From: Sphaerodactylus townsendi
Taxonomy: Eukaryota
DNA length: 64,000 nt
Direction of reading: 5' to 3'
Assembly (NCBI RefSeq): GCF_021028975.2
Contig: NC_059426.1
Coordinates: 79,298,001 to 79,362,000 of the forward strand
Part shown: positions 1 to 64,000 of the stretch, in pieces
Layout: each line of letters begins with the position of its first letter
Position numbering within the stretch: position 1 is the first letter of the stretch
Made by a program: the position numbers and the translations under genes
Notes under the pieces: generated by a model
What the model was told of the DNA's origin: nothing
The model's input: only the letters and a program-made list of their open reading frames with translations
The model's database searches: none

Positions 1-64
1 CCCAGAGCCCTCAGGGGATGGGGCGGTATACAAATGTAATTATAAATAAATAAAATAAATAAAA
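1..64 (+). mobile_element. L2-type LINE 3' terminus with AATAA tail
   Basis: cccagagccc...gggcggtata...aataaataaaataa; same terminus as the L2 ending near 41757. Confidence 0.7.
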
Positions 65-363
65 TTTACCTTCAAAGGTTAAAAAAATCAGGATTTTGGA
101 AACCTTGAAAGCAGAAGAATTCCTTCACAAATACAAAAAGAATGTAAACGTATCAGAAGAAAAGTAACTATGGTCCTTTCCCCACTTAAAAAAATCGCTT
201 ACGCAAACCGTGCTCGTTTAAATCGCTGCTTCTCTTTTCCAAACTAAACACACAGATTATAATCAGGATTTTCTCTTCTTCCCTCAGGAGAATCCCTTTC
301 CTCTTTGGGTACTGACTGAATCAGAAGCCTCATTGCCTCTCCCCTTCTGTCTGTGTTAAACTG

Positions 364-402
364 CAATGAGGGAACACAATGAGGGAACACAATGAGGGAA
401 CA
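364..402. repeat. 13-bp tandem repeat (caatgagggaaca)x3
   Basis: three exact units read directly. Confidence 0.9.
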
Positions 403-624
403 ATCCCCTCAGAAAGCAAAGCTTTCAACCAAGAGTACAGAGTTAATCAATCTCTGCCTCTCCAAAAACTCTCCTTCAGCTGACTTTTCTATTCAAATTA
501 ACTCCCACTGATCCAGCCAGTCAGAAGTGATGTCTCACTCTCTATATTATTAAATGTTTATGTTCAGGTTGGTTCTGCTTAGTTACACTTTAGCAAAGTC
601 CTGGAATCCATCATATTTATTTGA

Positions 625-1478
625 CTTCACATACACACTACAGGGGTCAGTGCTATCAGTCACAAACCAGGAAAGGGATTTAGGCGTCTTAGTTGATAGT
701 TCCATGGGAATGTCAACTCAATGCATGGCAGCTGTAAAAAAGGCAAACTCTATGTTGGGGAGCATTAGAAAAGGAATTGATAATAAAACTGCAAAGATTG
801 TCATGTCTTTATATAAAGCAGTGGTGCGACCGCACTTGGAGTACTGTGTCCAGTTCTGGTCGCCCCATCTCAAAAAGGATATTGAGGAGATAGAAAAAGT
901 GCAGAGAAGGGCAACAAGGATGATTGAGGGACTGGAGCACCTTCCCTATGAGGAGAGGCTGCAGTGTTTGGGACTCTTTAGTTTGGAGAGGAGGCGGCTG
1001 AGGGTGGATATGATTGAAGTCTACAAAATTATGCATGTGGTAGAAAATGTTGACAGAGAGAAATTTTTCTCTCTTTCTCACAATGCTAGAACCAGGGGGC
1101 GTACATTGAAAATGCTGGGGGGAAGAATTAGAACTAATAAAAGGAAACACTTCTTCACGCAACGTGTGATTGGTGTTTGGAATATGCTGCCACAGGAGGT
1201 GGTGATGGCCACTAACCTGGATAGCTTTAAAGGGGGCTTGGACAGATTTATGGAGGAGAAGTCGATTTATGGCTACCAATCTTGATCCTCCTTGATCTGA
1301 GATTGCAAATGCCTCAACAGACCAGGTAATCGGGAGCAACAGCCGCAGAAGGCCATTGCGTTCACATCCTACATGTGAGCTCCCCAAGGCACCTGGTGGG
1401 CCACTGCGAGTAGCAGAGAGCTGGACTAGATGGACTTGGTCTGATCCAGCTGGCTTGTTCTTATGTTCTTACGTTCTA
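625..1478 (+). mobile_element. CR1 LINE, 5'-truncated (ORF2 C-terminus + 3'UTR)
   Basis: ORF 554-1285 has CR1 motifs ERDLGVLVD, RPHLEYCVQFWSP, EKVQRRATRMI, FFTQRVIGVWN; ends in a ttcttatg-type tail near 1458-1478. Confidence 0.93.
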
Positions 1479-1933
1479 TCAGGCACCAAAAGAGAGAGAG
1501 AGAGATCTGAAGCTCTATATCTGTGGAGGTCTGAGGGAAAGTCTGAATCCCTGAGCAGATTTTCAAGCATTTGGGCAGTAAATGATCTAAAATATATCTA
1601 AAATACATCAAATAATCTAATCTAAATAAGCAAGAATGGAGGACATTTCAGAGGGTGATCAAGCTCCACAGCTGGACAAACATGGGTGATTAGAAGCCAA
1701 TTAAATCTTGTTAAACTTTAGTGTCAGGTTATGGCCCTAGTTATTAGACAGGTAACCAGATTCAGAAACAAAATATAATTTTCTTCCAGACTTGGGAAGA
1801 GGTAAAGTACTTTATATTTAAGGTGTATTGGAGCTCTTGCTTTTAAAAGTGTCGTAAAAAAATAAATTGATAAAAAGCAGATTCAATATAGCACTGGGAA
1901 AATCTTCAGTGTCACAATTTTTGGTTTTGTTAG

Positions 1934-2090
1934 GTCAACCCTACATCCTATTATGAGGCCTGTGTGACTGATTTCTGTGGTTGTGACAGTGGGGGAGACT
2001 CTGAGTGCTTTTGTACAGCAGTAGCTGCATATTCTTGGAGCTGCAGAACTGCTGGTGTCTGCATCGACTGGCGAACTCCAACAGCTTGTC
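1934..2090 (+). CDS. mucin exon A, C8-3 domain (VNPTSYYEACVTDFCGCDSGGDSECFCTAVAAYSWSCRTAGVCIDWRTPTAC)
   Basis: ttttgttag|GTC ... TGTC|gtaagt; 157 nt, phase 0 to 1; C8 motif WRTP..C. Confidence 0.95.
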
Positions 2091-5000
2091 GTAAGTATTC
2101 ACAAAAGAAATTTATGTTCAGAGGATGACTGAACACATAAAAGCAGAGCATTTAAAGCTTCTGGGTTCGACTCTTGAAAGACTACTTCCTCCTGTATTAT
2201 CCACTTTTCCCCTTAAACCAGCATGGTGTAATGGTTAAGAGCAGGTGGACTCTAATCTGGAGAACCAGGTTTGATTCCCCACTCCTCTGCATTAGCAGCA
2301 GAGTTTTATCTGGTGAAACAAATTTGTTTCCCCACTCCTACATTCCTGTTGAGTGACCTTGGGTTAGTCACAGTTCTCTCAGGTTTCTCTCAGCCATACC
2401 TACCTCACAATGGCCCCTTCCGCACACGCAAAATAATGCGTTTTCAAACCACTTTCACAACTGTTTGCAAGTGGATTTTGCCATTCCGCACAGCTTCAAA
2501 GAGCACTGAAAGCAGTTTGAAAGTGCATTATTCTGCATGTGCGGAATGAGCCAATGTTTCGGTTATGGAAATAGGAATTTGTAAGTCCCTTTGAGTCTTC
2601 TTACAGGAGAGAAAGGGGGTTATAAATCCAGACGCTTCTTCTTCTTAAGATCTGCCTCACAAAACCAACTCTTTGTGTCCCTGCCTTCAGAGATGAGATT
2701 GATGATGACAAGAGATAGTGGCACCTTGCTTTTTCCCATCAGGCTTGCCTGGTGTTTACCCTGCTTTCTTTTAGGCACCAGGCTGAAACATTGCCGTTCA
2801 CCCAGGCTTTGAACTAAGGAATTGATTTTTTTTTTACACTACTTTAGTCTGGAAACTGTTATTTTAAGCTGTCAGTGGTCTATGGTCTGTTTTTAAATGG
2901 TTGGCTGGCTTTTTAATGCTGGATTTTAACTAATATCTCTTAAAGTTTTGTTTTTATTATTTTTATTTTGTAATCCACTTCAGATAAGTTTCTAGACAGG
3001 GGGCATAATTTAATTAAATCAGTAAATATAAGGGCAGTGTGCATGGTCCTCCTGAAATTAATGGCTGAGATGCTGTGGTATATGCGTAAACAAGGGCAAG
3101 CCAGCAAGAGGTAGGGAAGAAGGATCCAAGTGAGAACCAGTGTTGCAAGGTACCTCCTGGCAACTGACGGGGGTGGTGGGTAATTTAGGGCCTCTGGTAT
3201 CTAAAACATAATGATGTTATTCACAACATGCAGTGGAACTGGCATCATCATGTCGCTGGCAACCACAGAGATGCTCTGCTATTCGGGCAGAACTATAGTA
3301 GAAGCAGTTTTTTGCTCAAATACCAAACTGTCCTTGCAATCATCAGCGCTGCAATGATGTTTATGGTGCACGTTGTTTATGGTGCACGTTTGTTTATGGT
3401 GCACGTTGGAAATGATGTCATCCTTTTTTGATGCCAGAAGACTCAGAGTAAGTTTGCTGCCCTACATTCTCCCACTGACTGGCTGAACAGCACTAAGTGG
3501 CAGGGCACCAGAACAGGGGGTCCCCCGCCAACAGTGACCCTAGTGAGAACTCAGACTTTACCAATTATGTCTGTTATGTCTGATAATGCAGCTGTATTCT
3601 GTGACTACTTTAACTCACCCAACAAAAAGGAGTGGCATTATAAACCCTGTGGAGATGCTTGTTTAAGGACTTGCAGAAATTGTGCAGGAAGGTGTGGCAA
3701 TCTACCGTATAGTTTGGAAGGTAAGTCTTATTGAAGAGCTTGCACATGCATATCATATAAAACAGTCTAAAATGAAATACGTGTTTCTGCTATGATTTGA
3801 CAAATGCAAGCAGACCTTTTTATTTCCACACAGAAAATCTGGCAAAGGTCAGTTGCCTTGAAGGTTAAATTGACTGTGCAAATTATTAAAAAGCAGTGGA
3901 TTCGAACAGTATGTGTTGTAATTCAAAGCCCCAATAGTCTCACTTTCCCTTTTTCTACTTTATAATAGTCTTCCATAATTCTACACAATAATCACTCTAA
4001 CTACAGAACTTGCTCATCTGCCAACATTATAGGTGTGTTTGAAGCCTGATCCCATGTTAGACATGTGATCTGAAATATAGACCATTTCTAAATAGAGCAT
4101 AATGCAAATTGTGTTACAAGCTGTTGGAGGGCAAGAAGACCTTTCCTGAGTGGTGGTGTTCATGCTCAGTATCTTTCTTAAAATATCCTCTTGTCTGTAT
4201 AATATCTGTATGCCTGGTCAACAGCCACCTGGATTGTGGATATCTGGTAGGTTAGTTATGCACAAAGCAGATGAAATTCTTGTCTTGTGGAGAAATTGGG
4301 CACATGAGAAATTGTACACGTAATGTCATCTTATCTGTTAGTATATATTGAAACCAAGCCTCAGTCTTTGTAATCTCAGAATTCTCCCCCTTGTCTCTCT
4401 CTTTCTCTTTTCACCATCACTATGACAGCCATGAGCTTAAGTGCCAATGTGGATCTTTATTTTCAACAAAATAACCCCTGGGTTTCCAGAAGCTGAAGTA
4501 AAAAAATATGTTTACTCAGGATTATATTTATATAACCCAGTCTTTATATTTTCATCCCAAAATGTACTAGATAATTTATACTCTAATAAGGGTAGAAAAA
4601 TATTTGTTCTACAGTTCATACATTTTCCACTTTAGTGATTAATCTTTGTGTCAGAGAATATTATGTGTGAAATAGCCTGAGCTCAGCTTCACAATAGAAT
4701 TAAGAGGATCACTTTTACAGCAACAGATACATAAAAATAAATAGAAGCTTTAATTATTAGATTGGTTGTTTCACATTCTATTTTTCTGGCACCCACACAC
4801 TCAATGCATTCTTCCAATGCAAGTTGTATGCTTCCATCAGCAGAAAATCCTCTTGCAACAGAAGGATAACATTTGTGCTGAAAGTTGTAAGCCCTCTGAC
4901 CAATCCTATAAAATATATATATTTCTCACAGCAGTATATTTTCCTTTAAAAATCATATTGGCAAAAGCCAGTTGCCAAAAGCACTCCTATGGGTGTAGGT

Positions 5001-8000
5001 AGCCGCATGATCACCTGACCACAGCCAAAAGGTCAAAACTACTTTAACAAAAGCTAAGATAATGAGTTACCCCAGCATAAACCTGGAGGTCTCATTTGAG
5101 TAACTAGAATGCTTGATTACCTCACCTTGCAAAGATACTGTTAACAAAGAATATGGAAAGCCACCTCAGCATCAGATTCTGCATTTCCCTATCTCTTCTG
5201 GAAGCCAAGTAAGCAACAAAGGGTTGCTTCTCTGCATTTCCCTCCCTTTTGTCATGACTGTCCTAAAACCACTTACCTCATCCTGAATCAATCAAGCCTC
5301 ATTCAAATCTGAAGGCAGAGACTGTAAGAGTTACTTTGCCTAAAGCCAGTCTGTGCTTCCTGATATAATCTAGGACCAATTGACTCCCATTGTCCCGGGT
5401 TTAGCAGTAGACCAGCTGACTAATGACCTCAGCACCCCCAGACCCAGCACAGATGTGAAACGTAGTGTGATTGGTTCCTTTCCCATCAAGGAACAACCCA
5501 CCTTATAAAAGTTCAGTTTACCTGCAACATATTGCTCATTTGCCACATGTTCCTGTCTCTGTTGAGACATGAATTCGTCCTCCATTGGGTTCCTGTGCTG
5601 GCATGGAATCCCTGCCTTCTACTTCTACCCTCCTAAGAATCGTTAGGTAAAGTATTTCCCTGAAACCCCCCCTCCATTTCTATCTCCAATCTATATTTTT
5701 AACACCTTTCTATATCTTAGGAACTTGAATGTATGTGCCCTTGTGTCTTACTGGGTGTGTGTATTTTTAAACAAATTTATATAAAGCATTTAAATTCAAT
5801 TTGGACTCTTGCTTCTCTGTGGAATATCCATTGCTAGAATTCCTTCCCCGTAGATACAGTCTAAAAGATCTCCTCTCGGCCCCTCTCGCTGCCAACGTGA
5901 GTGTTCATTCCCCATTGATCTACTTGTAAAAACTATATGTGTGCTGTTACACTTTTTAGCAGCTGGTGGAGAATCCCTTTAATAAAACCCTTACTCCTGT
6001 TAAGGCCGTAACAAAGTTCATGCTGGGCACACAGGCAGAAACAGAATGGAATGCATAGCATCCATGCTGTCAGTATAATTTTATGGGCCGTGCAGTCTGA
6101 TACCATGATTATTCAGAAGGAAATCCAATTGAATTCAGTGAGGCTTTTTCTTAAGTACATGCATAGGAATGGAAAATTAACTACTTTCATATTTCTTTGA
6201 AAGAATATTCAGCTAATCTGACTTGAATTGAATTAGTACAACTTGAATTGAATTAATTTGACTGAGCTGAATGTTTTTCTATATGTTGTAATCCACCCTG
6301 GGTCTCAGTGAGAAAGATAGGCTATAAATAACCATTCCAGGACAAATTCTCTTTTAACTCATTCTTATGTGTATCCCTATTATTTTATATAGATTCCATA
6401 AAGTTTAAATTAGTGGATTGCAACATAGAGTCTTAGAAGGTCTTCCAAAGTTTAAAATCCAATTATATGTAATTATTACCTATTATGGTTGGTAGAAGCA
6501 ACATTCAGTACAGAATGGAAGGATCTAGCAAGAAGTGTCTGTCTTCTTATCTTTATTATAAGTCACTTCATATTTCATCAAGAGAAAGCTGTACTGTTAG
6601 AAATTTGTGTCCACTAGATGTAAAGGAGAATTATTCTTTGCTTGTTTCCAAAATAGGCTGCTATCCACAGTGCGGTGGTGATAAACCATATTATGATGAA
6701 GAAAAGAGAGAATGTGTCTCAGCATCCAAATGCACTTTGTGGTAAGTGACTTCTCTTGGTATAGATCCATGATCCCAAGTGTGCTGTGCATGGGGACTAT
6801 GCCCATCAATATTTTTTTTGGTGTCTATTTTCTTCTTTCCCAAAACATATTATCCCCAGATTAAAGTTAATCCTGGCTTTCATCCATCTCTTTGAAAGGT
6901 CCTTCAGAAGTGTCCAGGATTGATCCCCTATCTGTCTGCAGAGAGCAATCATATAAAAATATATTTTTCCAAGGTTAGCTTAGGTTCCCAATATTTGATC
7001 ATAGGACCCAGCCACCTTGGCAGCCATTTGATGTTTGGCTGTACCCCCCCCCCCGCCCCCCGACAACCATTAGATGCTGGTGCCCACTCAATGTTCTCAA
7101 ATTGGTAAAAGTGCCCACAGATTCATTAAGGTTGGGGACTCCTAGTATAGATTATTGTGTCATGAGCATACTTGGACTTTATTAGTCTGCAAAGGTGAGG
7201 TTTCCACCAGATTCTTCCAAGGGGTGGAGGAGGGGTGTTAGAGGAAGATTATTTTTATTGCATTTAAAATGTAGACACTGAATTATCAATGGTATTTTGT
7301 GTTTTATTTCCCCCCAGTGAGCCAGAGGAAAAACTGTCCTTGAAAGATTCCACTGGTAAGATTTACAGTGGCAGCTCCTTATTCATTATTATTGTAATAT
7401 ATAAAACATAGGATATTTAGAATCTGAGAGCTTGGAGACTTCTGTTGAAGTTTTGCCTCTCCATAGATTCAATTAAACTTCCACAGTCAAGTTGCTTCTT
7501 TTCAATTATCAAAGATGTCCTTCACAGAACACTGAATTTCGCTTGATGAAAAAAGCAGAAAAAGTCATCATAGTCCCCAAACCCCTAACTCAACTGTGAC
7601 CCATTACCATTTCAGTGACTGCACCAAAATGTCTGAGGCTGACGAAAATGGTGACATACTTTGCTTACATCCATGGATCAAAAAGTGTTCCTACAGTTCA
7701 GAAAATAAGACGAGGACTCACCTGGTAGCTGCTGGTTGCTGTCTAGGAGGGAGAGTAGAGGAGTGGACAGGGAGCCAAGGCAACCACATGATGCCCTTAG
7801 GGCAAACCATTGGCTGGTTGGTGCAAGCCATGCAGCCCTCAACCTCCTTGTTCATTGCAACTGGCCACTTTAGAAACCAAATAAGACTGCACATGATTTT
7901 AGCTTCCACCTCCAATTTTAAAAACCTCATGTGTCTGGGTAAACAAATAGAATTAGGTATAACACACAATGAAAATGGACATTCATTATTGTATCAATTA

Positions 8001-11000
8001 TGGTTTTGGTATGTGAACAGCTGAGAGTCAATTTGATAGGCTGCGCAAGAAAGTTAGAGGTTTGAACCTACTAACATGAAGTGAAAGGTCTTTCCTTCAT
8101 TCCTCTTTTAGCAGCATTCTGTTTTACCAAAAAACTTACGCTGAGAGTCAGGAGACCCTTATCAGCATAGGAACAGGTGGCTACAGCAAGGAGAGGGAAG
8201 TAGATGAAATTTTCTTGTGTGAATGGAAGTGCCCAGTTATCCACCAGTTATGTTCTGTTGGTCATCATCTTCTGTTCATCACCTCACCCTATTTGCCCGG
8301 GACAGCCACTGTTCCTCCCCTTAACCTACCTACAGAGATATGAGATAGAATGAAGAAGGAATACCATACGTGTCATTCTGTCCTCCTAGGAGGAAGGGTG
8401 AGATAAATGTGTACTAGACAGATAAATAGATGTGTTAGTTTTAGGCCACCACAGAATGCTCAGTGGTGTTTGTAATGCACAATGTGGGGAGGGAATGTGA
8501 CTCTAGTTATAGAGATACATTAGCTCTATATAGAATGATTGGACCCCACCAATCTATTTCATAAGCACTTTCCACCAGTCATGGAGCCTTCACCCAGACA
8601 AGCCTTCTGTGGCGGGGAAGTCTGGAGGAAGGCACCACAGCTAGTGGAATGAATCCATAGGATCCAACACAGTCTCTTTTGCCATTTAATTGGGCTTCCA
8701 TGTGAAAAACAAATAATCCCTTTGTGGAGCATCCAGGTAAGTATTGCATGACTTGAATTCTTGGCCACGGCATATGCTTAAGGAAGAGTTATGATGTAGG
8801 TTCATTCTGCTAGGAGCTGCTGCTTCTCTATTTATTACACTGAGGTTTAAACTGGATAGTTTCTAATTCTGTTTCTAATTCTTTTAGGAAATAAAGCAGT
8901 GCTTCCCACAACCTTACCAGCAACAACAAAAATTACAGTTGCCCCTTGCTACTGTAGTGTAAATGGAAAGCTGATAACTAGTGGTAAGAAAGTTACATTT
9001 GAAATTTATTTCTTAAATGATGCATAATGGATTAGATCCAGAGTAAACTTTCCCATGGGTATAAGGTCTTTCACCTATGGAGTGGGATTTCCCCATCATT
9101 CCCCCATCATTCCCCAACCCCCATAACACCCCCAAATATCTCCAAATTCTATTTCTGGGGAAGAGACCCCCAGAAACAGGACTTGGGTTCATATTTTGTG
9201 TTGCTTTGGAAGGAAAGAAGTGGGATCGTTGTATTCTGTGGGCCATCAGGAAATGTTAGTCTGGACCTAAGCCATATTCTCTATAGATACTATTTATTAA
9301 ATAACAATTCCAAATTGCAGCTACACTTAATTGATTTTTAAAAAATAATCATCACTCATTAGTGTAGGGGTTCCCAGTGTGATGTCTGTGGGTGCCATGG
9401 CACCCCCCAAAACCTTTCCAAGTGCCTGTCAAGTGATTTAGAAAGTGAGAGAGAGTGCTGATTGGTTGTTGTAGATTCGATCGGATGTACAGATTTTTTT
9501 GTAAATGTTGCTTTTGCAGCAGCTGCTACCACAACCAAGGATTTTCACTCTCTGACTAAATGTAAGCTGTGGCAGCCGTTTTAACTGTCCACCCAACATT
9601 GTCAGAATCCCAAAGGTGCCTCCAGACTGAAAACAGTTTTGTACCTCTGAATTTGTATATCTATGCATTTATAGGTACAGTGGTCCCTGGTTAGTATTTC
9701 AGAAAAATATTTAGATGCATACTTATAAATTGCACCAAAAATGCATGTATTAGACTATTTGCTTGTTGAACAAATTGTATCTCTCTCAACTTGTGTGTGT
9801 ATATTGAGCCCAGGGACAAAATCTAGCTGTTTCTATTTATAGATGGCATGGGTAAATAGCTTCTTAAAAGTTGGATAACATGCAAGACTCATGTATGTGT
9901 TTACTAACTATTTTTCTGGATTTTTAGGCAGTAGTGAGTTTGTGACAATGGATACTTCAGATTGGTGTATTTATGCCTTTTGTAATATGTCATGCCAAAT
10001 TGAATTCAGCTATGGAGAATGTTCCTTTACCACCATCACCACTAGCAAACCTTTCATGACCTCCAGCAGCCCTTGTAAGGGAAATTTTTGGAACTGTCAG
10101 AGTAATCCTCCTCCCTATGCAATAATAACATCTGATTCCACACTTACTTCTGTGAGCGGTTGCACAAATCTCAACCCTCCTAGAAAGGTGAGCAAATAAC
10201 ATTACTGAATGTATAAGTACAATGGAACAATATTGTGAGTGCCCTTTTGCTGGCCACCCCTGCAGGGTAGGCCTCCTTGGCTACCCTTCTGGAACACGAC
10301 TCTGGCTTCTGTTCATAAGCTCTTTACTTCTGTCAGGTAGTTAACAGCACTCCTGCAAGCTTGAGCTCCTATACTACACCAGCATCCTCCCTCTTGCCCT
10401 GCCTCTCCTTTATCCCTTTCAGGAGATTCCCTCCCTCCTGGTAGCCCCATGGTCCAGCCTGCTAGTGGCTGGTGAGCTGTCTGTCTTGCCTTGCTGCCAT
10501 GAGACTGGCTCTTCAGCCTTCCTGCCCTTCCTCCTTGATTGCAGCCTGGCTGAACCTGTGACAGTTGACCCCGCTGCACTCTCTAAGGCTGCTGATTGCA
10601 GCTTGTCTCAGGCTGTGTGCCTCCATCCCATTCCCTGGAACTTCAGAGGCTTGCTCTTGTTTCTTAGGCTCCCCTTTCATTTCTCTGCTGTTTCTTCTTA
10701 CTGCTGGCTTCCTGGAGGTCCCTACTCCTTGTAGTAAATCTAGGGGTGGAGCTGTCAGTTGTGGGGTGCTCCAGGGTCCCTGGGTAGGCATTTGTAACAA
10801 GGAGGGGGTAAAACAGGCTGCTGGATGCTGGGAGGCAGCCCTGACCCTGGACAAATTTTGAAAATGTGTATAAGTTTGTGTGCCCCTTGTCTGGACTAAA
10901 AAAAAGATATAAATAAATAAATGTTGCTGCCACAGGCCATAACAAACTTACAAGACAATGCCCCCATTGAAAACACAATACAAGAGTGCTGCTGTTAAAA

Positions 11001-14000
11001 AAAATACAATCCACACAAAGTGAAACTTCATAGAAGAGGTACTCAGTGCAAATAACTGAAAAGCATATGACGGTTGATCAAGTTTGATCACATTTGGCCG
11101 GCCCTAAAGCAAAAATTGCAACCTTTTGAAAGACCCTCTGTTGAACATTTGCAATTTAAAAAATCTAACTTTGGTTGTTTATAAACCTTCTCACAATTAT
11201 GTTCCGTAATTCCACTTTGTACAACACCTAGCATATTCATGGCTACGTATTCTAGTGCCCAGAAACTGGTTTCTCAACAACTTGCTCTATCAGAAATGCA
11301 AGTGGGGAGAACAATAAGTTTGACTCAGTGCAAGCAGATAGCACAGACTTTTTATTGCATTTCTGCTTATGATTATTTACGTATATATGTTACTATACAC
11401 TAGATGTAAATTGTCCTTGTTGTATTATGTTGAATAATGGAAGGACAAGGTATACCCATTTTAAATACATCATCAAAATAATAAGGCATAGCAATGTACA
11501 CTAATTCCATTGTTGTTGCTGTTTTTACATATCAACAGTTTCAGGAGTCATGGAAATTTGGAAGCTGTCAAGTTGCCACTTGCTTAGGAAATGGAAATCA
11601 CATTAAAATATCTGATGTGCACTGTCCACCTCAAAAGTCAGAACACTGCATCAATGGATTGCCATCAATAAAAAACCATGAAGCATCGGGTTGTTGTGAG
11701 GTTTTTGAGTGCCAGTGTAAGTGATATTCAAATAAGGACCTGCATTTCACAGTGCACTTATATCAAGCTAAAATGATGCGCAATATCACTTCTGGTGTAG
11801 TGGTCTAATTCAGTGTACAATAAAAGTGTTGTTATCTGGCAGTAACAATGAATGGGATTTGCTGGTTAATCAATATAATAAATATACTATGTAATCAATA
11901 TACTATATTCTATATACTCAAGATTATTGCCATGCCCTGTGTAGGGGGACACAGAAAAAAATTGCAGAGTCCAAATCCTACCCCACTGTGGGAGCACTTT
12001 GGCAACATACCTGGTGGCATTATTTCTCTCCCGCCCCCCCCGCCCCCCCCCCCGCAAAGTACTGGGCCATCTTACAGTCAAGCAGGGAGACAAGTGGGTC
12101 AGCTACTTGGGAGCCATCGGGCAGAGTTGGCTTCTTGTGGCTCAAGACAGGCTGAGGGGGAAAGAGTCACCTGAGATGTTCTCAGCTGAAAGCACCCTCT
12201 GTTAGAAGCATAGCAACAGCTCAGAGCATCTGGAGAGGTAGGAATGGCCAAAGGCACGGGAGTTTGAGGGCTGAGGGAAAGACCTTGCTCCCCTGATCCC
12301 AGTTAACTCAGTGTTCTGGATATCTAAGTACTGGGTAACAAAGTTTTTACTGTATAATAGACAATGTAGGACAATGTACTACTTCTGTAATGTGTAATGT
12401 TTAGGAGTTCAGTAGCCTTAGCTAATCCCCTATTTTCAAAATTTGCTACAGTTGGTGGTTTTGACTCACATGCCACTTTGGTGGTACAGTTTTAAGCACT
12501 GAAATACTAATGTGCAAAGTAACATTGAAATACTAATGTGCAAAGTAACATAGACCAAAGTAACATTTAGACAAGCCCAAGGAAATATTATTCAGGAATA
12601 AACACAAACATCATTTTGGTGGAGCAAAAAACACATTACTGATGATAAGTGGAATATCAAAAACAATAATTAAAGAAGAATGTTTTAAAGAGGTTTAATT
12701 ATGTGGGTTGCAAACCACGATGAAATGCATGAATACAAAGTTGTGTGGTATGAAAGTGCAGAGATAAAAACGTCAAGGCTCCACCTGCCCACAACAATAA
12801 CAAAAAACAACACAAAACATCAATTCAATTCATTGGACTTAAGAGGCTGCCCCTCCCCTTCAAGGCTTGGGGCAGCTAACAACCTACTATTAAAACACAT
12901 ATAACAAAGCTTAATTAAAAAAAACCCAACATCAATCCATTGATTCAAAAGAGAGTATAGGGTTGAGTGCTAATAATATTTGGAACTGGGGGTGATTATA
13001 TAAGTAGTGATTACATAGAGTATATTAGTAGGTGTGTGATAAAAAATATCTAAAACTCACAGCTGTTCTAAGAGATTTCAGCTTCATCAAACAATGCTTT
13101 TGCCTAAAATTGCATCTGTATTACTGAGCAATGCCAACGAAATGTCAGCCGCAGTTTAATAATGGCAGAAGGCGAAGGAAGTTAATTAATTTATAACTAA
13201 ACTCCATGGAACAGCTGGTGTTGTGGATAGCTAAGATTCAACAATTCTAATTCAAACTGGAAGTTATTTGGGTCACTCACTTGCAGCCTCACTTCAGCCA
13301 CCTATAATATCTGGATTAGAGATGCTTTCAAATTTCTCCCTTCAGTTTGGGATTTCCGATTACCTAACTTATTTGTTCTAAGGTACAACTGATGAAGTGG
13401 AAATCTTTTTTATTCTTTTTTTTTAATTTCAGGATTTTGTACAGAGAACGGAACATATAAATCTTGCCAGAGAAATGAACTTATAAACTGAACATTAATT
13501 TCTATAATTTCATTTGTGTCTTTTCACTACCTCTGTTATGCTATTTTCCTTTTTTTAAAAAAAATAGCTTGGTTGGCTGAGCCTAATTTTCACATTTGGA
13601 AAGGGGGAATCCATCTATTACTAACTGAAACCTTTATGTATCCTTTGCTGGCAGAATTAGTTTTAGAAATTTTCCTAATTAAACAAGACTACAGAAGCAG
13701 CTCAGTGTACTGGTTGTCATGGGTTTTCTGGGCTGTGTGGCCGTAGTCTGGTGGATCTTGTTCCTAACGTTTTGCCTGCATCTGTGGCTGACATCTTCAG
13801 AGGTGTACAACAGAGGGAAGTCTGTTACAGAGCTCAGTGTAGGACACAAACTGGGGAAACCTGCTAATTCTTAACTGAAATAGTAATACTGGCTTATCTT
13901 ACAGGGCTCTTTCAGGTCAATGCTCAATGTGAAGCCCTTTGATAAATTGAAATATGCTAAATAATTATTAAGATACCACCATGATAGTTTTGCAGATAAT

Positions 14001-17000
14001 ACTTGCCTGCTTGCCAGTGATAAATACGTATCTCTTCTAGGCAGTTAGGCAAATAAAGTTCTGTACATTGGTAAAGAGCTCTGTGTGTGGATTGCAGACT
14101 AGTTGTGGGTGGGTAATCACAAAAATTTTGTTGTGCGTGCACAATGACAATAAAATGCTTATGCTTATACTATGATGATGCAGAAAAAGGTAATGTGTTG
14201 ATACTGATACATTTATGATGCCTTCAGTAAGTCCACTGGTGCATTACCTTGTTTTCCACAAAGCCCTGTTGCAGTGCAGTTGTCGCTGTTGTTTGTGTCA
14301 TACTGTCACCTGAATTATGTGGGCTGATCTATGAAGGGATTGTATACTGAAGGTCCCACCTTGTTGTTGGAAGTTGTATTTGTTGGAGGATGTGATAGAC
14401 TTTCAGTCCAACCCAATGACTCCCTTGTTCTGACTTTGATAAGTTAATTTGTGCTTTCCAGGTACTTGCAGTGGATGGGGAAATCAACACTATATAACAT
14501 TTGATGGGTCCTATTATAATTTCCGTGGGAATTGCACCTATCTGCTGATGAAACCAATCAGACCTGGTTTTCAGAACTTCTGGATCCAAATGGATAATTA
14601 CTATATTGCTGCCATAGATAGAGCTGTTCACTCCATGAGCCTTTTCATACATTACAACCACTCTACGATTGTTTTGACACGAGGAGCAGAGGCTGGAAAA
14701 GAAGGCAACCTGGTAAGACATTTATTAGCTTCCTAAGTATCCAAAGAAAAACACAAATCAAAACTTGAGAGCACAGCATACCTCACAGGGTAGACATTTC
14801 CTGTTTCCTGTTTTTGCTACAGCCCTTAATTGCAAAAAGAAGTGGCTCCTGAGGGAGTATGGTGATCTCAAGAAATGTGGGTGGTGTGACTTTTGGAGGC
14901 TGTACTGTGAAGGACGAAATCAACAAAAATCTCTCCCTCTACGCTTGCATGACTAGAAATGCCCTTCTACTCAGAATTTGAGTAGGAAGAGAAATTTCAG
15001 GATAAAGTTGTGACAAAACTGCTGGGTTTTTTAATACGTTGTGACCCACCCAGAGCCTTTAGGGATAGGGCAGGATATAAATCCAACAAAATAAATAAAT
15101 AAAATAAAATTGAATACATAATGTTCAATAAGTGACAACTCCTCTACCTCCTCCATCTAGTTCAATAGCTTATTTAGTACCCCAAGGAGAGAGAGATTTA
15201 GGGGGAAATTGAAAGACCTTATCCATGGATGTCCAATAATACAGAGGGCTGGGTGCCTGGGCAAAAAATATTAGATTCCTTTTTTCCCAGCTAGTGCATT
15301 TACAGTGATCATGATTTTATCATAGCATGTGATTAGGCAACAGCTGCTGGTACTTATTGAACAGTGACTGTCACCATTGTTGATGAGTGATTCAGCTACC
15401 TCCTACAGTCCTTTGTCCATCTGCGGACACCTTTTCCTTGTTTGCTTTAATTTCTTTACAGATTGTGCTTTCCTCTTTTTACCAAATGGGGGAGTCCTCG
15501 CCTAGCAGATGCAGGTGGCAGATCTGCCCCTCCTCTTGCCTCCATTTTATGAATGTTTGCATTTTTAAAGCTTTGTATGCTCTTTTATCTTCTGAGTTTA
15601 CCCCAAAAGGGGTAAACAATACAAGACAGTTAGAATAGTTCCGTATTTTTATCACTGTGGCTCCAATTTATGAGGCTATTTCAAGGATCCCATTGGGTTA
15701 TTCTAATTCTTCCATATTTTAAAGGTTCTTTTCAACAATAAAGAAATTGTTCCAAGTTATTCTCAGGAAGGTATTGATGTCTACACTTTTGGTCAATACG
15801 TTGTGATTAAAATACCTGAAATTGGACTTTTGGTCTCCTATACTCACCTTGCTTTTTATATAAGCCTTCCTTTCAGCACTTTTTATAACAACATTGAAGG
15901 GCAATGTGGTAAGTGTTGTATTAAAGTATAATAATGGATATGTCAAAATAATCATGTCTTTTAAAATTGAAATTATCTTACTTGGATATTACTTTGTATT
16001 TAGAGCTCTGGAGTTGAGAGTGTGTGAGTTCTGTTAAAACATTATGTTAGTTGTCAGTCATCTCAGTGTGTGGTCTATGTTGTTATGTTGGACTGATTTT
16101 AATGCTGGATTGGGGACAGAAGAACTTACCGGCAGCAAACTGAGGCCTAGGCCTCTGACTCTGACAATATGACAATGCCGCTTCCAGTGCACATCAGAAG
16201 GGGGTGTCATCATGTCACTGGCACTGTGGGGACACTCTGGGCAAAAATCCTATGATAGAAGCTGTTTTTATTATGGAGTTTTGCTGAAACACCAGAGCAT
16301 GCATGTATCCACTGTCAATATGATGACATCGTATGATTCACCAGAAATTACATCACCATGTTGCCAGCAACAGAAGCCTAGGCCTCAGTTTGCTCCTGGT
16401 AAGACAGTAGTGGTCATTTATTTATTCATTTCAATTTATAGGCCATTTTTCCCCTTGGGGAAAGCAGAAGGAAGTTCCTTATATTTTAAACTGAAACGTA
16501 TACCAGTATGTCTTTGTTGCTGTTGACGTTCATATTGCCCTCTGAATATTACAATTTATTTACTCATTTTGTATACTGGTATTTTGTCCTTCCTTCAAGA
16601 AGTTTGGGATGACACACATACTTCTCCCCTTAATTTTGTAAGCTTTCCATAGGAAAAAAACTTCCTCCAGAGGTGGGATCCAGCAGGTTCTCACAGGTTC
16701 CCGAGAGTAGGTTACTAATTATTTGTGTATGCTGAGAGGGGGTTACTAATTGGTGATTTTGCCACATGATTTTTGCCTTTGTTACACCCCTTCTCTGAGC
16801 AGTAGCGAGCAGAACTTGAAGCAGTCTAGCAGGAGGTGCACCGGTGTGCGTGGCAGCCTGCGCCTGTGTGCATTCATTTCCCGCCCAAGGACCGGCGCAG
16901 TGGCTGCGTCCTTGCCACAGCCCCGCCCAGGAATGCCCCGCCCCCAGAAAGCCTGGCCATGCCCCCGTCATGCCCAGCCCAGCCCCATTGGCGCTACGCC

Positions 17001-19356
17001 ACAGTTTGAATCCCACCACCATGGGAACCTGTTACTAAAATTTTTGGATCCCACCACTGACTTCCTCCCATTATTTTCATTAATCATTAAAGTATTATAA
17101 GTTTGTACTATCTAGTAGATATATAATGGTATAGGAATTGCTTCTGTAAAAAATAGCAAATGAATCCCTGCCCCAAAAGCTCACATAAGAGTTTGAAGAG
17201 TTTGGATTTATATCCCCCCTTTCTCTCCTGCAAGAGATTCAAAGGGGCTTACAATCTCCTTGCCCTTCCCCCCTCACAACAAACACCCTGTGAGGTGGGT
17301 GGGGCTGAGAGAGCTCAGAAGAGCTGTGACTAGCCCAAGATCACCCAGCTGGCATGTGTGGGAGTGTACAGGCTAATCTGAATTCCCCAGATAAACCTCC
17401 ACAGCTCAGGCGGCAGAGCTGGGAATCAAACCCAGTTTCTCCAGATTAGATACACGAGCTCTTAACCTCCTACGCCACTTCTGCTCCATAAGGGAGACAA
17501 AGGAGAACCCTGAATTTTACAAACATATCTGGCCAAATATTACATTTTAACTGGGGACACGGAGGGACAACAGGGGGAAGGGGAAAGGGTTGCTCACCTT
17601 CAGGCAACAGACCCCAAATTCCCCTTAAATCCCCAAATCTCCAGGAGTTTTCCATTGGCTTTGGCAACCCTAGCATGGGAGGACATAGGGATTGAGGAAG
17701 GATCCAACTATTTACAACTTAAAATGAAGACTGTCACTGGATCGGAGCTTAGAAATGGAGAAGCAGGCTAAGAAATTTCCACTTTGTATTCTAAATTTTA
17801 AAGTGGTTATAATGTCTTAGCCTTTGCCCGAAGCCAACCTCTCACCTTTGTCAGGTACATGCACCAACAAGAAGACAGATGATGCAATGAAAAGGAATGG
17901 CAAAATGGCAGATTCCTTCACAGAGATGGCACTGAATTGGAAAGTGATGGACCTTGCTACTAGACACTGCGATTCAGGTCAACATCCAGCATCTTCTCAC
18001 CATAAAATGCAGTCATCCAGCATGGCTACCTGTGTAGTTCCTTCTATTTGTAAACTTATCTGGTAAGGTATATTTTTTTAGAAAAGCATGTTTCAAACAC
18101 AGACATTTTCTGGTGTAAATATGCGTGATGTAAATTATACACACAAAGTTAAATAGATCAATAACAAGTTAAATAGATGGCACATAAGCCTGACATTGTT
18201 ACTATCTAAGCTACAACAGTTCAATAGGTAAGAATCTGAGAACGGTATTATTATTTTGATAACACTATTTTTACTATCTTACACTGAATACCCATATATC
18301 AAGGCAAATAAATTCAGCCATTGTATTTGTAGGCAAATTGTTTTTTCACTTAATATCAAAACTAATAAACATTTCATATATCTTCTTCATACATTTTATT
18401 TTGTTTTGCCTTTGCCTTTGAGGTTTTGTTCTGTTTTGTTAATATCTGGTTATGTGTATTTGCTGTGAAATAAAATAATGTTTTTAAAATTAACAGAATA
18501 CATTAATGTACATTAAACACCAGCAGCATAGTTTAGTGTATAATCCTAAAGAACATGTAGCAGTAAATAATCAGTTCCTTCCCTAAGTACTCATACCAAA
18601 GTGTGTATGTGTGAATGTGTATATGTGTATGGTAATGACAGTCATTCATGCTAGTTGAAATAAATTTATATTTTAAAATATACCGGTATTTGTGCTGTAT
18701 CATCAGCATTAATTTCTCAACAGAGTTCAACAGTTTTTCAGAGTAGATCATTTTAAGATCCAGACTTTTCATAACCAATGTATTCTTATGATGTAGGGTT
18801 GGCAGACCCTTGCTGAGGACAGGGGATCTTCTGCTTTAGGACCCTCTCAGAGCTATCCAGCTGGTCAGTTAGGGGTCTTGCCAGGCCTAAAATGAGGCCT
18901 AGGCCTTGAAGTTTCAGGTGCAACGATGTCACTTTTGGCAGCAATGTCATCACAAAGGTGACAACAGGGAGATGGTCTGGTATTTGGACAAAACTCTATG
19001 GTAAAAACAGCTTCTGCCCTATGGTAAAAACAGCTTCTGCCCAAATACCAGAGTATCTCACTCAACATTGTTGACATGATGACAGCACTTTCAAAAGTTA
19101 CTTCAGTCAAAAGATGTTGAGGCCTGGACTTCATTTTAAGACTGGTAAGATCCCACTTACCTCTTCCCCACCAATGGCCGGGGTGGGGGGAATCAGGAAA
19201 TCCTAATATGATATCATTCATACTGTGAAAAAAGAGCCAGTGTGGAATAGTGAAAAAAGTTAGAATATTTTGACTGGGGAGATCCAGCTTCAGATATCTG
19301 CTAAGACCAGTCCTTTTCACTTAGCCAACTCTATCCTGTTGTGAAAATGGAGGGCG

Positions 19357-19401
<45 letters not shown>

Positions 19402-20295
19402 CACCCAGAACTCCTAGAGGACAGTACAAAACATTAAAAATAAATATTCTTCATTGAACAAGGAACTTAACAGAGTGTCATACTGCTGTCCCTCCACGTC
19501 CTTACTATGAGGCTTGTGTCATGGATGGATGTTCCCTGCCAAAGCAGAACACTGAATGCAGAAGTCTCCAGGTCTATGCGGCCATGTGTGGGTACCAAGG
19601 GATCTGTGTGGATTGGAGAAGCAAAACCAGAGGGAAATGTGGTGAGTTGAAACACTTCTCAGAAGTGGGACGTTGTTAGAGTTAACCAGTCTCAATGTGG
19701 GGCCAGGAGTTCTCCAGGAGTTACAACTGAATTCCAAACTACTGAAATCAGTTCCCCTGCAGGAAATAGCAGCATTGGACTGCAAATCCTAAAGCATTAC
19801 ATCTTCAGTTTCCTCTTCTTCTCAAACTCCACTTTGAAATAATGGTTTTTATATATTCCAGCTCTTTGGTCTGCTTACTTTTCAGGTTTCATTTTATATC
19901 TCCTACATATTGGTACTGGTATAAATCTGAACTTATCCTGTCAAAATGGGCAGAGTTCATCAGTGTAAATATAAGATAGAAAAACAAGAAAATTTCAAAG
20001 AATTTTAACAGATATGTGTGTTTACATTCCCACTAAACAAACATATATACCCCTCCCTATACAACATCAAGTGGATTCTACCGTCTCTCCCCTCTTTCTG
20101 GGATTAGAGGAACTGATCATAGATGCCATTCTTGTTTTAATACCAATTTTAATGCTGCTTTTAAGATGAGATAGGGTTTATTTTTAATTATTAGAGCCTG
20201 TATTTATTGATGCTGTGGTTTAAATTGTTATTGTGCTCTATCTGTGTGTGTTCACCGCCCTGAGCCCTTCGGGGGAGGGCGGTCTATAAACCTAA

Positions 20296-20350
<55 letters not shown>

Positions 20351-23300
20351 ATATATACACACATTTTAAAATGGACTAGAGATCGAGATGGACTAGTGAC
20401 AATCCTAGGTTCATTTTATTTATTGTATTTTTAAAAAAACTTGTCCACTGACAAGTTCTTATTTTAAGGAGCCTTGAAGAACACAGCTCTAGGACTTAGC
20501 TCTTCCTTGACAGCACTTTCCACCACCACCACCACCACCACCACCACCACCACCACCACGATTCAAAATGATGCAAAACTCTGTGCAAGCTTTTGCATTC
20601 TCCGGAAATCTTCAGCAGGCTGGATGCTTTTCAAGGAGTGTACAGTGGAACCTTGATGTTTGCCGGTAAAAGTAGTAAGGATGAATCTCATACAGTGCTC
20701 GGAACATTTGATGGGAAGAAAAAGGTTTAAAAACTAGTAGACAGAGTTATACTATTGACTTCAGTGGACTTAGAAGGATGTAGCTCTGCTCTGCTTAGGG
20801 TGATACTTGAGAGCCAGTCTGTATAGTGGTTAGATCAGAATCTGCAAAACAAATCTTAAAAGTGAGACTGAAACAGATCCATTTCTGTTGGGTGGTACGC
20901 TGAAGTTAGCAAATGCAAAAGAGAAGAAGGTTCTTATCTCTCAAGAGCTGCTAATGTTTCCATCCTAAGTTGTACCATCTGGCATTTTACACAGCTGTTA
21001 AAGCTACAAGATCTTTGACCTCCTGTGTATCAGGTTGTTTTGTTTGGTGCAGATATATAAGCAAATTATGACATGCCAAATACTAACACTGTTTTTTTAA
21101 AAGCAAGTAGCATGACCTGGAAGCTTTTATAACTGTGATGGATTAAATATACAGTTATTTAGAACAGGTAGTCTAACATTCACTCATGTATGATTTTCTG
21201 TAGCTGTGACCCTGCCCCTAGCAAGTGACTCTAGAGTTCTTCACTTTCAGTCAAGGTGATCATGATTAAGGAGACATTTCCAGAGATGCATAGAATTACA
21301 GGCCTAGTGAAGCTTCCACAGGCTGTTGTGCCTTCCTATAGTCTCTGGGCTTTGACTGGCCTTTTATACTGTCTCCAGTCTGGAGATAATTGACATATAA
21401 ATCAGATAGGGGTTTTGAAAGAGTTGGATTTTTTAAAAAGAAGAATTTGCCCAATAATGGTTGTTTAATATGTGCTAGAATATTTCAAGATGCAAAGTAA
21501 GCTTTGCTACTGCACTGTCACTGTTCATCTTAATAGACCCTTTGGAAAAGTCCCACTTAAATGAATAAAGAATATCTCTATGCTTTCCTACAAAGAAGGG
21601 CTCTTTCATATGTCTCACACAAGAAGGTCTGCTCTGCCTATATGAATAGAAGTAGACAGTTTCCTTTAAGTTAAAGTGGATGGAGTCTTATCAGTAGAAA
21701 TTACTTCCTACCATTTATTATTCATTTAAATAATTTATGCATGGAAATGTAAAATTGGAATACACATAACTGAAATTTCTAAATGTGTCACAGAATTCAC
21801 ATGCCCTCAAGACCAGATCTACAAACCATGTGGGAAAATGGAAAGACTCACATGCTATAATAGGTGAGTGATTTATCAAGGCAGGGGTCCCCAACACTGA
21901 TGCCATAGAGCCTGCCTATACGTTTTCTGGCATTTGCCTAGGGTTGCTAGGTACATCCTGGCAACCAGTAAGGGAGGGGATCTTACCAGTTGGTTCTGGT
22001 GGGTTTTCCGGGCTGTGTGGCCATGGTCTGGTGGATTTTGTTCCTAACATTTCGCTGCATCTGTGCCTGGCATCTTCAGAGGTGTATCACAGAGAAAAGT
22101 CACACACACCAGGACAACTTCAATAAGAAAGAAGAGACGTTAAAAATTAGCAAAGCCTGGCTCCCAGTACTTAAAAATGGACTGATAACCCCACCCGCAA
22201 TACAATACACTCAACCACACCTTTGCATAGCAAGTTCCACCCAAATACTTAATTATTGGTTCCCCACCCTGGGACATGGACAATATACCACACTAAACTT
22301 TCCCTTCTGACGTAGACACAGTGTGAAACAGACTTTTCTCTGTGATGCACCTCTGAAGATGCCAGCCACAGATGCAGGCGAAATGTTAGGAACAAAATCC
22401 ACCAGACTATGGCCACACAGCCCGGAAAACCCACCAGAACCAGTTGAATCTGTCCGTGAAAGCCGAGAATACATTGAACGGATCTTACCAGGTTTAAAAG
22501 GGAGGCTTACACCCCAGAGTCACCAACATGATGACAACATGATGACATCATCCTGCTGGCTGACCTTGGGCCAGTCACAGTTTTCTCAGCCACGAGGAGG
22601 CAGGCAATGGCAAATCACTTCTGACTGTCTCTTTTCCTGAAAACCCTATGGAGTTGCTATGAGAACTGTGATTCAATTATGCTTTCTACCACCGCTGTGA
22701 TCAGAGCTATACTGAATTTTTACCCTCAGACATCCTTGAGATTAAAAAAAAATGTTTTTGAAGTAATATGAAAAGCACCTCTCAATTGTTCAGCTATGTT
22801 CATGCCTATTCACAGCCTTTACTCAAGCTCTTCCGTTTTTATAGTAATTTCAACCATTATGCTCAGATATGCTGATTAGCTGGGGTCACAGTTATGTGCC
22901 CCCAGCTAGTAGAAAACAATCATGTAATAAATGTGATGGCATAATGGAATTGAATAACCAATCACATAACATCACTGAGAGTATGCAAAGCCAATTTACC
23001 CTAAAAGGTGTAATCAAGCTCTGGTCACATTAGAATGTACATTGCAATTAATATTTTGATACATAATGATATGGAATGTATCAGAAGGCATATTCATGCC
23101 AATGAGGCAAGGCAACTTCAGCACCCAGATGCATTTTAATGTACAACAAAATGGATATGCATCATATTTAGCCACACTAGGCCATGGTGATTTCATTGCC
23201 ACACTACATTACACAGCAGGGTGCATTGGCCCAGATGCAAAGACAATGAGTTTGTGTACCTCCTGCCTCCACAAACATATTTGGGGTAGCTCTCCAAGAT

Positions 23301-26300
23301 GGGCTATTTTGCGGGATTCTAGGATATTTGATGTTTTAGAAAATAAATATTCTGTTATTTTTATTGACAATTTCTCTGGAAGATGCTGCCAGTTTTCTTG
23401 TTTAATCCGGTTCAGCTACAAAGTTGATATTGGCTGATTTTTCACAGCCAAAATGCCCTGTGGTAGATCCAGGAGTGTGCCTGCTGTGGTGCATTTTGTC
23501 CTGTGTTTGACTCTTCACTGCTCCCCAGTTCTTCCTGGGGTTCGAGGAAGGGCCGGCACATTATGCCCCAACTGTTTCTTCACAAGCCTGGTGCTTCTCC
23601 ATTTGCACCATGTGCTCTTCCGCAATGTCTTCCATGCATGCGCGGACAACCTCCATTTCCCACATTCTGATTGGCTGAATCTCCCCTTTTCCCCCCACTC
23701 GCTTTCACTATTTTAGTTTTAAACGACTCTGAACACAAAACAGGCACCCATAATCGGTGCCCTCGCCGCCTTCCCCCATCTAAAATCCTTGTGTGTGAGA
23801 GGGAATCACTATTCTACACACACCATCTGTCTAAAATCTAAATCAAAAATTCTTGTGCATGCGAGAGAACTGCCACCCTCTCTTTCACAGCGCCTGCACA
23901 TACCACTTTTCTTTCTAAAAACCAAGGTTTCTCCCTCTGTGGTTTTTTTCCACTGCAAGGGGGGAGGGTGCTGATTCTCAGTTCCTGTCCATTGGTGGGG
24001 CAGGCCAGAGCGATGAGGCAGGAAAAATGATCCCGATTCTGCTGCCGAAGAGTTTTGCACAGCAGCATAAGCCACCGGAGCAACCAAAAGGCATTTCAAA
24101 AGAACCTTAACATATTGCAGTTCTGGAAATTCATGGAGCAAAGCCAGTGCTGCAGGGTGCCACCGAGGCAAAAACATGGCAGAGATGCTACAGCATCGGG
24201 AGCTCCCGGTTGCCCCGGACTATTCTCCATGCTAACAATGGGGCATTTTTACTGTGAAAAAATGGCCATTATGGATGCTCAAGATGAAATTGTGATGGTC
24301 CTTTTCCAAATTGAAATAACCAAATTTGATTGTAAGATTTTGGTTAGGGTTTGTGTATAAATGCCACAAAATTACATAAAAACGGATGAAATAAGAAAAT
24401 CAGCAAAGGAAATAGGAATGAAAATGCTCACAATGAGTATGTATGAAACTAAAAGATATGAAAAATTATATATTTGTATATTCCTGGTTACAATGGTGTA
24501 CAGATTATAGTGCTAAACTAAATTATGGAACACTTTACTCAGTGATACTTTAATCATGTTATCATCATCCCACAGAAAAAGTGCTGTCAGCACCAATCCA
24601 TCACAAATTGACATCTCAGAAATACTTACTGAAGGATGCTTCTGCCCTGAAGGAATGGTCCAGTTGAATGACCATGATAGTATTTGTGTTCCTAGCTGTG
24701 GTAAGAAAACTAAGGGCATTGTAAAAAAAATACAGTTGGTTCTAATTGCCACATAAGGTGAGCATTCCAAACTGCTTCTAAGAAAATATGTGGTGCATTC
24801 TAAGCCCAATGTTCTTTGGAAGGATGTCAATCCAGCAAGACCAAGAAAATTGGGGAAAAAATATTGACTATCACTTTGGATAAACAATTTTTTTTTTAGT
24901 AGCAAGTCTCATTGTATTTATTGGAGCTTATTTCCAAGTAAGTATTTTTGGGATTCCCACATATGCCCTTTACAGCAAAGCTTGGAAATCTGTACATGTG
25001 ATCACTGCTGTTGCCAAAGCTTTCCCATATATACCGTCCTGCATCCCTGGGACTTTAAAATATCACTATGGCCCTGCTTTTGTAACTTATTTCTTTGAAA
25101 TGATATTTCTGATATTCTAATCCTCTTATTTTGTAGGGTGCATAGGACCAGATGGTCTACATAAACAGGTAAGGAACACATGAACTTTATAGATGAATAG
25201 AATAACACATCAGATCTTTGTAAGAGCAGACAAGTGTCTACTTAAGTGTCTACAGTCTACTCTAGACTGTGAATCTGGGACAGGAATCCAGATCACAAGA
25301 GGCAAGAGTTTAGGCAAGAGTATAAAGATACAAAAATTACAGAGGATCATTACCCACAAGGCTGCTTTGTGCTGAAAAGTACTCATTTACCATCCAGTGA
25401 CTGGACAGCTGGTCTTTTCTCCTTCAGGTAGAAGCAAGACTATAATCTTTGTTGGATGACCCAATTCAAAGCTCCATTCAGGCTGACTGTGCAATCGTTG
25501 CTTATTTGCTTTAGTGAAATGTTATTTTCTCAGTACTCATGTTATTGTGTTCACTGAATGTGCATAGCTTTGTTCTGTGATAGCTATCTACGAGTTATCT
25601 ATTTTTACCAACACCACCCCCTCATTGTCCTTCACATGCATTATGTCAAATTGTCATGGTGCTGAAAATACATGATGGCCAAAATAAATATGTTAGCACT
25701 ATCTGTTCTGCAAAATATGCTATGTCAAGCATTTTGTGGGGGGGGGGGCAGGGGGGGACCTGGGATGGTTGTTTATGGTGCCTGCATACAGTTGAGTCAG
25801 CCACCTCAATTTATCTATTTGAAAATTTGTTTCAGGCAGGTTTTTGTGCAGTTTTACATTTGGGCAGTGGCAACATTCAGCATGGTAGTTGCTACTGATG
25901 CATGCACACAATTTGCTTAGATTATATGTGTCTTCCCAGGTCATACATCATTCAAAATCAACTACACTTCAATTAACAGCATTAATCGGTGATAATCAGC
26001 ATGTTGGCACAAGTTCAGATCTTAGGATCAAGCTATATACTGAACACTTATAATCAAGAGTGTACCACCCAAAAATATCTCACACGAGGGATCATCACAT
26101 AAAGTTACATGTAATATTGACTTCTCCATATTACGGCAAAAGAAGACAAGCATTAATATTGTTACCTACGTTAAAATTGGGTTAAAATTAAAATGCTCAT
26201 TAAAGGCAGAAGATGTAAAAACTTAAAACCATTTCAAAAGAGAATTATGATACATATCTTTCCCCACTGGAATTAATAATCTCTTCAGTGACTGGATGAT

Positions 26301-29300
26301 TCAATTCCTAGAACTTCTACATAATTTAACTGACATAGAGTTGCTTCCATGTTACTTTTAATTAATTTAAATGTCCCTGTAAGCATCTAACACTTCATGC
26401 AGAAATTGGTTATACATTTTCCTCAAATTTCTTGAAAGATTCTAAGTCATTCTTAGATAGAATAACATGCATGAATGTCTGAAGTCCTACTAGAAATCTG
26501 GTGGTTAATAAAAATTGCCACAGATGGAGATTTAATTTGCCCATCAATGGATAGCTTTAGACACCGTCTTTCTTCTTAGTAGGAATAATGTTGCAGATAA
26601 GATAAAGATTGTAAAACATTTCCAATTAACAGCAGCGTATCATTTACTGACAATGTTGGGTGCTAAAGTTATAATGTAGAAAATAGTAGACGTTAGGGAA
26701 TGAAGGCTGTGACTGAAATTCTTTTCTAGAATTATTCAGTGAACTCCTACTCTTGACTACTGATCTTTTTGTTTAACATATATGCAGCTAGGAGAAATAT
26801 GGGAAAAAGATTGTCAGATCTGTACCTGCAGCAACAAAACATTGAACATTACTTGTTCACCCCACATTTGTGCAAAGTCCCCATCAATCACTTGCACAAA
26901 GGAAGGATTTTTACCTGTAGTACGTCAACATTCAAAAGACCCCTGCTGTACTGAGACAGTGTGTGGTAAGTTTTCTCAATGGGGGAATAAAGACATACAC
27001 ATTTTTAGGATTTATATATATATAATACAGATGTTACATTTCAGTACCATTTTTCTATGAATATGAAAGATAGATGATCCCAAATTTATTTCCAGAAAAA
27101 GTATTACCAGCCTGTCATAAAGATAAAGATTTCCTGTCTTCCAAAGAAGTGAATTCCCTCATTTTAGCTGTTTCTTAATTTACAGAATGTGATGTAAGGT
27201 CCTGTACTGTGCCCAAAAAGGAATGTAACCCAGGCTTCCAGTTAGTAATAGCAACTTCTGAAGATGAATGTTGTACCATTTATTCCTGTGGTGAGTACCA
27301 AATTATCATTCAGACAATTATCATTCAGGTAATTATAATTTTAAACTAGAAGCAGAACAGAAATGAGTAAATATTCTGGTTTTTATTTTTCATCAGTTTA
27401 TTTTTTTCCAAAGATTTCCATACTCTGTATCACACTGTGGATTTTGAAAATTCATCTTTATTGTGTGCACATGTTGTATAGTTTATATCCACAATAAATA
27501 AACCATGTACAAATAACATGTATATTACTCACACATATAATTTATGTGGAATGTATGAAATTTAATATTGAAGTACACTATTGGAAAGTGCAAATATTTT
27601 ACAGAAGAAAATTCAATATGAAAAAACACAAAACATCACAAAATAATCATGATTTTAATTTTTAGTTGTGTAATGAAAGCAGTAGAGATGAAAAATAAAA
27701 AAATATTTAAAATAGTATTAATTCACAGAGTTTTAATATTCTGTGGTGAATGATATAACCTATTTACTGATGATCTGGCTCAAAATGCTATTTACTTTTT
27801 TTCCACCATGGTTCGTTCCAAAACCTATACAGCAAAAAACCAAAAGGAAAAAAAATCTTCAAGCTGGCTTCCCTCCCTCTTTTCCNNNNNNNNNNNNNNN
27901 NNNNNNNNNNNNNNNNNNNNNNNNNNNNNNNNNNNNNNNNNNNNNNNNNNNNNNNNNNNNNNNNNNNNNNNNNNNNNNNNNNNNNNNNNNNNNNNNNNNN
28001 NNNNNNNNNNNNNNNNNNNNNNNNNTAGCCACCTCTCAGCGTGGGTCAGGATTTGGTTTGTGCACATGACTCAGAGGTAAAAATTGAGTAAAACATTGTT
28101 AAGGTATATTGAGTACAGCACATGCTCAATAAACAAGATAACATTTGCAATAACCACACAGTCAGTTGAGTGAAGGCAAACAGTATCAGAAAAATAGCTA
28201 AGATTAAAATAACAACATAAAACATTGGTAGTTAGCTTTAATTCCCAAACGCAAGCAAAGTGAAAGACAAAAAGGTATTGCTGATAAGCACTTGGCCGGC
28301 AGAGTCTAACAGCATGTCTCAGATAGCAGGAAGGAAAAAAAGTCAAGTTAAGAAAAGTTGAGATGTTTGTTTGAATATTGAAGGACAGTTATAAAGAAAC
28401 TACTGGTCAGGTGGCATAAGCAGACCAATCACACTCTAACGCAAATTAACAAAGACAGTTTGGTGCAAAATCATTATTGTTATCAGGTGCAAATACTTGA
28501 AAGGGGTTATTGAAGTTTTAGCCATTAAGGAAATATCCCACAGCTTGGGTGTGACCTTCAACTAAAGCAACTGCTCGGTGTTAGCTCAAATAAGCTGGAA
28601 GAAAGCTAAAAAAGACAATTTCTCCACACCTCCCTTCCCCTTCTTTTTCTCCATTTTTACACTCCTTGTTTTCCTTTTTTTGATGGACCCCCTTGAGAAA
28701 TATGTCTCCCTTCTTTCATTGGGTCTCTCACTCTCATTGCCTTGAATTTTTTATCCAGCTACAACGTGAGTAGCCCAATCCAGATGGTGGGGGGCCTCCA
28801 TGGCAGCTCTGTATGGTGTGGTAAAAGTGCCACCATACTGCCTCCAAAGGGACTTTAGATGGCAGAGAAAGGAGGAAAATTGAAAAACCTTCCTACTACC
28901 CAAAAAGCTCTATTGCACATGCAGAATAATGCATTTTCAATCCACTTTCAATGCATTTTGCAGCTGTGTGGAATAGCAAACAATTGTGAAAGTGCTTGTT
29001 GTGGGTTTTCCAGGCTGTGTAACAGACTTCTATCTGTGATACACCTCTGAAGATGCCAGCCACAGATGCAGGCAAAATGTTAGGAACAAGATCTACCAGA
29101 TTACGGCTACATCCCTGAAACCCCACAACAACCAGTTGAATCCGGCCATGAAAGCCTTGTGAAAGTGGATTGAAAGTGCATTATTCTGCATGTGCATAAG
29201 GGGCCACAGAAAAATACTATGCCACACTTTGCAGTGGTGTAAAGTCTTCAGCGATGGAGGAGGGTATTCCTGGGCTGAAACCCCAGTGGAAGCTGACTTG

Positions 29301-32300
29301 TCAGCTGCACTCTGAAGAATGCTCCCAGCTGCCCGCCCCCCCCCCCCACTGTGCCAGCATGATCTCGCATGCTGGCATATCTCCCAGGTGACAGGCACTT
29401 TCAGATTGGGCAACTGCAGAGCTGTAAGCCATCTGCACAGTAGCATCTTTGCTCTCTCCACTGGCATAGGTTTCTCTTGTGCTGGTGGGGTGGGCAAATG
29501 CACCGGCATGGGCCTCTGCTGCTCCCATCAATCCCCCCACATCTGGATTGGGCCATAAGGGTGCAACATCATTATGAAACAAGTTTTAAACTGGGATTGA
29601 TTTTATTAGTAGGGCAGAGGCCACAATAGCTGAGAACAGCTATGCCACCATGTCACCTCCAGAGGGCTTTCAAGGCAGGGCTGGGAGGCTTCAAAACAAA
29701 CAATGCCCTCCACCTTGGCTGCCTGAAAAGCCCTCCATAGGGCTGAATGGAGTGATGTCCCCCTTTTGAATGTAGAATCATGTTGTAGAAAAAAGAATAC
29801 TCCATAGTTTATAAATGTATTTTTTTCTTTTATGTTACTTACAGTACCAAAAGGCGTTTGTGTATCTAAAGGAATAGAGTATCAGGTAAGGACTGCTATA
29901 CATAGCTAGGTATGGCTTAAACTACTAACTTGTCATGAGAGAAAATTCCAAATATGATAGCATTCCATTTTTTAAGTCATCATCAAGTAAATCTATCTCT
30001 GCTATTAAAGTATCTGAACTTTATGATGCTGTGGCAATACTGTTTGAATTTACAGGTTTTCTTTAGTATATTTTCACAGATTTAAACATTTCTATTTAGC
30101 AAAATTTGTATATTCTATGTATATATCAAACACACACACACACACATACGAAAGGCCCAGAAATGTTTAATGTTGGTTGTCAACAGTCTTTCTCTGATCT
30201 CATATTACCAAGTAGAATTTCTGATTTAATCTGAATTTAACAGAATTCCCCACTCTGCTTACTTCTTTTAAGCCTGGATCAATGGTATCTTTAAATCCTT
30301 GTGAGGATTGCGTTTGTACTGAGACAAAGGATCCTGAGACCCAAATGAACCAAATTCAGTGTTCTCTTAAAAAGTGCCCAACAGAATGTCAACAGGTAAG
30401 TAGTCATTTTACTGGCAGTTTTCTGCTCAGTTGCTTGTCTTAGGTTTAAATAATCTTTCTTGCTGTCCAAATTTTGTGGCACTGTATAGATATGTTTATT
30501 AGTACCTGGCTGCTCTGCCATTATAGCTGCTCGATTCTTCTGAGAATATGGATCCAGAAAGCTACGGTAGGAAAATTTTTCCTTAACAGGCTGTTCCACC
30601 ATGGGCTGATTCTGATATTGGTATTTTATTTTATTTACCTATTTTTATCTTTCTTCCTAGTTGAGACCCACAGCATCCTACACAGTTATCCTCCATTTTA
30701 TTCTCACAACAGCCTTACTGATCTGGCTGCTGTGGGTTTTCTGGGTGGTGCTGCCATAATCTGGCAGTTTTAGCTGCTAACATTTTACCTGCATCAATGA
30801 TTGGCATCTTCAGAGGCATGCCATGATAAGATGTGTTTCTATCCATGGCACATACTAGGAGCTAAACTACCAGCCTATGACCACAAGCCCAAAAAACCCA
30901 CAATAGCCAGTTGATCCCAGCTTTTAATGATATATTAACATTACTCGTGGTTCTATTTCTTTCTTTTTCTTTTTTCTATTTTTTCCTCATTTCTCTTATT
31001 CATTCATTTGTAGTGCTGCTAACGTCCGGGTGGTGGCTGGCGTTCTCCTTAGATTACAACTGACCTCCAAGGCATAGAGATCAGTTCACCTGGAGAAAAT
31101 GGCCACTTTGGGCAGTGGATTCTATGGCATTATACCCCCCTGAAGTCCCTCCCTTCCCCAAACCCCACCTTCCTCAGGATCCACCCCCAAAACATCCAGG
31201 TATTCCCAACCCAGAGCTGACAACTCTATTTTCTGTGGATATAAAGCTCCTTCACTTGTAAATTCTTCTCCTCAGTATTCCATTGATGGGTTCTGTTGCA
31301 CATAGTGGTGTTTCACCCAGTGAAGAGAGTGGGCAACAAGTGGCACCATGGGCCATTGGAGAAAAAATAGGGCTCTGACTCAGTGCTACATGCAAGCTAA
31401 CAAAACAGTCAATGTCCTTCCTTCTTTAGGGTTTCCACTATATCCGTGAAGAAGGGAAATGCTGTGGTAAATGTGAACAGGTTGCTTGCATAGCACAGTT
31501 TTCATCTGGGACAGTGGTTGTTGAGGTATATGTTCACTTCATTTTTTATTTGCAATTTACATTTTTACTTGTTCATTTACCTTTAGGGTAGTCAATCGAA
31601 TAAGCATATATGTTTCTCTACACTTCAGAATCTGTTCTGTTGTACTAGGAATAGTATTCTTTTTTCAGTCTCATGCATGAACAATCTTTCAAATTCAGGA
31701 TTATATTGTGCTGGGTTTTTGTTTTTGTTTTTGGAAGCATGGACACATAGTTTAATAAAGCAACATCTGGTGAATAGGACATTTCTACATTCACACCTTT
31801 TTTCAAACTCTCCACCACTGACAACCAATGGTCAGCTTTTCTTTTGCTGACCAACGGAACCAACAAGAGTCATTATAGCTTCCATACATTTTTGCCAATT
31901 TTGTGTCATGTTAAGTGCCAATGGTGAAGCACCACTGTATTTATAAAAGTGGGTATTTACAAAAGTCCCTACTGCATGACCCAATTTTTTCCCATCCATG
32001 GTGAAAGAGTATTTCACATTGTAGTTATTGTTAGGTCCTCGTAGCATTCAATACCTTTTGGAAACTGGATGTTCATGCTTCTGCAAAATAATCTATTAAA
32101 ATGTTGCTAATTTTCTAATACCTACATTTCACACATGCATCTAAGCAGGTAGCTTTTAAGCTGTATGTAATCAAAACATTTTATATTCTCATTTCTGATT
32201 TGGTCCATGATATTATAGTCTAATATCTTATTATCAACTAATGCCTTAACGGTATCTGCCATATGATTCGCACTTTGTCAATGATTTATATACAACCTTT

Positions 32301-35300
32301 GTATTCTATTAAGATTTCTTTACTTTAGTTTAGGCTTATATTCAGCCCTACCCCAGCCAAATTCTGGACTCAGGATGGCTTACATGCAACAATACAATAC
32401 AATAAAATTCACCCCAAATTCACTAAATATGAAATTGAAATATGAAATTGAAAAAAACTTTGGGGCCAGTATACTTTGGGGCCAGTAATTCCAAGTAAGC
32501 TTTTAGCAGGGAGAGATCAAACAATAAGAAACAAACCAGCTTAAAAACTATCCCATCCACCCCCCATAACCTATCTTGTTCAATAAAAAGGGAGGAGGAA
32601 GAAAAAGAGGGAGAGGAGAAAAGGGGGTAGGGGTAGGGGGAAGGGGAAGCCAATCAAGATGCCTCAGCCAGAGCCCTGGCAGAACATCTCCATCTTACAT
32701 GCCCTGTGGGACTGCATTACATCCTGCAGGACCCAGGTTTCAGGCGACAGAGTGTTCCACCAGGCTGGGCCAAAACTGAAAATGCCCTCCTTGGTTGAGG
32801 TCAGTTGGATGGGCAGGGTATTTCTTCCTCCATTCCTTCTTTGAGAGGGCAGAGCCAAGGGGGCTGTAGACTGGGCCTTTTCCCAGGGCTGCTTTTTTTA
32901 CTCCATATATACCACGATGAAGATCAGAAGAGTCAATGTGAATTCCTTGTTCCTTAGTTAGCTTCCTATATGTACAATAAAGTTGTCTTCTGCATTGCAT
33001 ACATTTGGAATGCATGCAAGTCTAGCTATTGTAGCTAAGCAAATATCATATTAATTAAAGGATTGACGTTGTTACCCCCCAAAAATGCTAACACTCTCCG
33101 TTTTTAAAGAGAATTCTTCTTCAAATTGTACTTTTCTACTAGCTCATCCAGGAAGATGCCAGGGGGCATTTTTTGGTTTTCTGAACAAAATGAGCAATAG
33201 TGTTAACACCAATATATTGCAAATGTCATTAAAGACTTTTTTGTGATTGCAGAAATTTGAGAGAAAAAAATTACACAACAATGATAATTGGTTTGTAAAT
33301 GGTTTGTTTAAAAATTTGGGACACATATAGGGAAAACATGGGAAAATTATCTCCAAGGGTTTCTCCAGTTGCCTGCCAGATGTCCTGCCAAGTCTGTTGG
33401 AGGTTTGGGCCTTGAGGTTCTCCAGGCTGATAGCGCTAAGGGATTTCAATGTTCATGTGAACTCAGCCTCCTCATTTCAGGCTCCAGACAGGTCTCACCC
33501 ACCAATCAGGCTATACCCTGGATTTGATTTTTGGCATGAGAGTGGATGCGGATCTGATCTCTTTAGACAGAGTGCCATAGTCAGACTATTTTGTCCTGAA
33601 AGCCTGGCTGGGGGCTCCCTCCCTGTGTAGGTGACAAGCGGATTTATGCTTGCCCAATTGTTTTGCTCCCAATCACTGGGCCTCAGTTATAAGTATATGG
33701 ATATAAATCAAATCCACTTCAAGTTTTGGCCCAAGGAATATGTACATTGGAAGAACTGTGGCAGACAAGATACTTAATATACAGAAAGTCTCAGATTAAA
33801 CCCCTTACAGTTTTAGGGACTTGGGTAGGCTATGTTGGGAAAGACCTTTTGTTGCCCAAGGATGTAGAAAACTGATGCCAGTTAAAGGGCACTGATCTTG
33901 ATGGTCTGGATAACCATGGCAAGCTTTGCATAGGTACATTTTTATGTTAGATGCACTTGTATGGGAATTGTGTTCTTCTAAGGCCCCATGAAAATCCTAT
34001 TTATAGAGAGATGCATCAACGAAAACTCTACTTTTCCTTTTATTCAATTATTTCTATTGTTGCTCTTCATTCCTATTATCGCTGCCTTTTTCAGAATGTT
34101 CTTTTTTATTAATCAGGTGGGAGAGTTCTATAAGGATCCACGAGATAACTGTACTCGGTATACGTGCTCTAAGTTGTCAGGTCGTTTTTTTCTGAACAGC
34201 ACAATAACACCCTGCCCACTAATTGATCAGTCATATTGTGTTCCAGTAAGTATTTTTGTGACTGTGCTTTGCATTTAGCAATCAAGATAACATCTGGAGT
34301 TTATACATATCATAGCTCAGAGACCCCTGGGGTGGCATGAATAAGAAGAGCCTTGAGTAGTGAAGAAAGATGTGGTAGTAATACTTGTCAGGATGAATGT
34401 GGCTTATGACTCTCCCTCTTTTTGTGGCTATATTTCCACTGTTATTTTCTATGGAACAATTCACTAATCTTAAGAAGATTTTAAGAGGAAGCTGTAACTG
34501 CACAGTCGAACAAATTAATGGATTCTATACTGGGTTTGGAAAAGTAAAAATAAGCAGTTTTACTTTTAAAAACTAAGGTATGAAAAAAAGCATTAAAATC
34601 TGAGATATTGCTATGTTGGTTTTAAAAACAGGGAACCATTGAACCCACACCAGATGGATGCTGCCAGACGTGTAAGTATGTTGTGGTAGCTTATTAATGT
34701 AAACTTGGAGATATCTATTTGTTATGACTCTCAACATAAAAATTAATCTAGATTATCCTGATTTTGGTTCCTGGTTATCTTTGGGTGGGGCCCAGAAATG
34801 TAAGCCAAACAGAATAACAGTGTTTGCTCTGGTATCCCTGTGTTACATTAGAATAAAACAGTCTGTTCTTGGATTGCTTCCACCCTGTTGCTTTAGTTCT
34901 CACTAGTGCTGCTACTATCTGCATGCTTGGGTCTGATAAAAATACAGCCTGAATTTTGCACCAGACTTCACCATCCTTTGAAAAATTCCTAAAGATGGTC
35001 ATATATGTTTCAGCAAAATTATTCCAAGTCATAAGAGCCACACCTTTTTATCATAAGAAAAGGCTTTAACTGCAATTATATTGTGTTCTGGGTGTTAGGC
35101 CATTTCCGCACGGCCACGGTGGGGGTTGGGTCGGCGTACATGATGCCGACCCAACCCCCTTGGGACCGTTTGCACGAACAGTCGCAGAAACTACCGGGAC
35201 GACGGCACCACACCGCATTATCGCCCGATCGACCTACCTTTTCTGCGACCGTCCGGCGTGTCGCCAAGGCCAGGGGACACACACCCTGCCCTGCGCAACC

Positions 35301-37702
35301 GCTCCGGCATCGCAGGGCAGGGTGGGGCGTGTCCCCAGGATGGCCCTTGTGGTCTCGTCCTACTCTATGATTTCATGACCCAGCCCAGCACTGTGAAATG
35401 GCCCATATTTTTCCCGTGTTGAGGCTGCCTGGTGAAAGCTGAAGGGGGGCAAACAAAGGTAGGTTGGCCACTAGGTGGGAAGTAGAGGAGGATGCTGGGA
35501 AAAGGGAGAGGCTATAGGGGCTTTCAGGGAAGGGAAAGAGGAAATAGTTGGGAAAAAGTGAATGAGACATCTCATCCTACAAGTCCTTGTAGGACTTCCA
35601 CTTGTTTAGTTTATTTTTGTTCTTTGTTGAGAACTATCCTAAAAATTATGTTCAGACTATTTTCTTCATTTGATATTAGAGTAGCACTGAACTGACTTGT
35701 TACAGTTAAGTAGTTAATTATATTAATTCACATTAATAAATTAATATATTGATTTTAATATTATGTTATTATATTACTGCTAATGTCAGTTGGTCTTGTA
35801 ATTATTTCTAGTAAGGTAAATATAAATAGCATTGAATTTGATGCTGGTGTTTCAGAATCTTTTCATTTTCAGGTTATGTCTTGTCACATAACTGCTCAAT
35901 TAATCGAAGGAGACAATATGTTGCTCATAAGCGATGTAAATCAGCCACACCTATCTTGGTATCCTCCTGCAACGGATCATGCAGCACTTACTCTGTGTAA
36001 GTCAGAGATTCCAACTCACTGAGCATACTTTTTCTGTATAGCATAACAGAAAAACACAAAAAAAATCCCTTTTTTCTGGGCAGGAAATTTATTAGCAATT
36101 GGAGTATACTGACAACATTGCTAAGGCATGGTTATGGCAATTCATATCTGGGGGGGAATGTCTGAACTTGTAGTGACAAGCAAATCAAGCAAATCCCTCT
36201 AGACTTTTTACACATGGGTTTGAAGTGATCACACAAGTAATTTACTATCCTCCCCTAATCTTAAGTGATCAGTTGATCTGTCATGAGTCCAAGGCTGTGC
36301 AAATTAGTAATCGACTTCCACATGATTAGCATTTGATTTGAAAAATCAAAGGCCATTTTCTGATGTGAATATATTCTAGAGACTATCTTACTTTTCACTT
36401 AATAGTACAGACAACTGAAGGGAACTTTCTGAATGCTAATCATGTGGAAGTGAATCAAATGGGTAGAAGACTACACTTGCATGATCTCTCTTTCCCATGC
36501 AAGATGGGGTCAGTTTATTGTTAGAATGACTCTGTTTGATCTTTGGTGTTCCGCAAAGAAGGCTCAAGACAACGGAAATACCCAGGAATTCAAAATCTGA
36601 GTGCATGGTGTGTGGAGGAAAAGATGGGGATAGAGAATGATAGAAGCATGTAGATTTAATCTGTATATTGAATCAAGTGGTGCTCAGGGCTGTTTACATA
36701 TAAATAACATTAAAAAGTACAAGGAAATGATCATTCAAACGTGGGGAAGCATCTGGGGGTTGAAGATGTTTGGGTACATATTTAAAAGATAAAGAGAAAC
36801 ACAGAGATCCAAAAAGTAAAATGTTATGTGCTGAGAGACTCTCAATAACTTGTCATAATAGCTTAGTAACTTAATGACAGAAAAGAAATTTTCAAACTTC
36901 TAAGGTATCAGAAGCAACCAGATGCTGAATGAAGCAAGAGGTTTGTAGGTTCAGGATCTCAAACTATTACACCACATACAACTATCACACATCATACAAC
37001 TATGCAATGGGGTACTGCTCTTGCTCCTTCCTCTGTAAAAATGGGAGACATATCTCCATTCACAGAAGTCCCTTTTACAGTATGTTGCAAACTTCAGGAT
37101 CTACATGGGACACCACATTTCTGTCACCCCAACAAATCCATAAAACAGAAAAGGAAATGAAAATATAGATTCCTAAATTGGGTCATGTATCTGTTAGAGA
37201 CTCTTGCCTCTTCCCCTTCTGCTAATCATGGCAATGGTTTATTTAATGCATGCATTTTATTGGGCATATTTGTCAAACTATCCACAGACACATACAAATA
37301 TGTTCATTATTTGGGGGGAGACAGAAAGGATAGTAGAAGTTCAGGCTCCATCCTTCCTTCTCTCAATTTGCCATGGAAAATCAAGGGAGAGGAAAGTTCA
37401 ACTTGGGTAAAATCAAAGCCATGAATAGCTGTGGTTTCCATTGGTTAAAAGTGAAAAAAAAGCTAAAATCTGTTTGAATACAGACATGTTGAAATATCAA
37501 TCAAAATATTTTGCCTATATGCTTTCCCCCGTTCAGGTATTCCTTTGTCACCAACAAAATGAAGCATCAGTGCACCTGTTGTCATGCGACAAAATATCGT
37601 AAAATGAAGACAGAACTGATTTGCAGGGGAAGGAGACGACTCAGATACACATATCTTCATATTGAAGAATGTGGTTGTGTTGAGACAATATGTCCTACAT
37701 AA
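1934..37702 (+). CDS. MUC5B: PTS-less gel-forming mucin, ovomucin alpha-subunit-like (usually labelled 'mucin-5B-like'); 3' 23 coding exons, 5' end lies upstream of the window
   Basis: 23 exons with AG/GT boundaries and matching phases join into one open frame of 2994 nt ending in TAA at 37700-37702. Domain order is C8-TIL (D3), linker, VWD4 ([14 protein letters not shown]), C8, TIL, VWC repeats, CTCK. Collinear with chicken ovomucin alpha as recalled from memory. The symbol reflects the database label for chicken ovomucin alpha; it is probably not the 1:1 orthologue of mammalian MUC5B. Confidence 0.88.
2216..2646 (+). mobile_element. tRNA-derived SINE with L2-like 3' end, interrupted by a MITE
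   Basis: A box tggtgtaatggtt, B box ggtttgattccc, body gtgaccttgggttagtcac, tail gagagaaaggggttataaat(ctt)n. Confidence 0.85.
2412..2552. mobile_element. PIF/Harbinger-like MITE nested in the SINE
   Basis: ~38-bp TIRs ggccccttccgcacacgcaaaataatgc / ggctcattccgcacatgcagaataatgc; 3-bp flanks AAT at 2409-2411 and 2553-2555. Confidence 0.82.
2647..3020 (+). mobile_element. old L2 3' fragment
   Basis: RSASQNQL...RLMMTRD resembles the L2 ORF2 end (RSAEANLL...RLASTRAR at ~42200); AT-rich 3'UTR and degenerate terminus. Confidence 0.55.
3357..3408. repeat. 16/17-bp tandem repeat (tgtttatggtgcacgt)x3
   Basis: read directly. Confidence 0.85.
3592..3720 (+). CDS. mucin exon B, TIL-3 (PVFCDYFNSPNKKEWHYKPCGDACLRTCRNCAGRCGNLPYSLEG)
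   Basis: aatgcag|CT ... GAAG|gtaagt; 129 nt, phase 1 to 1. Confidence 0.95.
4886..6013 (+). mobile_element. solo LTR (ERV/Gypsy type), ~1.1 kb
   Basis: starts TGTAA, ends TAACA, flanked by AAGT at 4882-4885 and 6014-6017; TATA-like ttataaaa ~5502 and AATAAA 5981-5986. Confidence 0.65.
6657..6741 (+). CDS. mucin exon C (GCYPQCGGDKPYYDEEKRECVSASKCTLC)
   Basis: aaatag|GC ... TTGTG|gtaagt; 85 nt, phase 1 to 2. Confidence 0.93.
7318..7355 (+). CDS. mucin mini-exon D (CEPEEKLSLKDST)
   Basis: tttcccccccag|T ... ACTG|gtaaga; 38 nt, phase 2 to 1; needed to keep the frame; resembles the ovomucin 'CNPEEKLC' segment (recalled). Confidence 0.85.
8888..8983 (+). CDS. mucin exon E, short Thr/Pro linker + CYC (GNKAVLPTTLPATTKITVAPCYCSVNGKLITSG)
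   Basis: cttttag|GA ... AGTG|gtaaga; 96 nt, phase 1 to 1. Confidence 0.88.
9928..10187 (+). CDS. mucin exon F (SSEFVTMDTSDWCIYAFCNMSCQIEF...GCTNLNPPRK)
   Basis: tttttag|GC ... AAG|gtgagc; 260 nt, phase 1 to 0; ends in the typical pre-D4 'PPRK'. Confidence 0.93.
11539..11716 (+). CDS. mucin exon G (FQESWKFGSCQVATCLG...GCCEVFECQC)
   Basis: caacag|TTT ... CAGT|gtaagt; 178 nt, phase 0 to 1. Confidence 0.95.
12500..12551. repeat. 26-bp tandem duplication (tgaaatactaatgtgcaaagtaacat)x2
   Basis: read directly. Confidence 0.85.
13710..13830 (-). mobile_element. solo Penelope pseudo-LTR fragment with hammerhead motif (G12 mutated)
   Basis: matches the 22330-22443 repeat; 11-bp TSD agctcagtgta at 13699-13709 and 13831-13841. 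Confidence 0.85.
14100..14175 (+). mobile_element. possible Rex1/Babar LINE 3' tip
   Basis: aattttgttgtgcgtgcacaatgacaataaa followed by a (atgctt)n tail, a terminus typical of Rex1-like elements (recalled). Confidence 0.4.
14462..14712 (+). CDS. mucin exon H, start of VWD4 ([29 protein letters not shown]...)
   Basis: tttccag|GT ... CTG|gtaaga; 251 nt, phase 1 to 0; VWD signature HY.TFDG. Confidence 0.96.
15725..15908 (+). CDS. mucin exon I, VWD4 (VLFNNKEIVPSYSQEGI...FYNNIEGQCG)
   Basis: ttttaaag|GTT ... TGTG|gtaagt; 184 nt, phase 0 to 1; not in the ORF track. Confidence 0.94.
16668..17059. mobile_element. non-autonomous hAT DNA transposon
   Basis: TIRs cag(a/t)ggtgggatcc; exact 8-bp TSD acttcctc at 16660-16667 and 17060-17067; CpG-rich interior. 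Confidence 0.9.
17190..17486 (-). mobile_element. tRNA-derived SINE (same family as 60041-60335)
   Basis: reverse complement aligns end-to-end with 60041-60335; TSD cataag at 17184-17189 and 17487-17492. Confidence 0.9.
17855..18062 (+). CDS. mucin exon J (GTCTNKKTDDAMKRNG...SICKLIW)
   Basis: ttgtcag|GT ... ATCTG|gtaagg; 208 nt, phase 1 to 2. Confidence 0.95.
19361..19398. repeat. (TG)19 microsatellite
   Basis: read directly. Confidence 0.97.
19463..19641 (+). CDS. mucin exon K, C8-4 (NLTECHTAVPPRPYYEACVMDGC...ICVDWRSKTRGKC)
   Basis: gaacaag|G ... TGTG|gtgagt; 179 nt, phase 2 to 1. Confidence 0.94.
20080..20351 (+). mobile_element. L2 3'UTR/terminus with expanded (TAAA)n tail
   Basis: caccgccctgagcccttcgggggagggcggtctataaa followed by a long TAAA run (~20293-20351). 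Confidence 0.8.
20520..20559. repeat. (CAC)n microsatellite
   Basis: read directly; source of the spurious poly-Thr ORF. Confidence 0.95.
21794..21863 (+). CDS. mucin exon L, TIL-4 start (EFTCPQDQIYKPCGKMERLTCYNR)
   Basis: tcacag|AA ... AATAG|gtgagt; 70 nt, phase 1 to 2. Confidence 0.92.
21990..22479 (+). mobile_element. 5'-truncated Penelope-like element (Poseidon type): inverted partial pseudo-LTR + GIY-YIG C-terminus + pseudo-LTR
   Basis: 12-bp TSD ggatcttaccag at 21978-21989 and 22480-22491; ~110-bp inverted repeat 21990-22100 vs 22331-22443; peptide HQDNFNKKEETLKISKAWLPVLKN resembles the end of the PLE endonuclease. Confidence 0.88.
22350..22390 (+). ncRNA. minimal type I hammerhead ribozyme motif (PLE-associated)
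   Basis: CCU-CUGAAGA-U-GCC[agccacagaugca]GGC-GAAA-U-GUU-AGG: both conserved core boxes, helix I CCU/AGG, helix II GCC/GGC, loop-less helix III, NUH = GUU. Confidence 0.72.
22552..22690 (+). mobile_element. Sauria-type SINE 3' half with RTE-derived tail
   Basis: gctggctgaccttgggccagtcac body followed by ggcaatggcaaatcac...cctgaaaaccctatgg. Confidence 0.6.
24576..24700 (+). CDS. mucin exon M (KSAVSTNPSQ...TEGCFCPEGMVQLNDHDSICVPSC)
   Basis: cccacag|A ... TGTG|gtaaga; 125 nt, phase 2 to 1. Confidence 0.94.
25137..25168 (+). CDS. mucin mini-exon N (GCIGPDGLHKQ)
   Basis: ttgtag|GG ... CAG|gtaagg; 32 nt, phase 1 to 0; the conserved GC.GPDG mini-exon of mucins. Confidence 0.92.
26788..26965 (+). 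CDS. mucin exon O, VWC (LGEIWEKDCQICTC...DPCCTETVC)
   Basis: atgcag|CTA ... TGTG|gtaagt; 178 nt, phase 0 to 1. Confidence 0.95.
27186..27290 (+). CDS. mucin exon P (ECDVRSCTVPKKECNPGFQLVIATSEDECCTIYSC)
   Basis: ttacag|AA ... TGTG|gtgagt; 105 nt, phase 1 to 1. Confidence 0.94.
27886..28025. other. assembly gap (140 N)
   Basis: run of N within the intron between exons P and Q. Confidence 0.99.
28906..29205. mobile_element. PIF/Harbinger-like MITE related to 2412-2552, split by a Penelope insertion
   Basis: TIR core tgcacatgcagaataatgc...ttcaatccactttca at both ends. Confidence 0.78.
28995..29156 (+). mobile_element. Penelope pseudo-LTR with short inverted 5' piece; hammerhead motif 29044-29084 (G12 mutated)
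   Basis: 11-bp TSD ttgtgaaagtg at 28984-28994 and 29157-29167; sequence matches 22340-22465. Confidence 0.85.
29845..29885 (+). CDS. mucin mini-exon Q (VPKGVCVSKGIEYQ)
   Basis: cttacag|TA ... CAG|gtaagg; 41 nt, phase 1 to 0. Confidence 0.93.
30273..30395 (+). CDS. mucin exon R, VWC (PGSMVSLNPCEDCVCT...KCPTECQQ)
   Basis: cttttaag|CCT ... CAG|gtaagt; 123 nt, phase 0 to 0. Confidence 0.94.
30723..30912. mobile_element. older Penelope inverted pseudo-LTR pair with degenerate hammerhead on the - strand
   Basis: ctggctgctgtgggttttctggg ... cccaaaaaacccacaatagccag inverted ends; ggcatcttcagagg core. Confidence 0.65.
31430..31525 (+). CDS. mucin exon S (GFHYIREEGKCCGKCEQVACIAQFSSGTVVVE)
   Basis: tctttag|GGT ... 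GAG|gtatat; 96 nt, phase 0 to 0. Confidence 0.94.
32330..32825 (-). mobile_element. old L2 3' fragment
   Basis: - strand peptide FSFGPAWWNTLSPETWVLQDVMQSHRACKMEMF parallels the L2 end APAWWNALPPAVRALRDLQEFRRACKTELF. Confidence 0.8.
33345..33660 (+). mobile_element. old L2 endonuclease fragment
   Basis: WALRFSRLIALRDFNVHV parallels WALRYPRLIVLGDFNVHV of the 42367-44964 ORF. Confidence 0.8.
34117..34245 (+). CDS. mucin exon T (VGEFYKDPRDNCTRYTC...DQSYCVP)
   Basis: aatcag|GTG ... CCA|gtaagt; 129 nt, phase 0 to 0. Confidence 0.94.
34632..34671 (+). CDS. mucin mini-exon U (GTIEPTPDGCCQTC)
   Basis: aaacag|GGA ... ACGT|gtaagt; 40 nt, phase 0 to 1. Confidence 0.92.
35098..35403. mobile_element. 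CpG-rich PIF/Harbinger-like MITE
   Basis: ends ggccatttccgcac / gtgaaatggcc; TTA on the left; internal 15-bp hairpin 35121-35159. Confidence 0.7.
35873..35996 (+). CDS. mucin exon V, cystine knot N-half (YVLSHNCSINRRRQYVAHKRCKSATPILVSSCNGSCSTYSV)
   Basis: ttttcag|GT ... TCTGT|gtaagt; 124 nt, phase 1 to 2; CxGxC knot motif. Confidence 0.94.
37537..37702 (+). CDS. mucin terminal coding exon W, cystine knot C-half (YSFVTNKMKHQCTCCH...EECGCVETICPT*)
   Basis: gttcag|G ... TAA; 166 nt, phase 2; CxCC and CxC motifs. Confidence 0.96.
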
Positions 37703-38867
37703 AGCAAGGAATCAAACGCACTGGGGGAACAAACATTTTCTTTAAAAGCACACTATATGTCTGGAAATGCTTCATGGCAGCCATGGGAACTTCACTGCAC
37801 TGCAAAGCCAATTTTTCTTGTAATGTCGGATATTCAGAATTATGTTTAAAAGTGATTCAATGCTGTAATATTCTCTCTCACTTTGATTTATCCAGGAAAC
37901 TGGACAATTAATGAGAGAACCATGCCTAGAATATTTGTCAAGCCATACTTACTCATTCTTCTCTTTTCTCTTGGAATTACCTCACCTAAATTAGTTGCAG
38001 TATACATTCATGTATTTCATTCCAAAAGGCTTTACAAACAAGAACTATAGTACTTGATTGATTTTTAAAAAATCATATCTTTCCCAGATGATTGGTCAGT
38101 GTGTAAATTACACCTTGACTACAAATTTAAGAAGAAAGCTTTCAGCTTAAAGATGCAGGATACTGGAGTAAAGAACAATCAACCACATCCATCATAGAGT
38201 TTGATACATTTATGAAGGATAATCTGGTACCTCTGCTCTGGTACCTCTGTTCACTCAGCAGTGTCAGCAGAAGAGTTTGTTTGTTCATGTGTGTGTGCAC
38301 GCACATGCGTTTGTATGATCTTGATATACAACTTATAAGTGGGAACCCATGAGACTCATGGTGACGGACCTATTTTTCCCCTTTCTGCTGGCCAGGCCAG
38401 CCACTTGCCAGGCAGAGCCACCCTAGAAGTGCTGCTGCTCCCCTTACCCCTCGCTGCCCACCTTCTTCACCCTCCCCACTGAGGTAAATTGCAATTGTCT
38501 GCAATTGTGCAGGCAATATGTTTCTTTATCTGGGGGAGTATTAACCGCCCCCTTCCATTTGTGTAAGGTGGTAAGATGTTTCTGCAAATTCAGTGGTTCC
38601 CTGGAATTTGTAGAAAAAGGTTCCACTGAACATGGCCTCACATGCTAACTATAGCAATGTACATGGTACCCAGGTCCAGAATACGTAATAATTAGAATAT
38701 ATAATAATTAGGAATACATACATACATACATAGATACCCACCTCTGTCACCTCCAAACATATCTTTTGATGTAAAAAGGGCTACCATAATTAGATCCAGG
38801 ATTTTGTACCAAAGAATATTTCGCTGAGTGGAAGAGCTTTTCCCATACTCACTGGGAATGCTATCAA

Positions 38868-39060
38868 GTCATATCTGGCTTATGGCAAACTGAAAAGATT
38901 TTCAAGGCAAGAGGGGTTCGGAGATGGTTTGCCAATTCCTGCCTTCACGTGGGATCCGTGACTGGCCCAAGGTCACCCAGCAGGCATCATGTGGAGGAAG
39001 GAGGAATCGAACCTGGTTTTCCACATACCATTCTTAACCACTACACCACACTGGCTCTCT
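38868..39060 (-). mobile_element. tRNA-headed SINE with RTE-type tail (Sauria SINE-like)
   Basis: - strand: tggtgtagtggttaag A box, ggttcgattcc B box, gctgggtgaccttgggccagtcac body, ggcaaacc...cttgccttgaaaat...gccataag tail. Confidence 0.7.
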
Positions 39061-39184
39061 CATACATACCTTTACATATTTATTACAGCTTGTCTAACTG
39101 GCATGTTTGAAGTTGGGACAAAATGTTCTTGTAACTTCATTTTCCCAGCAGCTTCAGCATATTTCGCTAGAAGTGTTTCCTTGA

Positions 39185-39395
39185 AGCCCTGACTTGGATG
39201 GCCCAAACCAACCCATTCTGGTCAGATCTCAGAAGCTAAACAGGGTCAGCTTTGGTTAGTACTTGAATAGAAGACCTTCAAGGAAGTCAAGGGTTGCTTT
39301 GCAGAGGCAAATAATGCCAAACAACCTCTTCTTGTTTCTTGCCTTGCATATCCTACAGGGTCACCATAAGTCAACTGGAACTTTAATGGCACTTC
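39185..39395 (+). mobile_element. 5S rRNA-derived SINE with RTE-type tail
   Basis: gtcagatctcagaagctaaacagggtcagctttggttagtacttgaatagaagacc resembles the 5S rRNA internal promoter region (gatctcggaagctaagcagggtcgggcctggttagtacttggatgggagacc); then aatgccaaacaacctc...cttgccttg...gggtcaccataagtc. Confidence 0.8.
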
Positions 39396-41754
39396 CTACT
39401 GCCACCATTTCCTTGAAACATCATGTTGTCTAAATTGCACAGATGGATATGACAGAAGTGTCTGCATGGGAGCAGAAGGTTGAGAAGAAAGATGCATACC
39501 AGACTGTTCAAAATTCCAGCAATCAGCTGTTGTGCCATAACTTAGTGAGCTGGTATGATGGTATCCAAGAAAAGGCATAAACCTCACCTATCTCATGCAT
39601 TCATTGAGCAATACTCTCACCTGTAGGTGGCAATATAGATCAGACCTAAGGATATTAATATCCTTCCACAATGCACCCTGATCAAGATGATGCAGATATC
39701 TCCTCAGCATTTGCAAGTGGTACATTGAACAGGCTCTGTAAACTGGGCTGTATTTACCACCACTCATTGGAGAATGACATGGTGCCAACAACAGCATTAC
39801 CATGCCATTTTCCTATCTTCTATGACCCTAGTTCAGCCTCTAGATCTATAGCCAGTGGTGGGACTTAGCTAGTCCCAGCCAAGACTCCATGAGAACCTCC
39901 ACAGAAAGGGGACCTACAAAAGTAGACTCCAATCCCACTACAGTTCCTGTAGTTCTTGACCCCATGTTTCCACCCCAATCCCTCCTCTGGTAATTGGTTG
40001 CTGTATAGTAATTGCGCATTCTATCTCTTGTATAATAATTTATGTGAGCAGCTGCACATATCCAGGGTGTAGGAGTAATGCTAATTCACATTCCCAGACA
40101 AGGACAAGAGAGCTGCACTATTGGTGGGGGAAAAAACATTCAAAGATGCCATGGATTGTTACAAAGATTCACATAAGTGCATCTCAGGAAAATGTCAGTT
40201 AACCTTGTTCACATACAATCTTATGCAGTGCACAACCCATGTTTTTTTCTTTATGTGTGCATTGAGTTAGTTCTGATGTCATATTCAACTGTGTATAGCT
40301 GAATGTGTGATTCAAACACCACATTTATCCATGTATTGATCCCAATTTAATTTGGAAAGGGAATTCCTGTGCCTTTTTTCCCCTGAAAATGGATATGCAG
40401 GACACATGAGCATTCACTGTAACACATGAACAGGGCTTTTAAGTTTTAAATTTGAAACTTGATTGACCAAAATTTGATGGAGAATCCTCAGTAAGTACTT
40501 TTTACAATAACATTTCAATGCTATTTTGTTATTTACAATTTGCATACATAATTTTATTATTCAGCACCATGGGGTCGATAGCAAATGTGAATACTTAAAA
40601 TATATGGATAATAGAGGAGGCACTCTAGGTATGTGCTTTTAAATGTGTGGGTTATGAATCTGTGGTCTCAACCTTCCAGAAGAAAAAGGTACATATTTTC
40701 AAAACTTGCTACTTCCCTTTTGCCAGCAGGTGTCATGCCAGCCACACCAGTATGGAAGAAAATCAATTATTCCAACCAATGTTTAAAAAGTAGTGGGTGT
40801 GAGCATATCAGAGTATGTGAGATTAAAAGGATCTATTCGTGCGCCTTTGAGAATGGTGTACAAGGCATGGGGGAAAGTAATGCAATACAAGTAGAAACAG
40901 TACTTGGTGCTACTTTTCCTTGTAGGCAAACCTTCAGGGCACTGTAGTCTTCTCAGAGGGAAAATAGCCATGAAACAAAAGAGCTGTGATTAGAATCCTC
41001 CCATAGTTTTTATAAAGCTAATTCGTTGCGCCAGTCAAATCCAGAATTTCATGAGCTGACGGGGTGGGTACATAGACTACCAGTGCCCTATAATAATTGC
41101 TCCGAACAAAGTTATTTAATAACTATAAAATCTGCTAAAAGCAATCCTCAGAGTCCACGAGGCATACTTTCCCTCTCTGAAATGACATTTTTAAGTGTTG
41201 TTAAAGGAGAGTTCATTTTTAGGGGTGTACACCATTTTTTCTGCTTTTTTTTGGATTCAAGTTTATTGGACCTAAAAATTTTCTGAAAAGTCAAAAAATC
41301 CAAATATTCATATTTGTCAGTGTTTTTTTTCAAATATCTGAAACACTTCAGTTCAATTAACATTTATGGAGAATATTTTTGGGACTTGGGGAGGGCTGTT
41401 TTTCACAGTAGAGGGACTAAATTTGCAGCATAGCTGTATGCGACTCTCTTGAGAAGAAGCCCCATGTTTGGTGAAGTTTGGGTCAGGCAGGCAGTCCAAT
41501 TTTATGAGCTCTCAAACCCTAAACCCATTTTCCAAAGTACCTTTCAATTGTTTCTAATGGAACATGGGGCACCCTTTTGGGGGGGCCCATAAAATTGGAC
41601 TCCTTTACCCAAACTTCCAACCTGGCAGTTCTTCTGAGGAGAGTCACCTGTAGCTATGCTGCAAATTGTGGTCCCTCCACCTTGAAAAACAGCTCTCCCT
41701 GAGGCCACAAATTTCCTCATAGACTTCAATGGGCCAGTGTCACACCAAAGTATC

Positions 41755-41756
<2 letters not shown>

Positions 41757-41785
<29 letters not shown>

Positions 41786-44700
41786 TTTGTTCCACTTTTA
41801 TACCGCCCTCCCCAAAGGGCTCAGGGCGGTTTACATCACAATATAAACAAGCGGATAACAAAATAGAATACTAAAAATTCATGTCAGTTAAAAGCAGCGC
41901 TCTTAATTTATAATCAGTTAAAAAAACAGATGGCGTTCAGCCACTAGCTCCCCAACTCCCCTGAGAGGGGAACAGCGGATCTTAGTTGTTAATGGGCACC
42001 TATCAGCAGCCGGCCTCCCCAAAAGCCCGGCGGAATAACTCAGTCTTACAGGCCCTGCGGAACTCTTGTAGGTCCCGCAGGGCCCGGACAGCTGGAGGAA
42101 GAGCATTCCACCAGGCAGGGGCCAGGGCCGTAAAAGCCCTGGCCCTGGTGGAGGCCAGCCGCATCATAGAGGGGGCGGGGATCTCCAGTAGATTGGCCTC
42201 TGCCGAACGCAGAGACCGACGTGGGACATATGGGGCCAGACGGTCCCTAAGGTACGAGGGTCCCAGACCGCGTAAGGCCTTAAAGGTTAACACCAATACC
42301 TTGAAGACGATTCGGAATTCAACTGGGAGCCAGTGCAGGCGGTGCAACACGGGCGTGATGTGATCTCTAAAGGCACCACCCGTGAGCAGTCGAGCCGCCG
42401 CATGCTGGACCAGTTTCAATTTCTGGATCAGCCTCAAGGGTAGGCCCGCGTAGAGCGAGTTGCAATAGTCTAATCTGGAGGTGACCGTTGCATGAATCAC
42501 TGTGGCCAGATCCGCCTGGGAGAGGAAGGGGGCCAGCCGCCGGGCCTGGCGAAGATGGAAAAACGCAACCCGGGTTACATGGGCCACCTGGGTCCCCATA
42601 GAGAGAGACGAATCCAGGTGAGGGGGCCGGTGCCAATGAGACCCCCTCCCACACCGGCGGCTGGAAACCCTCCGCCCCCCCCCTGCGACCTAGCCAAAGG
42701 ATTTCCGTCTTTGCTGGATTCAGTTTTAACCTGCTCTGCGTCAACCAACCAGCAACCGCCTCCAGACAATGCTGTAGAGCTGCAGGGGCGGTGCCTGCTC
42801 CCCCCTCCATCGACAGAATGAGCTGGGTATCATCAGCATACTGATGGCACTCCAGCCCAAAGCTCCGTACCAGCTGAGCAAGGGGTCGCATATAGATGTT
42901 AAATAACAGCGGGGACAATAGCGCTCCCTGAGGCACGCCGCAATGAAGCGGGCACCTCCGGGAAGCTCGGTCCCCACACCACACTTGCTGACTCCGGTCC
43001 CGGAGAAACGAGGCAATCCATTGAAGGACAGTACCCCGCACCCCGGAGACGGCCAGGCGGTGGGTCAAAAGATCGTGGTCAACCACATCAAACGCTGCGG
43101 TGAGATCTAACAACACCAGCAGCGCCGATCCGCCTCGGTCAAGCTGCATACGGAGCGTATCTGTGACGGCGACGAGAACAGTCTCCGTCCCATGCCCAGC
43201 ACGGAAGCCGGACTGGAAGGGATCAAAGGCCGATGCGTCCTCCAGAAAACCCTGAAGCTGCTCCAACACCACTCTCTCAATTACCTTCCCCAGAAACGAA
43301 AGATTAGAAACGGGGCGGTAATTGGCCGGATCACTAGGATCTAACGACGGTCTTTTTAAGAGTGGGCGGACCACTGCCTCCTTCAACCCACCCGGACAAA
43401 CTCCTTGCTCAAGGGAGCAATTGATAATAGTCAACAGGTGGGGTCGTAACTCCTCCCGACATGCTTTAATAAGCCAGGAGGGGCACGGATCCAGAGGACA
43501 GGTAGTAGGTCTAACAGCAGCTAGGGCTCTGTCAACATCGTCTTCGGAGAGCAGGGAAAACTGGGCCAAACAAGGGCCAGAAGACGGCAAGGGAGCCTCC
43601 AGTTCACTAATTGTCTCCAAGGTGGCAGGGAGGTCCTGGCGGAGCGACGCGATTTTATCTGCAAAATAGCTCATAAATGCCTCACAGCTAATAGCCAATT
43701 GATCATTTTTTGAACTCTCTGATAAAGAGGTAAGGGATCGAATAATGCGAAACAGTTGTGCTGGGCGAGAGCTAGCAGACGCGAGAGAGGAGGAGAAGAA
43801 AACTCTCTTCGCCTCCTTCGTCACCATCTCATAGGCCTTCATAAGCGTCCTATAAGATGTTCGCGCAGCCTCGTCACGAGACTTCCTCCACACTCGCTCT
43901 AGCCGTCTAAGCTCCCGTTTCAAACAGCGTAGCTCCTCCGTATACCACGGAGCCAGCCGAGAACGGGGTCGAAGAGGGCGTCGGGGAGCAATAACCTCGA
44001 TGGCATCTAAAAGGCGGGCATTCCAGTCCGCTACTAGGCCATCGAGGGTGCCGGTGGGTTCAGGATCCCGCAGAGCATTCAGGAATCCATCAGGATCCAT
44101 AAGTCTTCGCGGGCGAGCATAAATTCGCTCGTCGCCTAGACGGGGGTGTTGCGGCATGCTCATCCGAGCCTTCAGGGCATAGTGGTCAGACCATGGCACT
44201 CTGTCAATAGAGGATATGACCACATCAACACCTGACCCAAAGACCAAATCCAGTGTGTGACCGGCCTCGTGGGTGGGGCCAGAATTTACCAGGGAGAGGC
44301 CCAGCGTCGCCATGGATGACACCAGGTCCATGGCCACCGTGCATGAGGCGGCGTCGACATGGACGTTGAAATCCCCCAGAACAATAAGTCTGGGGTACCG
44401 CAACGCCCAGTCCGCCACCACCTCCAGCAGCCGCGGCAGGCCGTCTCCTGGGGCGCTAGGCGACCGGTACACCAGGAGAACAGCCAACCTCTCCGATGCC
44501 AACCACTCCAGGCCGACACACTCCATACCAATGATCTCAGGGACAGGGATAGCCCTAAAAGGGATGGTATCTCGGACTAACATTGCCACGCCACCCCCCC
44601 GGCCCTGTGTTCGCGATCGGTGGAGGCACGCGAAACCTGGGGGCGTGACCTCGCCTAAGGCAACGGTCTCGCCTTCTCGCACCCAGGTTTCGGTGACACA

Positions 44701-45424
44701 GGCCAGGTCCATCTGCTGAACTCCAAGAAAGTCCCGGAGAACAGCGGTCTTATTATTTATGGACCTGGCATTTATCAGCACCAAAGACGAAGCAGGGTGT
44801 CTCTGAACCCAGCCACCTTTGTCCCTTGGGATAGGTCGGAGGTCAGAAGGTGAACGAGCATGACCATATCTCGTCCACCTTCTCTCATATGGCCGCCGCC
44901 TACCGTCATACTTGCCCCGTCCCATTAACACTGGGATCCCCAACCCCAAGGAAGGTGCCCCCATCCCCGCTGTCCCCTCCTAACCCAACCCCGGCAACAA
45001 CTCTCCACCGTAGGTGGACTCAGCTCGCCACTAAATTAACTAATCTATTTAAAACTAACACTAAACAGTACAATAAGCAAGCTAATACAAATATACAAAA
45101 TTACCCACTAACTAATCTAAGCTAATCAGTTTATCAATTAATTAATCAATCAATTAATAACCGCAATAGGGAGGGAAGAGATGGTAGACTCGACAGTAGA
45201 ATGCAGCTCAGCCTCTTGGTGTCTTCAGTGATATTTATGTTATTATATGCCTCTATTGCAGCTGCAGTGGGGCCTCTTGAGGTATTAAAAAACCAGGCCC
45301 CTAAAGATGACAAATATAGCCACGCACCCCCTGGCGGCCTTAGACTGGCCACCAAGGAAAAAAGCAAAGGCAGCAAACAGCAATAGGCAAAGAACCCAGC
45401 AAGTTGGAAACCTCTGCCACCCGT
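41757..45424 (-). mobile_element. young, apparently full-length L2 LINE (APE endonuclease + RT), single ORF with one frameshift
   Basis: ORFs 42367-44964 and 42003-42599: NARS, TETW, GDFN, TLDL, SDH (APE); QSGFR, LDLTAAFD, GVPQG, YADD (RT); (AATA)n tail 41757-41788; putative TSD tatctt at 41751-41756 and 45425-45430; CpG retained. Confidence 0.93.
42003..44964 (-). pseudogene. L2 ORF2 (endonuclease/reverse transcriptase), broken by a small deletion near 42620
   Basis: the frame switches at SLAPAPS|HLDSSLSM, where L2 ORF2s carry a V.xLGV segment; no internal stops otherwise. Confidence 0.88.
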
Positions 45425-46073
45425 TATCTTCTCCAAGTTTTGTGGGAATCTTGTGGGAAAAGTTCACACCACTGACTTCAATGTGGAGGCTGTTTTGGGT
45501 AACCGTATGGCTCTGATTGCATTCAGTGAGTTATTTTTTGTGTGGCTCTGGGGGGGATGTTTTTTAAGGCAGATGCACCAAATCTGTAGCACAGCTGCTG
45601 GTGACTCTTCTCAGAAGAACTGCCAATTTTAATGAAGTTTAGATAAGGAGATCCAATTACCCAGTTTTCCTCTATTTGGATGCTCATAGAATTGCCTCAT
45701 CCCATTCCTAATATGCCCTTTTTAAAACTAGCCTTTATTTAAATCTTAACTACTATATCAAAATGGCTCAAATGAAACCTGCCTGAAGCAGTACAATATA
45801 ACCCCACCAACTCAACAGAGCAACAATTAACAGACCTCCCCCCAACCCCCTGTCTAAACAAATGAAGGAAATGAAGGAAACAAATGAAGGAAACACAGCA
45901 AAGAAGCAAGCACCAGAAAATGAAGAGAAAAGGAAGAAGAATCAATGCAACCCCCGCCCCCAGACCCCCTTCCCCCAGAGGTTACCCCAGATCTGTTTCC
46001 CAAACTGAGCCCTTCGGGGGAGGGCGGGATATAAATTAAATATGAAATGAAATGAAAGTCTCTCCCTTTTTTG

Positions 46074-46420
46074 TGTGGGGAAATTAGCTGGACCAGATTC
46101 TTGGCTTTACAAAAGGCCAGGCAACATGAAATCTTGATTGCCTATGTATACGAAAGTCAGCTTTCCACAGAAAAAACTCACAGGAGAATGAATAAAGTTA
46201 ACAATTTTTATTAAGGGATGAAATGTTGTAACCAAGCACACAATAAAAACAGCAAAACACACACAGTCCTAGGATATAGACAGTTGTCAGAGGATAGGTC
46301 TGGAATACATAAGGAATAAATGGGGAGAGGCAATAAAAGCTATAGTCACCTGATCTTGAAGTGGAAAAGTTCAATGAATAGAACTGAATGACCTGTGCTT
46401 AGTTCAGGAAGAAACAGCGC
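46074..46420 (-). mobile_element. LTR-like repeat (family shared with 53049-53330)
   Basis: both copies start (t/a)gtggggaa(a)ttag and share aataaagtt(t)aacaatttt...aagggat and cacacacagtccta(g/a)gatata; - strand ends in CA; far end not resolved. Confidence 0.5.
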
Positions 46421-46727
46421 TGTGGAACAGTATTACAGAGAGTGATGCAAAATGTGATGCAAAATGTATTGCAGCCATTGGCCAAATAGGAATGCTCCTT
46501 CAAGAAGCTATTCCCCCTCTCCCATGCCTGTTGCCCTGAAAATCAGCCATAGGGCAGAAAAAGGGCAGCAGGAGATTGCTCCTTCCAGAATCCAGAGCAA
46601 TCCAGAAAAATGAAGGTCTTTGTTTTTCCTAAGAGGACTTGACTGTTACTCCCGTAGTGCATTACATCCAAGAAATGCTTGAATAGATCAGCCAGTTTAG
46701 AGAGCATGTTCTGACCCCTGCAAATCA

Positions 46728-47975
46728 AATTAAAAAAACCTTTAATAGGCATCATATAAATACAGCATGTAACAAATAGAATAAGTGAAACAATATAATT
46801 AAAAAGATATCAAACTCATACATCGTTCAGTTGGGCTGGGAAAGTCACCCAGAGAGATGCTCCACAATTTATATTTAAAAATTGGCCACTGTTTCAGCAT
46901 CCTATGGTCCTGGTTGTTCAAGAGATATTTCATTTTAGTGTTGGGAGAGAGAGAGCTAACCTTAATTGGGACCTTCTGGAAGAGGCTAAATTCTGTGAAT
47001 TTGGGGCAGACAAGTAGAGTGTGTTCTAAGGTCTCATCAAGCATTTGGCAACATGCATAAACATGCATCTGATGAAGAGCTAACTTAAATCTCTCTGGTG
47101 ATACGGTGGGAGGGAGTGTGTTAGTTCTTGCCCTGGTGGTCACCCACCTCTGCCTGGGGTCAAGCAATGCATTTAAATAGCCAGCTATTGTGCCTTTCTT
47201 GGGTATGATGCCAAAGTAGAGAGGAGAGCAAAGAGTCCTTGCTTTACCAATTAAGAGTTGGGATTCTTGGTCAAATAGCCTCTCCTTGAGGTGATGAAGG
47301 ATATCACTGGGGGAAAGCATGTAAAGCTGATCCCAAGTAAAGTACAGGGAGAGGATCTTTGATTCAATGTGGACCCACCAGGCAGACAGCTGGAGTTCAG
47401 GAAGGGCACAATGAATAAGACTATTTGAGTCATGAAAGAAGCATAGCTGGACCCAAAATCTGAGGGTAACGCACCAGGCCCTTTTTTCTAGGAGATGTTG
47501 CCCTGCCTCTAAACAGAGAAATGCCTAAGGTATGCAGTGAGGGACCCTAAAGATCTTGTAAAGGAATCTGGATTGGATACACTCCAAGGAGATATGCCAA
47601 ACGTCAATCCAGATAGGGACTCCGTAAAGTAGGTGTTGTAATACCTTGGCATTGAACACCCTGAGAGCTGCCAGTATGAACCTACCCCCTTTTGTGAAAA
47701 AAATTTCGCAACAGCTGCGGATAATGTTTTGCAGCTCTTAACCACGGCCTCCCTGTGCTTGAACCAGCTGGTTCTATGATGGAAATTGATGCCAAGATAT
47801 TGTAAAGTTTGACCTGCTCAATAGTTTCACTATCCAGGATCCAATTTTTAAGGTTGAAATTACTTGAGAAAACCAAGATCTTAGATTTGAGTGGATTGAT
47901 TGACAGGAGGTTGGTGGTACAATATTCATTGCATTTGGATAGGAGGCAGGTTAAGCGAGCCTTGGTGCAAGACAA
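46728..47975 (-). mobile_element. 5'-truncated RTE-X-like LINE, decayed
   Basis: 23-bp TSD catgttctgacccctgcaaatca at 46705-46727 and 47976-47998; peptides LSINPLKSKILVF...IEQVK and YL..L.DPRQR...ARTNTLP...ETLEHTLLVC; tail gcctattaaaggttt. Confidence 0.8.
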
Positions 47976-48224
47976 CATGTTCTGACCCCTGCAAATCATA
48001 CTTGGTCTGTATTACATCACACTTAGACAAAGAATGTACATCTGCTGGTGTTGACTGCGTGAACCAAACTAGACAGAAAATCACCTACTATGCATACACA
48101 CAATAGCCAAAACCCAACCAAATATAGTATGAGAATTTAGTAAGCGCAATGCATACTAAAGAGAAAATGTCAAACACAGAACTATAAATAGTATAACAGA
48201 GCAACAAACAAAATACATAGACAA

Positions 48225-48410
48225 ACACGGAGTCCCAGTGGGGGCCGGGTTGCGTGCAATGCACAGGGTGCATGCCAGTGTAGTGGCATGGCTGGGGCAT
48301 GGTAGGAGCATTCTGAGGTGTGGCAGGGACATTCCAGGGAGGGTGGGGGCATGGTAGGGGCACAGGGCGCACACGTGCTTTGGGCGCAGTTCCCCCTTGC
48401 TCTGGCCCTG
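48225..48410. mobile_element. GC-rich non-autonomous DNA element, probably hAT
   Basis: ggggcatgg-type subrepeats like 16920-16990 and a ...ctggccctg end; TSD not resolved. Confidence 0.4.
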
Positions 48411-49013
48411 CTGTGTCTATAAACAAAAGGCAGGGAAAACCTGCTGCAATGTAAGTAAGATGCTGCCAAGACTGTTGATGTCATATATGATCAAGTAAGC
48501 GTTGATATGTTCAAAGCAGGGTTCCTCAAGAGATGAGAATTCAGGATAAATTGCCCATTTCACAGCATAAAACAGCTTTCTCAGCAATAGAATCCAAACA
48601 ATTTATAAATAAGCAAGCTTGCCCCACATGGGAATGAAAGCCTTCCCACCCTTAATAATGAATATAGCATTAATAAAAGCCCATTGCAAAATATAAATGA
48701 CATTATTAAAATACAGAATAAATACAATACATATGCCATCACCATTATAAACCTTTACAAAAATATGCAATAACTATATACAAAAATGTCACATTTTGAA
48801 AGATCATCCAACAAATTTACATAATATATAAGGCCTGCCAATTTCCCAAAGTATCTTATGGCTAAGCTTGATGCAGACCATCTAAGACTGTATAACATCT
48901 TTATATAGCTATTAAAGAGATTCACTACATATGCCATATACATTAGATGCAGCTAGAATGATTGTTTTGCATTAACAGGCACTCAAATCTCTCTTGCCAC
49001 AAGATTTCTCTCT

Positions 49014-49555
49014 CCATTTCCGTACGGCCCATAAACGACGGCCTGGGGGCTGTAAAAACGGCGCTTCCCAGGTCAAGAAGGTTCGGCAATGCAGCAGCGG
49101 GCGAATTTAACGCGCTTCCCTCCCCCCCAGGGCGGCGTCAGGTCGCTTCTAAACAACAACCCCTTTAAAGGGTTGTTGTTAGAAAGCGCCTTCCCGGCGG
49201 CGCGCAGCGAACCGAGCCGCTGGGAAGATGCTGTCTCCCTTTTCCGCCCCACTCACGATGTCTCCGTCGTCGCTTGTTGAGCAGTGGAAGCCTCGCCCAT
49301 TCTGTCCTCCTCACCTCCAGGGGTCGGAGGGCAGCGTATGCGGGGCTCCCACGGCCAGCAGGCTTAATGCACGGTGACATCAGCGAGTGGGGCGGGAGAA
49401 GGGGGAAGAGGCGGTTCCGGTATGGAGTTGCCCTCTTCCCAAGTGGGGTTTTCTGTTATTCGTTTCGCACGCTATGCGTAAGGACATGCTTGCGCCCCCA
49501 CACCGGCAGAACTCTTGGCGGCGTGGGGGCGCATGGCGGCCGTGCGGAAACGGCC
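49014..49555. mobile_element. CpG-rich PIF/Harbinger-like MITE
   Basis: ends ccatttccgtacggcc / ggccgtgcggaaacggcc followed by TAA; internal hairpin aacaacaaccc...gggttgttgtt. Confidence 0.75.
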
Positions 49556-49792
49556 TAAGGCTCCTGCTGCACAGCATATTTATAGTGAGTTGCAATCATT
49601 ATAAATGAAATGGTTTTCCCTTTTTATAAATAGAAAACAAATTAATTTATCACGATTGCAACTTATTATACATATACTGTGTGGAATGAGCCTAATTTTT
49701 ATTTTGATAGATCCTGAAATAACTTCATATCAAAGCAGCCTCAATCCATTTCCCAAAAGCACAAAACATAGGGCAATAAATAAAACTTATCA

Positions 49793-50400
49793 AGTCTAAT
49801 TCATTATTTAGTCAAAGGGGAAAGTGACTTTTGAACTTGCCTATTAATTTTGCTTCAGGCTGGAGATGTCTGCAAATACCTATGAATTTAAAAGGGAAGT
49901 CTTTATATGTGTAATGGAAACAGAAATGAAAATCGTTCTCTGTGTGTCCCCTTTCTACAAAATGATAGGCAGGAGGGGCATCCAAACTCTCAGTTCTGAT
50001 CTTTGATTTGCGCTTGATTAATCTCAAGCAGTCTGCTCTACAGGACATGTTTGAAGGCACATTCTGTTAGATATACACAGTTTTTAATACTGCAAGTTGC
50101 AAGTCCTTTTAATTACTATTTAAAAGACAAATTGGAATATGTGTACTCCTTAATGTTAATCAAGAGGGAACAAACTGAGCAGTCCACATCTGGTATATCC
50201 CCTCATAGTGTCCATAGGAGATAGATTCATTAATAGAGTGAATCTTCAAATCACTCAAGTTGTCTCCTATAGCCTATTCTAGGATATTCTCTACATCCTG
50301 GTGAGTAGGAGATGATATGCCAGTGTTTCTGGATGACCTCTCTAATTTGGCTGGTTAATGCAGAAAAATCCATTGCACAGGTAAGTTCAGTGACAAAATC
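49793..50400 (-). mobile_element. decayed Neptune-type Penelope-like element (thumb, Cys linker, GIY-YIG)
   Basis: - strand fragments in order: IREVIQKHWHII...GC...PRIGYRR; RCG.CSVC; ATCSIKNCVYL..C; KSKIR...DAP...HF....H; E..LI..F...PL*LNNELD. Confidence 0.8.
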
Positions 50401-51580
50401 TTTAGGTTTATCTTTAAAAACTTGGCATCTAATTTATTAGCTGAGCTGGCGCCTGAAACTGTGGGTCTTCTGGGGGGTGGACTTTTGGAAGAATGTTTTT
50501 AAAAAGTGAGTCCTGGGGTATTCATCTTTTCATATATATTTTTCTGAGAAGAAAAAATCAATCTTTAATCTGTTCTTCATTATTCAGAGAACAAATGTGA
50601 ATGGTTGGAACTACAATAGACATGTTCACATAAGAATCATAAATCAATAATTTCCAATAAGACAGCACAGTGTAGCTTTTTATTTGAAGGAAAAATTGCC
50701 ATACCTACCGTATATTGTGTTTGTATATCCCCAGTCCTTCAAATTCTTATTCGCTTCCCCTCCCACATGAGTCTTGAAATTTTATGAGCTTTTAAGGACA
50801 CATTGAGCTCTACACATTGAGCATACTCCACAATTTCTGTTCCATGGGCAGAAAATTGTACATGTGACACTCTTGAATAAATGTAAAAAAAAAAACCACT
50901 GGATAGCCTTCCCTGCTGGCATTCTAACTTCATAACTGCTTTGGATATTTGGGAGATGAGAGGGTTATTAGCGGAAGCTGCATAGAATTTTCTTTCTGTA
51001 CCTAGAAAGGTAATGTGATGTAATCAAACTTCCTTGCCCAAATGATGGACTCACAGAGCAGCTTTATTTGTTTCTTGTATAAAGAAGATTTTTTTGTTTG
51101 GCTGATTACACACAAGGAATCTGCTGCACAATAAGGGCAAATGAGTGTTGCCACAAGATTTCTTGTACAGATGTATTTCCTCAAGCCCTGCTTTCACTTT
51201 TTATTCTCCCCATGGCAAGCGAAACCACTTCTAGCACAAATTTAATTTTGCTTCACAATCAGAGCAGGCAGATTTGCCACTAGGCACAGGCTTGCCCTGC
51301 ACCTCTTCCCTGTGCCCACAGCCAGCATGCCTAGTCTCCCCACCAAGCCACCACACTGTTTTGCATGCTTCCCTATTGACCTCCTCCCTGTTACCCACTC
51401 CTTCCCACTTCTCTGAATGCTGGTATCAATACATTAGTATCAAGCAGGGTCTCTTTCTGGCTCCACCTCACCTCCCCCACTCTGCTTCTGCCCTCCCTGA
51501 TGATCTGGAGGATATTTTTAAAACTTTCTTTCAGACAAATTTCTATTTTAAAAACAAGCCATGAGTCTCTTGCAGCAGCA

Positions 51581-51626
<46 letters not shown>
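51581..51626. repeat. (GA)n microsatellite
   Basis: read directly, one interruption. Confidence 0.95.
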
Positions 51627-51628
<2 letters not shown>

Positions 51629-53048
51629 TGAAGGAGAAGGAAGGGGAAGATATGTGCCTTTAAGGCTGTTGATGGGTGGAATTAAGGGAAGCAGCAAAAG
51701 AAGAGGCTGGTTGAGACTTCAGGGAGCAGCTACAGGCAGGTACTTGGCTGCCTCCTGGTGTGTAAACCAAAAAAACATGAGGAGAGCCCTCTGCAAGCCC
51801 ACTGCATAGAGAAGAGTCCCAAGGTAAGAGTCCCCTGCATAATCGGCCTTTGTCTCCTGCTCCACCCCCCTCAAAAAATCCCCACTATTAATACCTTCTC
51901 TTAGTAGCTATGTTGGCACTTTGGGCTCACACTCACATGCTGTTGTCTGCTTTCTGGAGTCTCACATATTATTAACTCTTCTGGGTCCTGAAATGTTTCT
52001 GTATTATCTTTGCTGAAACCAACCTTAGCTCCGGAGCATGCAGAGGAAAAGGGAAAGATTATATATAAATAACAATAAATAAATCAATTATATGATCCTT
52101 GGTCACTTGTGATGCCTTTTATAACAACTCCAGAAAGAAGAAATAGAAATCAGAAGAAAAATGTTGGCAAAAAAGCAACACCAAATGGGTAAGAAAAGCA
52201 CCAGATTTTTTAAAAAGAAGATTAATATCCTACCAATTAAATATTTCTACCACTCACCATCACAAAGCATGATTTTCAGCAGCCAGAAAAATGTATATTG
52301 GGAAATGATTAGTGAATCCTTGGTTCCACCAAATTCAATAGAATCAGATCAACAGAATAATGCAATGATACATAAAATAGCTGTACTACTGCAGCTGAAC
52401 AGATCCATGAATAAAGATGGAAACTGGGATGTTATAACAGGCCTGTGGTCTCATATTCAGCAGCAACAGTGATGGATGTAGATTCTTCTCATATGCATCT
52501 GCTAGCTGGGTCTGAGGTGAGCAGCCCTTACAGCACTGCCACTGCCCCAGGGGCTTTTGAATTTTCTCCTGGCTGCCCATAGCCCATGTACAAGTTTCCA
52601 GATAAGGTAAAGTGCCAATTCACTCCTGGCAAGTCTCATCTATAGGAGGGCCAGCTGGAGCTTTTTGCAGAATAAGTGGTATACACAGAAGCATGAGGAG
52701 TATAAATATATGGTATTGCTGCAGTTAACATTTCTGTTATTATTAAGGATTTGTGTTATGGGGAACTGGTAATTTGCAGGTTTAGAACCAGCACAGGTGG
52801 CGCAATCTGGATGAGCAGAGATCCAAGGTTGGGTACTGGGTTGTCCTGCACAGTAAAACCGTACATGGTGAGCAGGAGGATTGGCCCTCCCCTCCCCAAG
52901 ACTCTAGAAATATGTGTTCTGAGCATGTCCTGCTTCAGTGGATAGGTCTGCTGAAGACACAAACTGGTCTGCCATTCAGCAAATAAAGATCTTTTCAAAA
53001 CCTTGAGCAACTTGTTACCCAAAGTGGCAGGTGTCTTTCCCTTTTAGA

Positions 53049-53330
53049 GTGGGGAATTAGTGAGAGCAGGCTCTTGGCTTAGCAGAAGATCAGGCAAGCT
53101 CAAGATCTTGTTTGCCTAAGTTTTACAGAAGGCGGCTTTTGCAAGAAACTCCCAGGAGAGCAAATAAAGTTTAACAATTTTATGAAGGGATAATGGGGAT
53201 ACAAAGCATGCAATAATCAAAGCAGCAAAGCACACACACAGTCCTAAGATATAAGCAATTGTGAGGGGTAGATCTTGAATAGATGAGGGAATTGTGGAGG
53301 GAATGGTTATAATCAACTGATCTCAGAGTG
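53049..53330 (-). mobile_element. LTR-like repeat (family shared with 46074-46420)
   Basis: visible similarity to 46074-46300; may extend to ~54110. Confidence 0.5.
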
Positions 53331-55365
53331 GACTAGTCCAATGAGCAGAACTGAGTGACCTTCACTTAGCCAGTCCTGCCCTTTTATGCTCCCTTCCATG
53401 TCAGTGTGGGCTCCTGAACTGGTGCCCAAGCATTGTGGTGCCATGCAACTCACCAGCACCAGCATAAGTACCTGTGCACTGACATAAATGCCCCTTACAC
53501 TGACACAAGTGGCATTTATGATGGCATCAGGGTCATGGTATCTTCTGAGGGGTTTTATATACACACACCCCTTCAGGATTGTACTACAATTGACACTGCT
53601 TTCACCCTGCACACTTCAGGCTGAATTGTGCTTTGCTGTAGCAACAGTATTTACTGGCAAACTCTGATGGCTGGACAAAAAAAATACACAAGCAGATATA
53701 AAGCCCATACTATCCTCTCAGCTCCTGAATCATTCAGGGTTTCATTAATTAGAGTAAGCAAAGATAATCTCCTTTCTGCCAAGCTGGTAGGAAGTAACCT
53801 AAGCTATACCCTTTTCAGGATAAAGATGACAGGAGATTTGTTCTAGAATAATCTGCTTGGATTCTAGTGCCTTGGGGACAGAACTAGGTAGGAACTGGGA
53901 CCCAAGCAGAACATTCTAGAATAAGGACAGTCCAGGAAATGGAAAATAAATTCACAGATCTCCTGTCCTCTTTATCCTGAGAAGCATGTATTTTTAGTTG
54001 CAACTCTCTTGAGACAATCTCATCTGACAAAGTTACCCCAAGACAAACCTGTAGGAAGTGGTGCCCTTTGGCTAACCCATGTTCAAAGAACTAATATTTG
54101 CCAGACAGTATGTCACATGACCCTAATCATATGAGATCATGTCCTGAAAACCATTATCATTATGCTTACGCATAAAACATGGGTAGAGTTAAGGTTCCCA
54201 TAGCAACTTTGAAAACAAAGTGCCCATCTTTGGCCTCCTTTAAAGCCTCAGGGCTGATGTATTATTAACCCAATACTTTGTATGTAGTGTAATTTACATG
54301 TAAATGCAAAGAGAAGACAACATTCTAACAACTATTTCTATTTGAGGCAAGACCTACAATCTCCTGTTTCATTTCTCTGAAAAGACTGCTCAGCTGTCGA
54401 ATCTGGACCTCGGCAGTGCTGATATAAATCTGCTCAGTATCTATCATCTTGAAGGAATAAAAAAACTTACACTATAAACATTCTGCAGTTGCAAATGCAT
54501 TGGTGAAGAATGCTGTAATCTTGTTCAGCTAGTGGAAGTGAGCATATTGAGAGAAAATATGCAACAATAATGTTTTTCAAAATTCAGAAATTAAAGCTAT
54601 GTTAAGATCAAATTTAGCATAACAAGGATTATCTTGCCAATAAAACCACAAAACAGAAGAACTTAACTTTTTAAGGCAAACTTAAAGATGACGCCAGTCA
54701 TGTAAACTCACTTTCCTGTCTAGACAGCATCATGTCAAAGAAGTTTTACTCATGTGTTGATCACTATGTGTGCATTATTTGCACTTTAACTCAATTTCCA
54801 TCTAGAGTACAGGATGCTGAGATACATACTCAGTGTGTGTTCAAACCTGAGGATGGGTTAAGGATTATTTAAATATAATGCCAGATTATACTGACCCCTG
54901 CACAGAAAACTGCTTTTCATGTCTCATATTTAAACCAGCCCTAATTCTATAGCCTTTCAAAATTACTACTATCTAAATTCATGGTCTTCGGCTTCTTTAT
55001 TGCAACTGTACAAATAGAACCTGACATCAGCTCAGTTCTGAAGGATGGACAACCACAGCTTTTATTTCAGCAGCATAGGACTATTATTTTTTGGCTGTCT
55101 ATAAACTTGATGACTATATGGTTGGTCTTCATACAATACTGTCATTTGATAGCTCTGATGATAGCCACGCAGAAACAGCTCATGTGACTCAGCTCTTAGA
55201 ATATTTCTGATTCAGCAGCTGTCTTTGACTGATGTATTCTTAGCATGCATTATTTTTTCATCCAAAATATATAATTGTCTCCACACCTGGGTTCCCCATT
55301 CTTCAATATCCATGATGACAGGAAGAACACATGCCAGCCCATATGCTGAACAGCTACACCTGAAG

Positions 55366-55652
55366 GCCAGCATAATGTAGTGGTTAGGAGTGGTGGACTC
55401 TGGGTTTGACTCCCCACTCCTCCACATTAGCAGCGGGCTGTAACCTGGAAAATCAAGTTTGTTTCCCCACTCCTACACATGAAGCCAGCTGGGTGACCTT
55501 GGGCCAGTCACAATTTTCAGTGAACTCGCTCAGCCCCACCTATCTCACAAGATGTCTACTGTGGAGAATGCAAGGCAATTGCAAGCCACTTTGAGACTGC
55601 TTAAAGGTTGAAAAAAGCAGAATATAAAAACCAACATTTATTATTATTATTA
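55366..55652 (+). mobile_element. tRNA-derived SINE with L2-like tail
   Basis: same layout as 2216-2646: tgtagtggttagg, ggtttgactcccc, gctgggtgaccttgggccagtcac, (tat)n tail. Confidence 0.82.
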
Positions 55653-56059
55653 CATGTAAACAGCTGCAGTGGGATTAAAATTACCATATAATGTTCATGA
55701 ATCATTAAAAATGTCTTGCTTTTAATGTCTATAGCTAATTTCCCCATCCTTAAAAATTAGTAACTGAAAATAGTTTACAAAGGAGTATCAAGCATAGCCT
55801 AATCATATGAGGCTATGTCTGGTAATACTAGAAAAGTATTTTCAATTACTGTGTCCTTAGCTACAGGAAATTGATCTTGCTATTATCATTGGTGTCCCTA
55901 GTAACCTACAGAACAGACTACTGTAATGTACTTGGGGGGGGGGGGGTTGATTAAAAAAACTGTTCATAAATTGTGACTAGTTCAGAATGTGACTAGTCAC
56001 GTGATTATGCAAATATAATTGTTTTTATGATGAACATCATTGAAAATGTACTTATATTG

Positions 56060-56181
56060 AATGTATTGTCGAAGGCTTTCACGGCCGGAATCACTGGGGT
56101 GCTGTGTGGTTTCCGGGCTATATGACTGTGTTCTAGCAACATGGCCATACAGCCCAGAAACCACACAGCACCCCAGTGATG
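56060..56181. mobile_element. Penelope terminal fragment in inverted (hairpin) arrangement, second subfamily
   Basis: tgtattgtcgaaggctttcacggccgga terminus shared with 60943; ~37-bp inverted repeat; TSD tatattg at 56053-56059 and 56182-56188. Confidence 0.78.
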
Positions 56182-56735
56182 TATATTGCTTAGGATGGCA
56201 TACTTCATGCTGGACAATTCAGAAACAAATCACATAGCCAGATGTGTAATGAGAACAAGCACACAAGCAACATGTATTATATGTTGTGCTCAACATTGCA
56301 TTTTCTTTTTTAAAGAATGGAAAAGCATGAAATGAAGGAACAGCATCCATGTAAGCCATAGAAGAAGCAAGTAGCTTCTATACATATAATGTCTGTCACT
56401 GGGGTTGCCAACAATCTGGAGAATTTGCACCCCCAAAATAGAGGCTCAATACAATGTTATTTACCCAGTGATATTATTTATCTTCATGCCATGAAAAACT
56501 TCCATGCTCCTTTCTAAACATTAAGCCTTTGTTTAAGGGGCAGGATGTTTTTCCTTCCAGTTTGTTAGCAACCCTACCTGTAGCAGTGCTGACAATGAAT
56601 TCTAGATGCCAGACAGGTATGTATTGAAAGAAAACAGTTTTTCTTTACTTTGATTCACTGGCCAGTTGACTGGCCAGTTAATAAAATGAACATGTCAATC
56701 TTTCAGGAAAACATCTCTACCACCTTTGTATACAG

Positions 56736-56883
56736 CAGGGGTAGGGAACCTGCGGCTCTCCAGATGTTCAGGAACTACAATTCCCATCAGCCTCTGTCAG
56801 CATGGCCAATTGGCCATGCTGGTAGGGGCTGATGGGAATCGTAGTTCCTGAACATCTGGAGAGCCGCAGGTTCCCTACCCCTG
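56736..56883. mobile_element. palindromic hAT MITE
   Basis: caggggtagggaacc TIRs; whole 148 bp nearly self-complementary; exact 8-bp TSD gtatacag at 56728-56735 and 56884-56891. Confidence 0.93.
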
Positions 56884-56894
56884 GTATACAGGAT

Positions 56895-57830
56895 ACAAAA
56901 AAATGGAGTTTTGATAAATATATTTGGAAAGTGCTTCTCAGCTTCTGAGCCTAGCGGAGTGACATTTGAGTCCAGAAACTATGACTGAAAACTGTCTTAG
57001 TGTTTTAGTAGAAGTTATATCAAAAATTAAGTATGAGAAGAAAATAATGAGATACAATGATTTACTAGAGAAAACAGGGTCATAATTTAAACTCAAAGAC
57101 AGAAGTAAAATTATAATAAAGAACAATGTCATTGGTTTGTATATAGACAAATATTGGAAAAATTTAAAATAGACAAGAAAATAGGATTTGAATTAGAAGA
57201 AAGAGATCTTTGAAAAATATTGAAGGAAGGAAATAATGGTGCCATAAGTGAAATATATAAAAATCTAATACAAAAAGAATTGGAAATGTAACAGGTTAAG
57301 ATCATAATGGTTAGATGGACACAGGACTTCAATAAAATGATACCATTAGAAAATTGGGAAAATACTTGGAAGGATTTAAAATTTACATGTTGTACCAGAT
57401 TAAAAGAAAAATTTCATAAAATGATGCATAGGTGGTTTTTGTGCCCCAGTAAGTTGGCCAAGATGTATAAGAGAGCATCTCCACAATGTTGGAGATGTAA
57501 AAAGTAAAAAGGGTCTATATATCACATGTGGGTGGAATTGTGAATTAATCAGAAAATATTGCCTGGAAATTTAGACTATTATTAAAAAATATTTCCAAGT
57601 GTTAATTTGGAATTTCAACCAGAATTGATTTTTGTTGAATATGGCCAGATTACTGATGGCAAGAAGAACAAAGGCCCTTCTGATAAAGGACTGGATCTTC
57701 TCACTGAATTTTCTTCTATGGATAAATTGTCAAATAAAACAGGAACTTGGAGACTACTATTAAGACTTGGCAACCATTTAATGAATATTTAAAGACAAAG
57801 ACTGAATACAAAAGTCTATCAAGAAGCTAA
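56895..57830 (+). mobile_element. decayed L1 ORF2 3' fragment
   Basis: A-rich; WENTW...LKEKFHKMMHRWFL.P.KL.KMY.....CWRC.....IYHMW (L1 C-terminal Cys-rich region). Confidence 0.82.
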
Positions 57831-57974
57831 ACTCCTAGCAGAGTCACTCAAAGTGGAATGGTCAAAGCTGAGACACTAGATTAAGATGTCACCACCCACA
57901 TCAGAAGAAGAGAACAGACAGTTCCAATGATCATGGATGTGGAGGAACCTTGAAGGCTAGTTACTGGACAGCAA

Positions 57975-58420
57975 GGCTGTTTCCGCACAGCCCAATAACA
58001 GTGCCCTAGGGATGGTAAAAACACTGTCCTTGGGGCGCTGTTCGCACAGCCGGCGCTGCTGCTGGGAGCAAGGTTTTTCAAAAGCGGCATCTTCCACCTG
58101 CTGCCGTGTAGAAGACGGTGTTTTCCCCGCATCAGCCCCATACGCCTCCTTACCTTCTCCTGGCTTCCGTCACTCTGTGGAGGCCAGGGGACACGCCTCC
58201 TGGCCTCCGTCCCCGCAGTCGTCGGTCTGTCCCATGGCCTCCACAGAGTGACGGAAGCCAGGAGGAGGTAAGGAGGCATTTGGGGGGGCTGTGCAGCCAT
58301 GCGGAACCTGCTCCATCAGCTTTGCAGCCAGCAGGGCCATTCATGTGAACTGCCCATGGGCTTGCATTGGCGTGAACCATGCCGATGCAGCTCCACTGCT
58401 CTGACCATGCAGAAATGGCC
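57975..58420. mobile_element. CpG-rich PIF/Harbinger-like MITE with 50-bp internal hairpin
   Basis: ends ggctgtttccgcac / atgcagaaatggcc; inverted repeat 58144-58193 vs 58228-58277. Confidence 0.78.
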
Positions 58421-59461
58421 TAGAAGTAGTGGAAGGTGACAGTGGCAATCTATCACAGGCAACAGCATTGTCACTTCATGCAACCCTGATTACTACTGCA
58501 CAGAGCGCAGCAATGGAAAACCACTTCTCATCATCGCTTACCTTGAAAAACCTATGATGAAAATCTGAAACAATATATATATATGGTGCTGAAAGATGGA
58601 CACCCTACCCTCCAGTTTAGATGGTATTCAATCAGCTACTAAGGAAGAGCTGAGGACAACTATGACTAGAGGTATTTTAATGATGCAACTGAACTAAAGC
58701 CCTAAGGTCATTCAGTTGTTGATGTGAATGGATATAAAAGGAAAGTCCCAAGCTATTTGATACACATAATAGGAACACAGAATGTGAGAAGTATGAATCA
58801 AGATAAACCTGAAATCATAAAACAAGAAATGGAATGTTTAAACATCGCAATCCCGGGAGATAGTGAATTAAAGTTGACTGGATTAGGACACTTTCAATCA
58901 GAATACTACAAAGAATTTTACTCAGGAAATGACAAAAATGAAAAAAAAATCCCTCAGTTGCTTGAATATTGAGATGAGAGGTAGCAGAGGCAGTCAGGGG
59001 CTATAATGCAAAGTTTGCCCGAATAACATCAATCACACTTCAAGGAATGCCTATCAGTATAACCATCATTCAAGTTTACACCCCAACTACATAAGCTGAT
59101 GAAGAAGAAATTGAAAGCTGTTATGCAGATGTCCAGGAAGAAAGTGATCACATACCTAAACAAGATGTACTGATAATCATAGGGAACTGGAACATAAAAG
59201 TAGAAATACCAGAATCTACTATTGTCAGAAGATATGGCCTAGGTCCCAGGAGCATGAAATGAAGCATCAGACTGACTAATTGAATTCTTTGAATAACAGC
59301 ACTTTCTTCATTTCAGACATATTTCAGATAATCAGACAGATGATTGTATATGTCATTGACATCACTCAATGGCTAATGTAGAAATCAAATAGATTGCATA
59401 AGAATAAAAAGATGGAGAAGCTCTATTCTCTCTCTAAAACAAGACCAGGAGCTAATTCTGA

Positions 59462-59598
59462 GATGGATTCCGCATGGGCCAAAAACAGTGGTGTAAAAAT
59501 GGTGTGAAAACGGTGTAAAATGGTTTAAAAGGGTGTAAAAGGTTTTACACCATTTTCACACTTTCACACTGCTGTTTTTGGCTCATGCAGGATCCGGC
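59462..59598. mobile_element. PIF/Harbinger-like MITE nested in the RTE
   Basis: TIR gatggattccgcatgggccaaaaacag / gccggatcctgcatgagccaaaaacag; TGA at 59459-59461 and 59599-59601; internal ggtgtaaaa subrepeats. Confidence 0.8.
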
Positions 59599-60040
59599 TG
59601 ATAGAGACCACAAATTGTCAATACTGAAAATTAGAATAAAGCTGAAGAAAAACACAAAAACATTCAAAGTGCCAAAATACCATCTAAGCAACATTCCTGA
59701 AAAGTTTAAAGACCATATAAAGAACAGGTTTGCATCACTAAGTTCAACTAAACATGAACCAGAAGAACCATAGCTTGAAATCAGAGACATTATCAAGGAA
59801 GAATACTCAAAGACTATTCCTGTACCCAAAAGAAAGGAAAAGCACTGATGGATGACGGATACAATTCTTAGATTTGCTAAAGATAGATGAGAAGCAAAAG
59901 TAAAAGGTGACAAAAACAGAGTCAGAAGTCTGAATTCAGACTTCCAGCAATTGGCATTTACAAAGAGAACTATTATAATAACCAGTGTAAGGAAATAGAC
60001 AAGAACAACAAAAAAGGAAAAATAAGAGATCTACTCCACA

Positions 60041-60335
60041 GAGCAGCAGTGGCGTAAGAGGTTAAGAGCTCGTGTATCTAATCTGGAGGAACCGGGTTTG
60101 ATTCTCCGTTCTGCAGCCTGAGCTGTGGAGGCTTATCTGGGGAATTCATATTAGCCTGTACACTCCCACACACACCAGCTGGGTGACTTTGGGCTAGTCA
60201 CAGCTTCTTGGAGCTCTCTCAGCCCCACCTACGTCACAGGGTGTTTGTTGTGAGGGGGGAAGGGCAAGGAGATTGTAAGCCCCTTTGAGTCTCCTATAGG
60301 AGAGAAAGGGGGATATAAATCCAAACTCTTCTTCT
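60041..60335 (+). mobile_element. tRNA-derived SINE nested in the RTE
   Basis: A box tggcgtaagagg, B box ggtttgattc, L2-like tail, (ctt)n; TSD tccaca at 60035-60040 and 60336-60341. Confidence 0.9.
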
Positions 60336-60942
60336 TCCACAAGATCCAAAAAATCAAAGGGAAATTTAAAGCATGTTTAGACATTCTGAAATATCAACAT
60401 GGAAATGCATTAACTGAACAGGACAACATGAAGAAGTGGGAACAATGCACAGGAGAACTATACAAAAGATGAAAGGATGGGACATTCCTTCCAAGAAAAA
60501 ATATTTTGAAGAAAAACCTACATTTTTAGAAAGTGAAGCAAAAGTTGCTTTGAGAGCAATTTGGAGAAACAAATCACCATAAGCAGATGGGATAGAGCTA
60601 TTCCAAACCACATAAATGCAGTCCATCAAAATCTGAACAAGAATATGACAACAAACATGGAAAAACAAAATAATGACCCACAGACTGGAAACAATCAATT
60701 TACATTCCAGTTGCAAAAAAAGGAGACATCAAAGACTGAAGCAACTATTACACTATTGCATCAGCTTCTCATGCAAATAAAAGTGAGGCTCAAAATTTTA
60801 CAACAAAGAGTGTCACCATATATAGGACAAGAAATGTCAGAAATCCAAGCTGGATTCAGAAAAGGAAGAGGCATGACAGATCATGTTACAAATTTACATT
60901 GATTACTGGAGAAGAGAAGAGATTTCAGAAGAAAATAATCTT

Positions 60943-61100
60943 GTATTGTCGAAGGCTTTCACAGCCGGATTCAACTGGTTGTTGTGGGTTTTCCAGGCTG
61001 TGTGGCCATGGTCTGGTAGATCTTGTTCCTAATGTTTCACCTGCATCTGTGGCTGGCATCTTCAGAGGTGCATCACAGAGGGAAGTCTGTTACACAGTGG
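60943..61100 (-). mobile_element. Penelope pseudo-LTR with hammerhead motif (61028-61068)
   Basis: reverse complement of the 22320-22475 family; core CUGAAGA...GAAA retained, site AUU. Confidence 0.85.
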
Positions 61101-62055
61101 CTGGAAACTGACAAGGGAGTGCTGTTGGCATTATGGTTGGTTTTTCTCCCATCCGAGGCTGGAGAAGCGGCAGACAATGGGAGCTGGGAGTGGGAAATTT
61201 CTTGCCCTAAGCAGGTAAATCACATCCTTAGGCAGATGTATCCTGACACATTAGTTTTCAATACATGGGATTTTAATACTATATATGGAGGTGAATTAAA
61301 TCATGTGAGTCCCTGTCTGTATTCTGAAACGGTACAGACAAAATGCAGATCAGATCAAGAGCTGACAAGCCTTTGGATCACCTCCAAACCTTGTACAAAT
61401 GTGACATTCTTCATTTGCTAATTGTCAATGAAGAAAAGGAAATCGATTTTTTATGGTAAAGATTCCTAAAGTAAATCATTAAAAATGCAGATGTGTTCAA
61501 AAGGATTTTGAATGTAACCAAAGGGTGTTGGCTTCTCATTGCAGCTTGTTCTGGAGGTAGTGCAGAACTGTTATTTATTTAATCATAGGTATATGTTTAT
61601 TGAAATGGATCATTAAATTCTGTTTTCTTTTGGAGCATAAAGCATACAAAGTAAATGCTTTCTGAAGTTTGCTTGGAGCACTTTCTCAAAACTTTGCTAT
61701 GCTATTTCTGCAAATATCAATATATGAAGAGTGCTTATCTAGGGAAAAAACCACTTTGCCAGTCTTGCAACTAATGATGGATGAGCTTCCTTCAGCTTGA
61801 TATTGAACTAGCTTATCTGAAATACATGGTTACAAATGCAGCTATATACCAGTTTCCCCTCATATATTTTACTGTCACAAAACCCTGTGAGTTAGATTAA
61901 AAGTGAATGACTGATCCAAAGTCACTCAGTGACTTTATGGCATGTTTGGGATTTGGAGTCAGATCTCTCAAATCATAATCCAACCTCTATATCACATTGA
62001 CTCTCATCAGGATGTTAAAAAGTTCTGGAAAACTACCTGTTTATGCTTCCTACTG

Positions 62056-62371
62056 GAAGAAGAAGAGTTGGATTTATAACCAACCTTTCTCTCCTGTAAA
62101 GAATCTCAGAATGGCTTATAAACTCCTTTCCTTTTTCTCTCCACAACAGACATCTTGTGAGGTAGGTGGGGCTGAGAGAGTTCTGAGAGAACTGTGACTA
62201 GCCCAAGGTCACCTTGGCTTCATGTGTAGGTCACCTAGGCTTCATGTGTAGAAGCAGGGAAACAAATCCAGTTGACCACATTAGAGTCCACCACTCATGG
62301 GGAAGAGTCGGGAATCAAACCTGGTTCTCCAGATTAGAGTCTGCCACTCTTAAATACTACACCATACTGGT
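62056..62371 (-). mobile_element. tRNA-derived SINE with L2-like tail
   Basis: - strand: tggtgtagtattt, ggtttgattccc, gtgaccttgggctagtcac, ggttataaatccaactc(ttc)n. Confidence 0.85.
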
Positions 62372-64000
62372 TCTCCAGGGGAATATGATAAGGCCTGGAG
62401 GTATCCTCAGCCACTTCACAAACCCTTCTGCTGTCTGCTTTCCTTTCTCCAAAACTTCCTTGCCTATGGTGATAAGAAGAGCTGCTCCTATGATGCTAAT
62501 ATAACAGCAGTACCAGAATTCCTTGGTGTTGTAGATTCCAAGTAGTCTAGGGTCAACATGGAAAAGGTCCCAAGGTTCTCTAAGAAGGCCTTCAATCATA
62601 ATTCTTTCAGAATGTTTCACTTCCATTGGCTTCTCTTTCTATGCATCTTTTTGGCATCATTTTTTTTAAAAAATAATGATTATGAGAGTGGCTATGTGCT
62701 CCTGCCAATTAGGAACCACATCCACATTAGACTGAGAGCAATCCTTCATCCCCCTCCCCCCCCCCCGCAACCAATAACAGAGAGAACATCTTTACTTTAT
62801 TTCTCAGCCTTCCAGCTATCCCTGAAATGGGAAGAGCAAAGTTTCACAGAAAATGAAATTGGTCATGTAGTGCCCTCTCCCTTGTTTCAATCTAGTCCTA
62901 ATTAATTCCATTTACTTCTGGGATACTTTTGAAAATAAGCACCAGTACTTGGCAAAAACTCAAATGATCCAGAATGTTAACTGGGTGTAAATAAAGGGTG
63001 TACAATCACTTTGTTGGTTGTGTTGGGTGCCTTCACATACACCCTGAGAATCAACAAAAGGGTGGAAAAGCCAACAGATTCACAATATTGGGCTTCTAAG
63101 TTTGTATTCCTTAGTAACACATTTGCGATTTGTAGCATCACACAGCAAACATGAGCTTTTCAACGACTGCCTACTGTCAACATGAGGTCTTTGCCAATGT
63201 AAGTAGAAATCAGGAAGATAGACAGCAGATTCAGTCAAAAGCAGGAAGGGTGGAAGATGAAAGGCACAGCATCTAAGCATGAGAAAGACTTTCTGAATAG
63301 TTCATTCCAGTATTTTTTTTAAAAAAATCCTGTCATATCATACCTTTAGGCATATAATTAGATATTTGAGTTTGGATCCAATGATGCTCTTTCTTTGCTG
63401 AAAAGTATCCTCCTGATGATGCAAGAACACTTGTGGATCCAATCCTTAACCCTTAATATAATAATTAAAGAGATTAATTAACTGTACTCCCCTGGTGTCT
63501 GACATGCCTTCATAAGAATTAGGGGGGAAGATTATGAAATATGATGGTTTCACAATCACCTCAAGCACCCTCCCTCATGCTTCATCAGATCAAATCCCTT
63601 TCCATGGAACATCAGATGAGCAGCATGACATTTTAGAAAACCAAATGTTTATGAAGTCCTGCGATTCTGGGGAAAAGAATTTCTAAGTGCTGTGAAAACA
63701 CACCTGTGCAATCTCATAATTTAATGGCCAGGACAAACGTCCTCTCATTCCTTCCTGAAAGTCTGGGGAACATTAAGAAAAACTACAGAAGTGTATTTGA
63801 CAGGTCGCCATTAAACTGAGAGATTATACAAGTGTACTTCCATAGACAGCTTCCTGTAAGTAGCAGAAATGCTTCCTTTAGCCCACAAATGCGCTCCCAG
63901 CAGAGATTCTGGCACTTTCTGAACCCTCTGTAAGCACCAGAATGTCTACTAGGAGCACATTTCTGGGATCAAGGAAGTAATCTAGTTCCCTAGAGAAGCT

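What the first reader, a model, noticed from the sequence alone, without database searches (positions are those of the whole stretch)
1934..3720. Gel-forming-type mucin lacking BOTH D3 inter-chain cysteines: predicted unable to polymerise the canonical way
Seen: exon A reads GGD-S-ECFC (TCT at 2000-2002, one base from TGT) and exon B reads NSPNK-K-EWHY (AAG at 3627-3629). Established: in MUC2 the Cys of GGDCECFC (C1088) and of HECEWHY (C1130), equivalent to VWF C1097 and C1142, form the head-to-head D3-D3 disulfides needed for linear polymers. As I recall it, chicken ovomucin alpha has lost only the second. The ORF is otherwise intact and the dimerising cystine knot keeps 11 Cys. Inference: this protein would stop at C-terminal dimers, act as a chain terminator or non-covalent partner for other mucins, or use a different linkage. 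This is the best candidate for an undescribed system in the window.
Basis: partly seen in the sequence, partly recalled or inferred. Interest (0 to 1): 0.85.

Follow-up and report, generated by a model that had tools for sequence, protein, structure and literature searches.

The report
Gecko ovomucin-alpha lacking both linking cysteines
This is the gecko version of ovomucin alpha, an egg-white mucin-like protein; it has really lost both cysteines that normally link such proteins head-to-head, making it a rare, lineage-specific variant of a known family rather than a new system.

Summary
Exon A (1934-2090) reads GGD-S-ECFC (TCT, 2000-2002). Exon B (3592-3720) reads NK-K-EWHY (AAG, 3627-3629). 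Ungapped alignments to solved MUC5AC, MUC5B and MUC2 D3 assemblies put the Ser and Lys at the MUC2 C1088 and C1130 positions.

The gene is not a true gel-forming mucin. It is the 3' part (C8-3 to the cystine knot, 22 exons, ending at 37699) of the gecko orthologue of the ovomucin alpha-subunit, which has no PTS domain.

- **Second cysteine:** absent in all 17 ovomucin-alpha orthologues examined (birds, turtles, alligator, tuatara, lizards).
- **First cysteine:** lost only in geckos (Euleptes, Paroedura and this window).
- **Not an error or a pseudogene:** independent contigs match exactly. Paroedura uses a different Ser codon (TCA). dN/dS is 0.27, and 94 of 97 conserved cysteines are kept.
- **Rarity:** among 221 D3 assemblies scanned, only gecko ovomucin lacks both.

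These may compensate for each other, or the new one may form a new link.

The protein most likely stops at cystine-knot dimers with at most non-covalent head contacts. It is a new variant of a known kind, of moderate interest.

The parts
1934..2090 (+). Exon A: end of C8-3 of the D3 assembly (VNPTSYYEACVTDFCGCDSGGDSECFC...WRTPTAC)
   Evidence: 86.5% identical to Euleptes P0168 residues 1070-1121
2000..2002 (+). TCT = Ser at the MUC2 C1088 (VWF C1097) position
   Evidence: 0 differences in the organism A contig; Paroedura has TCA
3592..3720 (+). Exon B: start of TIL-3 (P)VFCDYFNSPNKKEWHYKPCGDACLRTCRNCAGRCGNLPYSLE(G)
3627..3629 (+). AAG = Lys at the MUC2 C1130 (VWF C1142) position
   Evidence: this site is non-Cys in all 17 ovomucin-alpha orthologues
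3681..3683 (+). TGT = gecko-specific extra Cys in TIL-3 (CRN-C-AGRC; Pro in all other orthologues)
6657..6741 (+). Exon C: end of TIL-3 (GCYPQC...RECVSASKCTL, ends with TG of a split Cys codon)
7318..7355 (+). Exon D: (C)EPEEKLSLKDST. Ser stands where other orthologues read EKL-C. The next exon found in turtles, birds, Pogona, Varanus and Hemicordylus (CLCCYNKK..., 6 Cys) is absent from intron 7356-8886.
8887..11716 (+). Three short linker exons (8887-8983, 9928-10187, 11539-11716) between D3 and D4; there is no large PTS exon
14467..24702 (+). D4 assembly exons (VWD4, C8-4, TIL-4; limits taken from alignment ends). Ile 14605-14607 and His 14629-14631 replace a C-x7-C pair lost together in geckos.
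26785..34682 (+). VWC-type C-terminal exons (limits taken from alignment ends). The assembly gap 27886-28025 lies in an intron and no exon is missing.
35881..37702 (+). Cystine-knot exons (35881-35997 and 37538-37699, 11 Cys) and TAA stop at 37700-37702

Best explanation
The window holds the 3' part (C8-3 of D3 through D4, the VWC modules and the cystine knot) of the gecko orthologue of the ovomucin alpha-subunit. This is the mucin-like gene without a PTS domain that lies beside MUC2 in birds and reptiles.

Its D3 assembly has neither of the two cysteines that make the D3-D3 inter-chain disulfides in MUC2, MUC5AC, MUC5B and VWF. The C1130-site cysteine was lost before the sauropsid ovomucins diverged. 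The C1088-site cysteine was lost on the gecko stem. The gene is functional and under purifying selection.

Inferred mechanism: the protein still dimerises tail-to-tail through its intact 11-Cys cystine knot, but it cannot be concatenated head-to-head through the canonical disulfides. The product would be a covalent dimer. Its D1-D3 heads could at most associate non-covalently, as the MUC2 double mutant does when it forms filaments at low pH.

The gecko-specific gain of a Cys in TIL-3 together with the loss of the Cys after TIL-3 is most simply read as a swap of intramolecular partner that leaves no free thiol.

Shown here: identity, orthology, the substitutions and their phylogenetic distribution, and selective constraint. 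Inferred: oligomeric state, pairing of the new Cys, and site of expression.
For: - **Position in D3:** ungapped alignments to solved D3 assemblies place Ser and Lys at the two inter-chain sites.
- **Gene structure:** 22 colinear exons match Euleptes 'mucin-5B-like' P0168 residues 1070-2067 at 85% identity with no stops. Only four short exons lie between D3 and D4, so there is no PTS exon.
- **Domains:** P0168 has 4 VWD, 4 C8, TIL and VWC domains.
- **Orthology:** the 17 PTS-less orthologues form a clade with 100 SH-aLRT support, with geckos sister to the other squamates (quick tree).
- **Site states:** site 2 is H/R/S/K/Q in all 17. Site 1 is Ser only in the two geckos and the window.
- **Constraint:** dN/dS is 0.27 over 595 codons against Paroedura, with dS 0.32 and Ser codons TCT versus TCA. 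94 of 97 conserved Cys columns are kept, and two of the three losses are a local pair lost together.
- **Assembly motifs:** the CGLCG motifs of D1 and D3 are kept in the gecko orthologues.
- **Interface:** MUC2 interface residues G1085, G1086, D1087, P1114, F1120, D1122, Y1123 and H1133 are kept in exons A and B.
- **Experimental precedent:** MUC2 C1088A/C1130A is entirely monomeric at the head yet still forms filaments at low pH (PMC7599080).
- **Cysteine parity:** relative to the other lizards, geckos show net changes of -1, +1 and -1 in D3 and the linker, consistent with going from one unpaired Cys to none.
Against: - The new TIL-3 Cys (3681-3683) could be free or could form a new inter-chain bond. 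Its pairing was not testable with these tools.
- No RNA run holding the stretch was found, so expression and tissue are unknown.
- D1, D2, D' and VWD3 of this species lie outside the window. They were judged only from the Euleptes and Paroedura orthologues.
- The parity argument depends on domain boundaries and on predicted protein models.
- One 85%-identical contig in run X5 over exon A could not be read at the codon.
Confidence: 0.65

Rival explanations
1. Polymerisation is kept through a different linkage. The gecko-specific Cys in TIL-3 (CRN-C-AGRC) is unpaired and forms a new D3-D3 or D3-partner inter-chain disulfide that replaces the lost ones.
For: The Cys is gained in all three gecko lineages, on the same branch as the loss of the C1088-site Cys. 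TIL-3 then holds 11 Cys, an odd number. TIL-3 carries the C1130 interface in MUC2 (PMC6739602).
Against: The gain coincides with loss of the Cys after TIL-3 (EKLC to EKLS), which fits a partner swap. The overall parity change suggests no free Cys. The His/Arg cluster around the old TIL-3 disulfide has decayed in ovomucins. There is no structural evidence that the new site lies on the two-fold axis.
Confidence: 0.2
2. The protein acts as a chain terminator or non-covalent partner inside polymers of another mucin, for example MUC6 (beta-ovomucin), rather than on its own.
For: Hen alpha- and beta-ovomucin form a mixed disulfide-linked linear polymer (PMC8279891). Beta-ovomucin is MUC6 (PMC1552070). 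The cystine knot here is intact.
Against: Without D3 cysteines it cannot join a partner head covalently. Cystine-knot heterodimers between mucin paralogues are not documented, as far as I know. No expression data exist for geckos.
Confidence: 0.1
3. The gene is decaying (relaxed constraint or pseudogene), and the cysteine losses are part of that decay.
For: Squamate eggs have little albumen (my own knowledge). Several other lizards have lost the middle Cys of the CxCxC triad. An exon with 6 Cys is absent in geckos.
Against: dN/dS is 0.27. 94 of 97 conserved Cys are kept, and a disulfide pair was lost cleanly as a pair. All 22 exons are open with canonical splice sites. Three gecko lineages keep the gene.
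Confidence: 0.03
4. TCT at 2000-2002 is an assembly error or a rare allele.
For: It is one base away from TGT.
Against: An independent contig matches with 0 differences at depth about 66. Ser is present in Euleptes and Paroedura, and Paroedura uses TCA.
Confidence: 0.01

Closest known systems
Ovomucin alpha-subunit of birds and other reptiles (chicken alpha-ovomucin; annotated 'mucin-5B-like')
   Same: Orthologous clade. Same architecture: D1-D2-D'D3, short linker, D4, VWC, cystine knot, and no PTS domain. The C1130-site Cys is absent in all members. The CGLCG motifs are kept. (PMC4948705, PMC1552070.)
   Different: Birds, turtles, alligator, tuatara and three lizards keep the full CECFC triad, including the C1088-site Cys. 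Geckos have Ser there, plus a new TIL-3 Cys, loss of the Cys after TIL-3, loss of a 6-Cys exon and loss of one VWD4 disulfide.
Engineered MUC2 D1D2D3CysD1 C1088A/C1130A double mutant (Javitt 2020, PMC7599080)
   Same: Both inter-chain D3 cysteines are absent. The mutant head is entirely monomeric but still makes pH-dependent filaments. This is the best functional model for the gecko protein.
   Different: It is a laboratory mutant of a PTS-bearing intestinal mucin. Here the changes are natural, old, and accompanied by other cysteine changes.
MUC19 (Javitt 2019, PMC6739602)
   Same: A natural family member that lacks the C1088-site Cys.
   Different: MUC19 also lacks the C1090-site Cys and is locally divergent. 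It is a PTS-rich mucin and a different paralogue. It is not reported to lack the C1130 site.
Ovomucin-alpha of skink, lacertid, teiid, anguid and monitor (C-E-[F/S/R]-F-C)
   Same: Same gene. The CxCxC triad is reduced to two Cys and the C1130-site Cys is absent, so these proteins probably also have no free D3 thiol.
   Different: They lost the middle Cys (MUC2 C1090, which pairs with C1082), not the first. The first Cys would have to flip inward, as proposed for VWF C1097 in the C1099A mutant.

Membership tests
Ovomucin alpha-subunit (PTS-less mucin-like protein) | Architecture D1-D2-D'D3 ... D4-VWC-cystine knot | tested here: met
   The window exons cover C8-3, TIL-3, D4, VWC and the cystine knot, colinear with P0168 residues 1070-2067. 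Pfam on P0168 finds 4 VWD, 4 C8, TIL and VWC. D1 to VWD3 of this species lie outside the window.
Ovomucin alpha-subunit (PTS-less mucin-like protein) | No PTS (mucin) domain between D3 and D4 | tested here: met
   Between 6741 and 14467 there are only four short exons (38, 97, 260 and 178 nt) with brief Thr/Ser/Pro stretches.
Ovomucin alpha-subunit (PTS-less mucin-like protein) | Falls in the ovomucin clade, apart from MUC2 and MUC5 | tested here: met
   The 17 orthologues form a clade with 100 SH-aLRT support (quick tree, D3 region). The window is 85% identical to gecko P0168, against 52-66% to non-gecko ovomucin-alpha orthologues and about 40-48% to MUC2/MUC5-type mucins. The window itself was not put in the tree, because its exons were not joined.
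Ovomucin alpha-subunit (PTS-less mucin-like protein) | Lies between MUC2 and MUC5AC | tested here: inconclusive
   In Paroedura (L001) a 3399-residue VWD/C8/TIL gene ends 8.4 kb upstream on the same strand. In the window, the 26 kb downstream holds no mucin exon.
Ovomucin alpha-subunit (PTS-less mucin-like protein) | Secreted by the oviduct into the egg | not testable with these tools
   No RNA run holds the stretch. No paper on gecko ovomucin was found.
Disulfide-polymerising gel-forming mucins and VWF | Inter-chain Cys at the MUC2 C1088 and C1130 sites in D3 | tested here: not met
   Ser and Lys stand at these sites.
Disulfide-polymerising gel-forming mucins and VWF | Large central PTS domain with CysD modules | tested here: not met
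   No such exon is present.
Disulfide-polymerising gel-forming mucins and VWF | C-terminal cystine knot with 11 Cys for tail-to-tail dimers | tested here: met
   4 + 7 Cys in exons 35881-35997 and 37538-37699.
Disulfide-polymerising gel-forming mucins and VWF | CGLCG motifs in D1 and D3 | tested here: met
   Present in both gecko orthologues. This part is outside the window.

The most novel reading that the evidence does not exclude
Squamate ovomucin-alpha may have given up covalent head-to-head polymerisation several times by different routes. Geckos lost the C1088-site Cys. Skinks, lacertoids and anguimorphs lost the C1090-site Cys, so the remaining Cys turns inward. This would turn a polymer-forming egg protein into a plain dimer as squamate eggs lost their albumen. 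Alternatively, geckos may have re-created an inter-chain link at a new TIL-3 position. Either outcome would be a natural series of 'mutants' showing which D3 disulfides are dispensable for assembly in mucins and VWF.
Probability: 0.3. Interest if true: 0.6.

Novelty: new variant of a known kind. Interest (0 to 1): 0.45.

Why it matters
The two D3 disulfides turn mucin and VWF dimers into polymers, and so far they have been probed only with engineered mutants. Gecko ovomucin-alpha is a natural, selectively maintained protein with the full D1-D3 assembly machinery and an intact cystine knot, but with neither cysteine. Other reptiles offer intermediate states: one cysteine kept, or the triad reduced in a different way. 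Together they form a ready-made comparative series. It can be used to test whether non-covalent D-assembly packing is enough for function, how a spare cysteine is absorbed, and how egg-coat proteins changed as squamates reduced their albumen. It does not reveal a new kind of system.

Tried and rejected
- **Spliced protein:** Exons were searched one at a time by reference, and full-length gecko orthologues (P0168, P0169) served as proxies.
- **D3 homodimer prediction:** Complex prediction on two copies of Euleptes D3 (residues 860-1195) gave no verdict, with score 0.00. This is not evidence for or against binding.
- **RNA evidence:** The look-up of sequencing runs returned no RNA holder.
- **Relatives in reads:** in runs X4 (organism B) and X7 (organism D) no difference is listed at either codon. 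The difference table is truncated (192 rows not shown, and differences seen only in X7 seem to be omitted), so this is weak support. In X5, one contig only 85% alike covers exon A and its codon could not be read.
- **Missing 6-Cys exon:** a search of the window intron 7356-8886 and of Paroedura L001 gave only chance-level hits.
- **Downstream MUC5AC exons:** none in 38-64 kb.
- **More gecko orthologues:** the two full-length searches returned only Euleptes and Paroedura.
- **R1043 and W1046 interface sites:** mapping them by assumed ungapped numbering gave K and L in all orthologues. I do not trust that mapping and do not use it.
- **Earlier notes:** a search by place returned nothing.
Full report
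**Observation**

On the + strand, exon A (1934-2090, AG/GT bounded) translates to VNPTSYYEACVTDFCGCDSGGDSECFCTAVAAYSWSCRTAGVCIDWRTPTAC. Exon B (3592-3720) translates to (P)VFCDYFNSPNKKEWHYKPCGDACLRTCRNCAGRCGNLPYSLE(G).

phmmer against all PDB sequences aligns both exons without gaps to the D3 assemblies of human MUC5AC, MUC5B and MUC2. It aligns them more weakly to D1, D2 and FCGBP units. The Ser lies opposite the first Cys of GGDCECFC, and the Lys lies opposite the Cys of EGQCEWHY. In the MUC2 chains the two sites fall at chain indices 1068 and 1110. That is 42 residues apart, the same spacing as C1088 and C1130.

Javitt 2019 (PMC6739602) shows that these two cysteines make the D3-D3 inter-chain disulfides. 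MUC2 C1088 aligns with VWF C1097, and C1090 pairs within the chain with C1082.

**Is the sequence right?**

- Logan contigs of organism A cover 1500-2243 and 2973-4910 with no difference, at word depth 66-76.
- In related organisms B and D no difference is listed at either codon. The table is truncated, so I count this only as weak support.
- Two annotated gecko proteins (Euleptes europaea P0168 and Paroedura picta P0169) have the same Ser and Lys. This is stronger evidence.
- In the Paroedura genome (L001) the codons are TCA and AAG. The Ser is therefore old enough to have changed synonymously.
- One X5 contig only 85% alike over exon A could not be read at the codon. It remains unexplained.

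**What the gene is**

A whole-library HMMER search with exon A alone, followed by tblastn of the hits on the window, picked out one 2034-residue tortoise protein as by far the best match.

A region-restricted search with that protein returned a set of roughly 2000-2200-residue proteins annotated 'mucin-5B-like'. They come from turtles, birds, alligator, tuatara and ten lizards.

The window is colinear with Euleptes P0168 from residue 1070 to its last residue 2067. It spans 22 exons from 1934 to 37699 (TAA stop at 37700), at 85% identity, with no stop and with canonical splice signals.

Between the end of TIL-3 (6741) and the start of VWD4 (14467) there are only four short exons, so there is no PTS domain. 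Pfam finds 4 VWD, 4 C8, TIL and VWC domains in P0168.

In a quick maximum-likelihood tree of the D3 region, the 17 PTS-less proteins form a clade with 100 SH-aLRT support on a long stem. Within it, geckos are sister to the other squamates.

This is the ovomucin alpha-subunit family, which Lang 2006 and Lang 2016 described as a PTS-less mucin-like gene in birds, turtles, alligator and Anolis (PMC1552070, PMC4948705).

In Paroedura, a 3399-residue VWD gene lies just upstream on the same strand, as expected for MUC2. The 26 kb downstream in the window holds no mucin exon, only a LINE.

**Distribution of the two losses**

| Site | State across the 17 ovomucin-alpha orthologues |
|---|---|
| C1130 site | Non-Cys in all: His in turtles and birds; Arg in alligator and most lizards; Ser in tuatara; Lys in Anolis and geckos; Gln in Varanus |
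| C1088 site | Cys in all except the two geckos, which have Ser like the window |

The second loss is ancestral to the family. The first is specific to the gecko lineage. The window, Euleptes and Paroedura are roughly equidistant (85%, 80% and 84% identity), so they represent three gecko lineages.

Among 221 D3 assemblies matched by a motif scan, only gecko ovomucin lacks both cysteines.

Five other lizards (Tiliqua, Zootoca, Salvator, Elgaria, Varanus) kept the first Cys but lost the middle one of the CxCxC triad, reading C-E-[F/S/R]-F-C. Javitt 2019 proposes that in the VWF C1099A mutant C1097 flips inward to take the vacant partner. By analogy these lizards probably have no free D3 thiol either. 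That is my inference.

**Is the gene alive?**

- dN/dS between the window and Paroedura is 0.27 over 595 codons (dS 0.32).
- Of 97 Cys columns conserved across orthologues and covered by the window, 94 are kept. The three losses are the C1088 site and a C-x7-C pair in VWD4 that was lost as a pair in all geckos.
- The CGLCG motifs of D1 and D3 are intact in the gecko orthologues.
- This is a maintained gene, not a decaying one.

Across the whole protein, geckos differ from six other lizards in cysteine content at five positions:

1. Loss of the C1088-site Cys.
2. Gain of a Cys in TIL-3 (TGT at 3681-3683, CRN-C-AGRC; Pro in all other orthologues).
3. Loss of the Cys just after TIL-3 (EKLC becomes EKLS, exon 7318-7355).
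4. and 5. Loss of the VWD4 pair.

A following exon with six Cys, present in turtles, birds, Pogona, Varanus and Hemicordylus, is also absent from the gecko introns.

TIL-3 thus has 11 Cys in geckos. Relative to other lizards, the net change in D3 plus linker flips the parity from one unpaired Cys to none, or to two. The simplest reading is a swap of intramolecular partner. A new free or inter-chain Cys cannot be excluded with these tools.

**Mechanism**

- **Shown for relatives, inferred here:** the 11-Cys cystine knot makes tail-to-tail dimers in the ER.
- **Shown for MUC2:** D1-D3 heads pack at low pH, and the C1088 and C1130 disulfides then lock D3 pairs. The C1088A/C1130A head is entirely monomeric on non-reducing gels but still forms filaments (PMC7599080).
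- **Kept in the gecko protein:** much of the non-covalent interface, namely G1085, G1086, D1087, P1114, F1120, D1122, Y1123 and H1133.
- **Decayed across ovomucins:** the His/Arg cluster around C1130 (H1128 and R1166 equivalents).
- **My conclusion:** covalent dimers that cannot be concatenated through the canonical route, with at most reversible head contacts.

Hen alpha- and beta-ovomucin form mixed disulfide polymers (PMC8279891). A gecko alpha-subunit could not join such a polymer by its head.

**Novelty**

I found no paper on gecko ovomucin or on the D3 cysteines of ovomucin in the searchable library. The family, the domains and the role of the two cysteines are all known. MUC19 already lacks the C1088-site Cys. 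This is a new variant of a known kind, and a useful natural counterpart of an engineered mutant. It is not an undescribed system.

Noticed in passing
P0164, P0165, P0170, P0166, P0173 (Tiliqua, Zootoca, Salvator, Elgaria, Varanus ovomucin-alpha): The middle Cys of the C8-3 CxCxC triad (MUC2 C1090, partner of C1082) is replaced by F, S, S, F and R. Hemicordylus, Pogona, Anolis and Phrynosoma keep it. On the species tree this implies at least three independent losses.
   Followed up: partly
P0286 and P0295 (porpoise MUC5AC), P0227 (elephant seal MUC5B): These marine-mammal mucins read GGD-R-ECFC or GGD-S-ECFC. They lack the C1088-site Cys but keep the C1130-site Cys.
   Followed up: no
window 14605-14607 and 14629-14631: A C-x7-C pair in VWD4, conserved in all non-gecko orthologues except tuatara (His at the first site), is replaced in the window (Ile and His) and in both other geckos. 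This is a clean loss of a disulfide pair.
   Followed up: partly
window 7356-8886 (intron); L001 about 54.9-58.4 kb: The exon encoding CLCCYNKK...CGPGGN...C (6 Cys) after TIL-3 is present in turtles, birds, alligator, tuatara, Pogona, Varanus and Hemicordylus. It is absent in geckos, and it is missing from the predicted Anolis, Tiliqua, Zootoca and Elgaria proteins. In those four it may be a cassette exon or a real loss.
   Followed up: partly
window 42003-44964, minus strand: A GC-rich LINE: an 865-residue ORF with endonuclease and reverse-transcriptase features, followed by a 198-residue ORF in another frame. It explains the GC peak at 42-46 kb.
   Followed up: no
window about 2218-2790 and 4812-6100: Interspersed repeats in the introns (a SINE with a tRNA-like head at about 2218). 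Summed word depth reaches about 10^5 to 2x10^7 in all four runs, so they are very abundant in these genomes.
   Followed up: no
window 1857-2126, run X5 record 16: One contig of organism C covers exon A and its flanks with 39 differences (about 85% alike), while the other X5 pieces listed match the window (0-1 differences). It could be a paralogous copy, a second species in the sample, or a divergent haplotype. The codon at 2000-2002 in it could not be read.
   Followed up: no
window 1946 and 2049: Relatives differ inside exon A. T>C at 1946 (Ser5 to Pro, the state in other geckos) is seen in organisms B, C and D. C>T at 2049 (Thr39 to Ile) is seen in organism B.
   Followed up: partly
window 27886-28025: A 140-base N run (assembly gap) lies in the intron between exons 27185-27289 and 29844-29885. 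The orthologue residues continue without a break across it, so no exon is hidden there. The gap was not filled.
   Followed up: yes
window 19325-19414: A (GT)n microsatellite lies just upstream of the C8-4 exon.
   Followed up: no
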